From an uncultured Spirochaetota bacterium (lineage in GTDB: Bacteria > Spirochaetota > Spirochaetia > SZUA-6 > Fen-1364), in NCBI GenBank assembly GCA_963745235.1, contig CAVUXE010000052.1:128001-192000 (forward strand): a DNA stretch of 64,000 bases, in the 5' to 3' direction. The position numbers and the translations under genes are program-made. Below, in pieces: positions 1 through 64,000 of this stretch. A model generated the notes under the pieces. It did no database searches, was not told the DNA's origin, and was given only the letters and a program-made list of their open reading frames with translations. The stretch's first letter is position 1, and each line of letters opens with the position of its first letter.

Positions 1-464
1 ATGGGGAGGATCGTGTTGGACACCACACGGTGAGGATACTCCAACGGCAAATCCCCGGCCATAGTTCTGCGCGCCACGAAAAGGTCCACCATCCGCGACA
101 GCCTCTGGGCGTCCTTCCACGACGGGAAGCCTTCCACGAGGTCATCCCCGATCAGGAACCCCGGCTTCTCTTTCAGGCCCAGCCTGTCCACGAGCTCCTC
201 CACGGTATCTATGGAGTATGAGGGTCCGCCTCGCTTGATCTCGCTCTCCACGACTCGAAACTCGGGATATCCCCTCACGGCCCGGCGGAGCATCTCCAGG
301 CGGTGCACGGCGGGCAGGATTGGGGACGGGTCTTTGTGAACGGGCTGGTTCGCCGGGACGAAGATGGCCGCGTCATAGCCGAAAGCGCTCCTCACCTCTT
401 CCGCGACAAAGAGATGTCCAAAGTGAACCGGGTTGAAGGTGCCGCCCAATATGACCGCTCTCAC
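1..464 (-). CDS. nadD: nicotinate-nucleotide adenylyltransferase (3' end outside window)
   Basis: Manual translation from GTG at 464 gives MRAVILGGTFNPVHFGHL (HxGH motif) and later FLIGDDLVEGFPSWK; GTGA overlap with the obg stop. Confidence 0.9.
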   Translation of the reverse strand, partial: MRAVILGGTFNPVHFGHLFVAEEVRSAFGYDAAIFVPANQPVHKDPSPILPAVHRLEMLRRAVRGYPEFRVVESEIKRGGPSYSIDTVEELVDRLGLKEKPGFLIGDDLVEGFPSWKDAQRLSRMVDLFVARRTMAGDLPLEYPHRVVSNTILP

Positions 465-1501
465 GAGCGACCCCCCGGGCCCTCGGTTCGCGAAACTGCT
501 CCCGCCTGCTGCCTGCCGGCCTCTCCGACCAGGCCGAGAATGGCTTTCTTCAGCTCCACGATCCCCGTGCGCGCGAAGGCAGAAACAGTCAGGATCCTGT
601 CGCCGGGGAAGGCCTTCTGGAGGGCAGCAAGGCCGTCCGCGGCAGTTTCCATGTCTCCCTTTGTCCCGACGATCAAGCGGGGCCGGGATGCCAGCTCCTT
701 CGAGTAGAGGGCGAGCTCCTTTTCAAGGGTTGCCACCGCGGACGGACAGTCAGTGCCGCCGAGGTCCACGAGGAAAAGCAGGGCAGCGCACCGCTCGATA
801 TGTCTCAGGAATCGGAGGCCCAGCCCGCGCCCCTGCGACGCCCCGTCGATTATGCCGGGGATGTCGGCAAGGATGAGATCCCGTTCCGCGAGCCGAAGCA
901 GCCCGAGGTTGGGAGTCTTGGTCGTAAAGGGGTAGTCCGCGATAAGCGGGTGCGCGTTTGTGAGCAGGGAAAGAAGGGTTGATTTTCCAGCGTTGGGCAG
1001 GCCCACGAATCCCACGTCTGCGATGAGGTGAAGCTCCACCCGTACCTCGCGGCTTTCACCTTCCACGCCCTTCTGCGCATAGCGCGGGGCCTGGTTGATC
1101 GAGGTCGCGTAGTGCGAGTTGCCTTTCCCCCCGCGGCCGCCGCGCAGGAAGATGAAGCGGTCCCCATCCCGCGTGAGGTCAGCGAGGAGCTCGTTGGACT
1201 CCTTGTCCCGAACGATTGTGCCGGGAGGAACGGCGATCTCGACATCCCGGCCGTCCTTGCCGAACATGCGCTGCCCGGCCCCGCGCTTGCCGTCTTCCGC
1301 CTTGAACACCCGCTTGAGCTTGAGGTGGGAAAGGGTTTTCAGGTTCGACCTGACCGCAAAGACGACGTTCCCTCCCCTTCCTCCGTCACCGCCGTCCGGT
1401 CCGCCCCGCGGAACGTACTTTTCACGGCGAAAGGAGACCGCCCCGTCGCCACCGCTGCCGGACGAGACGACAATTGTTGTCTCATCCACGAAGCCGTTCA
1501 C
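461..1501 (-). CDS. obgE: GTPase ObgE/CgtA
   Basis: FVDE..GSGGDG..FRREKYVPRGGPDGGDGG N-terminus; GLPNAGKS, YPFTT and DIPG G-motifs. Confidence 0.97.
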   Translation of the reverse strand: MNGFVDETTIVVSSGSGGDGAVSFRREKYVPRGGPDGGDGGRGGNVVFAVRSNLKTLSHLKLKRVFKAEDGKRGAGQRMFGKDGRDVEIAVPPGTIVRDKESNELLADLTRDGDRFIFLRGGRGGKGNSHYATSINQAPRYAQKGVEGESREVRVELHLIADVGFVGLPNAGKSTLLSLLTNAHPLIADYPFTTKTPNLGLLRLAERDLILADIPGIIDGASQGRGLGLRFLRHIERCAALLFLVDLGGTDCPSAVATLEKELALYSKELASRPRLIVGTKGDMETAADGLAALQKAFPGDRILTVSAFARTGIVELKKAILGLVGEAGRQQAGAVSRTEGPGGRS

Positions 1502-1507
1502 AAGGGC

Positions 1508-1762
1508 TCAGCTCTGCGTGGGGTGGATGGCGACGAAGCTCCTTCCCTTTCTTGTGTGAAACACGACCTGGCCGTCCGAGAGAGCGAAGAGGGTGTCATC
1601 ACTCCCCCGCCCCACCAGGTCCCCGGGGTGGAACTTCGTACCCCTCTGGCGGACGATGATGGTGCCCGCCGTCACCTGCTGTCCGGCGTACCGCTTGATC
1701 CCCAGCCTCTTGGCCTGCGAATCTCGTCCGTTCTTTGCCGCTCCGCCCTTCTTGCGACCCAT
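1508..1762 (-). CDS. rpmA: 50S ribosomal protein L27
   Basis: [33 protein letters not shown]. Confidence 0.98.
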
Positions 1763-1763
1763 T

Positions 1764-2096
1764 TCAATCCTCCGTCATTTCTACCCGAAGAGCGATCTGA
1801 TCCGGGAACTCTGTCTGCAGATCGCTCATTCCACGCACCAGGAAATCCGTCACACCCCGCAGCCACTCGCCCCTTCCCTCCCCGTCGTCTCTCAGGACCA
1901 TGGCCATGTCTCCCGGTGGGCCTTTCGACCCGCCGGCCACGACGCCCCGGGCCGTGCACACCCGGCCGGTTGTGCGAAGGAGCGCGGTTGCCGCGGCGCA
2001 CGCTATGTTCCTCCCCAGGTCCCCTCCGGTGTGCCCCTGCGCCTTGAATCCGCGAAGGAGCTGGTCCCTCGAAACCTGGAGCAGGATCCGCAACAC
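1764..2096 (-). CDS. prp: ribosomal-processing cysteine protease Prp (YsxB family)
   Basis: Lies between rplU and rpmA; GH-x-G..NIACAA motif with His and Cys retained. Confidence 0.8.
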
Positions 2097-2101
2097 CGCC
2101 G

Positions 2102-2419
2102 CTACGTCAGGCCGTTGATGGCCTCTACCGTGATCAGGGAAAACTCCCGCCGGTGGCCGTAGCGCCGGCGATAGTTCTTCTTCTTCTTGTACTTGCCGAA
2201 CACCAGCTTGCGGTCACGCCCGTGATCCGTCACCACGGCGTGCACGCTGGCGCCGGCGAGGTACGGGCTGCCGATCCGCGCCTTGTCTCCGTCCGAGACC
2301 ATGAGCACCGAGGGGAAGTCGATCGCGCTTCCTTTTTCCTGGACAACGTGGTCTACCTTGAGAACGCTGCCCGGTTCCACCTTGTACTGCTTGCCGAGAA
2401 TGTCCACGAGAGCATACAT
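2102..2419 (-). CDS. rplU: 50S ribosomal protein L21
   Basis: MYALVDILGKQYKV..KYKKKKNYRRRYGHRR; start placed at ATG 2419. Confidence 0.96.
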   Translation of the reverse strand: MYALVDILGKQYKVEPGSVLKVDHVVQEKGSAIDFPSVLMVSDGDKARIGSPYLAGASVHAVVTDHGRDRKLVFGKYKKKKNYRRRYGHRREFSLITVEAINGLT

Positions 2420-2526
2420 GTTCGTCAACCTCTGATAGCGCGGCCGCCCCGCGCCGACATCACATCACGAGCTTCACCACGGACGCCCGCTCCCGGGCGC
2501 TACGGATTGCCGTGAGATTCAGCGGC

Positions 2527-2557
2527 TACACTAACTGCTTTGGGTGCTGCTGGTCAA
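2527..2557 (-). promoter_or_regulatory. putative sigma70 promoter of the rplU operon
   Basis: TTGACC-N18-TAGTGT on the minus strand, about 100 nt upstream of rplU. Confidence 0.4.
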
Positions 2558-2612
2558 GTACTGCGTCGGGCGGATGTCGGGCGGGCTGCCTGCGTCGGGC
2601 AAGGGCGGGTTG

Positions 2613-3071
2613 TCAGTTCTCCTCGTCGGAGGCGGTCATGAGGAACTTGAGCTCCTCCGGGGACACCATGTGCTCTTCTTCGGGTGCGCCCTGCCCGCGG
2701 CCCGCAAGAAGCTCCCTGATCTCCGCGATGTCCTTCTCATGAGAGTCGCGAATGGCGCGCAGCCGTTCCGTCGAATCCGCCACGTGCTGCGCAAAGGGCA
2801 CACGCTTGCCCAGGAGCCCGTCGATTGCTTCGATGAAGGCCCTCTTCACCTTCTGGATCTCCCGCAGGTGCTCCTGGCGTTTGACGAACAGGGAGCTCGC
2901 GGCAAGGCTCTGGTACACTTTTGCAATCATCGCGTCAGCCCAGGCAATGTCTCCGAGGACCCTCTCGCGGAAGAACTCCGGATCTATCTCCAGCTTGAGG
3001 ATGTCTTGAAGGCAGCGCACCTGCAGGGCGAGGCTGAAGATATCGTCTTCGTAGTTGATCTTTCTGGTCAT
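2613..3071 (-). CDS. hypothetical helical protein
   Basis: 152-aa ORF with ATG start, protein-like composition and acidic C-terminus; no motif recognised. Confidence 0.75.
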   Translation of the reverse strand: MTRKINYEDDIFSLALQVRCLQDILKLEIDPEFFRERVLGDIAWADAMIAKVYQSLAASSLFVKRQEHLREIQKVKRAFIEAIDGLLGKRVPFAQHVADSTERLRAIRDSHEKDIAEIRELLAGRGQGAPEEEHMVSPEELKFLMTASDEEN

Positions 3072-3117
3072 TGCTGTTGCTGTCTTATTGTGATGATCGG
3101 CGCGACCGTTCAGTCAC

Positions 3118-3145
3118 TTGACAGACTCCTCCCCCCGGCTATGGT
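3118..3145 (+). promoter_or_regulatory. putative sigma70 promoter of the rpsF operon
   Basis: TTGACA-N16-TATGGT, 100 nt upstream of the rpsF ATG. Confidence 0.55.
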
Positions 3146-3190
3146 GCCTCGTGCATCGGCGCGGTATTCCCGCGCCCTGCTACAAGTATA

Positions 3191-3236
3191 TCCTCTTTGC
3201 TCGTCCTTGTGGCGAGCCGTCAGTCCAGAGGGAGGA
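3191..3236 (+). ncRNA. S6:S18 ribosomal protein leader (cis-regulatory RNA)
   Basis: TCCTCTTT-GCTCG-loop-CGAGC-CG-TCAGTCC-AGAGGGAGGA: inner hairpin, CCG at the internal loop, outer stem pairing with the SD, directly before rpsF. Confidence 0.65.
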
Positions 3237-3245
3237 ACGACAGGA

Positions 3246-3528
3246 ATGAAGGCTTACGAAGCAGTTGTGATCTTTTCGAGTGATGACGCCCAGTACCAGG
3301 CGGGGCGCGAGTTCCTGAAAAAGGAGTTCGAAGGCTCAGGGATCACCATCAAGAAAGAAGACGACATGGGGGACCGCCTGCTCGCCTACCCCGTGAGGAA
3401 GAACGACCGGGGCCATTACATCTGCTACCACATCGACAGCGCTGCCGGAGCCGCTCAAGACGCTTTCCAAGACCATGAAGCTGAGGCCGGAGATACTGAA
3501 ATACCTGTTTGTCCGCCAGGACAGCTAA
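3246..3528 (+). CDS. rpsF: 30S ribosomal protein S6 (one apparent +1 indel near 3444)
   Basis: MKAYEAVVIF..MGDRLLAYPVRKNDRGHY, then continues in the next frame as PEPLKTLSKTMKLRPEILKYLFVRQDS*. Confidence 0.93.
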
Positions 3529-3546
3529 GCTCCCCGGGGAGACGGT

Positions 3547-3989
3547 ATGGCAGACATCAACCATGTAGTTCTCGTGGGCCGTCTGACCAGGAACGCGGAG
3601 CTCAAGTACACAAACAGCGGCGCCGCGGTCAGCAAGTTCAGCATCGCCATCAACCAGAGACGCAAGAAGGACGACCAGTGGGTGGATGAGTCCCACTTTT
3701 TCGACATCGTCCTCTGGGGAAAAACCGCGGAATCACTCAACCAGTACCTGGTCAAGGGAAAGCAGGTCGGAATCGAGGGCCAGCTTCGCCAGGACCGGTG
3801 GGAGCAGGAAGGCCAGTCCCGAAGCAGGGTGGAGATCTTTGCCACGAACGTCATGCTTCTTGGAGGCGGCGGGAGGGGCCAGGGGGCGGTCGCCAGGCCG
3901 GGCCGGCCCCTGAATCGAAGGGCGGAGGAGGGGGAGATTTCCCCGAAGCTCCTCCCCGCGAGAATTTTGAGGACGATATCCCATTCTAG
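3547..3989 (+). CDS. ssb: single-stranded DNA-binding protein (indel near 3900)
   Basis: DINHVVLVGRLTRNAELKYT OB fold; acidic tail FEDDIPF* is in another frame ending at 3989. Confidence 0.95.
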
Positions 3990-4011
3990 ATGAGAGAGAG
4001 GACGGAAGCAT

Positions 4012-4431
4012 ATGTCGGATAACCAGGAAAATACTGCAAATCGGGCTCCGCGCCCCGCGGAGGGCGGTCCTGTCGGAGACAGGGGCGGGGATCGTCCGGA
4101 AGGCGGCCCGGGTCCCCGGCGGGAAGGCGGCTATCGCCCGGATTCGGACAGGGGCGGTCCGCGCGGTGACAGGGGGGATCGCGGCGAACGGGGCGGCTTC
4201 GCCGGCCGCGGACGGCACAAGACGTTCTTCAAGCGGAAGGTGTGCAAGTTCTGCATCAAGAAGGCCACCATCGACTGGAAGGACGCGGGAGGCCTGAAGC
4301 GCTTCACGTCGGAGCGCGGAAAGATCATGCCGCGCAGGATCACGGGGACATGCGCCAAGCACCAGAGAGAGCTTGCGCGCGCCATCAAGCGCGCCCGAAG
4401 CCTCGCCCTTCTTCCCTACGTGTCGAAATAG
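4012..4431 (+). CDS. rpsR: 30S ribosomal protein S18 with long Gly/Arg-rich N-terminal extension
   Basis: [30 protein letters not shown] (Zn-binding type). Confidence 0.96.
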
Positions 4432-4466
4432 GGGCCTGGGCAGAAACCTTTCCGGCCCAGAGTCGA

Positions 4467-5534
4467 ATGCTCCAGAGATCCGCGGGGGGACGTTTCCTCG
4501 AAGTATTCCTCTTCACGCTCTCGTCGCTCGTCCTGTACCACATCGGGATCGGCGTCGGGGTGTTCCTCATTCCCTTGCAGGTCGTGGCGTCGCGACGCGG
4601 TGAAAACACCCTGCTCGCCGCGTGCGGGCTTTTCCTGCTTGTTTTTCTTGCCCTGCGTTTTCTTCCGTTTCTCGGGGGGCAGCTGCAACCGGATGTTCTC
4701 ACGATTGTTGAGATCATTTTTGTTCTTTCCCTCCTTCTCGGTCTTCTTGCTTGTGAACCTCCCCTGCGCGCAGGGCAGCGAACCCTCTTCAGGCTCCTGG
4801 GGGTGACCGCAGTTGCGGGTCTGGCCGCCATTCCCCTGGCCGTCTGGTTGGCGAGGAACGCCCAGTTCCAGGCTGCAATGGGGACCGCTTTCACTGAAGT
4901 GTCGCGGATGCTCACCTCCCTGTTCACGGGCGAAGCGGAAACGACGGCAGACCCCGCGCTCGCCGCAATCCTGCTTCCCCGTCCGCCCTTCAAAAGATGT
5001 CGAGTGCATATCTTTCCCGGAGCCTCCTGGCATTCTATTTCGCCTGCTCTCATTTTCCTGGTGGGCGGGACAGACCTCAGCGTCGCGTGCGGCGTGGGCC
5101 AGCGCAGAGGCGGTTTCGATTTTGCGGATTTCCGCCTGGAGGGCTTCTGGCTGTGGCCCTTGATCGCCGCCTGGGCCCTCATCCTGCTGGATCTTTTCCT
5201 GCACGCGCAGGGCTTCGGGCGGGCTGCGTCCGGCACGTCGCAGGGGATGACGGCGGACAGCGGAAGCCCCTTCTGGATCTACTGCGCATGGAACGTGGGC
5301 CTTGTCGTACTGATTCTCTACGGGCTCCAGGGGCTCTCCATCCTGCGCTTTCTTTTCGAAAAGCATGGTCTCCCGCGCCTTCTCTGGCTGATCCTCCTGG
5401 TCGGGCTGATTGCGCTTGCCGCGTCGCCGAAGGCAGGATTACTGGTCATCGTGGCGCTTCCCGCGTTCGGCGTGTCGGAGAACTGGATACGATACCGCAT
5501 TGCGGCAGAAAGAGAGCCGAATGCATCAGAGTGA
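4467..5534 (+). CDS. DUF2232/YybS-like membrane protein (compensating indels around 4970-5100)
   Basis: Multi-TM protein with YGLQGLSI motif and a G..ENW..YR C-terminus; conserved position between rpsR and rplI. Confidence 0.7.
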   Translation: MLQRSAGGRFLEVFLFTLSSLVLYHIGIGVGVFLIPLQVVASRRGENTLLAACGLFLLVFLALRFLPFLGGQLQPDVLTIVEIIFVLSLLLGLLACEPPLRAGQRTLFRLLGVTAVAGLAAIPLAVWLARNAQFQAAMGTAFTEVSRMLTSLFTGEAETTADPALAAILLPRPPFKRCRVHIFPGASWHSISPALIFLVGGTDLSVACGVGQRRGGFDFADFRLEGFWLWPLIAAWALILLDLFLHAQGFGRAASGTSQGMTADSGSPFWIYCAWNVGLVVLILYGLQGLSILRFLFEKHGLPRLLWLILLVGLIALAASPKAGLLVIVALPAFGVSENWIRYRIAAEREPNASE

Positions 5535-5591
5535 AAAAGACTCCGCGGCAACGGCCGCGGCAAGGCATTCAACTGAAAGGAGAAGACCGGC

Positions 5592-6194
5592 ATGAAGGTG
5601 ATTCTCAACCAGGACGTCATAGGACTCGGTGAAGAGGGCGACATCAAGGACGTGGCCAACGGCTACGCCCGCAATTTCCTCCTCCCGAAGAAGCTCGCCG
5701 TTCTCCACACGCGGCAGAACCTCGCCATGCTCGAGCACAGGCGGACGGCAATCGAAAACAGGAAAGAAGAGAAGAGGAAAGAGGCGCAGGGCCTTCGCGA
5801 GCGGCTCGAAGCCCAGGAGATCAAGTTCGCCGTGCCCGCCGGAGAGAACGGCAAGCTCTTCGGTTCCGTGAACAATACCCTTGTCGCCGTGGAGCTCGAG
5901 AAGAAAGGCTTCCAGATCGAGAAGAAGCGCATCGAGATCCCGGAGCACACCATCAGGGCCGTCGGGATATACAAGGTGAAGGTGAAGCTGTACGACAAGG
6001 AAGAGGCGGTGATCAAGCTGATCGTCGAAGGGGCCGCCCAACCGGGGGCCGCGCCGGCGGAGGCCAAGCCCCGGCAGAGAAGGACACGAGCGACCCCAGA
6101 GCCCGCCGCTGCGTCGGAGCAGGCTGGTCCGGCGGCGCCGCCGGCCGCGCCGCCGGCCGCCGAGCAGCCCTCTGAGAAGGCCGACACGAAGTAG
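5592..6194 (+). CDS. rplI: 50S ribosomal protein L9 with Ala/Pro-rich tail
   Basis: MKVILNQDVIGLGEEGDIKDVANGYARNFLLP, GKLFGSV. Confidence 0.97.
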   Translation: MKVILNQDVIGLGEEGDIKDVANGYARNFLLPKKLAVLHTRQNLAMLEHRRTAIENRKEEKRKEAQGLRERLEAQEIKFAVPAGENGKLFGSVNNTLVAVELEKKGFQIEKKRIEIPEHTIRAVGIYKVKVKLYDKEEAVIKLIVEGAAQPGAAPAEAKPRQRRTRATPEPAAASEQAGPAAPPAAPPAAEQPSEKADTK

Positions 6195-6222
6195 AGGGGC
6201 CCGGCCCCAGGAGGCGGATGCC

Positions 6223-7551
6223 GTGAGCGGGGCAATGAATCCCGTCAACCTCAGGGATGCCGTTCCGTCCCACAACGAGGAGGCGGAGCTGGCGACCCTC
6301 GGCGCCGTGCTGATAGACTCCGAGGCGCTGTCCTCCGTCGTCCACCTGGTGCGCTCGGAGGACTTCTACAAGGGCGCGCACCAGCGAATCTATGAGGCCA
6401 TCCTCTCTCTGTTCGACAGAGGTCAGTCCATTGACCTCATTACCCTTGCGGAGGAGCTGCGCGCCCGCGGCACCCTGGAGCAGTGCGGAGGCGCGGCCTA
6501 CGTCTCTCGCCTCACCTCCTCCGTCCCGACAAGCGCAAACGTCGAGTACTACGCCCGCATCGTCCAGGCCGCCAGCATTCGCCGGACCCTTGCACGCGTC
6601 TCCCAGGAGATCATCGCCCAGGCCCATGACAATTCCGCGGAAATCAGCGTCATCCTGGAGGAAGCGGAGAGAAGGATCTTCGAGATCTCGGACCGCAACC
6701 AGACCGGGACCTACTATCCCGCCAAGGAGATCGTCAAACAGACCTTCGACGCCATCGAGAAGCACTACCACTCGAAGACCGAGTACACGGGGATCCCATC
6801 CGGGTTCAAGGATCTGGACCAGCTGACAATGGGCTTCCAGAACTCCGAGTTCATCGTCATCGGCGCCCGCCCCTCCGTCGGGAAAACCGCTTTTGCCCTC
6901 ACCATCGCCGCCAACATGGCCATCCGGCAGAAGATTCCCGTTGGCTTCTTTTCCCTTGAAATGTCCAGCATGGCAATCATGCAGCGCCTCCTCAGCATGG
7001 AGGCCCGGCTGGATTCGCAGCGGATGCGCACGGGGATGCTCAGCCCGGCGGATTTCAGCCGCATCACGGAGGCGTGCGGAAGGCTCTACGAGGCGCCGCT
7101 GTACATCAGCGATTCACCGGACCTGAAGCTCCTGGACCTGCGCGCGCAGGCGCGGAGAATGAAGAGCCACCAGGACGTGAAGATCATCTTCGTGGACTAC
7201 ATCACGCTGATCGGGTCCGAGAACAGGGAGCTGCCGCGGCATGAGCAGATTGCGGAGGTCTCGCGGTCCCTCAAGGCACTGGCCAGGGAGCTGAACCTCC
7301 CCGTCATTGCCCTTTCGCAGGTCCGCCGTGAGACGGAAGGGAAGAAGCCCAACCTTGCCGACCTGAGGGAGTCCGGCTCCATCGAGCAGGATGCGGATGT
7401 CGTCATCTTCCTTCACACGGAGGACCTGAAGGCGGAAGTTCGGGAGATTGCCGTCGCCAAGCAGAGAAACGGGCCCGTCGGTGACCTTGCCCTGGCGTTC
7501 CTGGCGAAGTACACTAAGTTCGAGGCGTTGGAGCGAGGATCCGGCCTGTAG
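6223..7551 (+). CDS. dnaB: replicative DNA helicase
   Basis: GARPSVGKT Walker A, FSLEM, VDYITL, ALSQ, DLRESGSIEQDAD, KQRNGP. Confidence 0.98.
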   Translation: MSGAMNPVNLRDAVPSHNEEAELATLGAVLIDSEALSSVVHLVRSEDFYKGAHQRIYEAILSLFDRGQSIDLITLAEELRARGTLEQCGGAAYVSRLTSSVPTSANVEYYARIVQAASIRRTLARVSQEIIAQAHDNSAEISVILEEAERRIFEISDRNQTGTYYPAKEIVKQTFDAIEKHYHSKTEYTGIPSGFKDLDQLTMGFQNSEFIVIGARPSVGKTAFALTIAANMAIRQKIPVGFFSLEMSSMAIMQRLLSMEARLDSQRMRTGMLSPADFSRITEACGRLYEAPLYISDSPDLKLLDLRAQARRMKSHQDVKIIFVDYITLIGSENRELPRHEQIAEVSRSLKALARELNLPVIALSQVRRETEGKKPNLADLRESGSIEQDADVVIFLHTEDLKAEVREIAVAKQRNGPVGDLALAFLAKYTKFEALERGSGL

Positions 7552-7561
7552 GTTGAATGCA

Positions 7562-7852
7562 ATGGCTTTGAAAGACACGTACGATTTCGACATGCTGGTG
7601 AACGAGGCGGAGGGCCTTGTCCTGACGGAGCTGGAAGCGCAGATGTCCCGCAGCAAGGGGCTGTGCACATGCCAGGACTGCGTGCTGGACATGGCGGCGT
7701 ACGCATTGAACAAGGTGAGGCCATCATACAGGGCATCCCTGATGGGCAGCGTGTACGCAAAGGGGGCGGCCCGGCCGGACTACCTGCGGGAGATCTCGGT
7801 GGCCGTCCGGGAAGCAGTGGAGAAAATACGGGCCAACCCGTCACACGACTAG
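7562..7852 (+). CDS. ComFB-family protein (putative cyclic dinucleotide receptor)
   Basis: N-x-x-E..CTCQDCVLDMAAYALN..P.Y..V..NPSH pattern typical of ComFB. Confidence 0.8.
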   Translation: MALKDTYDFDMLVNEAEGLVLTELEAQMSRSKGLCTCQDCVLDMAAYALNKVRPSYRASLMGSVYAKGAARPDYLREISVAVREAVEKIRANPSHD

Positions 7853-7934
7853 CAAGCGCCTGTCGTTAGAGGGTGCGGCGAGCTGACAGCCAACGCCGCG
7901 CCCTGGCCCCAGGCACCTTGGCCCCCGGAGCCGG

Positions 7935-10070
7935 CTACCAGCTTTCGACGCGCAGCCGATAGTCTTCGTTCGCTTTGACGGGAGCTCCGTTCACAAAGAC
8001 CTTCACATGGGCGTCTCCCCCGGGGGAGGCCACGTAGCCGCCTCCCCGGACCGTCGCCGCCCATTCTCCGTCGGAGAACAGTGAAAGCTCGCCAACCCGT
8101 GATCCGGTGGATTGCTCCGTGATGACCAGCACCGAGTTCCTGTCCAGCGAGAGGATCAGGCCGGCGCAGGCGACCAGCGTCCGCCAGCTGGCATAATCGG
8201 ATGGCAGGGTGGTGGCTTTCTGGCCGTCCCACGAAACGATGCGCGCCCGGCCCAGCGAGGCATAGAGGACGTGGGTGGAAGGATCCAGGGCCAGGCCGGC
8301 ATCCAGGTTTTCCTCCGGGTCGGTTGCCAGGAGCGTCTCCCTCTCGAAGCCGCTGCCATCGTGGAGGACAAGGTTCGTGGCGCCGGAGGCATCCACGCCA
8401 AGGGAGTACAGGAGAGGACCTGTTGCCCCCGGTGCGGCCGGATCGAAAACCAGGTCCCACGTGAAAACATTCCTGTCCGACATTCCGACCGTTTCTCCCG
8501 TGCGCGTGTTGATCCGCACGAGCGACCCGCCCGCGGCCAGGGCAGTATTCCTGCCTCCAATGAGCTCGTTGGCCGCGGTGGCGACAACCGCTGAAAGAGC
8601 AGGGACGCGGGATTCGAACCGCGGAACGCCTGTTGTGAGGTCCACCAGTCGTATCATCCCGCCGTTTTCGATCCCGAGGAGGGAGCCGCCCTGAACTGAG
8701 AGGTCCGTCAGCGGGGCTCGAAATCCCGAAGGCAGCAGCCGAAACCTGAGAGAAGGCGGAGAGCCGCCCGGGCTGCCGCGCACAATTGCCGACTCGGGAA
8801 CGTCCAGCAGCGCGAATCGAGGAGGGCTGTCGTCCCGCGTCCACGCTAGCAAGGACGTATCCGATATGAACGAAAGCCCGACCGGGCTCTTCCACGGATT
8901 ATCGACGAGGACCGAATGGACGTAGCTCGGAGATGGGGACCCCGTGAAGACATCAGAGCTGAACACGCGGATCCAGTCCCTTGAGCCCTCGGCCAGCAAG
9001 CCGTGCCTCGCGTCGATCCCCGTGACGTCTGCCAGGACGTTGCGGTTGATCACGCGCAGCTCCCCCGTGGGGGAAGCCTCGCTGATGGCACCGCTCTTGC
9101 CGGCAAGGTACATGGCGTTTTCACCGTAGCAGAGGACCTGGAACGCTTCACCAGGATCGGATGCCGCAGGCTTCTGCGCCGTCAAGTCGGAGCCGACGCT
9201 CCACAGCGCCATGTTTCCGCCCGCCGTCGGAACTCCGGCAATCTGATCCCCGGCGGGAGAAATATCGAGACAGGCATCACCGCTCAGTGCCGCCCGGCCC
9301 CGAACCGCGCCGCTGACGGTATCCACAAGCACCGCCTCACGGCCCGTGCTTCCGACGATGTACCTCCGGTCCCGTGAGATGCGTATGTGGGAGAGATACG
9401 GTGTCGTGGGTAGCTCGAGGGTCAGCGCGCCGGACGCCACGTCCCAGTAGGAAATCCTGCCGGAGACCTGGTAGGTCATGATTGTCTTTTCCGAGCGGGA
9501 CATCTCTGCAAAAGCAACGATCCCGAAACCCTCAGGATGGAACTGCATGGGGGCGCCTGTTGAAGCATCCAGGATCTTCAAGCTCTGCCAGGAAGACTCC
9601 CCGTAGACGAGGTAGCTCCCCTGGCCGGAAAACCGCAGGAAAAGCGGGGCGTCCTTGAGAGGAAGCCTCAGAACCTGCTTCTGCTGTTCCCAGTCCCATA
9701 CGACAAGGGAAAATGAGCGAAGGCCGTCGCTCACCACCACCGCCACGCGGGGGCCGGCGGGATCCACGGCAATCATTTGCGCGGCCAGGCGCGTCACGCG
9801 CAGGCTGCGATACAGGACGCCCTCCGCCGCGATCCAGATCCTGACCGTGCCATCTTCCCCCGCGCTGACAAGGAGGTCCCTCTGCTCATCGTATTGGAGG
9901 TCAAGCACCGCGCCGAGGTGGCTCGTGTTGACGATGCTGTGCACATCAGAGGTCAGCGAGCCCTCTGTTGCCCCTTCGCCAGGCGCCGCGTCGGCGGCCT
10001 GCGCAATCACGGACTGGGCGGCAAAGAGAAACCCGAGGAGGAGCAGGCCTTTGGCGCGAAGCGATCTCAC
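7935..10070 (-). CDS. exported WD40/beta-propeller repeat protein
   Basis: Signal-peptide-like N-terminus; SHLGAVLDL..LVSAGEDGTVRIW WD repeat and further degenerate blades. Confidence 0.8.
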   Translation of the reverse strand: MRSLRAKGLLLLGFLFAAQSVIAQAADAAPGEGATEGSLTSDVHSIVNTSHLGAVLDLQYDEQRDLLVSAGEDGTVRIWIAAEGVLYRSLRVTRLAAQMIAVDPAGPRVAVVVSDGLRSFSLVVWDWEQQKQVLRLPLKDAPLFLRFSGQGSYLVYGESSWQSLKILDASTGAPMQFHPEGFGIVAFAEMSRSEKTIMTYQVSGRISYWDVASGALTLELPTTPYLSHIRISRDRRYIVGSTGREAVLVDTVSGAVRGRAALSGDACLDISPAGDQIAGVPTAGGNMALWSVGSDLTAQKPAASDPGEAFQVLCYGENAMYLAGKSGAISEASPTGELRVINRNVLADVTGIDARHGLLAEGSRDWIRVFSSDVFTGSPSPSYVHSVLVDNPWKSPVGLSFISDTSLLAWTRDDSPPRFALLDVPESAIVRGSPGGSPPSLRFRLLPSGFRAPLTDLSVQGGSLLGIENGGMIRLVDLTTGVPRFESRVPALSAVVATAANELIGGRNTALAAGGSLVRINTRTGETVGMSDRNVFTWDLVFDPAAPGATGPLLYSLGVDASGATNLVLHDGSGFERETLLATDPEENLDAGLALDPSTHVLYASLGRARIVSWDGQKATTLPSDYASWRTLVACAGLILSLDRNSVLVITEQSTGSRVGELSLFSDGEWAATVRGGGYVASPGGDAHVKVFVNGAPVKANEDYRLRVESW

Positions 10071-10697
10071 TCGTCCACCCCGTCCAGCCTCAGCACGGAA
10101 ACCCAGGGAGGAGAGCAGAAATCCTGAAAAGGCTCCTCTTTGACCCGCGTCTCGACGTCCGCGGCAATCTTGCTGTAGATCTCCTCTCCCAGCCGGGCCA
10201 CCCCGATTTCCCCCTGCTTCAAGCCGATGACGTGGAACACGTGCCTCCCCTCTTCTTCCCCTTTGTACCGAAGAGTCACGTCGCGGTCCTGGTCTTCCCC
10301 CCCCGCGGCGCCGGTCAGAAGGTAGTACTTCATGATCTCTATCACGCGGTCATCCAGGCCCGCCGCCAGGATATGCAGTTTTTCCGCCAGCTCGGGAAAG
10401 CCCACCACGACCCTGTACGGGCTGCCCAGCTCGTAGTCCAGCTTGCCGCGCGCCAGCCCGATCCTGTCCTTCTCCGGGACCAGCATTATTTCCCCCCGGC
10501 CGCCCGCCAGAGAGAGGCGGAACGGAAACTCCGGCGTGAGCCGCTTGCCACAACGGGGGCACGTAACAGCCATGAAATCCCCGCTCGTGATGAGCTTTTC
10601 AACGTCCGGCTCGGTTTGCAGGTCCGCGGAATCCGGGACATCCGCGTCGAAAACATTGTCCGCAAAAGCACGCTATCCGCCGGGAAATGAAGTGCAT
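10067..10697 (-). CDS. CpXC domain-containing protein (one extra base near 10661)
   Basis: ATG at 10697 gives MHFISRRIACFC; after a shift, FDADVPD..LITSGDFMAVTCPRCGK..R.V...ELAEKLHIL..GLDDRVIE. Confidence 0.75.
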
Positions 10698-10700
10698 TCC

Positions 10701-12098
10701 TCAGTGCCCCGCGAACGATAGTATGTCATTGAAGGAAACGATGACAATCAGCGCGAGCAGGATGGAGAAGCCGATGATCTGGACTCTCCAGAACAGGTTT
10801 GCCGGCACCGCGCGGCCCCTCACTACTTCTATGAGGAAAAGGATGATCTGGCCCCCGTCCATCGCTGGAATGGGAAGGAGGTTCATGATGAAGAGAACCA
10901 CGCTGAGGAAGGCGAGAAACTGAAAAAGGGCAAGCGCGCCGCCGATTACCGCGGCGCTTCCGATATAGTCAATTATCTTCAGCGGCCCCGCAACTGCTTT
11001 CCGCAGGTTGACGCCCTGGAAGAGAAGGCCGAATCCTTTCACGGTGAGGGAAAAAGTATCCCACGTCTGGGCGAGGCCGTGCTCAAGTGCCTGGGGCAGG
11101 CCGAGGCTGGGGGTGGCGTATTCCTTTTCAGCGAAGCTGATCCCCAGCATTTTCCCGGCAAAATCGAACCCAACGACGGAGTTTCTTTCAAACACCACAA
11201 GGGCGTTTCGCCGCTCACCCCCGCGCTCGAAATCCATCGTTATCTTTCCGGGGGCAGTCGAGAGGACGGGGATGAGATCCCAGACGTTCCTCACGGCGCT
11301 CCCGTTTGCCGACAGGATGAGGTCTCCCTTGCCGAGCCCCGCGATGGAAGCCCCTGATCCCGGAGTGACGGCAGCCACCACGGGGTCGATCCACGGAAGA
11401 ATGCCAATCTGTCCGGCGCCGGAGTCCTTGTCCAGCCTCGGCACGACGGGAACGTCGAAACTGCGCTCCGTCCCGTTCTCACCGCGCTCGATTCTGAAGA
11501 CCAGTCTCTTGCTCGGGGCAACCGACACTGCCTCGCGGATGTCCTGGAAGCTCTGGATTGGCTGCCCGCCGATTGCCAGGATTCGATCCCCGGTCTTCAA
11601 GCCGGCCGCGGTTGCCGGAGGCTGGTCGCCCGATAATTGCTGCGAGTAGTCTGTCGCAAGCGCGATTCGATTGTCGTAGGAAGGAAAGCTGTATCCGACC
11701 AGGGAGATTATCGAAAAAGTGATGACTGCAAAGATGAGGTTGAAGATCGGGCCTGCCGCCGAAATGACGATTCTCCGCCACGGTGCTGCCGCGTTGAACG
11801 AGCCCTCGCGCGGGGCTCCGTTCGGCGCAGCCTCCCGGGAGACCGACTGTGCCCCATCCCCTCCGGCTATTCCCGGGGTGATCTCTCCTCTCATCTTGCA
11901 GTACCCGCCAATGGGAAACCAGGAGACCTGGTAAACCGTCTCTCCCCTCTTGAAGCCGACGAGCCGCGGCCCCCAGCCAAGCGAGAAAGTTTCAACGACC
12001 ACGCCGTTTGCCTTGGCGGCGACGAAATGGCCCAACTCATGGACGAACACCATGATCCCGAGCCCGATGAGGCCCAGGAGGATTGAAATGATGGTCAT
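10701..12098 (-). CDS. rseP: RIP metalloprotease RseP (site-2 protease with PDZ domains)
   Basis: HELGH, PIGGYCKM, AGPIFN, NLLPIPAMDGG. Confidence 0.96.
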   Translation of the reverse strand: MTIISILLGLIGLGIMVFVHELGHFVAAKANGVVVETFSLGWGPRLVGFKRGETVYQVSWFPIGGYCKMRGEITPGIAGGDGAQSVSREAAPNGAPREGSFNAAAPWRRIVISAAGPIFNLIFAVITFSIISLVGYSFPSYDNRIALATDYSQQLSGDQPPATAAGLKTGDRILAIGGQPIQSFQDIREAVSVAPSKRLVFRIERGENGTERSFDVPVVPRLDKDSGAGQIGILPWIDPVVAAVTPGSGASIAGLGKGDLILSANGSAVRNVWDLIPVLSTAPGKITMDFERGGERRNALVVFERNSVVGFDFAGKMLGISFAEKEYATPSLGLPQALEHGLAQTWDTFSLTVKGFGLLFQGVNLRKAVAGPLKIIDYIGSAAVIGGALALFQFLAFLSVVLFIMNLLPIPAMDGGQIILFLIEVVRGRAVPANLFWRVQIIGFSILLALIVIVSFNDILSFAGH

Positions 12099-12159
12099 AC
12101 GCGAATGTTCCTTTTTGTTCCTCTACCAGTACTAATATGCGCTGATGGAGAGCTTCCGC

Positions 12160-13011
12160 CTACCGGCCGAAAAACCGCATCAACCCGTAGAAAAGGGGAG
12201 CGCTCAGGATCATGGAATCAACGGAGTCGAGCATCCCTCCTCTCCCCGGAATCACGACCCCCGAATCCTTCACGCTTGCGGACCTCTTCAGGCCGCTCTC
12301 CACCAGGTCACCCAATATCACCGCGGCGCCGATGAGCAGTGAAAACGTCACCCCTGCCAGAACGCCCCCGGGAAGGAGAGAGGGAACGGCAAGGCGGAAC
12401 ACCGCGTAGATGATGCCGGTGCCCGTGAACCCCGCCACGAATCCCACGACGCTCTTCTGCGGACTGATGGCGAGGTTGAGGCGCGAGGAGCTGCCCCAAA
12501 GGCTTCCCGCAAAATATGCCGCCATGTCGTTGCCGAAGACGAGGCCCAGGAAAAGAAGGATGGACAACGAGGGCCGGGGCAGGGCGGAAAAACGGACCAC
12601 CCAGGAGAGAAAGAACGCGGGGTACACCACGATGAATGCAGAGGAGGACACAAACGTGAGGAACTCCGCAAGCTTGCGCTGATCTTTCGCCAGGATTGCC
12701 CGGACAAGGATCACCCCGATGGCCGCCGCAAACCAGGCGCGGCCCCACCCTGAGGGGATCCACCCCGTCACCTCCAGCCACGCAGACAGCGGCAGGGTCC
12801 CTGCAAGCGCGGGCGCGAGGTACCTTGCCGTGGTGACGCCGCGGACATCGAAGAGTCTTCTGGTTTCCAGGGCGCCAATGACGCACGCGGCCACCGCCGC
12901 CATGTTGAAGAGCAGATGATGGTAATGAGGCACGGCGAAGATGAGCACCCCCAACACGGGGAATGCGACGACAATCAGGAGCAGGCGGGATGAGAAGGCC
13001 TTCCAGTTCAC
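12160..13011 (-). CDS. cdsA: phosphatidate cytidylyltransferase
   Basis: NDMAAYFAG..ISPQKS..GDLVESGLKR...KDSG..IPGRGGMLDSVDS; GTG start overlaps the uppS stop. Confidence 0.94.
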   Translation of the reverse strand: MNWKAFSSRLLLIVVAFPVLGVLIFAVPHYHHLLFNMAAVAACVIGALETRRLFDVRGVTTARYLAPALAGTLPLSAWLEVTGWIPSGWGRAWFAAAIGVILVRAILAKDQRKLAEFLTFVSSSAFIVVYPAFFLSWVVRFSALPRPSLSILLFLGLVFGNDMAAYFAGSLWGSSSRLNLAISPQKSVVGFVAGFTGTGIIYAVFRLAVPSLLPGGVLAGVTFSLLIGAAVILGDLVESGLKRSASVKDSGVVIPGRGGMLDSVDSMILSAPLFYGLMRFFGR

Positions 13012-13748
13012 GGGGTACCGCCGAACCTTCTGGACCTGCGGCCGTAGTCTGCAAGAGCCTCCCGAAGGTCGCTCCCGTCCCAGTCCGGCCAGAGCTTGGG
13101 GCTGAAATACAGCTCCGCGTAGGCGGATTCCCAAAGAAGAAAATTGGAGAGGCGCTGCTCGTTGGCGCTGCGGATGATGAGGTCGGGGTCCGGGAGATCC
13201 GGTTGATCAAGGTACAGCCGGAACGTCTCCTCGCTGAGAGACCCCTGGTCTCCCCGGGCCACCATGCGTCGGAATGCCCTGATGATCTCATCCCTGCCGC
13301 CGTAGTTTATGGACAGATTCACCGTCAGGCCGTCGAAACCGGAGGTATCCCTGGTCACGTCCTCTATTTCCCTGGCCACGGCCCGGGGAAGCCGCTCCAG
13401 GTCTCCGCTATGAACGATGCGGATACGGTTGCGTCTGTAGAAATCGTATTCCTTCTTGAGGTACGATCCTATCAACCCCATCAGGTAGGAAACTTCTTCC
13501 TGCGCGCGAGCCCAGTTTTCCGTGGAGAACGTGTAGAGGCTGACGAAAGCGAGCCCCGCCTCCGCGGCGGCGGCTACCACGCGCTTGGCCGCTTTTACCC
13601 CTTCCAGGTGGCCTTCGGTCCGCGGCTTCCCGCGGGCCTCCGCCCACCTTCCGTTGCCGTCCATGATTATCCCCACGTGGCGGGGAAGGCGGGAATGGTC
13701 GGGAAGCGCTGCGGGTGCGGAGGAATCCCGTTCCGACGAGGCTCTCAC
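13008..13748 (-). CDS. uppS: undecaprenyl diphosphate synthase
   Basis: HVGIIMDGNGRWA, FSTENW.R, NYGGRDEI, RLSNFLLW. Confidence 0.97.
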   Translation of the reverse strand: MRASSERDSSAPAALPDHSRLPRHVGIIMDGNGRWAEARGKPRTEGHLEGVKAAKRVVAAAAEAGLAFVSLYTFSTENWARAQEEVSYLMGLIGSYLKKEYDFYRRNRIRIVHSGDLERLPRAVAREIEDVTRDTSGFDGLTVNLSINYGGRDEIIRAFRRMVARGDQGSLSEETFRLYLDQPDLPDPDLIIRSANEQRLSNFLLWESAYAELYFSPKLWPDWDGSDLREALADYGRRSRRFGGTP

Positions 13749-14305
13749 ACCTCCAGGATTTCCTTTTCCTTGGCTTCGAGGACCTTGTTGATCTCCTCGA
13801 TGTGCTTGTCTGTGAGCTTCTGGATCTCGTCGGTGGCCTTCTTTGCCTCATCCTCGCTCAGCTCGGAATCGGTCTTGGCCTTCTTGATCTCTTCATTGGC
13901 GTCGCGGCGCGCGTTGCGTATTGCAACGCGCGATTGCTCCGCCGTAGTCTTTGTAACCTTGACGAGCTCCTTGCGCCGGTCTTCCGTGAGCGGCGGGATG
14001 CTGATCCTGATCACTTTGCCGTCGTTGTTCGGATTGACGGAGAGCTCCGACTTCTGGATGGCCTTCTCTATCTCCGACAGGACGGACCGGTCCCAGGGCT
14101 GGATGATCACGAGGCGCGCCTCCGGGATGGAAATGGTGGCAACCTGGTTCAGCGGAACCTTGTTGCCGTAGTAGTCCACGCGGATCTTCTCGAAAAGCGC
14201 CTGGGAGGCCCTGCTCCCGCGGAGTGTCTTGAACTCCTCCTGGAGGGCCTGGATGCTTTTTTTCATCCGCTCTTCCGCCTGGCCCCTGATCTTGTCTCTC
14301 GTCAT
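13745..14305 (-). CDS. frr: ribosome recycling factor
   Basis: VDYYG..PLNQVA, IQPWD, PPLTEDRRKELVK, KEKEILEV. Confidence 0.98.
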   Translation of the reverse strand: MTRDKIRGQAEERMKKSIQALQEEFKTLRGSRASQALFEKIRVDYYGNKVPLNQVATISIPEARLVIIQPWDRSVLSEIEKAIQKSELSVNPNNDGKVIRISIPPLTEDRRKELVKVTKTTAEQSRVAIRNARRDANEEIKKAKTDSELSEDEAKKATDEIQKLTDKHIEEINKVLEAKEKEILEV

Positions 14306-14318
14306 ACGAGATCCTCCT

Positions 14319-15161
14319 TCAGGAATGATCTTCGCCCAGCTTCACGTAGCGGTAGTCCACGATGGTGATCTTGGCTCCGACTTCCTTCCCGAGGTCGTCG
14401 AGAACCCTGGCGACAGTCCTCTTGTCGTCCTTCACGAAAGGCTGCTCCAGGAAGCAGATCTCCGAGAGCAACTTGTTCATCTTTCCCTTGATGATTCCCT
14501 GCAGGACGTTCGCCGGCTTGTTCAGGTTCTCCGCCTGCTTGGCGAAGATCTCTTCCTGCTCCTTGAGGAAGGCAGGGCTCACCTTGTCCTTGGAGAGGAA
14601 CATCGGGGCAAAAGCGGCCGCATGGAGCGCGCAGTCGAAGAGAATCGACTTCACGCGCGGGTCGTCCTTTACCTTGGGGTCGCTGAAGGAGAAGCGGATC
14701 ATCACGCCGATCCTTCCGTCGTGGATGTATTCCACGATTGTCTCTCCCGGCCCGACAGGCATGGTAACGATGCGCCGCAGCTGCATGTTTTCCTTGATCT
14801 TGCCGACGGTCTCCTTGACCATGGTGTGCAGCTCGTCGGTGGCCGCGGTGATGTTCTTCTCAGCGACCTTCGAGACCACGGCGTGGCCCAGCTCATGGAA
14901 GAGGTTGTTGCGCGCTACGAAGTCCGTCTCGCACGTGAGCTCGACCAGGATTCCTTTATCCGGCAGGATCTTCGAGAAGATCATGCCGCTGTTCGTGACG
15001 CGTTCGCTCTTTTTGACCGCGGCGGCAAGCCCCTGCTCCTTGAGCAGGCGCTCAGCGGCGTCGAAGTCTCCGTTCGTCTTCACCAGCGCGTTCTTGGAGT
15101 CCAGCATTCCAGCCCCGGTCTTCTCCCGGAGCTTCTTGACGTCAGTTGCCTTGATTTCCAT
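14319..15161 (-). CDS. tsf: elongation factor Ts
   Basis: VKKLREKTGAGM, CETDFVA, LEQPFVKD. Confidence 0.98.
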   Translation of the reverse strand: MEIKATDVKKLREKTGAGMLDSKNALVKTNGDFDAAERLLKEQGLAAAVKKSERVTNSGMIFSKILPDKGILVELTCETDFVARNNLFHELGHAVVSKVAEKNITAATDELHTMVKETVGKIKENMQLRRIVTMPVGPGETIVEYIHDGRIGVMIRFSFSDPKVKDDPRVKSILFDCALHAAAFAPMFLSKDKVSPAFLKEQEEIFAKQAENLNKPANVLQGIIKGKMNKLLSEICFLEQPFVKDDKRTVARVLDDLGKEVGAKITIVDYRYVKLGEDHS

Positions 15162-15173
15162 GAATTCTATCTC

Positions 15174-16133
15174 TCACTCCTTGTACAGCTTGTCCTCATC
15201 GATTTCCGGCTCTTCAGGGGGCGCGTCGTCCTTCTTTGTCCCCTCATCGGGGTTGTAGTTGGAATAGTCCTTGTCCGTGAAGCCGGTTGCAGCCTCGTCC
15301 GCGGAGGCGCCCAGGACCGCGGCAACCGGAACCTTTTCCACCTCTTCCTGGTCATACTTGGACTGGGCGGCGAACTCTCCCTTGTCGATGGCTTCCGCGA
15401 ACTCTTCTTCGCCCTTCTCTTCCTGCAGTGTCTCGACGACCTCCAGGCCCACTTCGTTCTCCGCTTCGATCACCGCGTTTGCAATGATCTGCGCGAAGAG
15501 GTTGATTGCGCGAATGGCGTCATCATTGCCGGGAATTGGATACGTGATCCCCTCCGGGTTGCAGTTCGTGTCCACGACGGCAACGATGGGGACGTTGACC
15601 TTTCTGGCCTCCATGACGGCAATGGATTCCTTGCGGGTGTCGATGATGAACACGATCCCGGGCAGCTCTTTCATCTCCTTGATTCCACCAAGGTTCTTTT
15701 CAAGCTTGCCCCGCTCCTTCATGAGCCTGGCGATTTCCTTCTTCGTCAGGTTCTCGAAAGTGCCATCTATCTCCATCTTCTCGAGCTTCTTCAGCCTCAA
15801 AAGAGACTTCTTGATTGTCGCATAATTGGTGAGCATTCCCCCCAGCCACCGGTTGTTCACATAGAACATGTTGCACCGCTTGGCCTCACGCTCCACCGTC
15901 TGCTGCGCCTGTTTCTTCGTGCCGACGAAAAGGACCGACTTGCCGGCAAGGACGGTCTTTCTGACCGCCTCATAGGCGTCCTTGATTGCGACGATAGTCT
16001 TCTGGAGATCGATGATGTGGATCCCGTTTCGCTCCGCGAAGATGTACTTTTTCATCCGCGGATCCCATCTCTTTGTCTGGTGTCCGAAATGGACCCCTGA
16101 CTCGAGCAGGTTTTTCATGGTAACAACAGCCAA
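15174..16133 (-). CDS. rpsB: 30S ribosomal protein S2 (TTG start, acidic tail)
   Basis: [37 protein letters not shown]; AAGGAGG SD upstream. Confidence 0.98.
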
Positions 16134-16200
16134 AATATTCCTCCTTACCCTCTTCCTGGCTTATACACCCTTTTCCAAACGGATGGGCGAGATGAAAGGG

Positions 16201-16782
16201 CTAAAAGTGGTACTCGTTCCTCATCAAGATGCCATAAAACGCCTCAAGTGGCAAGCCTACGACGTTGCTGTAGGACCCTTTGATCCATTCGACGAAGAAC
16301 GCGCCCCTCTCCTGGATCCGGTATGCGCCCGCCGCTCCCGACCATTCCCCGCATTCGACGTACCAGGCAAGCTCGGCGGGCGTCAGGGTCTTGAACTTCA
16401 CCTCGGTGGTGACCACCTCGAGATCTACTGGCTTTGCCTTGTCCACCAGAACGGCAACGCCCGAGTAGACCTTGTGCACCTTCCCCGAGAGGAGGCCGAG
16501 CATTGCGCGAGCTTCCTCGGGGCCGGCCGGCTTCCCCAGGATCTTCCCGTCAACCTCGACAATGGTGTCGACCCCGAGGACCCAACGCGGAGATTCTGCC
16601 TTGAACAGCTCCACCACTGCCTCGACCTTGCCCCGGGCCACCCGCGCAACCACCTCGGCTGAAGATGCCGGGGATGAGTAGTCTTCCGCGAGATCCGGGG
16701 GAATCACCTTGACCGGCATCTTTGCCTTCGCAAGCAGTTCCTTGCGTCGCGGCGAGCCCGAGGCGAGAATGATTGTTTCCAT
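16201..16782 (-). CDS. maf: Maf family nucleoside triphosphate pyrophosphatase
   Basis: IILASGSPRRKELL, GVDTIV..GKILGKP, AGAYRIQ, SNVVGLP; start overlaps the upstream stop (TAATG). Confidence 0.93.
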   Translation of the reverse strand: METIILASGSPRRKELLAKAKMPVKVIPPDLAEDYSSPASSAEVVARVARGKVEAVVELFKAESPRWVLGVDTIVEVDGKILGKPAGPEEARAMLGLLSGKVHKVYSGVAVLVDKAKPVDLEVVTTEVKFKTLTPAELAWYVECGEWSGAAGAYRIQERGAFFVEWIKGSYSNVVGLPLEAFYGILMRNEYHF

Positions 16783-18326
16783 TATACGAGCCCCATAGCT
16801 TCCATGAGAAACCCCTTCATCTGCGAGTTTTCTTTCGGCATCACCGCACCCATGTCCTTCACGCCGCCTTGCCGCGGGCTCCAGAGCCCGAGAGTGGCCT
16901 GGATCCACGGTGTGGGTGAAAGCGGCGACAGATGGTGCCCGCCAGCGCGTTTGTTGTCCAGGGCCGGCTGCCCGCGGCGTGGGGGGCGGCCAGTGAAGTA
17001 CGTTTCGCCCCGGGGATAGAGAAAGACAAGAAATGAAGATTCCCTGTCTCCATCAAGCACGCCGATGTCTGCGCCGGCTGCATTTGCCTCATCCAGCGCC
17101 AGCTTCACCTTCTTGAGAAGGGTTGCCCTGTCAGAGGAGGCTCGAGCAACAACCTGGCCACAATCGCTGGGGTGATACCAGGCCGAGGACGAGCTGTAGT
17201 CGTAGCCCCCGGGGACCTTTCGCACGAGCCCGGCCCCGGCAAGGACTTCGTTGATGTGCAGCATCCTCGAATACGCCATTGCTCCATGGTCGGAGGAAAT
17301 GACCAGGAGTGCGCCGCTTTCCATCTCCGTCATGAGACGCCCCAGCAGATCGTCCACCATCCCCATGCATCCGTGAAAGAGATCGGATGTGCGATCGTCC
17401 TCACGGAGCAGGAGGTCGAAGTAGGCATGGTTGAAATCGTCCATCACGGGGAAATAGCCGATGACGAGCCTTGCCTTCCCTTTCCGTGCCTGCTCCACCA
17501 TCATGTCGGCCTTTGTTTCAAGGCTGACTTTGCTCGCCAGCAGCTCCGCGTCCACCGACACCCTGCGCGAGGGATCGCGGGAGGAGCTCAGGCGCCGCGC
17601 AACGTGAAAGGCGCTCATCTCAAGAAAGCCATCTCGGTGTGCAGGACTGACCTCGCTCCCGCGACAGACCGCGATGTTCACGGGATTGAGAAGAAGCGTC
17701 GTGGGCTCCAGGAGATGCGCGAAGACGCGTGTCCCCTTCGTGAGGTCGACGTATTCACCCTCCCCCGCCGCGAGTGTGGCTCTCACGGTGCCGCCCTTTG
17801 CAAGCCTGAGCGCGCGGCGCGAAGATCGCGCGAGCATCTTTAGACCGTGATAGGCAATTCTTTCCGTCCCGTGCGGAAGTCGGTACAGCGACGGTTTCCG
17901 CCAGAGCCTGTAGCCGTCGAAGCCGAAAATGAGGTGCTGTGCTCGGCCCTTCCATATCGGGTCACCGCGGAATGCCACATTCATCAGGGAGTATCCCGCC
18001 CCGCGCTCCTCCATCTCCTGCCAGATCGTCCGTAGAGTGCCGATGTCTGCATGAAACCCGCTCAGCGAGCCCTCCAGGCGATCCGGATCCGGCATGCGAT
18101 ATCCCCAGACGCCGTTCTGGGCAGGCTGCGTGCCGGTGAACAGGGCGAGCAGGGCCGGTGGAGTCTGGCAGACCGGACTTGCCGGACGCACGGAAGCGAA
18201 ACGCCCTTCCCGGTCGATCCGCGACAGGGCGGGATGCAGGTTCGACCGGAGAGCGCGCCTGATGTGCTCGAATCCCATGCCGTCAAGCACCACCCAGAGC
18301 ACCCGTGAAAAGCGTTCTGTTGACAC
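16782..18326 (-). CDS. alkaline phosphatase superfamily protein (nucleotide pyrophosphatase/phosphodiesterase-like)
   Basis: VVLDG, P..QTPPA..LFTGT.P.QNGV, DDFNH, ISSDHG metal-site motifs; start uncertain (18326 or 18362). Confidence 0.8.
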   Translation of the reverse strand: MSTERFSRVLWVVLDGMGFEHIRRALRSNLHPALSRIDREGRFASVRPASPVCQTPPALLALFTGTQPAQNGVWGYRMPDPDRLEGSLSGFHADIGTLRTIWQEMEERGAGYSLMNVAFRGDPIWKGRAQHLIFGFDGYRLWRKPSLYRLPHGTERIAYHGLKMLARSSRRALRLAKGGTVRATLAAGEGEYVDLTKGTRVFAHLLEPTTLLLNPVNIAVCRGSEVSPAHRDGFLEMSAFHVARRLSSSRDPSRRVSVDAELLASKVSLETKADMMVEQARKGKARLVIGYFPVMDDFNHAYFDLLLREDDRTSDLFHGCMGMVDDLLGRLMTEMESGALLVISSDHGAMAYSRMLHINEVLAGAGLVRKVPGGYDYSSSSAWYHPSDCGQVVARASSDRATLLKKVKLALDEANAAGADIGVLDGDRESSFLVFLYPRGETYFTGRPPRRGQPALDNKRAGGHHLSPLSPTPWIQATLGLWSPRQGGVKDMGAVMPKENSQMKGFLMEAMGLV

Positions 18327-18387
18327 CTGCAACCTTTCGAAGTATCGTTGGAGAGTCCGCACGGAGGATTGCAGAATCCGGGCGTTT

Positions 18388-18461
18388 GGGCAATTAGCTC
18401 AGTTGGATAGAGCGATGGCCTCCGGAGCCATAGGCCGCGCGTTCGAATCGCGCATTGCCCA
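18388..18461 (+). tRNA. tRNA-Arg(CCG)
   Basis: Acceptor stem GGGCAAT/ATTGCCC, D arm GCTCAGTTGGATAGAGC, anticodon stem ATGGC/GCCAT with loop CTCCGGA, T arm CGCGC-GTTCGAATC-GCGC; CCA not encoded. Confidence 0.97.
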
Positions 18462-18693
18462 ATCAAAAGCAACTCTCTGTCGCACAATGAATCAGAAAAT
18501 CGTTGACTGCTTCGAACAAGGAGGCCTTCACCGTGCTGTTTTCCGCCGGCTTGGGCTTCACGGGCACTCATCGAAGAAGCGCTGGTTTGGCCTGCACTCT
18601 GGAACGATCAACTGGCGTCGCCCTCGGGGAAGTCAACCGAGGCTTTCGCAGGACTTCTGTTCATGAGATGGAGCGGGGGGCATAGCTCCCTTG

Positions 18694-18726
18694 AACAAAA
18701 GGGGCGGACCCAGAGAGTCCGCCCCT
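18694..18726 (-). terminator. intrinsic terminator
   Basis: Minus strand AGGGGCGGAC-N7-GTCCGCCCCT followed by TTTGTT, just downstream of ORF 18759-19220. Confidence 0.8.
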
Positions 18727-18758
18727 ATCGATCCACTCCACACCGAGACAGGCGATTC

Positions 18759-19220
18759 TTAGTTGTTGGCCACTGACGCTGGCATGATGTCGAGTGTACC
18801 CTGGAAAGCAGTGCCGTTCGGGGATTGCTGGGACTTGATCTGCGTGTATTCCCCCTGCACCTGGTAGCCTTTCTCCCATCCTTCCGTAACCACCCCGCTG
18901 ATCACTGCCTTGAGGTCTGTTTGCTCTACATGAACGAGGGCGGTAAAGGCGTGCATCGAGCCGTTGAAGTGGTAAAGAGCCTCGATTACTGTCGTAGTGC
19001 CTGCGGTGTACTTGAGGATCTCTCCAGCATAGCTGCCGGCCCCGTCTTCACCTCCGACGACTCCAGCCATGTTTGGAGCCGTGGTTACCCACTTGGTGAA
19101 CGTATTGTGCTCTGCGAAGGCGACTGCGCTTGCTGTTGTCAGAATGACGGCCAGGACCGTAAGAACAAGAAAACGACGAACAGTCATCAATGAAATTTTG
19201 CCCCCGAGTGACTTTTGCAT
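18759..19220 (-). CDS. hypothetical exported beta-rich protein
   Basis: AGGAGG SD before ATG 19220; RRFLVLTVLAVILTTASAVAFA signal-like segment; has its own terminator. Confidence 0.7.
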   Translation of the reverse strand: MQKSLGGKISLMTVRRFLVLTVLAVILTTASAVAFAEHNTFTKWVTTAPNMAGVVGGEDGAGSYAGEILKYTAGTTTVIEALYHFNGSMHAFTALVHVEQTDLKAVISGVVTEGWEKGYQVQGEYTQIKSQQSPNGTAFQGTLDIMPASVANN

Positions 19221-19358
19221 CTTGGTATTCCTCCTATCTGGAATTGCGAGAAAGGTTGAAGACAATTTTTTCCCTTCTACTTTGAAACTTTTTTCCCTCC
19301 TACTAAGGAGGCTATCTTAGCTGACCAAATAAGTCAACAATTATCTTATATAGATCTC

Positions 19359-19570
19359 TCACTGGCGAGCGACGAAAAAGACCACCGGGACGTAGCACAA
19401 TTGAGTCCAGCCGCTTCCGTTCTTCCAATATCCGCAAATGTTGATTCCAGAGCCTCCCACGTAGACGTCGCTTCCTGATACGGCGATTGAGGTCGTTCCC
19501 GTGATCAGGGTCTCACCAGGTAGCGTGATCCAACTCCCATTTTCACCCGCCACAAATGCGCCATTTTCGT
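19359..19570 (-). pseudogene. fragment of a 'SIAVSGSDVYVGG..YWKNG' repeat surface protein
   Basis: TTSIAVSGSDVYVGGSGINICGYWKNGSGWTQL resembles a beta-propeller-like repeat unit; no convincing start. Confidence 0.45.
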
Positions 19571-19753
19571 CCGCCGTTGACACCATCTTTCCAGTAGCCT
19601 CCCGTGCTTCCGCAACCTGCATAGATATCGTTTCCGTATGCCGCAAGACAACTGACAGACGTCCCTCCCGCCGTGAGTGGAATCCAAAGTGTGTTCTTCC
19701 AATAGCCGGCGCGGATGCAAAAGCGAAAGACAAAGATGGAAGTGCCGCCCTTA

Positions 19754-21043
19754 GGAAGCGTCAGAAAATAACTGGACGAAATTGCCTACGTGGTATATCA
19801 TGTGCATGTGGATGTCGAGCCTTTGAGGACCAAGTACAAAGCCTTGGCTCCGGTTCTCAGTGAACGCGCGCGGCGCATCTGGGCAGCCACCGAAGCCCGC
19901 CAGGCGGGCCGTGGAGGTATTACCCTCGTGGCACGCGCGACGGGGATCTCATACTCCACGGTTGTGCGAGGCCTCAAGGATCTGGAATCAGAAGAAGTTG
20001 CGCCGCCTGATCGAGTTCGCCGGGCAGGGGGAGGGCGCAAGAAGACACTTCAGAAGGATCCGACTCTGGTGAACGACCTGGAGAACTTGGTCGAGCCCGC
20101 TGTCTCTGGAGATCCACAGTCACCTCTGCGCTGGACATCCAGGAGTGTGAGGACCCTCTCGGAGGCACTTCGTGGCATGGGGCATGTCGCCAGCCACCAG
20201 TTGGTGGCAGAGTTGTTATGCTCCGCAGGCTACAGCCTGCAGAGCAATCGCAAGGGCCGCGAGGGACCCAACCATCCCGATCGGGACGGGCAGTTTCGCT
20301 ACATCAATCGGCGGGTTCGAGCTTTCCAAGCCGAGGAGCAGCCGGTGATCTCCGTAGACACGAAGAAGAAGGAGCTGGTGGGAGACTTCAAAAACGCTGG
20401 GAAACAGTGGAGGCCGAAGAAGAGCCCCCACGTTGTTCGGGTTCACGACTTCATCATTCCCGAGAAAGGAAAGGCGATCCCCTACGGAGTCTACGACCTG
20501 ACACGCAACGCGGGGTGGGTCAGTGTGGGCATCGACCACGACACCGCGAGTTTCGCAGTCCGCACCATCGGCCGCTGGTGGCGTAAGATGGGACGACCCG
20601 CATACCCGCACGCCAGATCTCTTCTCATCACTGCGGATGCTGGAGGAAGTAACGGCTCACGTGTTCGGCTGTGGAAGTGGGAATTGCAGCAACTGGCCAC
20701 TCGCACGGGGCTCTCGATCGCGGTCTGCCACTTTCCTCCGGGGACGAGCAAGTGGAACAAGATTGAACACCGGCTCTTCTCGTACATCAGCAGCAACTGG
20801 CGCGGGCAGCCTCTGACAAGCTTGGCCGTGATCGTCAGTCTGATCGCCTCAACAAGAACCGTAACGGGTCTACGTGTTCGTAGCGAGCTCGACACAGGTC
20901 CTTATCCGGACGGCCAGACTGTCTCCGACGAGCAGCTTCTTGAAGTGAATCTCACGCGACATCGTTTCCATGGTGACTGGAACTACACGATTCATCCAAG
21001 GAAGACAGTCAAGTAATTAGTTCAGTTATTGTTTGACACTTCC
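19754..21043 (+). mobile_element. ISAzo13-family insertion sequence (1290 bp)
   Basis: IRL GGAAGCGTCAGAAAATAACTG (19754-19774) matches the reverse complement of IRR, GGAAGTGTCAAACAATAACTG (21023-21043), at 18/21; TTA direct repeat at 19751-19753 and 21044-21046. Confidence 0.92.
19790..21016 (+). CDS. ISAzo13-family DDE transposase
   Basis: GDPQSPLRWTS, ISVDTKKKELVGDFKN, PYGVYD, LITADAGGSNG, PPGTSKWNKIEHRLFS, FHGDWNY. Confidence 0.95.
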   Translation: MVYHVHVDVEPLRTKYKALAPVLSERARRIWAATEARQAGRGGITLVARATGISYSTVVRGLKDLESEEVAPPDRVRRAGGGRKKTLQKDPTLVNDLENLVEPAVSGDPQSPLRWTSRSVRTLSEALRGMGHVASHQLVAELLCSAGYSLQSNRKGREGPNHPDRDGQFRYINRRVRAFQAEEQPVISVDTKKKELVGDFKNAGKQWRPKKSPHVVRVHDFIIPEKGKAIPYGVYDLTRNAGWVSVGIDHDTASFAVRTIGRWWRKMGRPAYPHARSLLITADAGGSNGSRVRLWKWELQQLATRTGLSIAVCHFPPGTSKWNKIEHRLFSYISSNWRGQPLTSLAVIVSLIASTRTVTGLRVRSELDTGPYPDGQTVSDEQLLEVNLTRHRFHGDWNYTIHPRKTVK

Positions 21044-21173
21044 TTAGTTACACGGATATCAACGACAATCTGGCAGGCACCGGCGCCTTGAAGCAACTCG
21101 AAGAAGGGTCCCAATAACCATGGGAGCACGTTACGGGCGTTTGGCGGTCAGCCCGAACGTTTGTTCGAAGGCG

Positions 21174-21959
21174 CTACCTGTCGTTTTCCGGAACCTTCAG
21201 ATACGCAACGACCTCTGATGCCAGGCCCGCAAGAACCGCGAGGGCGTCCCCGACCTTCATCCCGTCCAGGAGGTGTTTGCCCTCGATGTCGTCGAAAACG
21301 ATCGCCTCGCTCCCGTTGAGGCATTTCACCCCGTCCCCGTGGACATCTTCCACGAGCTCCTCGCAGAAGCTCAAGACCTCGCGGAAGAATTTCGCGGCGT
21401 CCGTCTTGGCCTGGCGCGCGATTTTGTCGTAGCGCCTGCGCACTTCCACCTCGATCTCCTTGCTCACGGTCCCGTTCGAGAGCCGGGCGTTCTCCTTGCG
21501 AAAGTCATCTATCCTGCGTCCCAACTCGCTGAACTTCGTGTAGAAGCCGCTGCGCTCGATGGAGAACTTGTAGTCGAGCTTCAACCGCTTCTCGGTCAGG
21601 AACGGAAGAAACTCACTCCTGAAAAACCGCGCGTACAGCGCCAGATTGAATATCTCCGTCTGGACAGGACTCGACTCGGCGTCTCCGGCGCTCAGCCGTT
21701 CCAGGCGTTCCGCCGAGGGCCGGTGCTTCTCCCCGTCAAGGAGCCTTCGCAGGTGCTTGAACTCATCCAGCGCCTGGGACTGCTGCAGCGCCTCAACATC
21801 GATGAAGTTCATGTCAAGAATCATCTCCCGGGAGCTGCGCAGCTCCTTCAGCTGCTTTGAAACGCGCTCCCTCTGTTCGTCGTTTCGTGTCGTGTGGAAG
21901 ACGGTCTCGTACTGCCGAATCAGGCTGTTGAGCTTCTTCAGCTCTTCTTCTGGATCCAT
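21174..21959 (-). CDS. hypothetical helical protein
   Basis: 261-aa ORF with charged, coiled-coil-like composition; extended -10 (TG-T-TAGAAT) 7 nt before the ATG. Confidence 0.75.
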
Positions 21960-24259
21960 GAGGCAGATTCTAACACTGCCGATATCCCGGGGGAAAGTGG
22001 TTCCGCGCCCTGCCCATTTCCGGCGATCTTGAACTGCGCCGTCGTCTGCTGAAGCTCCAGCGCCATCTCGGACAGCTGACGGGTGGCGGCGGACATCTGC
22101 TCAGCAGAGGAGGCTGCTGCCTGAGTCAGCTCGTTCACGCTCTCCACCGCTTTTGCCACCTGCCGGGCATTCGAGCTCTGCTCCTCTGTTGCCGCCGAAA
22201 TGTTCTGACTCATTTCACTCACTTTCCTGAGAGCCGTGGCCAGTTCTTTGACGGCGTCAACCTGGCGGGAAATCGATGCGTTCAGCTCCGCCACCGTGTC
22301 CTTCACCCTGGTCGAAGCGGCGCGTATCTGCTCCATCGCAGCCTGCGATCCCCGGGCCATCTCGACACCCTTGGCGACGTTTCGCACGCTTTCCCTGATC
22401 AGGCTCTCGATCTCCTTCGTCGAGGTCGAGCTTCGGTCCGCAAGCTTGCTCACTTCGGCTGCCACCACGGCGAAGCCCCGCCCGTGCTCCCCCGCGCGCG
22501 CGGCCTCAATGGCAGCGTTCAGAGAGAGCAGATTTGTCTGGTCGGCGATGTCCGAAATCACGTTTACAATCCCGCCAATCTTCTCTGAGCTTTCGGCAAT
22601 GAGGCCAATGCCGTCCATCACCTGGTGCACCGCCGCCGCGCCCTGCCGCGAATCCTCCACCGACCTGTCAGCGAGTCCCGAGATCTCAGCCAGTTTTCCG
22701 GTGACCTCATCGATTCCCTTTTGCACCTGTTCCATGGACCGGGACCCCTGGACAACGGCCGACGCCTGGCTGTGGGCGTGCGTGCCCACCTGGTCGACGC
22801 TGGAGCTCAGCTCTTCCATGGAAGCCGCTGTCTCCTCCAGCGTCGATGCCTGCGACTGTGCCCCGTCCGACAACGCCTGCGAGCTGACGGACAACTGCCT
22901 GCTGGAGGCCGCTACCTGGCCGGAAGAGTCGAGCACCTGGCGAACCATTCCGCTGAGCCTGCTCGTCATGTGGTTGAATGCCTTCCCGAGCTCGCCCATC
23001 TCATCCCTGCTCTGCGCGGCAACCGCCTGGCTCAGGTCTCCTTCCGCCATCCGCTGGGCCGCTCGGACCATCGTGTTGATTGGCTGAGCGATGCTTCGGC
23101 CAAGGACCATCGCCATGAGGCTTGCCAGGAGAGCCACGACAAGCCCGGCGGCCAGGGCTATCCATACCAGCTGGGCCACAGCGCTGGTCGCGTTCCTGCC
23201 TTCTGCGCCTATCTCGTCCTTGTAAGCCCCCACCCCGATGACCCAATCCCACGGAGCGTAGTAGGTCACGGCAACGATCTTTAGTCGCGGAGCGGGGTCT
23301 TCAGGGTTCTTCCAGGGATAGGTGACGATAGTGGATGATCCATCATGGGTGGAGAGAGCCGCCCTCACGATGTCCTGGATTATGAGACGACCGCCCTGAT
23401 CCTTCTGGTCCCAGATGTTTTCCCCGTCCCGCCCACCGTCCTTGGAGACGATGTAGGTGCCACGCGCGGCTCCGGAGCCCTGAAGAACATATGCGTACCC
23501 GGTGTCCCCGACCCGGATTGCCTGGATTGTCTTGATGAGGGTCTTCAGGTTTTCCTGCTTCACGCCGACGAAAAGCATGCCTATCACGGAACCCTTGGCG
23601 TCGTGGATGGGTTCATATGCAGTGATGAACCAGGAATCCACCACAAAGGCCCTTCCTTCGAAGGTGTTTCCAGAAAGCACCGTAGATACGACCTGATTGG
23701 GCGATCCGTCCGGGTTGACGGCGGGAATGTAGGTCCCGATTGCCCTGGCGCCGTCCTTTCCAACCACCGACGTGGCAACGCGCAACATGTCACCGTGGTC
23801 GTTCATCCGCTGAAAGACAGTGCAGGCGGCATTCGTCAGCTTGACCGTGTCATCCACAACCGGCACGTACTCCGTCGTGTCCGCGACCTGTCCGAGCCAG
23901 CTCGCGCCCACCTGGAGACGGGGCAGGACCAGCTGCGTCAGCTCTCCCGTAAACTGGTTTTTGGCATTCCAGGATACGACCTGGCGCGAGAGGCTGACCG
24001 TTCCCGCCCGGTGAAGAATGTCGCGCGACGTGTTCAGATCTGCCTCGAGGTTTCTCCCAACCGCGTCGTTTTCCGTCCGGCACAGCGCATAGACTTCGCG
24101 GGAAAGAAGGACCAGCTCCTCGCTGATTTGAGAATCCAGTGTCTTGCCGAGCCGTGTCGAGAGGTTCTGTCTCTGCAGAACGATGAGCACAAGCACGATG
24201 ATGACGGAAATGAGCGGCAGGAGCGCACCCATGAGGGTAATCTTGGTGCGGATCTTCAT
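21938..24259 (-). CDS. methyl-accepting chemotaxis protein with periplasmic Cache domains
   Basis: TM, Cache-like region (RAIGT..AYEPI, YPWKNP, WDWVIG), TM, HAMP (DEMGELG), then [30 protein letters not shown]. Confidence 0.96.
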
Positions 24260-24434
24260 TCGTTTTACTCCGTGCTGCAACAGAATGTACCACCAAAATG
24301 AACGTCGGGGAAGCACCGACAAACGCGGCGCAGACGGGAATCCCCTGCAACCATTGCCCTCCGGCGGCGTACAATGATGCAGCGGGTTTTGCACCGGGCG
24401 GACTGGCGCAACAACAAACGGAGGTCTTTGCTTT

Positions 24435-24743
24435 ATGATGCGATCTGTACTTGCACCATCGATAATCGTTGCTTTCGTTCTCACATCGACAGTAGCGCTG
24501 AGCGCCGCTCCCCGGTACCTGGCCAACGGTACCCCGCCTCAGCAGTGGGTTGGGCAATCAGAGGAACAGCTCATCACGCGGATGGGGACACCCGATATCA
24601 CCTTCCAGGATGGCGACGGCAGCCAGACCATCAGGTACGTGGCCCCGTGGAAGAGCACGCATGACGGAGAGATCCATATGGTTCAACAGTTCGACGTGGA
24701 TGCCAGTGGCCGGGTAATCTCGGCCTCTGTCTCCATGATGTAG
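24435..24743 (+). CDS. small exported hypothetical protein
   Basis: Signal-like N-terminus; [16 protein letters not shown] resembles SmpA/BamE-like small domains. Confidence 0.6.
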
Positions 24744-24843
24744 GGAATCAAGCCCGCGCTCGTCAGATTCCGCCTGGGAGAAGAGACACAACGAGCCCGC
24801 TGCACTTGCCGCGGGCTCGTTCCCTGTGTCGGCCGAGGTGTCC

Positions 24844-26352
24844 TCAGCCCGAAAGCCCAATGCTGACGTCGGTTCCCTCCCGCACAATGTGGAAAGTTGC
24901 CTGACCGCCATGGGCCTCGTTGAGCGCCTTGTAGTAGTCCATCATGTTTCTCACGGTCTTGCCGTTGATGCCGGTTATCACGTCGCCGGGACGGAACCCG
25001 GCAATCGAGGCAGGAGTGTCCTGCTCCGGCAGGTAGCCCACGACAACACCATGGAGCGAAGCGGGAATGTTCACCTGCTGACGGACCTGGTCGTCGATGT
25101 CAACCACGGTCATTCCCGGCCAGAGATTCTTGGCCTGCGCCACCTGGTCCTTGTCATCCCTCAGGCCGATCCTCACCGGTACGCTGAGCGCCTGTGCGTA
25201 GCGAATAACGGAGAAAGAGTATGTTGTGCCGGGTTCCAGCCGTCCGACCGCCTGCGTCAGCTCATCGCTGTTGTGAACCGGAGCGCCGTCCACTTTCGTG
25301 ATGTAGTCTCCCGGCAGAAGCCCTGCCCGCGCCGCGGGAGAATCCTTGTAGATGTTGAGAAGAAGGGCACCACTCACTCCTTCGACCTTGAGGTCCGATG
25401 CGAAGCCTGGATACGTTCCGTTGCCGTTGACGTCCGCGATTTGCCCCCCGAGCCAGCCGTATTCGACGTGGCCATGATTGATGAACTGGCTGATTGCAGG
25501 GGCCGCGTTGTTCACCGGGATCGCGAAGCCGAGCCCGACGTTGCCGCCGGAGGGCGCTGCGATCCAGGTGTTGATCCCCACCACCTGCCCCTTGATGTTC
25601 ACGAGGGCGCCGCCGGAGTTGCCCTGATTGATGGCCGCGTCCGTCTGGATGTAATCCGTGTAGGTCGCTACGTCGCCCGTGGGGCCATGCCTGCCGAGCG
25701 CGCTCACGATCCCCATGGTGACAGAGGATTCAAAGCCCAGCGGGTTTCCAACCGCCAGCACGATGTCTCCCACCTGGAGAGTGTTGGAATCTCCGAGCTC
25801 CGCCACCTGCACGGGATCCGTGCTCGTGAAGGAGACAAGAGCGATATCCTTCCGCGGGTCGGCGCCAACCACCTTGGCCTTGAAGACTTTCTGGTCATAC
25901 AGGCGCACGCTGATGTCGTTGGCATCTTTGACCACGTGGTTGTTGGTCAGGACGTAATAGCGGTCACCGGACCGTTGAACGATGATCCCCGACCCAAGGG
26001 CGGACTGCCGGAACGTCCTCTTGCCTCCGTTGCCCTGCTGGTCGAAGAACGGAAAGGGGAAATCGAAGGGAAGATTGAGCTGCGGAACCTGCTGGGTGAT
26101 CGTTTCCGTCACGTTGATCTCCACCACGGATGGCAGGATCTTCCGTGCCACTTCCCGGAAGGAGCTCTGCAGCGACTCCAGACCCCCCGAAATCTGCACG
26201 GGCGCCGGGTTTGCCGTCATGTCCTGCCCGGTGGTGATCGATGTCCCGCTGCGAACTTGCGTGAAGCCGGATATGGGCACGAAGAAGAAGAGCGCTCCGG
26301 CCGCAATCACCGCAGCGGCGATTACCGTCACGTAGGTTATCTTGATTTTCAT
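24844..26352 (-). CDS. degP: Do/DegP-family (HtrA) periplasmic serine protease with two PDZ domains
   Basis: GSGII..LTNNHVV, DIALV, IQTDAAINQGNSGGAL. Confidence 0.94.
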   Translation of the reverse strand: MKIKITYVTVIAAAVIAAGALFFFVPISGFTQVRSGTSITTGQDMTANPAPVQISGGLESLQSSFREVARKILPSVVEINVTETITQQVPQLNLPFDFPFPFFDQQGNGGKRTFRQSALGSGIIVQRSGDRYYVLTNNHVVKDANDISVRLYDQKVFKAKVVGADPRKDIALVSFTSTDPVQVAELGDSNTLQVGDIVLAVGNPLGFESSVTMGIVSALGRHGPTGDVATYTDYIQTDAAINQGNSGGALVNIKGQVVGINTWIAAPSGGNVGLGFAIPVNNAAPAISQFINHGHVEYGWLGGQIADVNGNGTYPGFASDLKVEGVSGALLLNIYKDSPAARAGLLPGDYITKVDGAPVHNSDELTQAVGRLEPGTTYSFSVIRYAQALSVPVRIGLRDDKDQVAQAKNLWPGMTVVDIDDQVRQQVNIPASLHGVVVGYLPEQDTPASIAGFRPGDVITGINGKTVRNMMDYYKALNEAHGGQATFHIVREGTDVSIGLSG

Positions 26353-26412
26353 GGTTCACTACCTCCATGAGGGAAGATAGGCCGGTGAGATTGAGGGCGC
26401 ATTACCGGCAGG

Positions 26413-26742
26413 TTAAATCTTCTTAAAGATCACCTCCGAGAGCCAGGCCAGGTACTCCGGGTTTCCCGCCGTGATCGGCAGGAACACGAGCTCCGGCACC
26501 TCGTACGGGTGCATGCTCGTGAGCAGCTCTCGGATGGAATCGATGCGCGATTTTTCCGTCTTCAGGAGGATCAGCTTCTCCGCCGCCCTCTCCACCTGGC
26601 CCTTCCACCAGTAGATGCTCGTCACTTCCCCGGTCACCTGCGCGCACGCCGCAAGCCGCCGCTCCACGATGGCCTTTGCTATGCCTTCTGCAGAATCTCC
26701 GGGAGCGGCGATTATCGCCATTCCCGGCTCATGCCCCGCCAT
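26413..26742 (-). CDS. cutA: divalent-cation tolerance protein CutA
   Basis: RLAACAQ..SIYWWKG..E..LLKT..HPYEVPE..YLAW. Confidence 0.92.
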   Translation of the reverse strand: MAGHEPGMAIIAAPGDSAEGIAKAIVERRLAACAQVTGEVTSIYWWKGQVERAAEKLILLKTEKSRIDSIRELLTSMHPYEVPELVFLPITAGNPEYLAWLSEVIFKKI

Positions 26743-28456
26743 TCTCTCCCTCCTGCTCCCGGTGTCCCTGCGACGCCAGACGGAAAACAGTTTCGGCCAC
26801 GCGATGGTCACGAGGCCGGTGGCTGATGATGATGACCGTGCGGCCGCGAAGCCTTCGATCAATGGAATCCAGGAGCTTCTCCGCGGTCAGGTCATCCAGG
26901 CCTTCCGTCGGCTCATCGAAGATGTATATGGGGGCATCCTTCAGGAAGGCCCTCGCCACCGCCAGGCGCTGGGCCTCCCCCGCGGAGATCTCCCGGCCTG
27001 TCTCACCGACAATCGCATCAAGCCCCTCCGGCAGCGACGCGACCAGGTCCAGGAGAATGGCGTCCCGCAGGGCTGTCCAGAGCTCTTTCTCGGAAGCCCC
27101 TTCCTTCGCGATCAGGAGGTTGTCCCGGATGGAGGCATGGAAGAGATGGGGGGCTTGCGGAACCACGGAAAACAGCCGTCTCGCCTGCTCGGCGCCGAGG
27201 GACCGCAGCTCCGCGTGACAGCCGTCACTCCCCGCAATCCGGATGCTCCCTCCCTCGTACTCCCAGAACCGAAGCAGCACGTTGACCAGGGTACTCTTCC
27301 CAGCGCCTGTCGGGCCGGCAATGCCGTGCCTGCTTCCCGCCGGCGCCTCCATGCACAGACCGTCCAGAATCCAGGGAAGCTCCCGCGAGTAGCGGAATTG
27401 CAGGCCTTGGATGACAAGGTCCAGCGGCGGAAGGGCACTGGTCTCAGCCCTCGCGGATGAAGGGTCTGGCGGCGGTGCCGCTTCGGCAATTGCGGGCCGT
27501 TCGTCGATGATCTCGAGCAGCCTGCGCGCGGCGGCCGCCATCTCGCCAAAGCGTTGAATGACCGCGGGGAGCGGCATCACCGCCTCGAAACTGGCAAGCA
27601 CCACCACGGTCAGCATCGCCATGTCCGGGCCAGGCACTTTTCCGGCGGCAGCGAGGGAAGCAAGGATGAAGGCCCCGACAGTAACCGCTCCCAGGCTGAC
27701 GGCCGTCATTCCCGCCTCCGACATCCCCTGGAGCGAATTGACCCTGCGCTGGCAAAGGTCCATCTTCCGTGAAGCCGCCTCTATTCGCGCGGCTTGAAAC
27801 GCGCCGGCCCCCAGGGCTTCCAGCTCGGCCATGCCCTGGACCTGCTCGACAACGCAGGCGCGCAGCTCTGCCGCCCATGCAACGCGCTCACGGCCCGGTC
27901 CGTCGGCCCGCTGACGAATGAGAAGCGGAAGAAGGACCCCCGCGCACGCAAGACCTGCCAGGTCGACATACGCGAGACGGGGATCAAAACGGGAGAGAAA
28001 GGGAGTCAGGCATCCGGCAGAGAGAACGGCAACACACGAGGGAACAACCCCCCTCACGTAGAAGTCATCAAGGGTATCGATATCCGCGCGGATGCGGCTG
28101 AAGAGGTCTCCGCTTCTTCGCAGCTGCAGCCCCGCCGGGGCAAGAGGCTCGATGCTTCGGAAGAACCAGACCCGGAGGGCCGCCAGGATGCGGAACGTCG
28201 TGTCGTGGTTCACAAGGCGCTCCGCATAGCGGCCCCCGGCCCGCGCGATGGCAAGCGCCCGCACGCCGGCGGAAGGGGTGGAGTAGTTCATGACCACCCC
28301 GAGTATGCCGGAGACCGCCATGGAGGCAATGAACCAGCTCGAGAGGGCAAGCAGCCCGATGTGCGCAAGCGTTGTGGCAAGGGAGAGAAGGATCCCAAGT
28401 ATCACCCAGCGCCACAAGGGCAGCGCCAGCCGGGCAATTCGCAGCAGGTCCTTCAT
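26729..28456 (-). CDS. cydC: ABC exporter subunit CydC
   Basis: RYAERLVNHDTTFR, SGDL..R..DIDTLD, GPTGAGKST, DEPTEGLD. Confidence 0.93.
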   Translation of the reverse strand: MKDLLRIARLALPLWRWVILGILLSLATTLAHIGLLALSSWFIASMAVSGILGVVMNYSTPSAGVRALAIARAGGRYAERLVNHDTTFRILAALRVWFFRSIEPLAPAGLQLRRSGDLFSRIRADIDTLDDFYVRGVVPSCVAVLSAGCLTPFLSRFDPRLAYVDLAGLACAGVLLPLLIRQRADGPGRERVAWAAELRACVVEQVQGMAELEALGAGAFQAARIEAASRKMDLCQRRVNSLQGMSEAGMTAVSLGAVTVGAFILASLAAAGKVPGPDMAMLTVVVLASFEAVMPLPAVIQRFGEMAAAARRLLEIIDERPAIAEAAPPPDPSSARAETSALPPLDLVIQGLQFRYSRELPWILDGLCMEAPAGSRHGIAGPTGAGKSTLVNVLLRFWEYEGGSIRIAGSDGCHAELRSLGAEQARRLFSVVPQAPHLFHASIRDNLLIAKEGASEKELWTALRDAILLDLVASLPEGLDAIVGETGREISAGEAQRLAVARAFLKDAPIYIFDEPTEGLDDLTAEKLLDSIDRRLRGRTVIIISHRPRDHRVAETVFRLASQGHREQEGENGGA

Positions 28457-30119
28457 GCGCTCTCGCGCACCTTCCCCGCTTCCAGCACGAGCGTCCGTTC
28501 CATCCCCGAGGATCCGCGATGGGTCACCATGACCAGGGTCCTGCCCCGCGATAGAACCTCGATGCCGGCCCCCACCAGCGCGGCGTTGGACGGGTCCAGG
28601 TGAGCGGTGGGCTCGTCCAGCAGCACAAGGCTTGGACGACGGAGGAAAAGCCGCGCCAGCGCCACCCGCTGCGCCTGCCCGCGGGAAAGTCCCTGCCCCC
28701 CCTCGCCTACCAGCGTATCCAGGCCGGCCGGCAAACGTTCAAGGAACTCCGAGGCGCATGCCATGTCCGCGGCGCGCGAGATTTCCTTCTCGCGGGCATC
28801 AAGTCTTCCCAGCCTGATGTTCTCCCGGATTGTGCCATGGAAAAGCGTGGGCTTCTGGGGAAGCCATGCCACCGTGTGAAGCCATTCACGGCGTTCTCTG
28901 AGCGAAAGCGGGGAGCCGTCAATGAGCACATCGCCTCGAGACGGGTCGAGAAACCGAAGCAGGATGTTCAGGATGGTGGACTTCCCGATGCCGCTCGCTC
29001 CGGTCAAGGCCACGCGCCCGCCGGACGGGATGGTGAATGACACGTCCTCCAGGATTGTCCGAGTGTCGTAGCTGAACGAGACCGAATGGAAGGTGACCGA
29101 ACAGGCGCCGTCAGGCGCAGCAAGCCTTGCGGCCTGGTGCGACTCAGCGGACTTCCTCCCGGTGTCGCGGGCAAAGAGCGCCGTGATGCGCTCTGCCGCG
29201 CTCATCGCCTCCATGCGCATATGATAGTAGGTTCCGAGATTCCGAAGGACAAGGAAATACTCGGGGGCGGCCATGAGGATGAAATACGCGCGGGCAAACT
29301 CGCATTGTCCCCGCCATGAGCCGCAGGCCGGACAGGACCGCAACGATCGCGATGCTGACGGCTGACAGGAGCTCCAGCATGAAGGAGGAAAGGAAAGCGA
29401 TGCGCATCACGGACATGGTGGCAGTCCGGTATTCGTTGGAGGCCCGCTCGATCTCTTCGGCCTCGCGGCGCGCTGCCCCGAACATCTTGACCGTGGTCAG
29501 CCCCTGGAGGACGTCGAGGAACCTCCCGCTCATGCGCGCAAGGGTGGCCCACAGCCGCTGGTTCCTGAGGTGCGATTCCTCTCCAATGACGATCATGCTC
29601 ACCGGGAGGAACGCCGCGGTCAGGACCAGAACAAGGCCGGATATCCAGTCCAGCGGGAACACGATGGCAAGGACGGTGAAGGGCAGCAGGGTGGACAGGG
29701 CCCGCTGCGGCAGGTAGCGGGAGTAGTAGCCCTCAAGCGCCTCCACGGCGTCGACCACGAGCGTGACTACCTCGCCGGTCTTCATCCCCGCGAGCGCAAT
29801 CGGGCCCAGCGCGCGCAAGCGCTCTCCCGCATCGAAGCGGACCGCCTGCTTGACCCGGGAAGCGCACTCGAATGCGGCCCGCCGAGTCCCCCATGAAACC
29901 ATGAATCGCGCGGGCACGAGCGCAGCCAGGGCAGCGAACAGGCCGGGCAAGAGAGGCGACCCCGGCGGAGTGAAATATGACGTCGTCCGCGATGCGCACA
30001 AGGAGCGCGGTCTGGAGTATGAGGAGGATTCCTGAGAGCTCGCCCAGCGCAATTGTCAGGGCCAGCGGCCGACGGGAATGCCTGCCGTTCTGCCGCAGCC
30101 AGGCGGAAGTGCCTGTCAT
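28453..30119 (-). CDS. cydD: ABC exporter subunit CydD (two apparent indels near 29950-30000 and 29310)
   Basis: Pieces in three frames: YYSRYLPQ, FLDVLQGLTT, TMSVMRIAFLSS, APEYF..LRNLGTYYH, GASGIGKST, DEPTAHLD. Confidence 0.9.
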
Positions 30120-30198
30120 CCCTGCCGAGTGTACGCGCAAAACTCCGCGATTGACAACCCGGGGGAGGATGTGCTAATTCGAGCAAAAAGGGGGAGCC

Positions 30199-31503
30199 GT
30201 GGTGGTCGAATCACTATCGCGCATCCAGTTCGCCAGCGTCGCCATCTTCCACTTCCTTTTCGTCCCTCTCACCCTCGGTCTCAGCACCCTCGTTGCAATC
30301 ATGGAAACGATGTACGCGAGGACGGGTGATGAGACATACCTGAAGATGACCCGGTACTGGAGCAGGCTGTTCCTGGTCAACTTCGCGGTCGGGGTGGTGA
30401 CGGGGATCACGCTGGAGTTCCAGTTCGGAATGAATTGGGCGGAGTACTCGAAGTTCGTGGGGGACATCTTCGGCGCGCCCCTGGCCATCGAGGCCACTGT
30501 CGCGTTCTTCCTGGAGTCGACCTTCATCGGAGTCTGGATGTTCAGCTGGAAGCGGGTTTCCCGCGGCGCGCACGCCGCCATCATGTGGCTCGTCGCCTTT
30601 GCCAGCACGCTGTCCGCGCTGTGGATCCTCCTGGCCAACGGGTGGATGCAGAAGCCTCGCGGCTACGTCATTTCCGGCGGACGCGCGCAGCTCTCCGACT
30701 TCGGGGCACTGATCTGGAACCCGTACGCGTGGATCAAGTTCTTCCACGTCATCATGGCCGCCTGGACGCTCGCCGCCTTTTTTGTCATGGGGATTTCCGC
30801 CATTCACATGCTGCGGGGCAGGAACAGCGAGATGGTGCGGAAGTCTTTCCGACTGGCGGCGCCCTTCGGGCTCATCGCCTCCGTGCTCATCATCGTCGCC
30901 GGAGACCTTTCGGGCGTCCAGGTGGCGAAGTTCCAGCCAACAAAGCTCGCGGCCATGGAAGCGCAATGGAAAACGCAGTCCAACGTTCCCTTTTACCTGA
31001 TGGCGCTCCCGGACGTGCGAGCGGACCGCAACAGCATCGAAGCCCTTCCCATTCCCGGCCTTTTGAGCTTCCTCGCCTACCATGATTCAACCGCGACGAT
31101 AAAGGGATTGGAGGACTTTCCGGCGCCGGAGCGTCCGCCGGTGCTGGTGACCTTCATCGCCTTTCGGACCATGGTGGCCCTGGGTTTCCTCTTCGCGCTG
31201 TGCGCCCTTCTTTCCGTCATCTTTGCATGGACAAAGACTTTTGAAACGCAACGATGGTTCCTCTGGGTCATGGCTGTCGCGCTGGTCCTGCCGTATCTGG
31301 CGAGCGAGCTGGGGTGGATCCTCGCGGAGATCGGCAGGCAGCCCTGGATCGTCTATGGGCTCCTGAAAACGGCGGACGCGTATTCCCGCTCCATCACCCC
31401 GGCGGACGTGCTGGGCTCCCTCATAGCCTTCCTGGTCATCTACGGGACCCTTGCGGCCGTGGATGCTTTCCTTCTCACCAGATACGCGCGGAAGGTGGAA
31501 TAA
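30199..31503 (+). CDS. cydA: cytochrome bd ubiquinol oxidase subunit I
   Basis: LSRIQFA..FHFLFVPLT, GITLEFQFGMNW, QPTKLAAME, EIGRQPW. Confidence 0.98.
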   Translation: MVVESLSRIQFASVAIFHFLFVPLTLGLSTLVAIMETMYARTGDETYLKMTRYWSRLFLVNFAVGVVTGITLEFQFGMNWAEYSKFVGDIFGAPLAIEATVAFFLESTFIGVWMFSWKRVSRGAHAAIMWLVAFASTLSALWILLANGWMQKPRGYVISGGRAQLSDFGALIWNPYAWIKFFHVIMAAWTLAAFFVMGISAIHMLRGRNSEMVRKSFRLAAPFGLIASVLIIVAGDLSGVQVAKFQPTKLAAMEAQWKTQSNVPFYLMALPDVRADRNSIEALPIPGLLSFLAYHDSTATIKGLEDFPAPERPPVLVTFIAFRTMVALGFLFALCALLSVIFAWTKTFETQRWFLWVMAVALVLPYLASELGWILAEIGRQPWIVYGLLKTADAYSRSITPADVLGSLIAFLVIYGTLAAVDAFLLTRYARKVE

Positions 31504-31504
31504 T

Positions 31505-32533
31505 ATGGCTCTGCAGGTGCTGTGGTTTGTTCTGTGGGGAGTTCTGTGGGCGGTGTACTTCATGCTGGATGGATTCGATTTCGGGACCGGAATGCTTCGC
31601 AATTTCCTGGCCAGCGACGAGGCGGAAAAGGAGGTAGCCCTTGCAACCATCGGGCCGGTCTGGAACGGAAACGAGGTCTGGCTGATAACGGCCGGCGGAG
31701 CCACCTTTGCTGCGTTCCCGCTCACGTATGCCTCCCTGTTCAGCTTCCTGTACCTGCCCATGCTCCTGATCCTTTTCTCCCTGATCCTCAGGGGCGTCTC
31801 CGTCGAGTTTCGCGGGAAGATCGACACGCCGCGGTGGCGCGCCGTATGGGACTGGGTGCTGGCAGTCACAAGCTTCACAGCGCCGCTGGTCCTGGGGCTC
31901 GGGTTCGGCAACATCTTCAAGGGACTGCCCATTGCGCAGGACGGCTACCGGGGCAGCTTCGGAATGCTTTTCAACCCCTATGGGCTCCTGACAGCGGTCC
32001 TGTTCGTTGTCCTGTTCCTGCAGCATGGGGCGGTATGGCTCGCGCTGAGATCCGGGGGCGGGATATCCGAAAGGAGCTCGCGGCTGGCCGGAAGGCTGTG
32101 GTACCTCGTGCTCCTGGTCGCCGTTGCTTTTCTTGTGCTCACGGGCTTTTCCACGAAGCTGTACGACAACTTTTTTTCGCACCCCGGGTGGCTGCTTGTC
32201 CCCGTCCTGGCCGTGGCGGCCCTTCTCCTGGTCAAAATCCTGCACGCGCGGGCGCGGATGCTGGGGGCTTTCTTCTCTTCCTGCGCCCTGATCGTGCTGG
32301 TTGTTGCGACGGGTCTCGTGGGGCTTTTCCCGAACCTCATCCCTTCAAGCCTTGATCCCGCCGCAAGCCTGACGATCTTCAACTCCTCATCAGGTCCCTA
32401 CACGCTTCGGCTCATGAGCATCGTAGCGGCCATCTTCGTCCCGATCGTCATCGTGTACCAGGTGCTTGTGTACCGGTTCTTCCGGGAGAAGACGACGCCG
32501 GGCTCCCTTGCCAACCACTCAGGGGGCTACTGA
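31505..32533 (+). CDS. cydB: cytochrome bd ubiquinol oxidase subunit II
   Basis: LDGFDFG..IGPVWNGNEVWLI.AGG..FAAFP..Y. Confidence 0.97.
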   Translation: MALQVLWFVLWGVLWAVYFMLDGFDFGTGMLRNFLASDEAEKEVALATIGPVWNGNEVWLITAGGATFAAFPLTYASLFSFLYLPMLLILFSLILRGVSVEFRGKIDTPRWRAVWDWVLAVTSFTAPLVLGLGFGNIFKGLPIAQDGYRGSFGMLFNPYGLLTAVLFVVLFLQHGAVWLALRSGGGISERSSRLAGRLWYLVLLVAVAFLVLTGFSTKLYDNFFSHPGWLLVPVLAVAALLLVKILHARARMLGAFFSSCALIVLVVATGLVGLFPNLIPSSLDPAASLTIFNSSSGPYTLRLMSIVAAIFVPIVIVYQVLVYRFFREKTTPGSLANHSGGY

Positions 32534-33156
32534 GGCTCTTTGCGCAGCACTCTCCAGGAAAGCCACGAGGCGCCCCAGGCCAGGAGAAGCCCGGAGGCGA
32601 CGTCCGCGACATAGTGCTGCTTGACGAAGACCGTGGACACCACGATCAGGGCTGTCCACGCCGCGGCCACTATGCCCAGCCTTCGATCCGTTCTCCACCA
32701 ATGGATGGCAATGATGGTGGACAACGACGTGTGCAGGCTCGGAAAATCGTTGTAGGGGTTGTCCCCCGCGTACACGTCGCGAACCATGCGGGAGAACAGG
32801 TCGGTGCCGGCGACCACCGGGCGAATGACCTCCGACTGCAGCAGGAAATAGACCAGGTAGCTGACGAGCATCGCAAGAATCACTGAAAGCGCCGCTGACT
32901 GGAAGATCCTTGTCCTGAAGACAAGAAAGACAATGAGCGAGAAATAGATGAGCGGCTCGAGAGATACATAGGGGATGACGAAGAGCGGGACCAGCGGAAG
33001 GGCATCGTCCAGGGGAGTTTTCAAATGGAGGATTGCCGGGCCGTGGTTCAACGGAGAATAGATCTTGCTGGCGGCGAAAACCCCGGCGGCAAGCAGAAGG
33101 GATGCTACGGCGTTGATCCACCCCGTCCGGACGATGCCTCGATCGAGCAACCTCAT
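32527..33156 (-). CDS. PAP2-superfamily membrane phosphatase/phosphotransferase (AUR1-like)
   Basis: RP..D.P.NDFPSLH and STVFVKQHYVAD motifs with TM helices. Confidence 0.85.
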   Translation of the reverse strand: MRLLDRGIVRTGWINAVASLLLAAGVFAASKIYSPLNHGPAILHLKTPLDDALPLVPLFVIPYVSLEPLIYFSLIVFLVFRTRIFQSAALSVILAMLVSYLVYFLLQSEVIRPVVAGTDLFSRMVRDVYAGDNPYNDFPSLHTSLSTIIAIHWWRTDRRLGIVAAAWTALIVVSTVFVKQHYVADVASGLLLAWGASWLSWRVLRKEPQ

Positions 33157-33301
33157 CGGGGAATTGAACCACGCAGAGGCCCCGGAGGCAAGCCCAGGGA
33201 AACGGACAGGGAACGCCGCAGTTGGACGGGCGTTCGGCGAAAACGTGATTTTGGTGAAGCGGTATATACTTGTAGGTGGGGTGCAACCCCAGGAGGACGC
33301 A

Positions 33302-33832
33302 ATGAGCGAGTACATGAGCCAGATCCCCGTCGAAATACAAGGGCATATCCGCCAGATCACAAAGAGCTCCGGGCTCCCCGACACGGAAGATTCCCTGGAG
33401 ATGATCGCGCAGGGTTGGCTGGAGAAGAAGGAGCGCTTCGAGCGCCATATCTCGCGAATGTCGCTGGAAGAGGTGGAGGTGCTGGAGAGAGCGGACGGCC
33501 GCGGTTGCCTCGCAATGACGTATTCGGGCTCCCTCATCAACATCGGCCCCCAGAGGGACCAGGGCAGGAACGTCCAGTATGTGAGCATCGGGCTTCGCAA
33601 GGACGTCCCGGAGTCCGCATCTCAGGAGAACTCCCAGCTGCAGGGGGACGTGCGGATCGGAGCTCCCGTAGCTTTCTCCTCGGGTCCCATCCTCAGCTCG
33701 TCTCCGGTGTTCAAGATTGCCGTGACGGCTGAGGAGCTGGACCTCGACGAGCAGGAGCGTCAGATCAGCAAGTCCACGGAGATCCTGACCAAGGAGTTCG
33801 TCAAGGTCAACAAGGAGCTGGATGAGGAATAG
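33302..33832 (+). CDS. hypothetical cytoplasmic protein, first gene of the kinase operon
   Basis: AGGAGG SD before ATG 33302; 176 aa; no recognised domain. Confidence 0.8.
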   Translation: MSEYMSQIPVEIQGHIRQITKSSGLPDTEDSLEMIAQGWLEKKERFERHISRMSLEEVEVLERADGRGCLAMTYSGSLINIGPQRDQGRNVQYVSIGLRKDVPESASQENSQLQGDVRIGAPVAFSSGPILSSSPVFKIAVTAEELDLDEQERQISKSTEILTKEFVKVNKELDEE

Positions 33833-33853
33833 CCGACGGCGGGACGCATCCTG

Positions 33854-34870
33854 ATGCAGGAGCTCGTTCGAAGGCTCGGCGAGATCTTTCGACGCAGCGG
33901 CCCTCCGGAGGCGTTATCCTACGGGGAAGTCATTGCGGGGGCACTGGAAGCTCTGCAGACCGAGTCCCCGCGAATCCGACCGGCCGATGACAACGGCAGG
34001 CCCGGGGGCCTTGTTCTCCTGGATCCCGGCCTCTCCACTATCGTGGTGCCGGACCTTCACGCGCGGATGGACTTCTTTCTGGGCGTGCTCGGGTACCAGG
34101 CGGAAGAAGGCAGCAGGACCCTCGACCTCCTGGAAGAGGGGCGCCTCCAGGTGGTCTGCCTGGGTGACGGTGTGCACGCGGAGGGCCGGGCCGCCCAGCG
34201 CTGGCAGGCCGCCCAGGCGGAGTTCCTGGACACCTATCGAACTCACGGGAGCATGGATGATGAGATGCGTGAGAGCCTGGGAGTGATGGAGATGGTGATG
34301 GAGGTCAAGCGCCGTTATCCCGCCCTCTTCCATTTCCTCAAGGGCAACCATGAGAACATCACCAACGAAAGCGGCGGGGGCAATCTCCCCTTTCGCAAGT
34401 TCGCCCTGGAGGGGATAATGGTGCTCTCCTATATGAAACAGTTCTATGGTCCCCAGCTGCTCGGTCAGTATGCGCGGATGGAGAAGGAGTTGCCGCTCCT
34501 TGCGGTGGGCCCGGACTTTCTTCTCTCCCACGCAGAGCCGGCCACCTTTTTTCCCCCGCATCGCATCATCGGGTACCGCACGGACCCGGAGGTCGTGGAG
34601 GGGCTCACGTGGACAGACAATGACGAAGCCGAACCGGGAAGCGTTGATCAGATGCTGGAGTGCTACCTGGGGGAGGAGGCAGCGCGGGGCGCGCTGTACC
34701 TCGGCGGTCATCGGCCAGCCGCTGGCTCCTACAAGCTGCGCGCCGGCGGGAAGTACGTGCAGATCCATGATCCCGAGCGGTTCGTTATTGCGCATCTTCC
34801 TGCCACGGGGGGCATTCAGCTCGAGCGGGACATCGTGCGGATAGACGAGCGATCCCTATTGGCGGTGTGA
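33854..34870 (+). CDS. calcineurin-like metallophosphoesterase (PPP-like phosphatase)
   Basis: PDLHA, LGDGVH, KGNHE, SHA, LTWTD and GGH metal-ligand motifs in the expected order. Confidence 0.85.
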   Translation: MQELVRRLGEIFRRSGPPEALSYGEVIAGALEALQTESPRIRPADDNGRPGGLVLLDPGLSTIVVPDLHARMDFFLGVLGYQAEEGSRTLDLLEEGRLQVVCLGDGVHAEGRAAQRWQAAQAEFLDTYRTHGSMDDEMRESLGVMEMVMEVKRRYPALFHFLKGNHENITNESGGGNLPFRKFALEGIMVLSYMKQFYGPQLLGQYARMEKELPLLAVGPDFLLSHAEPATFFPPHRIIGYRTDPEVVEGLTWTDNDEAEPGSVDQMLECYLGEEAARGALYLGGHRPAAGSYKLRAGGKYVQIHDPERFVIAHLPATGGIQLERDIVRIDERSLLAV

Positions 34871-34871
34871 C

Positions 34872-36476
34872 ATGAAGAAGATCGGAAAGTACGAGCTGAT
34901 CGGAAAGATCGCACAGGGTGGGATGGGAGCCCTCTACACGGCACGGCACCCGACCCTGGAAAGAGTCGTGCTCCTGAAGAAGCTCGCGATCCACGGCGGC
35001 GGCCAGGTCGTGGAAAGGTTCAAGCGCGAAGCGCGCCTCATGATGGACCTCAACAGCGAGCGGATCGTCCAGGTGTACGATCACTTCAAGGAAGGCCCCA
35101 ACTACTACATTGTGGAGGAGTATGTCGAAGGGATCTCTCTCGACGCTCTGATCCGCAAGGAGCGATACCTCTCCAACGATGCGGCAATGCTCGTCCTCTA
35201 CGAGGTGTGCCGCGCTCTGAAGTTCGCCCATGACCGGCAGGTGATCCATCGCGATATCAAGCCGGGCAACATCCTCATCTCGAGCCATGGAGAGGTAAAG
35301 CTCGCCGACTTCGGGATTGCCACATCTGCGGCGGAAATGGACGACGGCCTCACGAAGGACGGAACCATGCTGGGCACCCCGGCATACGTCCCGCCGGAGC
35401 AGATCGAGGACGCTCGAAACGTGGACCGCCGCGCGGATATCTACTCCGTCGGAGTCGTCCTGTACGAGATGCTGACGGGGAAGACCCCCTACCCCGGCTC
35501 TTTCACGGCAGAGACGATCCGCCTCATTCACAAGGGCAGGCACACGCCTCCCCGCCGCCTGAACCCTCGGGCGTCACCCTTCCTGGCCAGGATCGCCGCC
35601 ACCTGCATGAAGGTCAATCGCCGTCGGCGCTACCAGGACCTCGGCGTCATCCTCCGTCTCCTGGAAAAGCGCATTCCCCGCAGGGATCCGGCTACAGTCC
35701 GGCAGGCCATGAAGAAGGTCCTCAAAGGGGAAAGCATCCAGGATTTCCTTCGACGAAGCCGGGCGCCGACCTACTGGACCCTTGCGGCAATCCTGGCCGT
35801 GCTGGTGCTTGCATCAGGTGGCTGGCTGCTTTTCCGTCAGGGCTACTGGTACGAGCTGTTCGAGGGGAACCGCTACGGAGCGCTCATCGTCTCTGCTCAG
35901 GTTGACAGCGCGTACAAGGACCCCGAGGAGGTCTTCTTCAAGCCGGTGCTCTATCGGGAGAAGGGCAACCAGCTGACAAGGATCAACGGAATCGACTTCA
36001 GCATCCACGAAAGCCCGTCCGGCCGCACAGGAGATACCTACCTCCTTTCCTCGAAGAAGCTCTACCTGGAGGCCGGCAGGTACAGGCTCAAAGTCGGGCT
36101 GGAAGGGCAGCTGTACTGGTCATCCTTCACGCTGAGCCCGCGATGGGTCCAGCGGAAGTCGTTTGACACGGCCAACGCGCAGAGAGTCACTCTGCGTCAG
36201 GAAAGCGCGCCATCCCTGCCGCTCACCGTCAGGTACTCGGTCTCCAGCGCGGAAACCGGTGAGGACCTGACAGGAACGGCGAAAGTCCAGGTCCTGGTGG
36301 GGGACCACTGGCTTCCCGTCTTTCTTGCCAAGGCCGAAGGACTTTCGCCGGGGCGCACATACACGTTTCGGGTGGAAAAGGATGGATACGTGGGGCAGGA
36401 GTTCAATCTCATCATCAAACCGTACCAGTCGACGCTCGTCCTCGATGCTCGACTCGTACCCGAGGCCAAGAGGTGA
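34872..36476 (+). CDS. membrane-anchored Hanks-type Ser/Thr protein kinase
   Basis: IAQGGMG, LLKKL, RFKREA, HRDIKPGN, DFG, GTPAYVPPEQ, DIYSVG; TM WTLAAILAVLVLASGGWLLF; C-terminal beta-rich external domain. Confidence 0.95.
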   Translation: MKKIGKYELIGKIAQGGMGALYTARHPTLERVVLLKKLAIHGGGQVVERFKREARLMMDLNSERIVQVYDHFKEGPNYYIVEEYVEGISLDALIRKERYLSNDAAMLVLYEVCRALKFAHDRQVIHRDIKPGNILISSHGEVKLADFGIATSAAEMDDGLTKDGTMLGTPAYVPPEQIEDARNVDRRADIYSVGVVLYEMLTGKTPYPGSFTAETIRLIHKGRHTPPRRLNPRASPFLARIAATCMKVNRRRRYQDLGVILRLLEKRIPRRDPATVRQAMKKVLKGESIQDFLRRSRAPTYWTLAAILAVLVLASGGWLLFRQGYWYELFEGNRYGALIVSAQVDSAYKDPEEVFFKPVLYREKGNQLTRINGIDFSIHESPSGRTGDTYLLSSKKLYLEAGRYRLKVGLEGQLYWSSFTLSPRWVQRKSFDTANAQRVTLRQESAPSLPLTVRYSVSSAETGEDLTGTAKVQVLVGDHWLPVFLAKAEGLSPGRTYTFRVEKDGYVGQEFNLIIKPYQSTLVLDARLVPEAKR

Positions 36477-36480
36477 TCTC

Positions 36481-37371
36481 ATGACGACAATGAGCAGCAG
36501 GCTCATCATTCTCGCGTTGGGCTTTCTCGGAGGGTTGGCGGCGTGGCCGGCGGCGGAGCTGATCCTGTACTCCCAGGGCGCGTTCCCCTCGTACCTGGCA
36601 TTCCTATCTCTTCTTGGAGCGGTGGTCGGCGCCCTCGTGGGCGCTTTCTTCGGAGCCGGCGAAGGGATCACATCAAGGATCAGAAACAGGATTCCCGCAG
36701 GAATGCTCCTCGGCGCCCTTGTCGGGTGCATTGGCGGTGCCCTCGGGGCGCTCGTGGGACAGGCCGCCCTCTGGCTGATCGGCGGCATCTTCCTGCTGTC
36801 CTACAGGGACATGCAGTGGGTGGTCCTCCCCGTTTCCCGAGCCATCGGATGGGCGGTGCTCGGCGTGTTTGTCGGGGCCGGCGAAGGTTGTCGCTCTCTT
36901 TCCCCCAAGAAGATCGCTGTCGGCGTCCTGGGCGGGTTTCTGGGCGGGATGGTGGGTGGTTTCGCCCTCGAGTACTCGCGGCTCCTTCTTCCGGGTTTCG
37001 CGCTTTTCCGTCTCGTCGGCCTCGTCATCCTGGGGCTTGCCATCGGCTTTTTCTACGGGCTGATCGAGCAGGGAATGTCCTTCGGAGTCCTTCGCATCCT
37101 TGCGGGAGAGCTCAAGGGGAAGGAGTTCTTCCTCACCGAGAGGCGCATCCGCATTGGCCGCTCCCCTCGCAACGAGATAGCGCTGCCCGCCTATGAGGAC
37201 CTTGCGGACCTCCAGGCTGACATCCGCGTCAGGAAGGGGGAGCCGGTGATCACGAACCTTGACCCGAGCGTCGCAATGCTTGTCAACGAAGAGAAAGTCA
37301 AGGAAAGGAAGCTGAAGCTCGGGGACGTGATCAAAATCGGGTCAGCGAGAATCTTTTACAAGTACGGATGA
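36481..37371 (+). CDS. glycine-rich multi-pass membrane protein with C-terminal FHA domain
   Basis: About 6 hydrophobic GxxxG-rich helices, then LRILAG..GKEF.L....IGRS..N.I.L....LKLGDVIKIG. Confidence 0.85.
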   Translation: MTTMSSRLIILALGFLGGLAAWPAAELILYSQGAFPSYLAFLSLLGAVVGALVGAFFGAGEGITSRIRNRIPAGMLLGALVGCIGGALGALVGQAALWLIGGIFLLSYRDMQWVVLPVSRAIGWAVLGVFVGAGEGCRSLSPKKIAVGVLGGFLGGMVGGFALEYSRLLLPGFALFRLVGLVILGLAIGFFYGLIEQGMSFGVLRILAGELKGKEFFLTERRIRIGRSPRNEIALPAYEDLADLQADIRVRKGEPVITNLDPSVAMLVNEEKVKERKLKLGDVIKIGSARIFYKYG

Positions 37372-38807
37372 GGAGCACGATCATGACCAGATACTTTTTC
37401 CTGGGAGTCTTCCTGCTGTCCGTCGCTGCCGGTGCGGCATCCGCGCTCACCATCAGCCTCTCGCAGATCGACAGCTCGGGCCTGCTTCTCAGCCAGAGAG
37501 TGAACGCCTATGTGAGCGTCACGGATGACCAGGGTGAGCCGCTGACCAGCCTGCAGCAGGGAGCGTTCACCGTCTCCGAATCCGCGGACGGCGTACACTA
37601 CGCGAAGCTTCCCGTCATCGCCTTCGAACCCAGCGCGGGCGCGAACAGGGGGATCTCTTTCCTCCTCGTGATAGACAATTCGGGAAGCATGTACGACACC
37701 CCTGACAGCAAGCCCACCACGGATCCCGCAAAAATGAAGATCACCCGCGCAAAGGAAGCCGTCCGCGCTTTCCTTGCCAGCATGACCAACCCGCAGGACA
37801 AGGTGGGGCTCGTTGTCTTCAACACGCGCTATCGCCTGCTGGCGCGCCCCTCCGCGGACAGGGAGCGCATTGCATCGCTCCTGGACCAGATCACGAAGCC
37901 GGTACCGGATGAGGCGTACACGGAGCTGTACGGCACGCTCAAGCTCGCCTCGCAGGAGTTCGCGGGGGCGAGCGGCCGCAAGGCCATCATTGTCCTTTCA
38001 GATGGTGAGAACTTCCCCTACTTCACCCACACCGGCAAGCCCCACCCGGACTACGGCACCCGTGTCTTCGCCTATCCGGAGTCGATTGTCGCCAACCAGG
38101 AGGAGGGGGTCACTGTCTACGGAATCGACTTCGGAGTGGAAGTCATGGACAAGAACCTCCGGACAATCGCCCAGGAGACCGGAGGAAAGACCTTCGAGGC
38201 CGCGCGCGGGGAAGACCTGAACGGCGTGTATGCGGCAATCCATCGCCAGGTCGCCGGGGAGTACCTCATTGGCTACCGCGCCACGACCACTCCCGCGGAG
38301 AAGAAGTTTGTCCAAGTATCCGTGAACGACGCCGGCAAGGAGAGCACGGCGACACGCTTTTATTTCTCCAGCATCGTGTTCGGCCTCCCGCTTCACGGCC
38401 TGTCCGCGGTCCTCATCATCCCGTTCCTCCTGGGATTCGCGCTGCTGTGGCTTCTCACACTGCTGAAGCTGGAGAGGAGGCCCGGACCTGCAAACCTGGA
38501 AGTCCTGCAGACCCGGGTCGGGCACCCGGTGACCCGGGTTCTTCCCCTTTCGGCGACCAAGACCGTCATCGGCGGAAGCGCAAGCGCGGACCTTACCATT
38601 GTCGGGGCGCCGCAGGTCAGGCAGGAGCACGCTACCATCCTCTTCGACCCGAAAGACAAGAGCTATACGGTGGTGGGGTCCGGGGACATCACGGTGAACA
38701 ACCAGCCGGTAAAGACCCGCAAGCTCGAGCCCGGGGATGTCATTGACGTCGGCGGAGCGACGATCGTCTTCGACGATTCGAAGGACAAGAAGCAGGAGAA
38801 GAAGTAG
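37368..38807 (+). CDS. signal peptide-VWA-TM-FHA protein
   Basis: Signal peptide; MIDAS DNSGS..T..LSDGE; IAQETGG; TM; FHA-like TVIGG..HATI..VNN..LEPGDVIDVG; ATGA overlap with the previous gene. Confidence 0.88.
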   Translation: MRSTIMTRYFFLGVFLLSVAAGAASALTISLSQIDSSGLLLSQRVNAYVSVTDDQGEPLTSLQQGAFTVSESADGVHYAKLPVIAFEPSAGANRGISFLLVIDNSGSMYDTPDSKPTTDPAKMKITRAKEAVRAFLASMTNPQDKVGLVVFNTRYRLLARPSADRERIASLLDQITKPVPDEAYTELYGTLKLASQEFAGASGRKAIIVLSDGENFPYFTHTGKPHPDYGTRVFAYPESIVANQEEGVTVYGIDFGVEVMDKNLRTIAQETGGKTFEAARGEDLNGVYAAIHRQVAGEYLIGYRATTTPAEKKFVQVSVNDAGKESTATRFYFSSIVFGLPLHGLSAVLIIPFLLGFALLWLLTLLKLERRPGPANLEVLQTRVGHPVTRVLPLSATKTVIGGSASADLTIVGAPQVRQEHATILFDPKDKSYTVVGSGDITVNNQPVKTRKLEPGDVIDVGGATIVFDDSKDKKQEKK

Positions 38808-38817
38808 AAGCTTCCCG

Positions 38818-39207
38818 TCAGGTCCGGCGCGGCGCCTCCTTGTCGAAGACTGCCTCTACCGTGATGGAGATGCCCCCGCGTGCGTTGAACGCTCCAATGA
38901 CCTTGCAGGACCAGGGGTCCAGGGCGCGCACCACGTCGTCCAGGATGCGGTTTGTCACGTGCTCGTGGAAAGTCCCTTCCTGGCGATACGACCAGAGATA
39001 CAGCTTGAGAGACTTGGATTCCAGGATTCGCTGGTCGGGGACGTAGTGGATGGTGATTGTCCCGAAGTCAGGTTGACCAGTCATCGGGCACACGCAGGTG
39101 AACTCCGGGCACACCAGCGTGACCGTATATCTGCGGCCCGGGTTCCTGTTCGGGAAGGCCTCGAGCTTTCTCTCGGGCTTCGCCTTTTTCTTCTTCAAGA
39201 GGGTCAA
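38818..39207 (-). CDS. queF: NADPH-dependent preQ0 reductase (short form)
   Basis: EFTCVCPMTGQPDF, ESKSLKLY, FHE, RGGI; true start may be 39249. Confidence 0.95.
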   Translation of the reverse strand: MTLLKKKKAKPERKLEAFPNRNPGRRYTVTLVCPEFTCVCPMTGQPDFGTITIHYVPDQRILESKSLKLYLWSYRQEGTFHEHVTNRILDDVVRALDPWSCKVIGAFNARGGISITVEAVFDKEAPRRT

Positions 39208-39259
39208 ACCCTCGGAGAGAGCCTTTGTCTCCAGTTTCCGCGATTTCGTCCTGCCCTCC

Positions 39260-39979
39260 TTACCCCTTCAACCGGAAGGGATTGAAGTCCGTCTGATAGT
39301 CGTAGTGGTCCTCTCGTTCCGTTCTTTTCAGGAAGCCCACAATCGCGTACGTCACGGGCGTGGCAATGGTCTCATATGCCGACTTGACCAGCCATTGCGC
39401 GATGACCACCCGGGCGAGGTTGGCTGTCGAGAGCGACCCCCCAAATGCAATCACGATGAAAATAAGCGAATCAGCGCCCTGGCCGACGAGAGTGCTCCCG
39501 ATGGTCCTTGTCCACAGCCACTTTCCCCGCGTCGCGACCTTCATCCGGGCGAGCACCAGGGAGTTGAGAAACTCCCCCACCAGGTAGGCGCTGAAAGATG
39601 CCAGAAGCAGGCGGGGGGTGGACCCGAGAATGCGCACATATGCGGCCTGGCCGTCCCAGAAGACAGCTGACGGAAGCCTTCCGCCGATCCAGATCGCAAG
39701 GGCGGCAAGGGCATTGCAGCCGAAGCCGATCCAGATGACCTGGCGCGAGCGGGCATACCCGTAGACCTCCGTCAGGATGTCACCGAAAAGGTAGCTGAGC
39801 GGAAAGATGACCACTGCTGCCGGCACCACTACGCCGAGCACGTCGATGATCTTGACCGCGATGATGTTGGACGTTATGAGGCAGGTGACGAACACCGCTG
39901 TCACGAGGCTGAGGTATCGGTATCCCTGGGCGCCAGGGGCGCTTCCCTGGGCGCCAGGGGCGCTTCTCTGCTTCTCCAA
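39260..39979 (-). CDS. queuosine precursor transporter (YhhQ/Vut family)
   Basis: SNIIAVK..FPLSYLFGDILTEVYG, AS..AYLVGE, RTIGST..GQ..DS; immediately upstream of queF. Confidence 0.92.
   Translation of the reverse strand: MEKQRSAPGAQGSAPGAQGYRYLSLVTAVFVTCLITSNIIAVKIIDVLGVVVPAAVVIFPLSYLFGDILTEVYGYARSRQVIWIGFGCNALAALAIWIGGRLPSAVFWDGQAAYVRILGSTPRLLLASFSAYLVGEFLNSLVLARMKVATRGKWLWTRTIGSTLVGQGADSLIFIVIAFGGSLSTANLARVVIAQWLVKSAYETIATPVTYAIVGFLKRTEREDHYDYQTDFNPFRLKG
39923..39964. repeat. perfect 21-bp tandem duplication
   Basis: TCCCTGGGCGCCAGGGGCGCT x2, encoding SAPGAQG x2 at the transporter N-terminus. Confidence 0.9.
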
Positions 39980-40020
39980 GTCAGTCTCCTGCCGCGGCGG
40001 CCCGCCGCGAAAGCGGCGCC

Positions 40021-40049
40021 ATTATACCGGCGCCGTCCGCGCCGGTCTA
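40021..40049 (-). promoter_or_regulatory. sigma70 promoter of the transporter-queF operon
   Basis: TAGACC-N17-TATAAT on the minus strand. Confidence 0.65.
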
Positions 40050-40949
40050 TCAGGCCTTCCCCGCGCTGCCGAGGAGCGCCATGTATTCCTCCACAACGCG
40101 CGACAGCGCCTCCCGGGCAGCCTGCGCGACGTCGCCGGGGAGCCCTGAGCCCAGAACCCGGTAGGGGTTGTACGCGCTTCCCGCTGCCCCGCACGAGGCG
40201 CGCAGGGCTTCGAAATAGGCCTTCTTGAGCGCGCTGCCGATGTTGACCTTGCGGACGCCCCGCCTGACGGCTTCCCTGAGGTCTGCCGGTGAGAGCGACG
40301 TGGCGCCGTGAAGAGCGAGCGGAACGTCCACGAAATCCCGGATCCAGGAAAGCCTGTCGAGGTCCAGCGTGACCTTGCGCCTCCCGTGCAGGTGAGCCTG
40401 GCCAACGCTGACGGCAAGGCTGTCGACTCCCGTCTCCGCCACAAACCGCCGCGCGGAATCAGGATCCGTGAGCTGCGCATCCTCCGGCGCGGCCCCAAGA
40501 TCTCCGGAGGTCCCGGGCAGCGGGTCCGGCTCCCCCTCCGCCGCCGCCGAGGAAGCGTGGGCGAGCTCCGCCGTGCGCCGGGTCTGCTCGACGAGCCGCT
40601 GTGCATCGCAGTCATCGTCAGAGAACATCACGAGCCCGAAACCCAGGCGCACCGCCGCGGAGATCCAGTCCGTATTTGCGCATTCGTTGAACAGGAGGCA
40701 GGCAGGCACGGTCAGCCTCCTGGCGACCGCTGAGGCAAGCGCGTGGTAGTCCTCCAGGTGCTCGGGCCGGGAGCGGGCCCGGTCAGGGAGCGAGATCCCG
40801 CTGAAGCCGAGAATGACGGGGGACCTCGTTCGCTCCGCGGCATCCGCAACTGCAAGGAGGGACTCCATGTTCCAGCTCTCGAAATATCCCACGGCGTACG
40901 AGTGTTGTTCGGCATCCGCCATGATTCCCGAGAAGGAAGCGATCCCCAT
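40050..40949 (-). CDS. class II fructose/tagatose-bisphosphate aldolase-like protein (divergent active site)
   Basis: YAVGYF, SPVIL, TDPD.A..FV.ETGVD.LAVSVG.AH, PLALHG, KVNI; the canonical HLDH reads LFNE. Confidence 0.85.
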   Translation of the reverse strand: MGIASFSGIMADAEQHSYAVGYFESWNMESLLAVADAAERTRSPVILGFSGISLPDRARSRPEHLEDYHALASAVARRLTVPACLLFNECANTDWISAAVRLGFGLVMFSDDDCDAQRLVEQTRRTAELAHASSAAAEGEPDPLPGTSGDLGAAPEDAQLTDPDSARRFVAETGVDSLAVSVGQAHLHGRRKVTLDLDRLSWIRDFVDVPLALHGATSLSPADLREAVRRGVRKVNIGSALKKAYFEALRASCGAAGSAYNPYRVLGSGLPGDVAQAAREALSRVVEEYMALLGSAGKA

Positions 40950-41023
40950 TGCCTTTCCTCCGACACGTTGTATTTGATCAGGGATTTGCGCCGCCTGCAA
41001 GGCGCATGGTATCATTGCGTCTC

Positions 41024-42376
41024 ATGAAGTACCTATTTCCGGAAAGTTTCCTGTGGGGGGCCGCCACATCGGCGTACCAGATCGAAGGCTCGCCCCTTGC
41101 GGATGGCGCAACGCCCTCTACCTGGCACGAGTTCACCCATCGACGCGGAAAGGTTCAGGATGGGACCACCGGGGATGTCGCCTGCGACCACTACAGGCGC
41201 TTCGATGAGGACATCCGCCACATGCGGGATCTCGGTCTCAAGGCGTATCGCTTCTCGACCGGCTGGACGAGGATCTTCCCCGAGCCTGGGTCCGTGAACC
41301 AGAGGGGCCTTGACTTCTACGACAGGCTCGTCGACTCCCTCATGGGCGCCGGGATCACCCCGCTTCTCACGATCTTCCACCTCGAGGAGCCGGTGTGGCT
41401 GGCTCGGGGGGGAGGATTCACGCAAAGGACATCCGTGGATCATCTGCTGGAGCTGGGGAAAGCGCTCATGCGCCGGCTCGGTGACAGAGTCAGGACGTGG
41501 TGCACGATCAACGAGCCGTCTCTGTACGCATTCCAGGGCTATGCAACCGCCGAATACCCCCCGGCGCACAGGTTTGACCTGCGGGGGATGTTCCATTGCG
41601 CCCACCACCTCCTGCTCGCCCATGCAAGGCTCGTTGAGGCCTGCTCCGCCCTGGTACGGGATGGCCAGATCGGGCTTGCCCACTACTACGTCGATGTTGC
41701 GCCTGCAAACCCCGCGCGTGACCGCGACGTCGAAGCAGCGTCCTTCATGGACACCATGGCGAACGGCGTCGCGCTCTCACCGCTTTTCTCGGGCGCCTAT
41801 CCCGAAGGTGTCCTGCGACGCATGGGACGTTTCTTCCCTGCCGGGTTCGACAGGGACCTCCCTTCCCTGCGGAACCTCGGGACATACCTGGGCATCAACT
41901 ACTACAGGAGGAACAGGTACCGCCATTCCCTGTTCACCCCTTTCCTGCACGCCGCGGAATACGTTGAGGCCTCCGCCCCGCACACCGCCATGGGAGACGA
42001 GATCTACCCGGCGGGGCTCTTCAAAGCCTTGATGCGAATAAAAAACGAGCTTGGCAATCCGCCCTGCATCATCACGGAAAACGGGCCGCCCATCCCCGAC
42101 GTGGAAGGCAGGGATCCCCTGGATGACGACGGACGCGTTGCCTACATGGCTGATCACATTGCACAGCTCGGGCGCGCTTTGCTCGAGGGCTCGGACTGCC
42201 GCGGCTATTTCCTGTGGAGCCTGCTGGACAACTTCGAGTGGAGCAAAGGTCTGTCCATGCGCTGCGGGATGATCCACACCGACTTTGCCACGCAGAAACG
42301 GGAGTGGAAGAAGAGCGCCTTCTGGTATCGGGACCTGATCAGTCGAGGCTGGCTTGAGCACGCAGCTTTGCCCTGA
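41024..42376 (+). CDS. glycoside hydrolase family 1 (beta-glucosidase)
   Basis: FLWGAATSAYQIEG, TINEP (acid/base), ITENG (nucleophile), WSLLDNFEW. Confidence 0.96.
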   Translation: MKYLFPESFLWGAATSAYQIEGSPLADGATPSTWHEFTHRRGKVQDGTTGDVACDHYRRFDEDIRHMRDLGLKAYRFSTGWTRIFPEPGSVNQRGLDFYDRLVDSLMGAGITPLLTIFHLEEPVWLARGGGFTQRTSVDHLLELGKALMRRLGDRVRTWCTINEPSLYAFQGYATAEYPPAHRFDLRGMFHCAHHLLLAHARLVEACSALVRDGQIGLAHYYVDVAPANPARDRDVEAASFMDTMANGVALSPLFSGAYPEGVLRRMGRFFPAGFDRDLPSLRNLGTYLGINYYRRNRYRHSLFTPFLHAAEYVEASAPHTAMGDEIYPAGLFKALMRIKNELGNPPCIITENGPPIPDVEGRDPLDDDGRVAYMADHIAQLGRALLEGSDCRGYFLWSLLDNFEWSKGLSMRCGMIHTDFATQKREWKKSAFWYRDLISRGWLEHAALP

Positions 42377-42430
42377 GCGATTGTCCTGAGGCGTTTGCGC
42401 TCTGAAAAGGATTGCGATACAACTGGGAGC

Positions 42431-42937
42431 ATGAAGCTTCGCCTTTTCTTTGCAGTGTTTCTTGTCCTGTCGGCTCTGGCCTGCGTGCCCCTTGCCGCGC
42501 AATCGCAAAACCCCGTCGGCCTGGGGATCTCTCTCGGGGCGGCCCTGGCGGAAGGCAGCACGCCGAATATTCCCAACAGCGGCGGAAGCATGAGCTTCAA
42601 CTGGGGGTTTTACGTCGACATCCCGCTGCTCTACACCTTCCATGTCACGCCGTCCTCGGAGCTCTACAAGCTCCAGGATCAGAACGCGACCGACATCGAC
42701 CTCGCGTTCAAGTTCATCGTCCCGCTGTCAGGCTTTGCCATCTACGCCGGCGTGGTTCCGGGGCTGACTGCCGTGACAAACGTCCTTGACCCGCACGTCG
42801 GAGTCCTGGCCGGTGCGACCTTCCAGCTGGTGAGCAACCTGGATGTCTTCTTCCAGGGCAAGTACAACATCGTTTTCGACGGCGGGCAGAACCTCCAGGT
42901 GATCCACGCGAACGCGGGGATCCTTTTCAAATTCTGA
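42431..42937 (+). CDS. small outer-membrane beta-barrel protein
   Basis: Signal peptide, alternating amphipathic strands, C-terminal AGILFKF. Confidence 0.7.
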   Translation: MKLRLFFAVFLVLSALACVPLAAQSQNPVGLGISLGAALAEGSTPNIPNSGGSMSFNWGFYVDIPLLYTFHVTPSSELYKLQDQNATDIDLAFKFIVPLSGFAIYAGVVPGLTAVTNVLDPHVGVLAGATFQLVSNLDVFFQGKYNIVFDGGQNLQVIHANAGILFKF

Positions 42938-43880
42938 TCTTCCCGTTCTCGATGAGCCACTCCACCGATTCGCACACCGCCTGGAAGGACTCGTAGCGCG
43001 GCTGATAGCCGAGGAGCCTTCGCGCCTTCTCGATGCTGCAGCAGGGGCTGTGTGCGATGTGGTCCCAGGTGGCCGCGGCATCCTCCGCGGAAACCCCGGC
43101 GCGCCACTGCTCCCAGGGCAGAAACTCGAGATCTGGATTGCCTCCCAACCACCGGGCAACCCTCTCCGCGTATCCGCGAAGGCTCAAGGCGGCCGGAGAG
43201 ACCACGTGGAAGCTCTCTCCCACGGCGGCTGCCCTGTTCTCGATTGCCCGGCAGAAGGCCTGGGCCACATCGTCTGCGTGAACGTGATGGACGGTTTCCT
43301 GGCCGAGATTCGGAAGCGCAAGACGCTGGCCCCTGGCGAGCGTCTCGAAAACCGCTGGGTTGAAATTGCCGGCAGGGTTCAACGGCACCCACCCCCGGCC
43401 CACGATGTGGCCCGGGTGGAGCACGGCCACCGGGAAACCACTCACACGGGAATGGGAGAGCAGCCATGACTCCATGGCAGCCTTTGCTGTCCCATAGTCT
43501 CCAAAGGGCCTTCTCGGTTCAGCCTCAGTGGTGGGCACCGAGACGGAAGGACCGTGGACCCAGATGGTGCCGCAGGAAAGGTAGAGCTCGGTCCTCTCCT
43601 CGATTGCAAGGACAATCTGGCGCGCGCTCTCCGCGGTAAAACAGATGAGATCTATGACGACGTCCGCCTTCAAGGCGGCAATCCGGGCTCCGAAGCTCCC
43701 CGCCGCATCCTCCGCGGCCCTGTCCGCCGTCTCACGCCGCACATGCTTCCAGATCCCGCGGTCCTCGTAGGGCGCCCTCTGGCCCCGGCTGAGGCAGACG
43801 ACCTCGTGCCCCGCCTGGACGAGCCGGGGAACAAGGGAGGTCCCGATATGCCCGGTTGCGCCAATGACGACAGTCTTCAT
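42927..43880 (-). CDS. NAD-dependent epimerase/dehydratase (extended SDR)
   Basis: VVIGATGHIG, YGTAK (YxxxK), HVHADDVA. Confidence 0.92.
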   Translation of the reverse strand: MKTVVIGATGHIGTSLVPRLVQAGHEVVCLSRGQRAPYEDRGIWKHVRRETADRAAEDAAGSFGARIAALKADVVIDLICFTAESARQIVLAIEERTELYLSCGTIWVHGPSVSVPTTEAEPRRPFGDYGTAKAAMESWLLSHSRVSGFPVAVLHPGHIVGRGWVPLNPAGNFNPAVFETLARGQRLALPNLGQETVHHVHADDVAQAFCRAIENRAAAVGESFHVVSPAALSLRGYAERVARWLGGNPDLEFLPWEQWRAGVSAEDAAATWDHIAHSPCCSIEKARRLLGYQPRYESFQAVCESVEWLIENGKIRI

Positions 43881-44006
43881 CCTCCGCCTCCACCACCACC
43901 TCAAGGTACATTCAGCGGAGCCGGTGGACAAGGGCGTGTCCGCAATTGATCTCAGAAGAACGATTTGGAAGTCGAGAAAAAAAGATCGAAAAAACAGGAA
44001 TGGATC

Positions 44007-44038
44007 TTGATAATCTCTAATTATAGTGATATAACTAT
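44007..44038 (+). promoter_or_regulatory. promoter with overlapping palindromic operator (putative ArsR site)
   Basis: TTGATA-N17-TATAAC with TG extension; imperfect palindrome ATAGTGATATAACTAT at 44023-44038 covers the -10. Confidence 0.6.
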
Positions 44039-44074
44039 GTCGTAAGATCAAACAAAAGCCTGAGGAGGTTGCGG

Positions 44075-44392
44075 ATGGCAAGCCTGGTGGCAGACAGGGC
44101 GAAGGCCGTGCACCTGGCGGATACGCTCAAATCCCTGGCCCACCCCATCCGGCTGCGGATCGTGGGGCTCCTCTGCGTTGAGGACCTTTCGGTGACCGTC
44201 ATGGCTGAGAGGCTGGATGTGCCGCAGGCAATCCTGTCCCAGCAGCTTCGGATCCTCAGGATGAGCGGTCTTGTGGAGTCTTTTCGGGCGCGCGGCCGCG
44301 CAAGCTACCGTCTGGGTGAGCCGCGGCTGCGGCAACTGGTGAAGTGTCTTGAGGGATGTCCCTCGAATCGAATGCAAGGAGGACTGGCATGA
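44075..44392 (+). CDS. ArsR/SmtB-family transcriptional regulator
   Basis: LKSLAHPIRLRIV..SV..AERL..PQ..LSQQLRILR..GLV; three Cys residues. Confidence 0.92.
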   Translation: MASLVADRAKAVHLADTLKSLAHPIRLRIVGLLCVEDLSVTVMAERLDVPQAILSQQLRILRMSGLVESFRARGRASYRLGEPRLRQLVKCLEGCPSNRMQGGLA

Positions 44393-44931
44393 GCGTCAAC
44401 GTCGAAAGGGAGCTCGCGGAGCTCAAGGCAAAGGTCGAATCCACGCCCGGAACGGGGAACAAGCTTACCATGGTTGTCTTCTCCGGGAGCCTTGACCGGC
44501 AGCTCGCGGCAATGATCATCGCCACGGGCGCGGCGGCCATGGGGATGCAGGTTGTGCTTTTCTTCACCTTCTGGGGCACCTCCGCCCTGCGGGACCCGAA
44601 CAGGAAGGTGAACGGAAAGAACATGATGTCGAAGATGTTCGGGTTCATGCTGCCAAAAGGCACCAAGGCCCTGAAGCTTTCCCAGATGAACATGGCGGGG
44701 ATGGGAACGGCGATGATGAAGGGGCTCATGAAGAAGAAGAACGTCGCGAGCCTGGAGCAGCTCTTCGAGGTAGCGTCGGAGCTTGCCGTGAAGGTCTACG
44801 TCTGCGAGATGTCCATGGACCTGATGGGCTTCAAGAAAGAGGAAATGATCCAGTACCCGAACCTCGAGGTCTGCGGAGTGGCGACAATGCTCGCGCACGC
44901 CAAGGAGTCCTCGCTGCAGTTCTTCATCTAG
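44389..44931 (+). CDS. DsrE2-like sulfur transferase (DsrE/DsrF/DrsH family)
   Basis: VFSGSLDR..A..IATGAAAMG..V.LFFTFWG, LSQMNMAGMG, CEMSMDLMG; ATGA overlap with the ArsR stop. Confidence 0.92.
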   Translation: MSVNVERELAELKAKVESTPGTGNKLTMVVFSGSLDRQLAAMIIATGAAAMGMQVVLFFTFWGTSALRDPNRKVNGKNMMSKMFGFMLPKGTKALKLSQMNMAGMGTAMMKGLMKKKNVASLEQLFEVASELAVKVYVCEMSMDLMGFKKEEMIQYPNLEVCGVATMLAHAKESSLQFFI

Positions 44932-44968
44932 GGCCACGCGCGCAGCGGCGCGTGAGAAAGGAAACATC

Positions 44969-45208
44969 ATGGCGGACTATACGATAGCAAAGACACTCGA
45001 CTACAAAGGCCTTGCATGTCCCATGCCCGTGGTCAAGATAAGCCAGCAGATCGGGACGGTTTCGGTGGGGGACGTGATCGAGGTGCACACCACGGATCCC
45101 GGCTCGCTGGCTGACTTTCCCGCCTGGGCAAAGACAATCGGGCACACAATCCTCGAGACGAAGCAGGAGCCCGGCGTCATCAAGATCTTCGTCAAGCGGA
45201 TGAAGTAG
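44969..45208 (+). CDS. tusA: sulfur carrier TusA-family protein
   Basis: LDYKGLACPMPVV, TDPGS..DFPAWA. Confidence 0.92.
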   Translation: MADYTIAKTLDYKGLACPMPVVKISQQIGTVSVGDVIEVHTTDPGSLADFPAWAKTIGHTILETKQEPGVIKIFVKRMK

Positions 45209-45217
45209 GGGGGAACC

Positions 45218-46093
45218 ATGCCATCCGTCTCGGATGCGGTATCCGCCGCGTCTCAGGCAACAGGCCACGCCGCCGCGCAGCAGGCGGCACAGGCGGTGAC
45301 GGCTGCGACGCAGGCGGCCCCTCCGGCCGCCGCGGACGCGGTCACCTCGGCCTCCCACGCGGCGGCAGCCGCGGGAGGACCGCTGGCTGCCGTTTACTAC
45401 TTCATCATGGTCCCCATGGTCTACCTGGCCATCCTGGCGCTGCTGGTGGGAATGGTGTGGAGGATCGTCGTCATCCTGCGCTCCCCGGCGCAGTCGTACC
45501 CGCTGACCCTCTACCCGGCGGCCAGGTCCCGCGTGTTTGCCGCTTTCCGGGACGCTTTCGGGATGAGGCAGGTCCGCGAGCACAAGCCTTTCTTCTGGGT
45601 CTTCCTGGTGATCTTTCATGTCGCGTTCGTGCTTCTCATCCTGGCCCACCTGGACATCATCCCCGCCCTGCGGATGCTCCCGGCAGCCTCGAAGCACATG
45701 ATCGGCGCCGGCAGCGTCGGCGTGGCGCTGACTGTCTCCCTCATGTACTTCATCCTGCGGCGGTTTCGAAGCCCCGTGCGGGAAATATCCACGCCGGGGG
45801 ACTACCTGCTCCTGCTGCTCCTGCTGTTCCTTTTCCTGCTCGGAGACATGATCAGCTGGTCCAACTCCTGGGGCGCGCACGGCTTCGTCATGACCAAGAA
45901 GGATTTCGCGAGCTACTTCGACGGCCTGGCCCGGTTCACGTTCGCGGACCCGCGCGCCGTGCTCCATGGATCGCACTATCACTTCGTCGTGCTCCACGTC
46001 CTCCTGGCCAACGTCTTCTTCATCTCCTGCCGTTCACCAAGATCATGCACACCTTCTTCAGCGATTCCAATCAACCTGCTGCGGAGGAGATAG
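45218..46093 (+). CDS. NarI/DsrM/HmcE-like diheme b membrane cytochrome (compensating indels near the C-terminus)
   Basis: FHVAFVLLILAH, VREISTPGDY, HVLLA.. and alternative-frame LPFTKIMH give four His ligands; Ala-rich N-terminal extension. Confidence 0.85.
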   Translation: MPSVSDAVSAASQATGHAAAQQAAQAVTAATQAAPPAAADAVTSASHAAAAAGGPLAAVYYFIMVPMVYLAILALLVGMVWRIVVILRSPAQSYPLTLYPAARSRVFAAFRDAFGMRQVREHKPFFWVFLVIFHVAFVLLILAHLDIIPALRMLPAASKHMIGAGSVGVALTVSLMYFILRRFRSPVREISTPGDYLLLLLLLFLFLLGDMISWSNSWGAHGFVMTKKDFASYFDGLARFTFADPRAVLHGSHYHFVVLHVLLANVFFISCRSPRSCTPSSAIPINLLRRR

Positions 46094-46096
46094 AGT

Positions 46097-47348
46097 ATGG
46101 ACGCGGCAACAAGCACCAGGCTCAAGGGGCTCTTCGAAACGAAGCTCAACGGCGCAATGCGGCTGTACCTGGACACCTGCGCCCGCTGCGGGGTCTGCGT
46201 GGAGGCCTGTCACGTCTACGCATCCATGCCGCAGCTGCGGTATACCGCCGTGGGGCGTGCCGAGGTTATCCGCAAGATCTTCAAGCGCTACTTCAAGCTG
46301 CAGGGGAAAATTGCCCCCTGGCTCGGAGAGGTCCTCCCCATGGACGAGCAGACCCTGGCCGCCGTCAGCGATGCCGCGTGGTCGTGCACGGGCTGCCGGC
46401 GCTGCATGGCCTTCTGCCCGTTCGGCATCGACACGCAGATGATCATGTCCATCGCCAAGCTGCTGCTTATCGGCGCCGACAAGGAGCCCAAGCTCCTTAC
46501 CATGTTGTCGGACATGTCGATTGCGAAGGCAGAAGGGGCTGAAGAGACCAGGGCCAGCTTCGACCAGGCGGTCCTGAATCTCGCCCCCGAAATAGAGGCG
46601 ATCTGGCCGGCGTCTCCCCAGAGGCCCACCATCAGCGTCGGGGCCATGGGCGCAGACGTGCTGTACGTCGCCCTGGCCGGCAAGCATTCCATTGTCCCCG
46701 CCGCGGCCATCATGAACGCCGCCGGCGAGAAATGGACTTTGAGCCTATTCGAAGCAGTGAACTTCGCCGCGTTCCTGGGCGACCCCAAGAAGATGCAGAT
46801 CATCGCCCGGCGCATTCACGACGAGGCCATCCGGCTGAAGGTGAAGGAAGTGGTCATCGTGGAGTGCGGGACCGCCTTCCGGGTGATGAAGTACATGACC
46901 GGCTACCACCCGTTCAAGGTCTTCGCGTTTGTCGAGCTGATTGCGCGCTACGTGCGGGAAGGGCGCATCACGCTGGACCGCTCACGCCTTGCCGGGCAGG
47001 ATCACCTACCATGATCCCTGCCAGATCGCCAGAAACGGCGGGGTCATTGAAGAGCCTCGCCTGGTGATCCGTCAGCTGACGGACAACTTCGTCGAGCTGA
47101 CTCCCAACAGGGAGAACAACTGGTGCTGCGGAGGGGGCGGCGGGCTGGTCGCCATGGGGGAAAAGGAGTTCCGCATGAGGTCCGGCCGGGTCAAGGCGGA
47201 GCAGATGAAGGCGTCGGGAGCGGATGTGATCTGCACGGCGTGCGAGAACTGTCACACGCAGCTCACCGACCTCAACGAGCACTACGGCCTGGGGATGAAG
47301 GTCGAGTTCCTTTCCCGCCTGGTTGCGAACGCCCTCGGAAAGCCTTGA
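46097..47348 (+). CDS. DsrK/HmcF/TmcB-like Fe-S oxidoreductase with CCG domain (indel near 47000)
   Basis: CARCGVCVEAC, CTGCRRCMAFCPFGID, ECG; then in the next frame YHDPC..WCCGGGGG..CTACENC. Confidence 0.88.
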
Positions 47349-47369
47349 AACGCCTGTGCCCTTCTCTCC

Positions 47370-47858
47370 CTAGCGGGAGGGAAGGGCGCGCACCGCCGCG
47401 GCCAATCGGTCAATCGCGTCTGCCTGGATGGCCGAGATGTCGCGAGCCGGATGAACGAGGCTTCTCACGAGGATCCGGTCCAGCAGGGAAAGCTTCTCCA
47501 GGGACAGATTCCCTCCCATCAGCTCGCGCGCGAACGCGTGGGCGGAGAGCCACGGGGGAAAGGCCTCCTGAAGCTGCGCCATGCCGCGTTCGCCGGTGTA
47601 GAAGCTGCTGATGAACAGCCCTGCCTTTTTCGACAGGAGGCGTTCGCGTTCCTGCTCGCAGAAGCTTACGACCTGTCTCTGGATCTTTCCCCCGTATATG
47701 GAGCCGCCTATGAGAATGACGTCGAACTCTCCGAGTGATGGCCGACCACGCGCTCGCAGATCGTGAACAACCGTGTCGGCTGAGATTTTCCGCGCCAGGG
47801 CCCCCGCGCACGACTGCGTGGCGCCGTAGCGGCTGCGATAGGCGATCAGCACCTTCAC
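47370..47858 (-). CDS. flavodoxin-domain protein (HemG-like)
   Basis: LIAYRSRYGAT..A..FDVILIGGSIYGG. Confidence 0.85.
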   Translation of the reverse strand: MKVLIAYRSRYGATQSCAGALARKISADTVVHDLRARGRPSLGEFDVILIGGSIYGGKIQRQVVSFCEQERERLLSKKAGLFISSFYTGERGMAQLQEAFPPWLSAHAFARELMGGNLSLEKLSLLDRILVRSLVHPARDISAIQADAIDRLAAAVRALPSR

Positions 47859-48160
47859 TTCGGACCCCCCTTCCCGTCCCGAGCCGCCGCCGCGAGACTC
47901 TCTCTCACGTGATACAGGCGATTGCGCAGGTACAGCACGATGTCGATGCTCACCATGAGCGCATTCAGCGCATAGAGATAAATGACCAGGTCATAACGGT
48001 AGATGATCTTGTGAAGGATCCCGGCGACGTATCCGACCACGATGACCAGGAGGAAGGGCAGGCTCTTCCCGGCCACCTGCCGCGTCTTCCACGACTTGTA
48101 GATGGAGAATGGCCAGGCAGCGCCGAAGCACACAAGCATGATGATCTCGAAGATGCTCAT
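47855..48160 (-). CDS. PQ-loop/SemiSWEET-like 3-TM membrane protein
   Basis: FEIIMLVCFGAAWPFSIYKS..GKSLPF..GY..GI.HK..LY.LN. Confidence 0.7.
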   Translation of the reverse strand: MSIFEIIMLVCFGAAWPFSIYKSWKTRQVAGKSLPFLLVIVVGYVAGILHKIIYRYDLVIYLYALNALMVSIDIVLYLRNRLYHVRESLAAAARDGKGGPK

Positions 48161-48187
48161 TCAGGTGCCCCCGATAAGGAATGTATA

Positions 48188-48922
48188 CTACAGGTAGCCA
48201 AGCGACGCCATCGCTTTTTCAAGGGCGATACCCGCCGCGGAAGATGCAAGCGCGTCAGCGCTTCCGATCGCTGCTTCGATGGAGGGGTCATGGGGAACCT
48301 CGACGACGCGGGCAACCCCTGCCCTCCGCGCAAGGTCCCTTACCCGGCCGGCGTCTCCCTGCACCATGTTCGCTATGACCGCGGGCACGGAAACATGAAG
48401 CTCCCTCAGCACCGAGAGAAGCCTCTCCACCACGGAGACGGACACCACCGCCGGGGTTGAAACCACCAGCGCCTCCAGCCTCGGCACGAGCCGCGAAAGG
48501 TCCAAGATCTCCTCTCCCATTCCGGGAGGCATGTCTATGAGGAGCAGCTCCGCGGGGCCCCACATCGTGACCGCCAGAAGCTCCAGGATGGCGTCAGAAA
48601 CCTCGGCGCCCCGCAGAAGAAGGCCGCGTTCTCCGGTGAACGGGGCAACGCTCATCAACGACACGCCGTCCGCCACCGGCAGCGGCAGGATCCCGTGTTT
48701 CTCCTCGGGAAGACGAGGCCTGGTTCCAAGAAAAAGATGGGCCGAAGCTCCCTGCATGTCGAGGTCGAGAATTCCGACCCGTCGTCCGCCCCTGGCGAGG
48801 ACAAGAGCTGAAACGACAGTGCACATCGTCTTGCCCACCCCCCCCTTCGCGGATGAGAAGGCGATGACGCGCTGTATGCCTGCAAGCCTCTTTGCGACGA
48901 CAGCGGTTCGCGGATCGGTCAA
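48188..48922 (-). CDS. Mrp/MinD-family ATPase, probable ATPase-type HypB
   Basis: DPR..V..RL..AKGGVGKT, LDLD.QG, LRG.EVSDA.LELLAVT.WG, DMPPG; no C-terminal CxxC; TTGA overlap with the hypA stop. Confidence 0.8.
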   Translation of the reverse strand: MTDPRTAVVAKRLAGIQRVIAFSSAKGGVGKTMCTVVSALVLARGGRRVGILDLDMQGASAHLFLGTRPRLPEEKHGILPLPVADGVSLMSVAPFTGERGLLLRGAEVSDAILELLAVTMWGPAELLLIDMPPGMGEEILDLSRLVPRLEALVVSTPAVVSVSVVERLLSVLRELHVSVPAVIANMVQGDAGRVRDLARRAGVARVVEVPHDPSIEAAIGSADALASSAAGIALEKAMASLGYL

Positions 48923-49338
48923 ACGCACCCTTCCCTGTTGACTACTTCCAGGCTGGTGATGCTCACGCCCCTGCCCTTTTTCAGCCGGTAGTCGGGACTT
49001 CCACACGCCGGGCAGCGGATGAACGCGTGAGCGGATTCAGGAAGAAAGTGGATTGCCTCGCGCTCCTCATCCGTGAGCCCGCGACTCTCCTCCAGGTCCC
49101 ATTCCCTCTGGCATTTTTCGCACCCAAAGGTCGCTTTCTCCGTCTCCAGGTGGAAAATGCCTCGGGAATACGGCCTCTCCGAAAGGAGGGTCTCCAGCGC
49201 AAAGGAAAAGATCTCCCTGTCGATTGCCTGCAGCTCGCCGATGAGGACAGTCACGCCTCGAAGGCAGGACGGGTCCCTGCTGCCCATGGCGGCCGCCGTC
49301 GCCTCCACCACGGCGTCCGCGAGAGCCCATTCGTGCAC
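48919..49338 (-). CDS. hypA: hydrogenase nickel incorporation protein HypA
   Basis: GTG start giving MHEWALADA; GELQ, CEKC, IHFLPE..HAF..CPACGS. Confidence 0.93.
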   Translation of the reverse strand: MHEWALADAVVEATAAAMGSRDPSCLRGVTVLIGELQAIDREIFSFALETLLSERPYSRGIFHLETEKATFGCEKCQREWDLEESRGLTDEEREAIHFLPESAHAFIRCPACGSPDYRLKKGRGVSITSLEVVNREGCV

Positions 49339-49339
49339 C

Positions 49340-49645
49340 CTAGAGCCTCGAGATGAGGTCCCTGACCCAGGGATCAACGACGGAGTAGATCCGCCGGTTT
49401 CCTTCCACCCGGGAAGAAACGATATGTTCGCGCTTGAGCACCGCCAGGTGCTGCGAGACCACGGGCTGGGATTCTTCTACGCAGTGCCAGAGGTCCGAGA
49501 CGCAGGGTTCGCTGCGCTCGATGGCGCAGAGAAGCTTCAGGCGAATGGGGTGGCCGCAGACCTTCAGCTTGCGGGCGATTGACGGCATTGACCGCCGCAG
49601 GTCCATGCGGATGATGTCCTTGTCCAGAAGCTTGTTTTTTTCCAT
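49340..49645 (-). CDS. ArsR/SmtB-family transcriptional regulator
   Basis: LKVCGHPIRLKLLC..CVSDL..SQPVVSQHLAVLK..R.EG..R.Y. Confidence 0.9.
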   Translation of the reverse strand: MEKNKLLDKDIIRMDLRRSMPSIARKLKVCGHPIRLKLLCAIERSEPCVSDLWHCVEESQPVVSQHLAVLKREHIVSSRVEGNRRIYSVVDPWVRDLISRL

Positions 49646-49667
49646 TGTGTTCGGTATGTTCCAGTCA

Positions 49668-49696
49668 ATTCTACTGAGAGGAGCGAATCATTTCAA
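49668..49696 (-). promoter_or_regulatory. sigma70 promoter of the arsR-hypA operon
   Basis: TTGAAA-N17-TAGAAT on the minus strand. Confidence 0.6.
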
Positions 49697-49698
49697 GG

Positions 49699-50946
49699 AT
49701 GAATCGGGTGTACCTCGACTGGGCGGCTTCCGCGCCCCCGGAGCAGGCAGCCATCCAGGAGGCCGCGGAGGTGTCCCTGCAGTGTTTTGGAAATCCTTCC
49801 TCCCCTCATGCCGCGGGAAAGGAAGCCGCGGAACGCCTGGAGAACGCGCGCGCACGGCTGGCGCGGCTGATCGACGCCTCGGCCGCGGAGATCGTGTTCA
49901 CCTCGGGGGGGACCGAATCCAACACATCGCTCCTGCTCTCCGTTCTCGACCGCTATCGCCTGGGTGGCGTTGAGCGGCGAAAAGCGCGCGTGATCACAAC
50001 TGCCGTCGAGCACGCATCCATCCACGACCAGGCCCTCGCCCTGGAGGCGTTGGGGATGACCTGCACGGTGGTAAAGCCCCAGCCGAACGGAATCGTTGAC
50101 CCGCAGGCAATTGCGGATGCCCTTGATGCTGAGACCGTGCTGGTTTCCGTGATGCTCGTCAACAATGAGACGGGCGCCATCCAGAGAATCGCGGAAATAT
50201 CCCGCCTCATTCGAGAGTTCTCCGCGCGCCGCGGCAGGAGGATCATCCTGCACACGGACGCGGTCCAGGCCTTGGGCAAGATCCCCGTTTCCGTCGCGGG
50301 CCTCGGAGTGGATGCCGCGTCTTTCAGCGCTCACAAGGTGGGCGGGCCCCGCGGGATAGGTGCGCTCTACCTGAAAGCGGGTGTGGCCCCCGGCTTCCTT
50401 TCCATTGGCGGCGGACAGGAGTCGGGGCGGCGCCCCGGCACGGAGAATGTCCCCGGCGCCTGCGCCTTTGCCAAAGCTGCCGAGCAAAGAGCCGCGAAGC
50501 TGACGGACAACCACGCCTGTGCAGCCGCGCTGGCGGACCGTCTTGTGACGGGCCTGAAGGAGATACGAGCGTCCCGCATCTTTCCGGAAAGCCGAACCGG
50601 CAGGGACTCCGAGGCTTTTTCCCCGTACATCGTCTCCGCGGGGTTCCCCCCCCTCACCGGGGAGATCGTGGTGCGGGTCTCGGACGCCCAGGGGTTCTGC
50701 ATTGCCACCGGGTCGGCATGCTCCACGAAGAAGAAGGACCACACCAGGGTGCTGGAAAGCATGGGGATGGATCACCAGACGGCGCTTTCGGCCATCAGGA
50801 TCTCCATCGGCCCTTCCACCATCGAGACAGAGATCGACGGCTTCCTTGCCATGCTCACGGAGCAGGTTCCGCCGCTCCTCTCCATCTCCCAGGGGCTTGG
50901 CGAAAGCCATAAGGCTCGCGACGAGCGCGCCGGGGCGCGCGGATGA
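49699..50946 (+). CDS. cysteine desulfurase (IscS/NifS/NifZ type)
   Basis: YLDWAAS, GNPSS.H, FTSGGTE, VNNETG, HTDAVQ, SAHK, ATGSACS. Confidence 0.95.
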   Translation: MNRVYLDWAASAPPEQAAIQEAAEVSLQCFGNPSSPHAAGKEAAERLENARARLARLIDASAAEIVFTSGGTESNTSLLLSVLDRYRLGGVERRKARVITTAVEHASIHDQALALEALGMTCTVVKPQPNGIVDPQAIADALDAETVLVSVMLVNNETGAIQRIAEISRLIREFSARRGRRIILHTDAVQALGKIPVSVAGLGVDAASFSAHKVGGPRGIGALYLKAGVAPGFLSIGGGQESGRRPGTENVPGACAFAKAAEQRAAKLTDNHACAAALADRLVTGLKEIRASRIFPESRTGRDSEAFSPYIVSAGFPPLTGEIVVRVSDAQGFCIATGSACSTKKKDHTRVLESMGMDHQTALSAIRISIGPSTIETEIDGFLAMLTEQVPPLLSISQGLGESHKARDERAGARG

Positions 50947-52119
50947 GCGAGCCCCGCCGGCAGACAGACGGCCTGTTCCTGATCAAGTACGGTGAGATAG
51001 CGCTGAAGAGGCGAAACCGCGGGGCATTTGTGAAAAGCCTCAAGGACTCCATTCGCGCCCACCTGCCGGACCTTCCATTCTCCGTGCATGAGACGTTTCA
51101 CCGGGTCTTTGTCGGGTTCCGCCCGGAGGACAAGGATCGGATTGCCGAAGCTCTTGGCCGCACCTTTGGCGTCGTCTCTTTCTGCGAAGCGCTGCGCGCT
51201 CCCCGGGAAATGCCCGCAATAGAGGAAGCAGCCATCGGTCTGGCCGGCCGCCTCATTCGAGACGGGAACCAGGTTCAAGGCCGAGGTGAGGAGGGCGGAC
51301 AAGTCCTTCCCGCTCACATCGTACGAGATAGCGTGCAGGATCGGTGACACGCTGCGCGCTCGCTTCCCCGGGTTGACCGTGGACGTGCATACCCCTGATT
51401 GGGTATTGTCCATAGAAATCCGCGAGCATGCGTACCTGTATGGGCCAGAGCTCCCCGGACCATACGGCCTGCCGGTGGGCAGCTCGGGGAAGGGAATGCT
51501 CCTTCTGTCAGGCGGAATCGATTCGCCGGTGGCCGGATGGATGATGGCGAAGCGAGGGATGTCACTGGAGGCCGTCTACTTCCATTCCCCCCCGTTCACC
51601 TCGGAAAAGGCCCGGGAGAAGGTTGAGATGCTTGCGCGGATACTTTCCCGCTATGCCCCGGGCATCGTCCTGCACGTGGTGAACTTCACGCCCGTGCTTG
51701 CGCGCATCAAGGAAAAGGCGAAGGACGAGGAGGTCACTCTGCTGCTGCGGGCGTGCATGATGCGCTTCGCGACGCTGCTTGCGGAGCGCCGGGGCGCAGA
51801 GTGTCTGATAACGGGTGAGAGCCTGGGCCAGGTCGCAAGCCAGACGGTCGAAAGCATCCATTTCACGGGAATGCTGTCTGACCTGCCGGTGTTCCGGCCC
51901 CTGATCGGAATGAACAAGGAAGAGATCATTGCCGTTGCGAGGAAGATAGAAACGTTCGACACGTCCAACCTTCCCTACCAGGACTGCTGCGTTCTTTTCT
52001 CCCCTGAGCACCCGCTGATTCACCCGGAGGTCCGCCGGATGAAACGCGCGTACGATTGCCTCGTGGCTGAGGCGCTCATCGTGGACGCTCTGGAGAAGGC
52101 GGAGCTCGTTTCGGTGTGA
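50943..52119 (+). CDS. thiI: tRNA 4-thiouridine synthase ThiI without rhodanese domain (indel near 51270)
   Basis: IKYGEIALK..NR; THUMP domain; LLSGGIDSPVA; TGESLGQVASQT; RPLIG..KEEI; DCC. Confidence 0.93.
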
Positions 52120-52164
52120 GGCTGATGAGAGCATGACCAGAGCAGTCTGATCACGACGGCGCGC

Positions 52165-52482
52165 TTACTTTTCCGAGGTCTTTCCGCCAGCGGGCTCTTT
52201 CGGCTTCTCCGAAGTCTTTTCAGACGCCCTTTCCGCGGGCTTGTCCTTTTCCCTGCCCGGTTCCTTGCTCGAGCCGCCGTTTCCGCCGCCAGTCAACGCT
52301 GAGCTCTTCTTGTAGTCGGTCGTGTAAAACCCGCTGCCCTTGAAGATCACTCCCATGCCGCCGCTGATGGTGCGGCGCACCCGGCTGTTGCACTTGGGAC
52401 AACGCGTGAGCGGCTCGTCCTTGATGCTCTGGAAAGCCTCAAAAGTATGGCCTTTGGTGCACACATACTCGTACGTCGGCAT
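52165..52482 (-). CDS. FmdB-family zinc-ribbon protein
   Basis: MPTYEYVC..GH.FE..Q..CPKC..IFKGSGFYTTDY. Confidence 0.9.
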   Translation of the reverse strand: MPTYEYVCTKGHTFEAFQSIKDEPLTRCPKCNSRVRRTISGGMGVIFKGSGFYTTDYKKSSALTGGGNGGSSKEPGREKDKPAERASEKTSEKPKEPAGGKTSEK

Positions 52483-52630
52483 ATTGCTCCTGACTCCTGA
52501 ACATGGCAGATCTGCGCTCATTCACTGAATGCAGTGATTCTTTTGTAAGAATATAGCAACTCACGACCGATGGGGCAACGGGGGATGGGAGCGCCCCTGA
52601 GGCCGGCGGTGCCGCGGGCACCAGGCCTCC

Positions 52631-53398
52631 TCAGGTGACGCGAACGGGCAGCCCGTTTTGCCGCAGGTAGCTTTTGATCTGCTCGATGGTCCAGTCACCG
52701 TAGTGCACCATGGAGGCGATGAGAGCCGCATCAGCGCGACCCTCCTCGAACACCGCCAGGAGGTGCTCCGGCCTGCCCGCGCCCCCGGAGGCGACCACGG
52801 GGATTCCTACTCCCTCCGAGACGATGCGGGTCAGGGGGATCTCATAGCCGTCCCGGGTCCCATCCGCATCTATGGAGTTGAGAACAATCTCCCCAGCTCC
52901 GAGTGCTTCCGCTTTTCGCGCCCACTCCAGCGCGTCCAGGTCGGTCGGCGTTCGTCCGCCATCTATGACGACCCGGTAGCCGGAGGGCATTGCCGGATCA
53001 CGGCGGGCATCCATGCCGAGCACGACGCATTGGCTGCCGAAAAGGGAGGCCCCGTCAGAGATGATGCGGGGAGCGCGCACCGCGGCGGAGTTCACGCTGA
53101 CCTTCTCTGCCCCCGCTAGTAGCACCTCGCGCATCTCTTCCCGGGAAGAGATGCCGCCGCCGACCGAGAAGGGGATGAACACCTGCTCTGCCACGCGGCG
53201 CACCGTATCGATGCGGATTTTCCTTCGCTCCGCTGACGCGGTGATGTCGTAGAACACAAGCTCGTCGACCCCATCCTCGTAGTAATGCCTCGCCATCTCC
53301 ACCGGGTCACCGACGTCCACGTTGTCCCTGAACCTGATTCCCTTCGTCGTCCTTCCGTCCTTGACGTCCAGGCACACGACAACCCTTTTTTCAAGCAT
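52631..53398 (-). CDS. hisF: imidazole glycerol phosphate synthase cyclase subunit
   Basis: [47 protein letters not shown]. Confidence 0.97.
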
Positions 53399-54041
53399 TG
53401 CCGGCGCCTCGTGCGTCCCAGCATCCATCCCACGCAAGGAAGTTCGAGATGAGACGGAGCCCGACGGGCCCTGACTTCTCCGGGTGGAACTGGACGGCAA
53501 CGACATTGCGGGAGGCGACCGCGGAAACGAAGGTCTCCCCGTATTCGGTCTCACCGGCAGCAAGCGCGGGATCCGCCGGTACAGGATAGTAGGAGTGTAT
53601 GAAGTAGAAGGAGGAGCCCTGCGGCAACCCGTCAAACACGGGGTGAGGGATGGTGAAATGGACGGCGTTCCATCCCATGTGGGGGACCTTGAGGCCGCTT
53701 GAGCGCGCGAAGCGCCTCACGTCCCCGGGGAGCAGACCCAGGCAGGGGGTGTCCCGCTCCTCGGAGTGGCTGAAGATAACCTGGCAGCCGATGCAGATGC
53801 CCAGCATCTTCCTGCCGGAAGCGTAAAAGGACGTGAGCGCCTCATCCAGCCCTGTGCGGCGAAGCTCTCCCATGGAGGCCGCGGCCTCTCCGTCTCCCGG
53901 AAAGATCAGCGTGGAGGCGGCTTCAACATCCGCGGGGCGCGAGGTGACGATGAAATCCGCGCCGAAGTGGCGAAGAACGTTCTGCACGCTGGAAAGGTTG
54001 CCCGCGCCGTAGTCAAGGACCGCGATCTTGTCTTTTCCCAT
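53391..54041 (-). CDS. hisH: imidazole glycerol phosphate synthase glutaminase subunit
   Basis: [36 protein letters not shown]. Confidence 0.97.
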
Positions 54042-55040
54042 TCAGTTGCCCTGGTTTGTCGCCGGCTGGGCGGTTGCGTCCGTCCCTGTGGGCGGCGCGC
54101 CGACAGGTGGCGCCTCCGCGCCGGCCGGCGGCCCGTTGAGAAGAGTGAGGATCAGCGGCATGATTTCCGCGTCACTCACCGCGACGCCCTTCAGCCTGAC
54201 ACTGGTCCCGTCCGGGGCCACTGAGATTGTCTTCAGCCGCTGTGCCGCGTTCGACACATTATTGGACTTCATCCATGTGACAATGCCGATCCGCAGGATG
54301 AGCGAGAGCACCTGGGCCTGCTTCTCCGTGTCTGTATTCATGGTGGCGCTGAGCTCATAGCCGTCCGCGGTTTTCATCGCATCCACCCAGACTTCGCGGA
54401 TGGGAAGGCGCGGACGATCGTCCGACTCCGCGGCCGCTGGCTGATCCCCGGCTGCCTCCCCGATTCCTCCCGGCAGCTGCGGCATGTACAACACGATATC
54501 AGTCCTGGTCATGTCACTGGCGACTTCGGGAGGAATGGGCAGAGGGATTGGCGTCTTGTACCGGGAGAGGAGAGTCTGCATGTCTCCATTTGCCGCGAGG
54601 AGCACCCCCCCGCTGGGGAGACTGAGCTGGAGGTTCGCCTTGTTCCACAGGTAGAAGCTGCCGTCGGACCCTGACACCTGCTTCCATTCCTTCTTCCCGG
54701 AAAGGCTCATGCCGATGAGAACCGTGGGATACGACCCCAGCGCAACCGCCGCGAAACGCAGGGGCGCGCCTTTCTCCATTTTCACGGAGACCAGGAAGCG
54801 CTTCGTCATTCCCGAAAGCGTGGCGACATCGTTGTAGCCGGGGCCGCCCTCCTTCAAAGTCTTGCGAATGAGGTCAGCGGACGGCGGCACGGAGACCGAG
54901 ACGTACATGGTTGCGTCCCCGGGGAGCACGCCCATCCACTCCACCGGAGACCGCTGAGGAGGAGCCGAGGCGCACGAGGAGAGCAGGAGGAGCGCGCCGC
55001 ACCAGCAGAGCCAGCGGGTGAGTCTCCCGAAGGATCTCAC
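54042..55040 (-). CDS. hypothetical lipoprotein
   Basis: GTG start overlapping the ileS stop; lipobox LLLSSC after a hydrophobic stretch. Confidence 0.75.
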   Translation of the reverse strand: MRSFGRLTRWLCWCGALLLLSSCASAPPQRSPVEWMGVLPGDATMYVSVSVPPSADLIRKTLKEGGPGYNDVATLSGMTKRFLVSVKMEKGAPLRFAAVALGSYPTVLIGMSLSGKKEWKQVSGSDGSFYLWNKANLQLSLPSGGVLLAANGDMQTLLSRYKTPIPLPIPPEVASDMTRTDIVLYMPQLPGGIGEAAGDQPAAAESDDRPRLPIREVWVDAMKTADGYELSATMNTDTEKQAQVLSLILRIGIVTWMKSNNVSNAAQRLKTISVAPDGTSVRLKGVAVSDAEIMPLILTLLNGPPAGAEAPPVGAPPTGTDATAQPATNQGN

Positions 55041-58000
55041 GATGAAGCCTTGCGCAGGGAAACCGTGCACTTCTCTTCACCGCAGTCTATCTCCACAGCG
55101 TCCGTCGCCGTGTCCCATTTCCAGGAAACCGCGAGCGTTTCGGAGAGCAGGTGGTCGCGGTGATTCTCCGCCGCGCTGCGCAGCACGTTCGACCCCGAGA
55201 GCGTGAGTGAAATGCGGTCCGTGACGTCCAGGCCTTTGTCCTTTCTGCAGGTTCTGGATCCCCCGCACGAGGTCCCGGACCAGTCCCTCCTCGATCAGCT
55301 CCGGGGTGAGCTCGGGGTCCAGGGCGACCGTCAGGGAGCCGTCGTTTATCACCTTGAGGTTTTCCTTCTCGATGCGCTGGATCTCCACGGCTTCGGGGGT
55401 CAGGGGGAAGCTGCGGCCGTCCAGCTCGAGGGTGATCTCTCGGCCTGCCAGCAGCGCGTGGATCTGGCGGAGCTCGAGAGCCTCGATCTTTTCCGCGGCG
55501 GCCTTCATGTCCTTGCCCAGCTGCTTGCCCAGGGCCCGGAAATTGGCCTTTGCCTGGTACTCCACCAGCTCGTCCTCGTTCTCGCGGAAGATCACGCTCT
55601 TCACGTTGAGCTCGTCCTTGATGAGGTCCTCCATTTCCTGCAGGATCCGCCTCTCCTCGGCGTCCCGCGTGACCACATGGAGCGCCTTGAGGGGCTGGCG
55701 GGTCTTCAGGGCGTAGTCGGTGCGCAGGCTCCTCCCCATGCCGACGGTCTTCATCGTCACCTTCATCTTGCGCTCGAGCTCGGGGTCCCGGCGGGACGGG
55801 TCGTAGACGGGGAAGTCGCAGAGGTGGATGGACTCCGGCTGGGACGCGGTCTTCAGGTTGGCGTAGATCTCCTCCGTGATGAAAGGGATGAACGGGCTGC
55901 CACAAGGATGAGCTTCATGAGGGCGGTGTGCAGGCTCTGGTAGGCCTCCTGCTTGTCGGCGTCGTTCCCCGAGCGCCAGAAGCGCCGGCGCGAGCGCCGG
56001 ATGTACCAGTTGTTGAGCAGGTCGATGAAGCCGACGAAGACATCCACCGCCTTCTGCAGGTCGTAGTGCTCCAGCTGCTCGGTGATTTCACCGACCATTC
56101 TCTCCGCCTCGGAGAGGATCCAGCGGTCCAGCGGATTGGCGAGGTCGCCGCGGGGCAGCCGTCGACGGTGACGCTGTCGATGTTCGCGTAGGTGACGAAG
56201 AAGCTGTACGAGTTCCACAGGGGGATGATGACGTTCTTCACCACCTCCTTCACCCCGGCGTCGGAGAAGCGCAGGTCCTCCGCCTTCAGCACCGCGGAGT
56301 CCAGCAGGAACAGCCGCATTGCGTCCGCGCCGTAGGTGCCGATGACCTCCATGGGGTCCGTGTAGTTGCGCGCGGACTTGGACATCTTCTTGCCTTCCGA
56401 GTCGAGGATCAGGCCGCTCACGATGACGTTGCGGAACGTCGGCTTGTTGAACAGGGCCGCGCCCAGCACCACGAGGGTGTAGAACCAGCCCCGGGTCTGG
56501 TCGATGGACTCGGAGATGAAGTCCGCGGGGAAGTGCGCCTCGAAGCGCTCCCGGTTCTCGAAGGGATAATGGTTCTGGCCGTAGGGCATGGCGCCGGACT
56601 CGAACCAGCAGTCGAGCACTTCGGGGATGCGCCGCATGGTGCCGCCGCACGAGCAGGGATAGGTGAGCTCGTCGATGAAGTGCTTGTGCAGGTCTTCGAC
56701 CTTCCTGCCCGTCTTCTGCTCCAAGCTCCGCCCGGGAGCCGATGCATTCCATTCGCCTTGCAGGAGTCGCAGCGCCAGACGGGGATGGGGTTGCCCCAGT
56801 AGCGGTTGCGCGAGATGGCCCAGTCCCGGGCGTTCTCCAGCCACTTGCCGAACCGCCCTGCCTTGAGGTGGGCGGGCATCCAGGAGATGGCGTCGTTCGC
56901 CGCGAGCATGTCCGTCTTGATCTTCTCCACGCTCACGAACCACGCCGAGATGGCGCGGTAGATCAGCGGGCTCTTGCAGCGCCAGCAGTGGGGATAGCTG
57001 TGCGTGTACGGAGTCGTGCCGGACCAGCGGTTGCCCTGCTCCTTCAGCTTCCGGATGATGGACTTGTCCGCGTCCTTCACGAACTGCCCTGCCCAGTCGG
57101 GGACCTCGGCGGTGAACTTCGCCTCCTCGTCCACCGGGGCAGACGACGGGAATGCCGGAGCCCTTCAGGAGGTTGTAGTCGTCCTCGCCGAAGCCCGGCG
57201 CGATGTGGACGATGCCGGTGCCGTCTTCGGTGGTGACGAAATCTCCGATCCAGGTGCGGAAGGCGCCCTTCTCCTTCAGTGTCGGCGAAGAACGGGAACA
57301 GCGGCACGTATGACCTGCCCGGCCAGCTCCTTGCCGGTGTAGCGGGCGACGACCTGGTACTGCGGCCGGGTCCTTGTAGTAGGCGGGAAGCCTCGTCCTC
57401 CGCCAGGATGTAGTGCTCCGCGCCGTCCTTGACCTTGACGTAAGTGATGTCCGCGCCCAGGGCGAGGCCGAGGTTGGACGGCAGGGTCCACGGCGTGGTG
57501 GTCCACGCGAGGAAGAACGTGTGCCGGCTCTCCCTCCACGGCGAACTTCACCGTGATGGCGGGGTCCGAGACGTCGATGTAGCCGCCGAGGTTCAGCTCG
57601 AAGTTGGAAAGCGACGTGGAGCAGCGGGGGCAGTACGGGAAGGATGTAGAAGCCCTCGTAGATCAGGCCCTTCTTCCACAGCTCGCTCAGGACCCACCAG
57701 ATGGACTCCATGTAGTCGGGATCCATGGTCTTGTAGTCGTGGTCGAAATCCACCCATCGGCCCAGGCGCGTGATGACCTTGCGCCATTCCCGCGTGTAGC
57801 GCAGGACGATGGACCGGCAGGCCTCGTTGAACTTCGCCACCCCGTACTCTTCGATCTGCTTCTTGCCCGAGATGCCCAGCTCCTTCTCCATCTCGTACTC
57901 GACGGGAAGGCCGTGGCAGTCCCAGCCGAACCGCCGCTCCACCTTGCGCCCCTTCATGGTCTGGTAGCGGGGAATGACGTCCTTGACCGTGCTGGGAATG

Positions 58001-58177
58001 AAGTGCCCGTAGTGAGGCAGGCCGGTGGCGAACGGGGGGCCGTCGTAGAAGACGAACTCCTCCGCTGCCCTCGCGCTGGGAGATGGATTTCTCGAAAATC
58101 TTTTTCTTCTGCCAGAAGGCGAGCACCTTCTCTTCCATCTGCGGGAAGCTCACCTTCGGGTCGACGGGCTTGTACAA
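55037..58177 (-). CDS. ileS: isoleucine-tRNA ligase, type 2 (many apparent indels)
   Basis: Fragments across frames: [73 protein letters not shown]. Confidence 0.95.
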
Positions 58178-58297
58178 AGAGACTGGTCCTCCCTGCGACT
58201 ATATACGGAAAAAAGCCGGCCCGAGTCAAGATAACAGGGCTGACGACGGCCCGTCGGCGGGGCCCCTCCCTTGCTCACGGGCGATCGCTCTGCTTAA

Positions 58298-60077
58298 ATG
58301 CACAGGCAGCATATGAAAAAATACAGAGAAGCATGGCGCGCCCGGGTCGCCGAGGCCATTGCGGCCGCGGCGGCTGATGCGGGCATCAGCGGCCTGGACA
58401 CTTCCACGCTCGTGACCGAGACACCGCCGAATCCGGACATGGGCGACATCGCATTCCCCATGTTCCCCTTCGCCCGGGCCTTCTGCAAGGGCCCCCCCGC
58501 CATTGCCCAGGAAGTCGTCAAGCGACTCTCCCCATCGGCGGGGAATGCAGACCGTGTGGAGGCGGCGGGCCCATACGTGAACGTGCGGCTCGTCCCGGGG
58601 CCGGTCATCGACGAGTCCTTCACGACATTTCCAGTCAGGGCGCCGGCGTACGGAAAAGAGCGCGCCCTTGCCGGCCATCGCATAATGCTGGAGTTCTCCT
58701 GCCCCAACACGAACAAGCCGCTGCACCTGGGGCACCTGAGGAACGACGCAATCGGTGAGAGCCTTTCCCGGATCCTTCTCGCGGCAGGGGCCACCCTGCG
58801 GAAGGTCAACCTGATCAACGACCGCGGGGTGCACATCTGCAAGTCCATGCTCGCCTACCAGATGTTCGGCGGGTCGGCCACCCCCGAACAGCGGGGATGA
58901 AAGGCGACCATTTCGTCGGGGACTACTACGTGAAGTATGCCCAGTACGCGAAGGACCACCCGGAGGCGGAAGAGCAGGTCCGGGAGATGCTGCGCAAGTG
59001 GGAGGAGGGGGATCCCGAGGTCGTGGCCCTGTGGCGGACGATGAACTGCGTGGGTGATCGGCCGGCATCGAAGAGAGCTACCGGCGGACCGGCGTGACTT
59101 TCGACAAGGTCTATTTCGAGAGCGACATCTACAAGCTGGGACGGCAGGAGGTCCTCGCCGGCATCGAAAAGGGGACTGTTCCAGAAGGACCCCGACGGCT
59201 CGGTGTGGGTGGACCTCACGGACAAGGGCATGGAACGGGAGGTGCTGCTGCGAAGCGACGGAACCTCGCTGTACATCACCCAGGACATCGGGACTGCCAT
59301 CCAGCGATCCAAGGACTGGCCGTTCGACAGGATGATCTACGTGGTCGGCTCCGAGCAGCGCCATCACTTCCAGGTGCTCTTCAGGGTCCTCAAGCGGCTG
59401 GGATACACGTGGGCATCCAGCCTCCATCACCTGGCGTACGGCATGGTGAACCTGCCCGAGGGCAAGATGAAATCCCGCGAGGGCACGGTGGTGGATGCGG
59501 ATGACCTCCTGGACGAGCTGGAAAGGCTGGCCGCGGAGGAGATCCGGACACAAGGAGCGGGAAGAGGAAGTGGCGGACCTCTCAGGCACGGCGCGGGACG
59601 ATTGCGCTGGGCGCGCTGAACTACTGGCTGCTCCAGGTGACCGCGGTGAAGGACATGACCTTCGACCCGAAGGAATCGATTTCCTTCAACGGAAACACCG
59701 GCCCGTACCTGCAGTACACCGGCGCGCGCATCTCCAGCATGCTTCGCAAGTTCGAAGAGCGAAAGGAGAGCTTCCGCGCCGGCACGTACTCCGCGGCAGC
59801 TCTTTCCCTTCCGGAGGAATGGGAGATCGCCAAGTCGCCTCGGCGCTTTTCCCGGAAATCGTCATCGCCGCCGCGCGCGAGCTCAACCCTTCCGTGCTGA
59901 CGGCGTACCTCTTCGAGACTGTGCAAGAGCTTCAGCCGCTACTACCAGGACCACCCGGTCCTGCGAAACGAGGATCCGAACCTCGTGGTGTCCCGCATCG
60001 CCCTGGTCAGGGGGGTGCTGCAGGTCCTGCGAAACGGCCTTACTCTCCTGGGGATTCCGTTTCTCTCCGTGATGTAG
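58298..60077 (+). CDS. argS: arginine-tRNA ligase (many apparent indels)
   Basis: [64 protein letters not shown]. Confidence 0.95.
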
Positions 60078-60086
60078 GCCGGCCAA

Positions 60087-60769
60087 CTAAGTGAACGCGT
60101 TCGTCAGGCTGAAGTCCCCTTCGGACGTCACGAATCCGAGCCTGATATAGGGAGGAAGGCCCTCGGAGGCCAGCCGAAAAGAGAAAGCCCGTGAAGCGGG
60201 GTCCCAGCTCTCTGGTTTCACGGCATCCATGCCCGGCAACAGGAGAGCCCCGGCGGCAGCCGTCGTGATGAAGCGGCCGCTCACCAGGAGCTGCGCGCCC
60301 TCGTGGATGACGCGCAGGTCCTCAACGAGCCTCTCGCAAAACATCAGGACCCACACCTCTCCGCCCGGCGTCGGCCACTCCCCCACCCCGGCATGCGTCC
60401 AGGATGGACCGAGTGCCATTGTTCGATGGGAAGGGCTGCCTTCCCAGCCCCGCTCGATCGAGGCAAGTCGGGGGCCCGCGCCGATGATCTCCCCGACCCG
60501 CGCGTCGGTGCCGCCGTGGCTCCGGAACCGGTCAAGGCCGGTGGACCCGTCCGCGCCCCGATGGCTGATGACGCCTGCCTGCGCGAGCGCCCGCGCCCAG
60601 TCCAGAGCCGTGCGGGAAAGAAGGCGTCTTCCTGGACTGGCGGAGCCCCCGCGGCATGCCGCACGGCATTCAGCCAGGCCAGCGCGCTCGTCTGGGCAAA
60701 AGCTCGGGCCGCAAACCCGAAGGACAAGATGCACAGCCAGACGCAAAGGCGTGCGGGCGGCCTTTTCAT
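60087..60769 (-). CDS. exported CAP/SCP-domain protein (indel near 60625)
   Basis: Signal peptide and WLNAVR in one frame; ISHRGADGS..DR..GEII..W..SPSHR..W..AGVG in the next. Confidence 0.75.
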
Positions 60770-60831
60770 ATACCAGTGGATTCTATATAGTGAGTCGGGT
60801 TTTTCCAAGGAAAATCTCCCGGAGAGACTCA

Positions 60832-62881
60832 ATGGCAGACCTCGACGGAATACGCAACATCGGGATCATCGCGCACATCGACGCCGGGCAAAACCACCAC
60901 CACGGAGCGGATCCTCTTCTACACGGGGAAGACCCACCGCATGGGCGAAGTGGACGACGGGGAAGCCACCATGGACTGGATGGACCAGGAGCAGGAGCGG
61001 GGGATCACCATCACCGCGGCCGCCACCACCTGCTACTGGCGGGACCACCAGATCAACATCATCGACACGCCGGGACACGTGGACTTCACCGCGGAGGTGG
61101 AGCGCTCCCTGCGCGTGCTGGACGGCGCCGTGGCCATCTTCTGCGCCGTGGGGGGAGTGGAGCCGCAGTCCGAAACGGTCTGGCACCAGGCGGACCGCTA
61201 CCGCGTTCCGCGCGTCGCGTACATCAACAAGCTGGACAGGATCGGGGCGAACTTTCATGGCGTGCTGGAGGAGATGAGAGGGAAGCTGGGCACCGCTCCC
61301 CTCCCGCTGCAGCTCCCCATGGGGGCCGAAAGCGATTTCGAGGGCGCCGTGGATCTCGTCGAGATGAGGGAGGTCAGGTGGGACCAGGATGACCAGGGCA
61401 ACACGCTCCTGTTTTCTCCCATCGACTCCTCTCGCGCGGAGGAAGCCCGGAAGGGGAGGGAGAACCTCCTGGATCACCTCTCCCACATTTCCGACAACGT
61501 GACCGAGCTCTACCTTGGAGGCTCCGAGATACCGGCGAATGTCCTGAGGGCCGCGATCCGCCAGGGCGTCCTGGCTAACGCGTTCACGCCGGTGCTGTGC
61601 GGCGCCTCCCTTCGCAACATGGGCGTGCAGCCGGTCCTGGACGCCGTTGTGGACTTCCTGCCCTCCCCTCTGGACCTGCCGCCGGCCCACGGCCATCACG
61701 CGAAGAAAAACGAAGACGTGGAGGTTCCCTGCAAGCCGGAGGCCTTCGCCCTGGGCCTCGTGTTCAAGCTGCAGGTCAACCGCGAAGCAGGAAACCTGTG
61801 CTACGTTCGCCTGTATTCGGGGAAGCTCAAGGAGGGGCAGACAGTCTACAACATCAGCAAGAAGAAGCGGGAGCGGATCAACCGGCTCATGCGGATGCAC
61901 GCCAACCATTCCCAGCAGCTGGACCAGATAGAGGCCGGGGATATTGCCGCCATTATCGGGCTGAAGACGTCACAAACCGGCGACACCCTCGGGGTCGAAG
62001 CGTTCCCCATCCTGCTGGAGAAGATGCACTTCCCCGAGCCGGTGATCTCGGTGGCCATCGAGCCCAAGACCCTTTCGGAAAGGAAGAAGCTCGGGGAAGC
62101 CCTCGAAACGCTTGCCCTGGAAGACCCCACATTCTCGGCCAAGGAGAATGAAGAGACCGGCGAGCTGATCATTTCCGGGATGGGAGAGCTTCACCTGGAT
62201 GTCCTTGTGACACGGATATTCCGGGAGTTCAAGGTGGAGGCTCGCGTGGGCAAGCCGCAGGTCTCGTATCGGGAGACAATCAGCGCCGAGGTGACCCACG
62301 CGGAGAAGTACCACCGCGTGATTGCCGGCAAAGAGCACAGCGCGGCCATCACCATCAAGGTAAAACCCGCCCCTCGCGAGGAGGGCAACTCCTTCACCAA
62401 CGCCCTTCCCGACGGCGGGCTGCCTGATGAGCTGGTGAGCGCGGTGGAACGGGGCGTCACCGCCGCCTTCGGCTCCGGGGTGGTCTATGGGTACCCCGCG
62501 CTGGACATCGCCGTCACGCTCCTCGAAGCGGAATACCACCAGACCACGTCGACTCCCATCGCCTTCGAGGCGGCGGGAGCCATGGCCTTCGACGCGGCCT
62601 GCCGGAAGGCACGCCCCATCCTGCTGGAGCCGATCATGGCCGTCGACGTTCTCACGCCGTCGGAGTTCCTGGGAGAGGTGATCGGGAACCTGAACGCGCG
62701 GCAGGGCCTGATCGTGAACGTGGAGAGCAAGCCCGGCGCGGATCACGTGAAAGCGCAGGCGCCGCTTGTGTCAATGTTCGGCTACTCCACCGTGCTGCGC
62801 AGCGCCACCCAGGGCCGCGCCACCTTCACCATGGAGTTCTCTCACTTCGCGGAGAAGGTGGGAGGGTTCGGCGCCTCGTAG
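60832..62881 (+). CDS. fusA: elongation factor G (indel near 60890)
   Basis: [14 protein letters not shown](TT), [40 protein letters not shown]. Confidence 0.95.
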
Positions 62882-62915
62882 CAAGGGCCGCCCCCCGGCC
62901 CCCGGGCCAATTTTG

Positions 62916-62944
62916 TTGACAAAAGCCGGGTGACAGACTACAGT
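62916..62944 (+). promoter_or_regulatory. sigma70 promoter of the second EF-G gene
   Basis: TTGACA-N17-TACAGT, followed by an AAGGAG SD. Confidence 0.65.
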
Positions 62945-62975
62945 ACCAAATCCTCTCACAGTAAGGAGTCACAGA

Positions 62976-64000
62976 ATGAGTGTTCCGACGCGCTCACTGC
63001 GAAACGTCGCCTTCGCCGGTCACGGCAGCACGGGCAAGACTACCCTGGTCGAGGAGCTGCTCGTCGCCGGCGGCGTGGTCCCCAAGGCGGAGAAAGTCGA
63101 ATCCGGAAAGACGGTGAGCGACTTCACCGAGGAAGAGATCGCCAGGAAGATCTCCGTCCACATGTCCGTGACTCACGTCACCTGGAAAGACTGCAAGATC
63201 AACATTCTGGACACCCCGGGCTCCGCCGACTTCGTCGGAGAAGTCTGCGCTGCTTTCCGCGTGGCTGAAAGCGCCGCGCTCCTGGTTGGCGCCGACGTGG
63301 GTGTCCAGATAGAGACCATCAAGCTCTGGAGGCGCCTCACCGCCATGTCCCTGCCGCGGTTTGTCGTCGTGAACAAGATGGAAAAGGAGCGCGCGGACTT
63401 CTCCCGCAGCGTTGCGGACCTCGCGGACAAGTTCAAGACGCCGTTTGTTCCCGTGATCATCCCCATCGGCGCGGGCGCGGATTTCAAGGGCGTCGTTGAC
63501 CTCGTCGACCAGAAGGCATATATCGGCGGGAAGGAAGCCCCTGTTCCCGAGGCCTCGAAGAAGGAGGTCGAAAGCGCCCGCCAGAAGCTCGTTGAGAGCG
63601 CCGCGGAAGGAGATGACACGCTCATAGAGAAGTTCTTCTCTGATGGCACTCTCACCCCGGATGAGATCAGGCGGGGGCTCGCGGGAGGCATGAAGTCCGG
63701 CAAGATCGTGCCCGTGGTCTGCGCCGCCGGCCTCATCGGGGCCGGTGTCTCATGCCTGCTGGACTTCATTGCGTACGCCGCCCCCTCCGCGGAAGGGACC
63801 GCGAGGGGCAAATCTCCCGACGGCGCGGAGCTCATCCGCAGCGTGTCGGACACCGAGCCTGCGTCCTGTTTCGTCTACAAGACCGCCATGGACCAGTTCA
63901 CCGGCAAGATCTCGTACTTCAAGGTGATGTCAGGAAAGGTGTCCGCAGACGCCGACCTGGCGAACGCCCGCGAAGGCAAGAAGGAAAAAATCACGAAGGT
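62976..64000 (+). CDS. elongation factor G-like protein (EF-G II type), 3' end outside window
   Basis: Manual translation: LRNVAFAGHGSTGKTTL, SDF.EEE..RKISV, ILDTPGSADF, VNKME. Confidence 0.9.
   Translation, partial: MSVPTRSLRNVAFAGHGSTGKTTLVEELLVAGGVVPKAEKVESGKTVSDFTEEEIARKISVHMSVTHVTWKDCKINILDTPGSADFVGEVCAAFRVAESAALLVGADVGVQIETIKLWRRLTAMSLPRFVVVNKMEKERADFSRSVADLADKFKTPFVPVIIPIGAGADFKGVVDLVDQKAYIGGKEAPVPEASKKEVESARQKLVESAAEGDDTLIEKFFSDGTLTPDEIRRGLAGGMKSGKIVPVVCAAGLIGAGVSCLLDFIAYAAPSAEGTARGKSPDGAELIRSVSDTEPASCFVYKTAMDQFTGKISYFKVMSGKVSADADLANAREGKKEKITK

Follow-up and report, generated by a model that had tools for sequence, protein, structure and literature searches.

Gene content of the locus

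In silico analysis of a 64,000-nt stretch of DNA (the window) of a Spirochaetota MAG (completeness 85.7%) distinguished a cassette of five genes encoding (i) an ArsR-type regulator, (ii) a DsrE2-like carrier, (iii) TusA, (iv) a cytochrome b and (v) a DsrK-like protein (Table 1). Domain matches confirmed the original prediction of five co-oriented, closely spaced genes, since all are located on the + strand with intergenic distances of -4 to 38 nt. Within the host genus, iscS-thiI (49699-52119) is found 2.4 kb away, and Mrp/NUBPL and HypA adjoin the cassette.

Table 1. Features of the cassette and its upstream region (window positions).
Feature	Position	Strand	Characteristics
Candidate ArsR operator	44023..44038	+	palindrome ATAGT-N6-ACTAT, 37-52 nt 5' of arsR ATG
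ArsR/SmtB-family repressor	44075..44392	+	PF01022, 37.8 bits
DsrE2-like sulfur carrier	44389..44931 (likely start; ORF from 44356)	+	PF13686, 166.3 bits (cut-off 25)
TusA sulfur carrier, CPMP active site	44969..45208	+	PF01206, 73.1 bits (cut-off 28.6)
NarI/DsrM-like dihaem cytochrome b	45218..46093	+	PF02665, 28 bits (cut-off 22.9)
DsrK-like putative catalytic subunit	46097..47348	+	two CX2CX2CX3C, one CCG domain, PF02754, 61.2 bits

The regulator matches NF033788 (63.2 bits, cut-off 55), and its closest solved chains are BigR (3PQJ; E 1.4e-12) and SqrR (6O8K; E 1.1e-10). Like these persulfide-sensing ArsR-family repressors, it carries Cys both in helix alpha-2 and near the C-terminus. It differs from them in that the alpha-2 Cys is shifted by +3 residues, the C-terminal pair forms a CxxxC motif (CLEGC), and the score with the BigR model (63.4 bits) falls under the cut-off of 155. 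The sensing pair of the BigR reference is C42/C108; in the cassette regulator, C91 and C95 are kept in 22/22 related regulators and C34 in 19/22. The palindrome preceding arsR, a candidate operator of the regulator, is nearly invariant in 6/6 same-genus sequences, is placed within a conserved AT-rich promoter stretch and is unique in the window (0 matches expected from shuffles). A promoter scan did not call the TTGATA-17-TATAAC pair that is visible by eye, and no promoter is therefore assigned.

The prediction of two sulfur carriers was borne out by the PF13686 and PF01206 matches and by the CPxP motif of TusA. The gene of the DsrE2-like carrier likely starts at 44389, overlapping the arsR stop codon. 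Its product differs from the DsrE2 proteins of known relays in the NCBIfam DsrE2 equivalog score (NF047629; 83.5 bits, cut-off 210). All 69 sequences retain the active-site Cys (C139 of the G006 ortholog), and 35/69 retain a second one; DsrE2A has two strictly conserved Cys (PMC4175335). TusA scores 44.4 bits with the E. coli TusA equivalog (cut-off 78); the active-site motif reads CP(M/I)P, Cys17 is invariant (72/72), and this is the sole TusA found in the MAG (tblastn, E<=1e-3). In the Rhd-TusA-DsrE2 and sHdr-linked relays of sulfur oxidisers, TusA likewise stands beside a PF13686-type DsrE2-like carrier, both with identical active-site Cys; these relays feed rDsr or sHdr-LbpA (PMC11094781, PMC4175335), whereas the cassette gene cluster contains no rhodanese gene.

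The four-His NarI-type cytochrome b was also recovered as predicted: the PF02665 match is over its cut-off, and H135, H145, H261 and H279 (ortholog numbering; spacings of 10 and 18) are kept in 35/35 sequences. The protein has about five transmembrane helices by hydropathy. With a score of only 19.5 bits for the DsrM equivalog NF038037 (cut-off 300), it is NarI-like rather than DsrM proper. The last gene encodes the expected protein with two [4Fe-4S] motifs and a CCG domain.

Reading frames and distribution of the cassette

In the window, the DsrK-like gene is split into two ORFs (46097-47014 and 46941-47348), whose products match DsrK model positions 43-320 and 324-435 with scores of 155.7 and 83.0. 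The DsrM-like gene has 12 garbled codons across the LPFTKI(V/M)H motif, the site of the fourth haem His. Compared with six same-genus loci, one base is missing from the window near 46024, and single surplus bases stand at 46061 and near 46991. These three indels had escaped the original prediction. Contigs of three DNA runs from three studies (X1, X2 and X3; X2 may be the source sample) have a G inserted after 46026 and one letter fewer at 46061 and at 46994. Of the three sites, contigs of an RNA run (X9) cover only 46994, and the extra letter is absent there too. The corrected form thus occurs in all contigs covering the indel sites (three DNA runs and one RNA run; low depths of 2.2-7.3), and the intact cassette is present in environmental reads. 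The contigs of the RNA library extend over 44074-45266 and 46734-47124, which by itself is no proof of transcription; they exclude 45368-46621, where absence is uninformative.

Comparison with two same-genus genomes revealed frame switches in seven further gene regions of the window, and the ferrochelatase gene of the MAG is likewise split. Given the contig corrections and the frequency of frame switches across the window, the three indels are best read as assembly errors and not gene decay. The occurrence of three indels within 1 kb had first suggested a pseudogene, a reading rejected on the read contigs and the window-wide survey. That the last two genes are truly broken in the host genome and the operon is decaying is extremely improbable, since every covering contig has the intact form, the seven other frame-switching regions fit assembly error, and the ferrochelatase is split as well.

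The order DsrE2-TusA-DsrM-DsrK is kept in 14/14 same-genus loci. Among 80 loci of other lineages, from about eight phyla, DsrK was found in 80, DsrM in 78, TusA in 76 and DsrE2 in 74; every missing gene falls at a contig end, and the order is kept wherever the upstream DNA suffices. A DsrM/DsrK pair without linked tusA and dsrE genes, which would have spoken against the original prediction, was therefore not encountered apart from these truncations. The phyla include Spirochaetota, Bacillota, Eisenbacteria, Desulfobacterota, Nitrospirota, Bacteroidota and Pseudomonadota, so that the module is not confined to spirochaetes. A genome scan confirmed at least 584 relatives, and a protein search yielded 3546 proteins at E<=1e-20 among 8000 candidates. 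Most carriers are fermenters or sulfate reducers of anoxic habitats; one of them, Rectinema subterraneum (locus L059), is cultured.

Cys-bearing regulators of two families occur upstream of the cassette, ArsR in 24/80 loci (tblastn) and MarR-like in 17/80; the upstream regulator is MarR-type in Desulfobacterota and ArsR-type in the Spirochaetota host. Many carriers have further TusA-type genes, and a Desulfobacterales genome holds a second TusA-linked module.

The genomic setting bears on a housekeeping role, in which the enzyme would merely re-reduce oxidised TusA/DsrE2 for the sulfur relay of tRNA thiolation and cofactor synthesis. The proximity of iscS-thiI, Mrp/NUBPL and HypA in the genus would agree with such a role, as would the single TusA detected in the MAG. 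However, this neighbourhood is not retained outside the genus (loci L026 and L027), housekeeping would not be expected to involve a dihaem membrane anchor of its own or redox-sensing repressors, and the other TusA-type genes of many carriers, together with the second module of the Desulfobacterales genome, also argue against it. We regard a housekeeping role as very unlikely.

Relationship to Dsr and other disulfide reductase systems

The original prediction that dsrAB, dsrC, dsrJOP and sHdr genes are missing from the neighbourhood agrees with the locus, since none of them was found adjacent to the cassette, nor elsewhere in the 85.7%-complete MAG. A Dsr system elsewhere in the genome had been named as a possible refutation; searches of the 85.7%-complete MAG gave 0 matches for DsrC (PF04358) and DsrA (TIGR02064), an absence that at this completeness is not proven for the genome. 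The same MAG has no DsrK-like gene besides that of the cassette. Five other carriers were examined: dsrA and dsrC are also absent from three (Rectinema subterraneum, a Firmicutes MAG and an Eisenbacteria MAG) and present in two (the Desulfobacterales genome and a Nitrospirota genome). The Desulfobacterales genome encodes a canonical DsrK (731 bits with NF045796) besides the DsrK-like protein of its cassette, and in the Nitrospirota genome fragmentary DsrK-model matches, all under the cut-off, lie beside dsrA and dsrC. The cassette thus occurs with and without a Dsr system and is independent of it. That it represents the true DsrMK of a hidden Dsr system was rejected on the lack of dsrA, dsrC and a second DsrK-like gene in the 85.7%-complete MAG and on the comparison of the five carriers.

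No sHdr-type HdrB1/HdrB2 CCG proteins were found in the MAG; PF02754 matches only the cassette gene and one 428-aa ORF on contig C32, which carries two CCG domains on a single chain and is not an sHdr set. These searches also concern the direction of the reaction. The module could instead run oxidatively, with carrier-bound sulfane sulfur giving up electrons to quinone, as has been suggested for DsrMK(JOP) of sulfur oxidisers; complexes of the DsrMK type have been proposed to be bidirectional (PMC6018796, PMC13293266), and the cytochrome bd oxidases of the MAG could accept the electrons. However, no onward oxidising enzyme was found in the MAG, where dsrA and dsrC are absent and the sole other CCG protein is not of the sHdr type, and the carriers are mainly anaerobic fermenters and sulfate reducers, which makes the oxidative direction decidedly unlikely.

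Among the named families, the DsrK-like protein scores best with DsrK: an intact same-genus ortholog reaches 236.4 bits with NF045796 (cut-off 400), compared with 222.5 for TmcB (735) and 205.5 for HmcF (750). Fourteen Cys are kept in 79-80 of the 80 loci; those of the cubane and CCG sites are C28, C31, C34, C38, C97, C100, C103, C107, C308, C343, C344, C382 and C385 (79-80/80). There is one PF02754 match, the C-terminal CCG domain, and only one Cys remains in the first CCG-like region. DsrK, HmcF and TmcB share a strictly conserved Cys in a (G/T)ECGH motif (PMC10861901), which has been modelled as a persulfide relay to the cluster (10.64898/2026.08.25.746951). This ECG Cys is present in 80/80 loci, in the motif VECGT, and the divergent second TusA-linked clade (L123) reads SECGH; in the main cassette clade, the His of (G/T)ECGH, a proposed proton relay of DsrK, is replaced by Thr.

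Like DsrMK, the minimal core of DsrMKJOP and a menaquinol:DsrC-trisulfide oxidoreductase (PMC10861901), the cassette combines a NarI-type dihaem cytochrome b with a cytoplasmic subunit, and its DsrK-like protein shares with DsrK two cubane clusters, one CCG/non-cubane cluster and the ECG Cys. It differs in needing neither DsrC nor DsrAB, in its constant linkage to TusA and DsrE2, in VECGT instead of GECGH, and in a Cys instead of Asp as the last CCG ligand. TmcBC and HmcEF of sulfate reducers also have a two-subunit architecture and a single CCG motif, but genes for a cytochrome c or a periplasmic subunit do not occur near the cassette, and its scores are far under the cut-offs. HdrED of methanogens resembles it in pairing a membrane cytochrome b with a CCG-type disulfide reductase that a membrane carrier supplies; however, HdrD binds two non-cubane clusters (PMC10861901), whereas the DsrK-like protein has one CCG domain, and the HdrED substrate CoM-S-S-CoB is not that of the cassette. 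A proposed soluble, flavin/NADH-dependent single-polypeptide system is comparable in its TusA-/DsrE-like persulfide relay, disulfide-type reductase and proposed product, sulfide, but lacks both the cytochrome b and the CCG cluster.

A tree was built from 24 cassette proteins (out of the 80), five paralogs and two TfrB-like outgroup proteins, the paralogs and the outgroup coming from one Desulfobacterales genome. Its base is a polytomy of canonical DsrK, the second TusA-linked clade, L100, TmcB+HmcF and the main cassette clade (87/86). TmcB and HmcF cluster together (100/99), apart from the cassette clade, and the cassette proteins are not nested within canonical DsrK; as each family has one reference and the branches are long, no sister relation can be claimed.

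Proposed function

We propose that the operon encodes a Dsr-independent, quinol-linked membrane reductase for sulfane sulfur bound to TusA/DsrE2, and assign this reading a probability of roughly 0.55. The conserved linkage, the invariant cofactor and active-site residues, the likeness to DsrK, the independence from Dsr and the Cys-bearing upstream regulators speak for it; its substrate, direction, quinol donor and regulation are inferred. Cytoplasmic TusA would hold sulfur as a cysteine persulfide, the DsrE2-like protein being a second carrier or a donor. TusA would dock onto the DsrK-like subunit and hand the sulfur to the conserved Cys of the VECGT motif, and it would be reduced to sulfide at the single non-cubane [4Fe-4S] cluster. 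A quinol in the membrane would supply the electrons, which would travel by way of both haems b in the DsrM-like subunit and then the two cubane clusters. A thiol-based repressor may block the operon until reactive sulfur modifies its cysteines. Physiologically, the enzyme could clear sulfane sulfur from the cytoplasm, let sulfur serve as electron sink or acceptor, or do both.

Docking was examined in a complex model of TusA with the CCG protein, which passed its controls: the score is 0.66, a mark reached by 58/80 solved complexes and 2/110 mismatched pairs, and the best of three controls gave 0.10. The runs share at least 97% of contacts, with a partner pLDDT of at least 86. TusA contributes residues 16-18 (the Cys17 loop) and 42-49 to the modelled interface; the DsrK-like protein contributes 133-162, 193-199 and residue 383, beside the cluster ligands C382 and C385, and its Cys257 is absent from the listed contact residues. 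In the model, the cysteine loop of TusA thus faces the CCG site of the DsrK-like subunit. Together with the gene linkage and the lack of detected Dsr genes, the model supports the original idea of a minimal membrane-linked reductase or oxidase in which TusA-persulfide would replace DsrC.

In favour of a quinol pool and of haem supply, the MAG encodes cytochrome bd subunit I twice (568.8 and 529.2 bits) and a ferrochelatase. For quinone synthesis, however, the best MenA-like match in the MAG (82.2 bits) stays under its cut-off of 102.15. Searches for MqnA and for a YeeE/YedE importer found none in the 85.7%-complete MAG, whose incompleteness means that this is not evidence of absence. Sulfur/sulfide couples lie far below menaquinol, at about -270 mV. 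Since the menaquinol potential is about -70 mV (PMC10861901), the reduction may be uphill unless the carrier-bound sulfur is activated. This energetic question is common to the cassette and DsrMK. These points, as well as the Thr in place of the proposed proton-relay His and the absence of Cys257 from the listed contacts, weigh against the reductase reading.

The enzyme may act on a different sulfur species, either a mixed disulfide or trisulfide between TusA and DsrE2 that mimics the trisulfide of DsrC, or a thiosulfonate on cysteine derived from tetrathionate or thiosulfate; its products would then include sulfite or thiosulfate and not sulfide alone. The constant co-occurrence of two carriers, each with one invariant Cys, with the enzyme is compatible with this, Metallosphaera DsrE3A and TusA carry thiosulfonate (PMC4175335), and the DsrK cluster has been argued to be able to handle oxygenated sulfur (10.64898/2026.08.25.746951). 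Such a substrate is nevertheless unlikely, as the conserved neighbours of the cassette include no gene for handling tetrathionate or thiosulfate, and the DsrE2-like protein belongs to the PF13686 type rather than to DsrE3A.

As for the preferred reading, reduction of carrier-bound sulfane sulfur, a tentative and rather doubtful extension is that the enzyme might be a Dsr-independent, energy-conserving terminal reductase for zero-valent sulfur, with TusA (and DsrE2) in the role that DsrC has for DsrMK. If so, it would constitute an unrecognised route of sulfide production for fermentative spirochaetes, clostridia and many other anaerobes of peat, soil and subsurface, and the cassette might be sister or ancestral to the pair of DsrMK and DsrC. 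In the openly accessible literature searched, no paper was found to describe a DsrE2-TusA-DsrM-DsrK cassette. Marker-gene surveys of anoxic soils, peat and aquifers usually infer the production of sulfide and the handling of sulfane sulfur from dsrAB, psr/phs or asr; a widespread TusA-fed, quinol-linked reductase would add a route that they miss.

The cassette also offers a natural experiment on the recognition of sulfur carriers by DsrK-type enzymes, a question newly opened by the first DsrMKJOP structures. The stretch 133-162 of the DsrK-like protein is alike in the two TusA-linked clades and unlike that of DsrK, TmcB and HmcF.

Gene content and reading frames of the cassette

The predicted compact, co-oriented ArsR-DsrE-TusA-DsrM/K-like gene set was confirmed by profile matches and motifs: positions 44075-47348 of the forward strand carry five genes in one orientation, separated by short gaps. 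The last four (the cassette) end with the DsrK-like gene, whose two ORFs match positions 43-320 and 324-435 of the DsrK model. In this genus, the DsrM-like protein has a ~55-residue, Ala/Gln/Ser-rich N-terminal extension before the first membrane helix, and is 291 aa long here vs. a median of 244 aa over 80 loci. A gene run convergent to the cassette includes a flavodoxin gene, which recurs in 11 of 14 loci of the genus and not outside it.

Features of the window discussed in the text
Feature	Position	Strand	Content or profile match
Frame-switching region	28459-30163
Cytochrome bd subunit I	30214-31494		PF01654 568.8 bits
16-bp palindrome, candidate operator	44023-44038
ArsR/SmtB-family regulator		+	PF01022 37.8 bits; NF033788 63.2 bits (cut-off 55)
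DsrE2-like protein		+	PF13686 166.3 bits
TusA		+	PF01206 73.1 bits; CPMP active site
DsrM-like NarI-type cytochrome b		+	PF02665 28 bits (cut-off 22.9)
N-terminal extension of DsrM-like protein	45218-45390
DsrK-like protein, two ORFs	46097-47014, 46941-47348	+	two CX2CX2CX3C motifs; C-terminal CCG domain, PF02754 61.2 bits
Convergent run	47370-49645	-	HemG-like flavodoxin (PF12724), 101-aa family-less membrane protein, Mrp/NUBPL ATPase, HypA, second Cys-rich ArsR
Frame-switching region (thiI)	50892-52119
Frame-switching region	55040-58198
Frame-switching region	58066-60074
Frame-switching region	60090-60853
Frame-switching region	60757-62872

Alignment with six same-genus loci placed one missing base near 46024 and extra bases at 46061 and near 46991, and in the cytochrome gene 12 garbled codons span the conserved LPFTKI(V/M)H motif. 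Contigs of three DNA sequencing runs from three studies (X1, X2 and X3) and of one metatranscriptome (X9), all of low depth (2.2-7.3) and with X2 possibly the source sample, were compared with the window over 44000-47400. The frame was restored in every contig covering the indel sites: contigs of X1-X3 have a G inserted behind 46026 and lack one letter at 46061, and those of X1-X3 and X9 lack one letter at 46994. Across the window, seven gene regions (the DsrK-like gene and the six tabulated) switch frame relative to both of two same-genus genomes; thiI is split at ~51290, and the ferrochelatase gene of the metagenome-assembled genome (MAG) is likewise split. These scattered switches point to scattered single-base assembly errors in the MAG, which may depress its completeness estimate (85.7%). 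Because the covering contigs restore the frame and other genes of the window switch frame too, we conclude that the three indels arose as errors during assembly, or are at most peculiar to this one; real decay of the operon in this genome, against which the intact frame in all contigs covering the sites stands, is very improbable. Intact orthologs from same-genus genomes (locus L020) were used for protein-level analyses.

Linkage, spread and regulation

The predicted association of tusA and dsrE with the DsrM/K-like pair recurs in other genomes, the order DsrE2-TusA-DsrM-DsrK being kept in 14/14 fetched same-genus loci. Scanning one genome per species yielded at least 584 confirmed relatives; among the best 80 (58-92% identical), DsrM was found in 78 loci, TusA in 76 and DsrE2 in 74, and wherever a partner gene is missing the DsrK-like gene lies no more than 1.4 kb from a contig end. 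No fifth gene is conserved beside the four in these 80 loci; the flavodoxin-like, small membrane protein, Mrp, HypA, second ArsR and IscS flanks are shared by most of the genus and not beyond it. The cassette is widespread: record titles of the 80 loci name Spirochaetota (including Rectinema and Treponemataceae), Clostridia, Oscillospiraceae, Eisenbacteria, several Desulfobacterota orders, Nitrospirota, one Hyphomicrobiales MAG and one Cytophagia MAG. Among 60 relatives searched, the DsrK-like gene was present in 17 of 20 same-genus genomes (one match being a 56-residue fragment) and in 1 of 40 from other genera. In a Deltaproteobacteria-labelled MAG, locus L100:4418-7239 has the order DsrE2, DsrM-like (28% identity), TusA, DsrK-like, and the DsrK-like protein encoded there does not group with the main cassette clade in the tree.

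The type of upstream regulator varies by lineage, with a Cys-bearing ArsR in 24/80 loci (tblastn) and a MarR-like protein with a CC motif in 17/80, mostly from Desulfobacterota. BigR and SqrR, both persulfide sensors, are the solved proteins most closely related to the ArsR protein; its cysteines sit at positions shifted from those of the two sensors, and it scores 63.4 bits on the BigR model (cut-off 155). A candidate operator is the palindrome, which occurs once in the window and is conserved in 6/6 same-genus sequences. RNA-library contigs cover 44074-45266 and 46734-47124, which by itself is not proof of transcription.

The DsrK-like protein and its relation to Dsr systems

Key Cys and His residues are conserved across phyla: 14 Cys of the DsrK-like protein are kept in 79-80 of 80 sequences and four His of the cytochrome (spacings 10 and 18) in 35/35, as are TusA Cys17 (72/72) and one Cys of the DsrE2-like protein (69/69). 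DsrK, HmcF and TmcB are marked by having just one CCG motif and by a strictly conserved Cys in (G/T)ECGH (PMC10861901), modelled as a persulfide relay to a non-cubane cluster, with the adjacent His as a possible proton relay (2026 preprint, 10.64898/2026.08.25.746951). The cassette clade keeps this Cys but reads VECGT, and has Cys where many DsrK proteins have Asp. All three of these family scores of an intact ortholog lie below cut-off (DsrK 236.4 bits vs. 400, TmcB 222.5 vs. 735, HmcF 205.5 vs. 750).

A careful tree was built from 24 of the 80 cassette proteins together with five paralogs and two outgroups; in it the cassette proteins cluster tightly, apart from TmcB+HmcF and without nesting in DsrK. 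The base of this tree is an unresolved polytomy, and its branches are long. Bacillota proteins (loci L057, L064, L066, L084 and L095) nest inside the Spirochaetota clade (L038-L059) with support 100/100, which suggests lateral transfer between these phyla. One Desulfobacterales genome (G063) holds canonical DsrK, TmcB, HmcF, the cassette and a divergent second DsrE2-TusA-DsrM-DsrK cassette (L123:1471-4243). The DsrK-like protein of this second copy (41% identical) carries SECGH as its motif and reaches 279.9 bits with the DsrK model. TusA-linked DsrMK-like modules therefore fall into at least two clades. Among solved structures, the DsrK-like profile best matched PDB 9ojn_A, an 'iron-sulfur-binding reductase' of 1042 residues, over the CCG region alone (E 2.2e-14); in the database copy searched, DsrK chains gave no match at E<=0.01.

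As predicted, the cassette is independent of Dsr. In the MAG (104 contigs, 85.7% complete, 5.9% contaminated), DsrC (PF04358) and DsrA (TIGR02064) had no match, and the sole DsrK-like gene found is the cassette's own; these results argue against a hidden Dsr system to which the cassette would supply DsrMK. PF02754 matched only one further CCG protein, and therefore no sHdr-type set was found in the MAG. The cassette occurs both with and without Dsr, because three of five other carriers (Rectinema subterraneum, a Firmicutes MAG and an Eisenbacteria MAG) have one DsrK-like gene each without dsrA and dsrC, and two (Desulfobacterales and Nitrospirota) have both in addition to the cassette's DsrK-like gene. 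The Desulfobacterales genome also encodes canonical DsrK (731 bits); further DsrK-model matches in the Nitrospirota genome are only fragments below cut-off, adjoining dsrA and dsrC.

Predicted function and cell context

The DsrK-like protein and TusA, both given as alignments, were modelled as a complex in three runs with controls. The score was 0.66 in all runs (best control 0.10), a mark reached by 58/80 solved complexes and 2/110 mismatched pairs, counts that hold only roughly here because author-made alignments were used. Contacts agree by at least 97% between runs, with partner pLDDT of at least 86. The predicted interface comprises TusA residues 16-18 (active cysteine loop) and its invariant TTDPGS stretch, and enzyme residues 133-162, 193-199, 217-223 and 383, the last adjoining two cluster ligands, C382 and C385; none of the named contacts is Cys257. 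Both TusA-linked clades have a similar 133-162 stretch, one that differs from its counterpart in DsrK, TmcB and HmcF. The model supports binding of TusA to the DsrK-like protein.

DsrMKJOP was shown to be a menadiol:DsrC-trisulfide oxidoreductase (Barbosa et al., 2024; PMC10861901). The demonstrated architecture, linkage, ligands and Dsr-independence, together with the complex model, support, as a hypothesis, the predicted TusA-fed membrane persulfide reductase or oxidase, a DsrMK/HdrED-type enzyme in which TusA/DsrE2 would replace DsrC. As to substrate, direction and electron donor, we infer, with a probability of roughly 0.55, a quinol-linked reductase of sulfane sulfur carried by persulfidated TusA/DsrE2, releasing sulfide and induced by reactive sulfur. 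The carriers would hand sulfane sulfur to Cys257 of the DsrK-like protein and thence to the non-cubane cluster, the sulfur leaving as sulfide with electrons from quinol; modification of the repressor by reactive sulfur would induce the operon. This reductase reading has its weak points: the redox gap between menaquinol and the sulfur/sulfide couples is unfavourable, and the motif His is absent from the cassette clade. Another carrier-bound sulfur species as substrate, e.g., a thiosulfonate or mixed trisulfide, is unlikely, operation in the oxidative direction is improbable, and housekeeping re-reduction of the carriers is hardly to be expected. Full-text searches, subscription-only reviews and supplements aside, found no published description of the cassette; closest to it in print is a flavoenzyme with fused rhodanese, TusA and DsrE parts, which has been put forward as the sulfur reductase of Pelobacter carbinolicus (PMC3543383).

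MenA-like matches in the MAG (85.7% complete) are all below cut-off, and neither MqnA nor YeeE/YedE was found in it. By tblastn, TusA and DsrE2 of the cassette are its only copies. A quinol pool and haem are likely present in this organism, since the MAG contains a ferrochelatase gene and two genes for cytochrome bd subunit I, one 13 kb upstream of the cassette and the second on contig C84. Cytochrome bd is a quinol oxidase, here in a spirochaete-like anaerobe.
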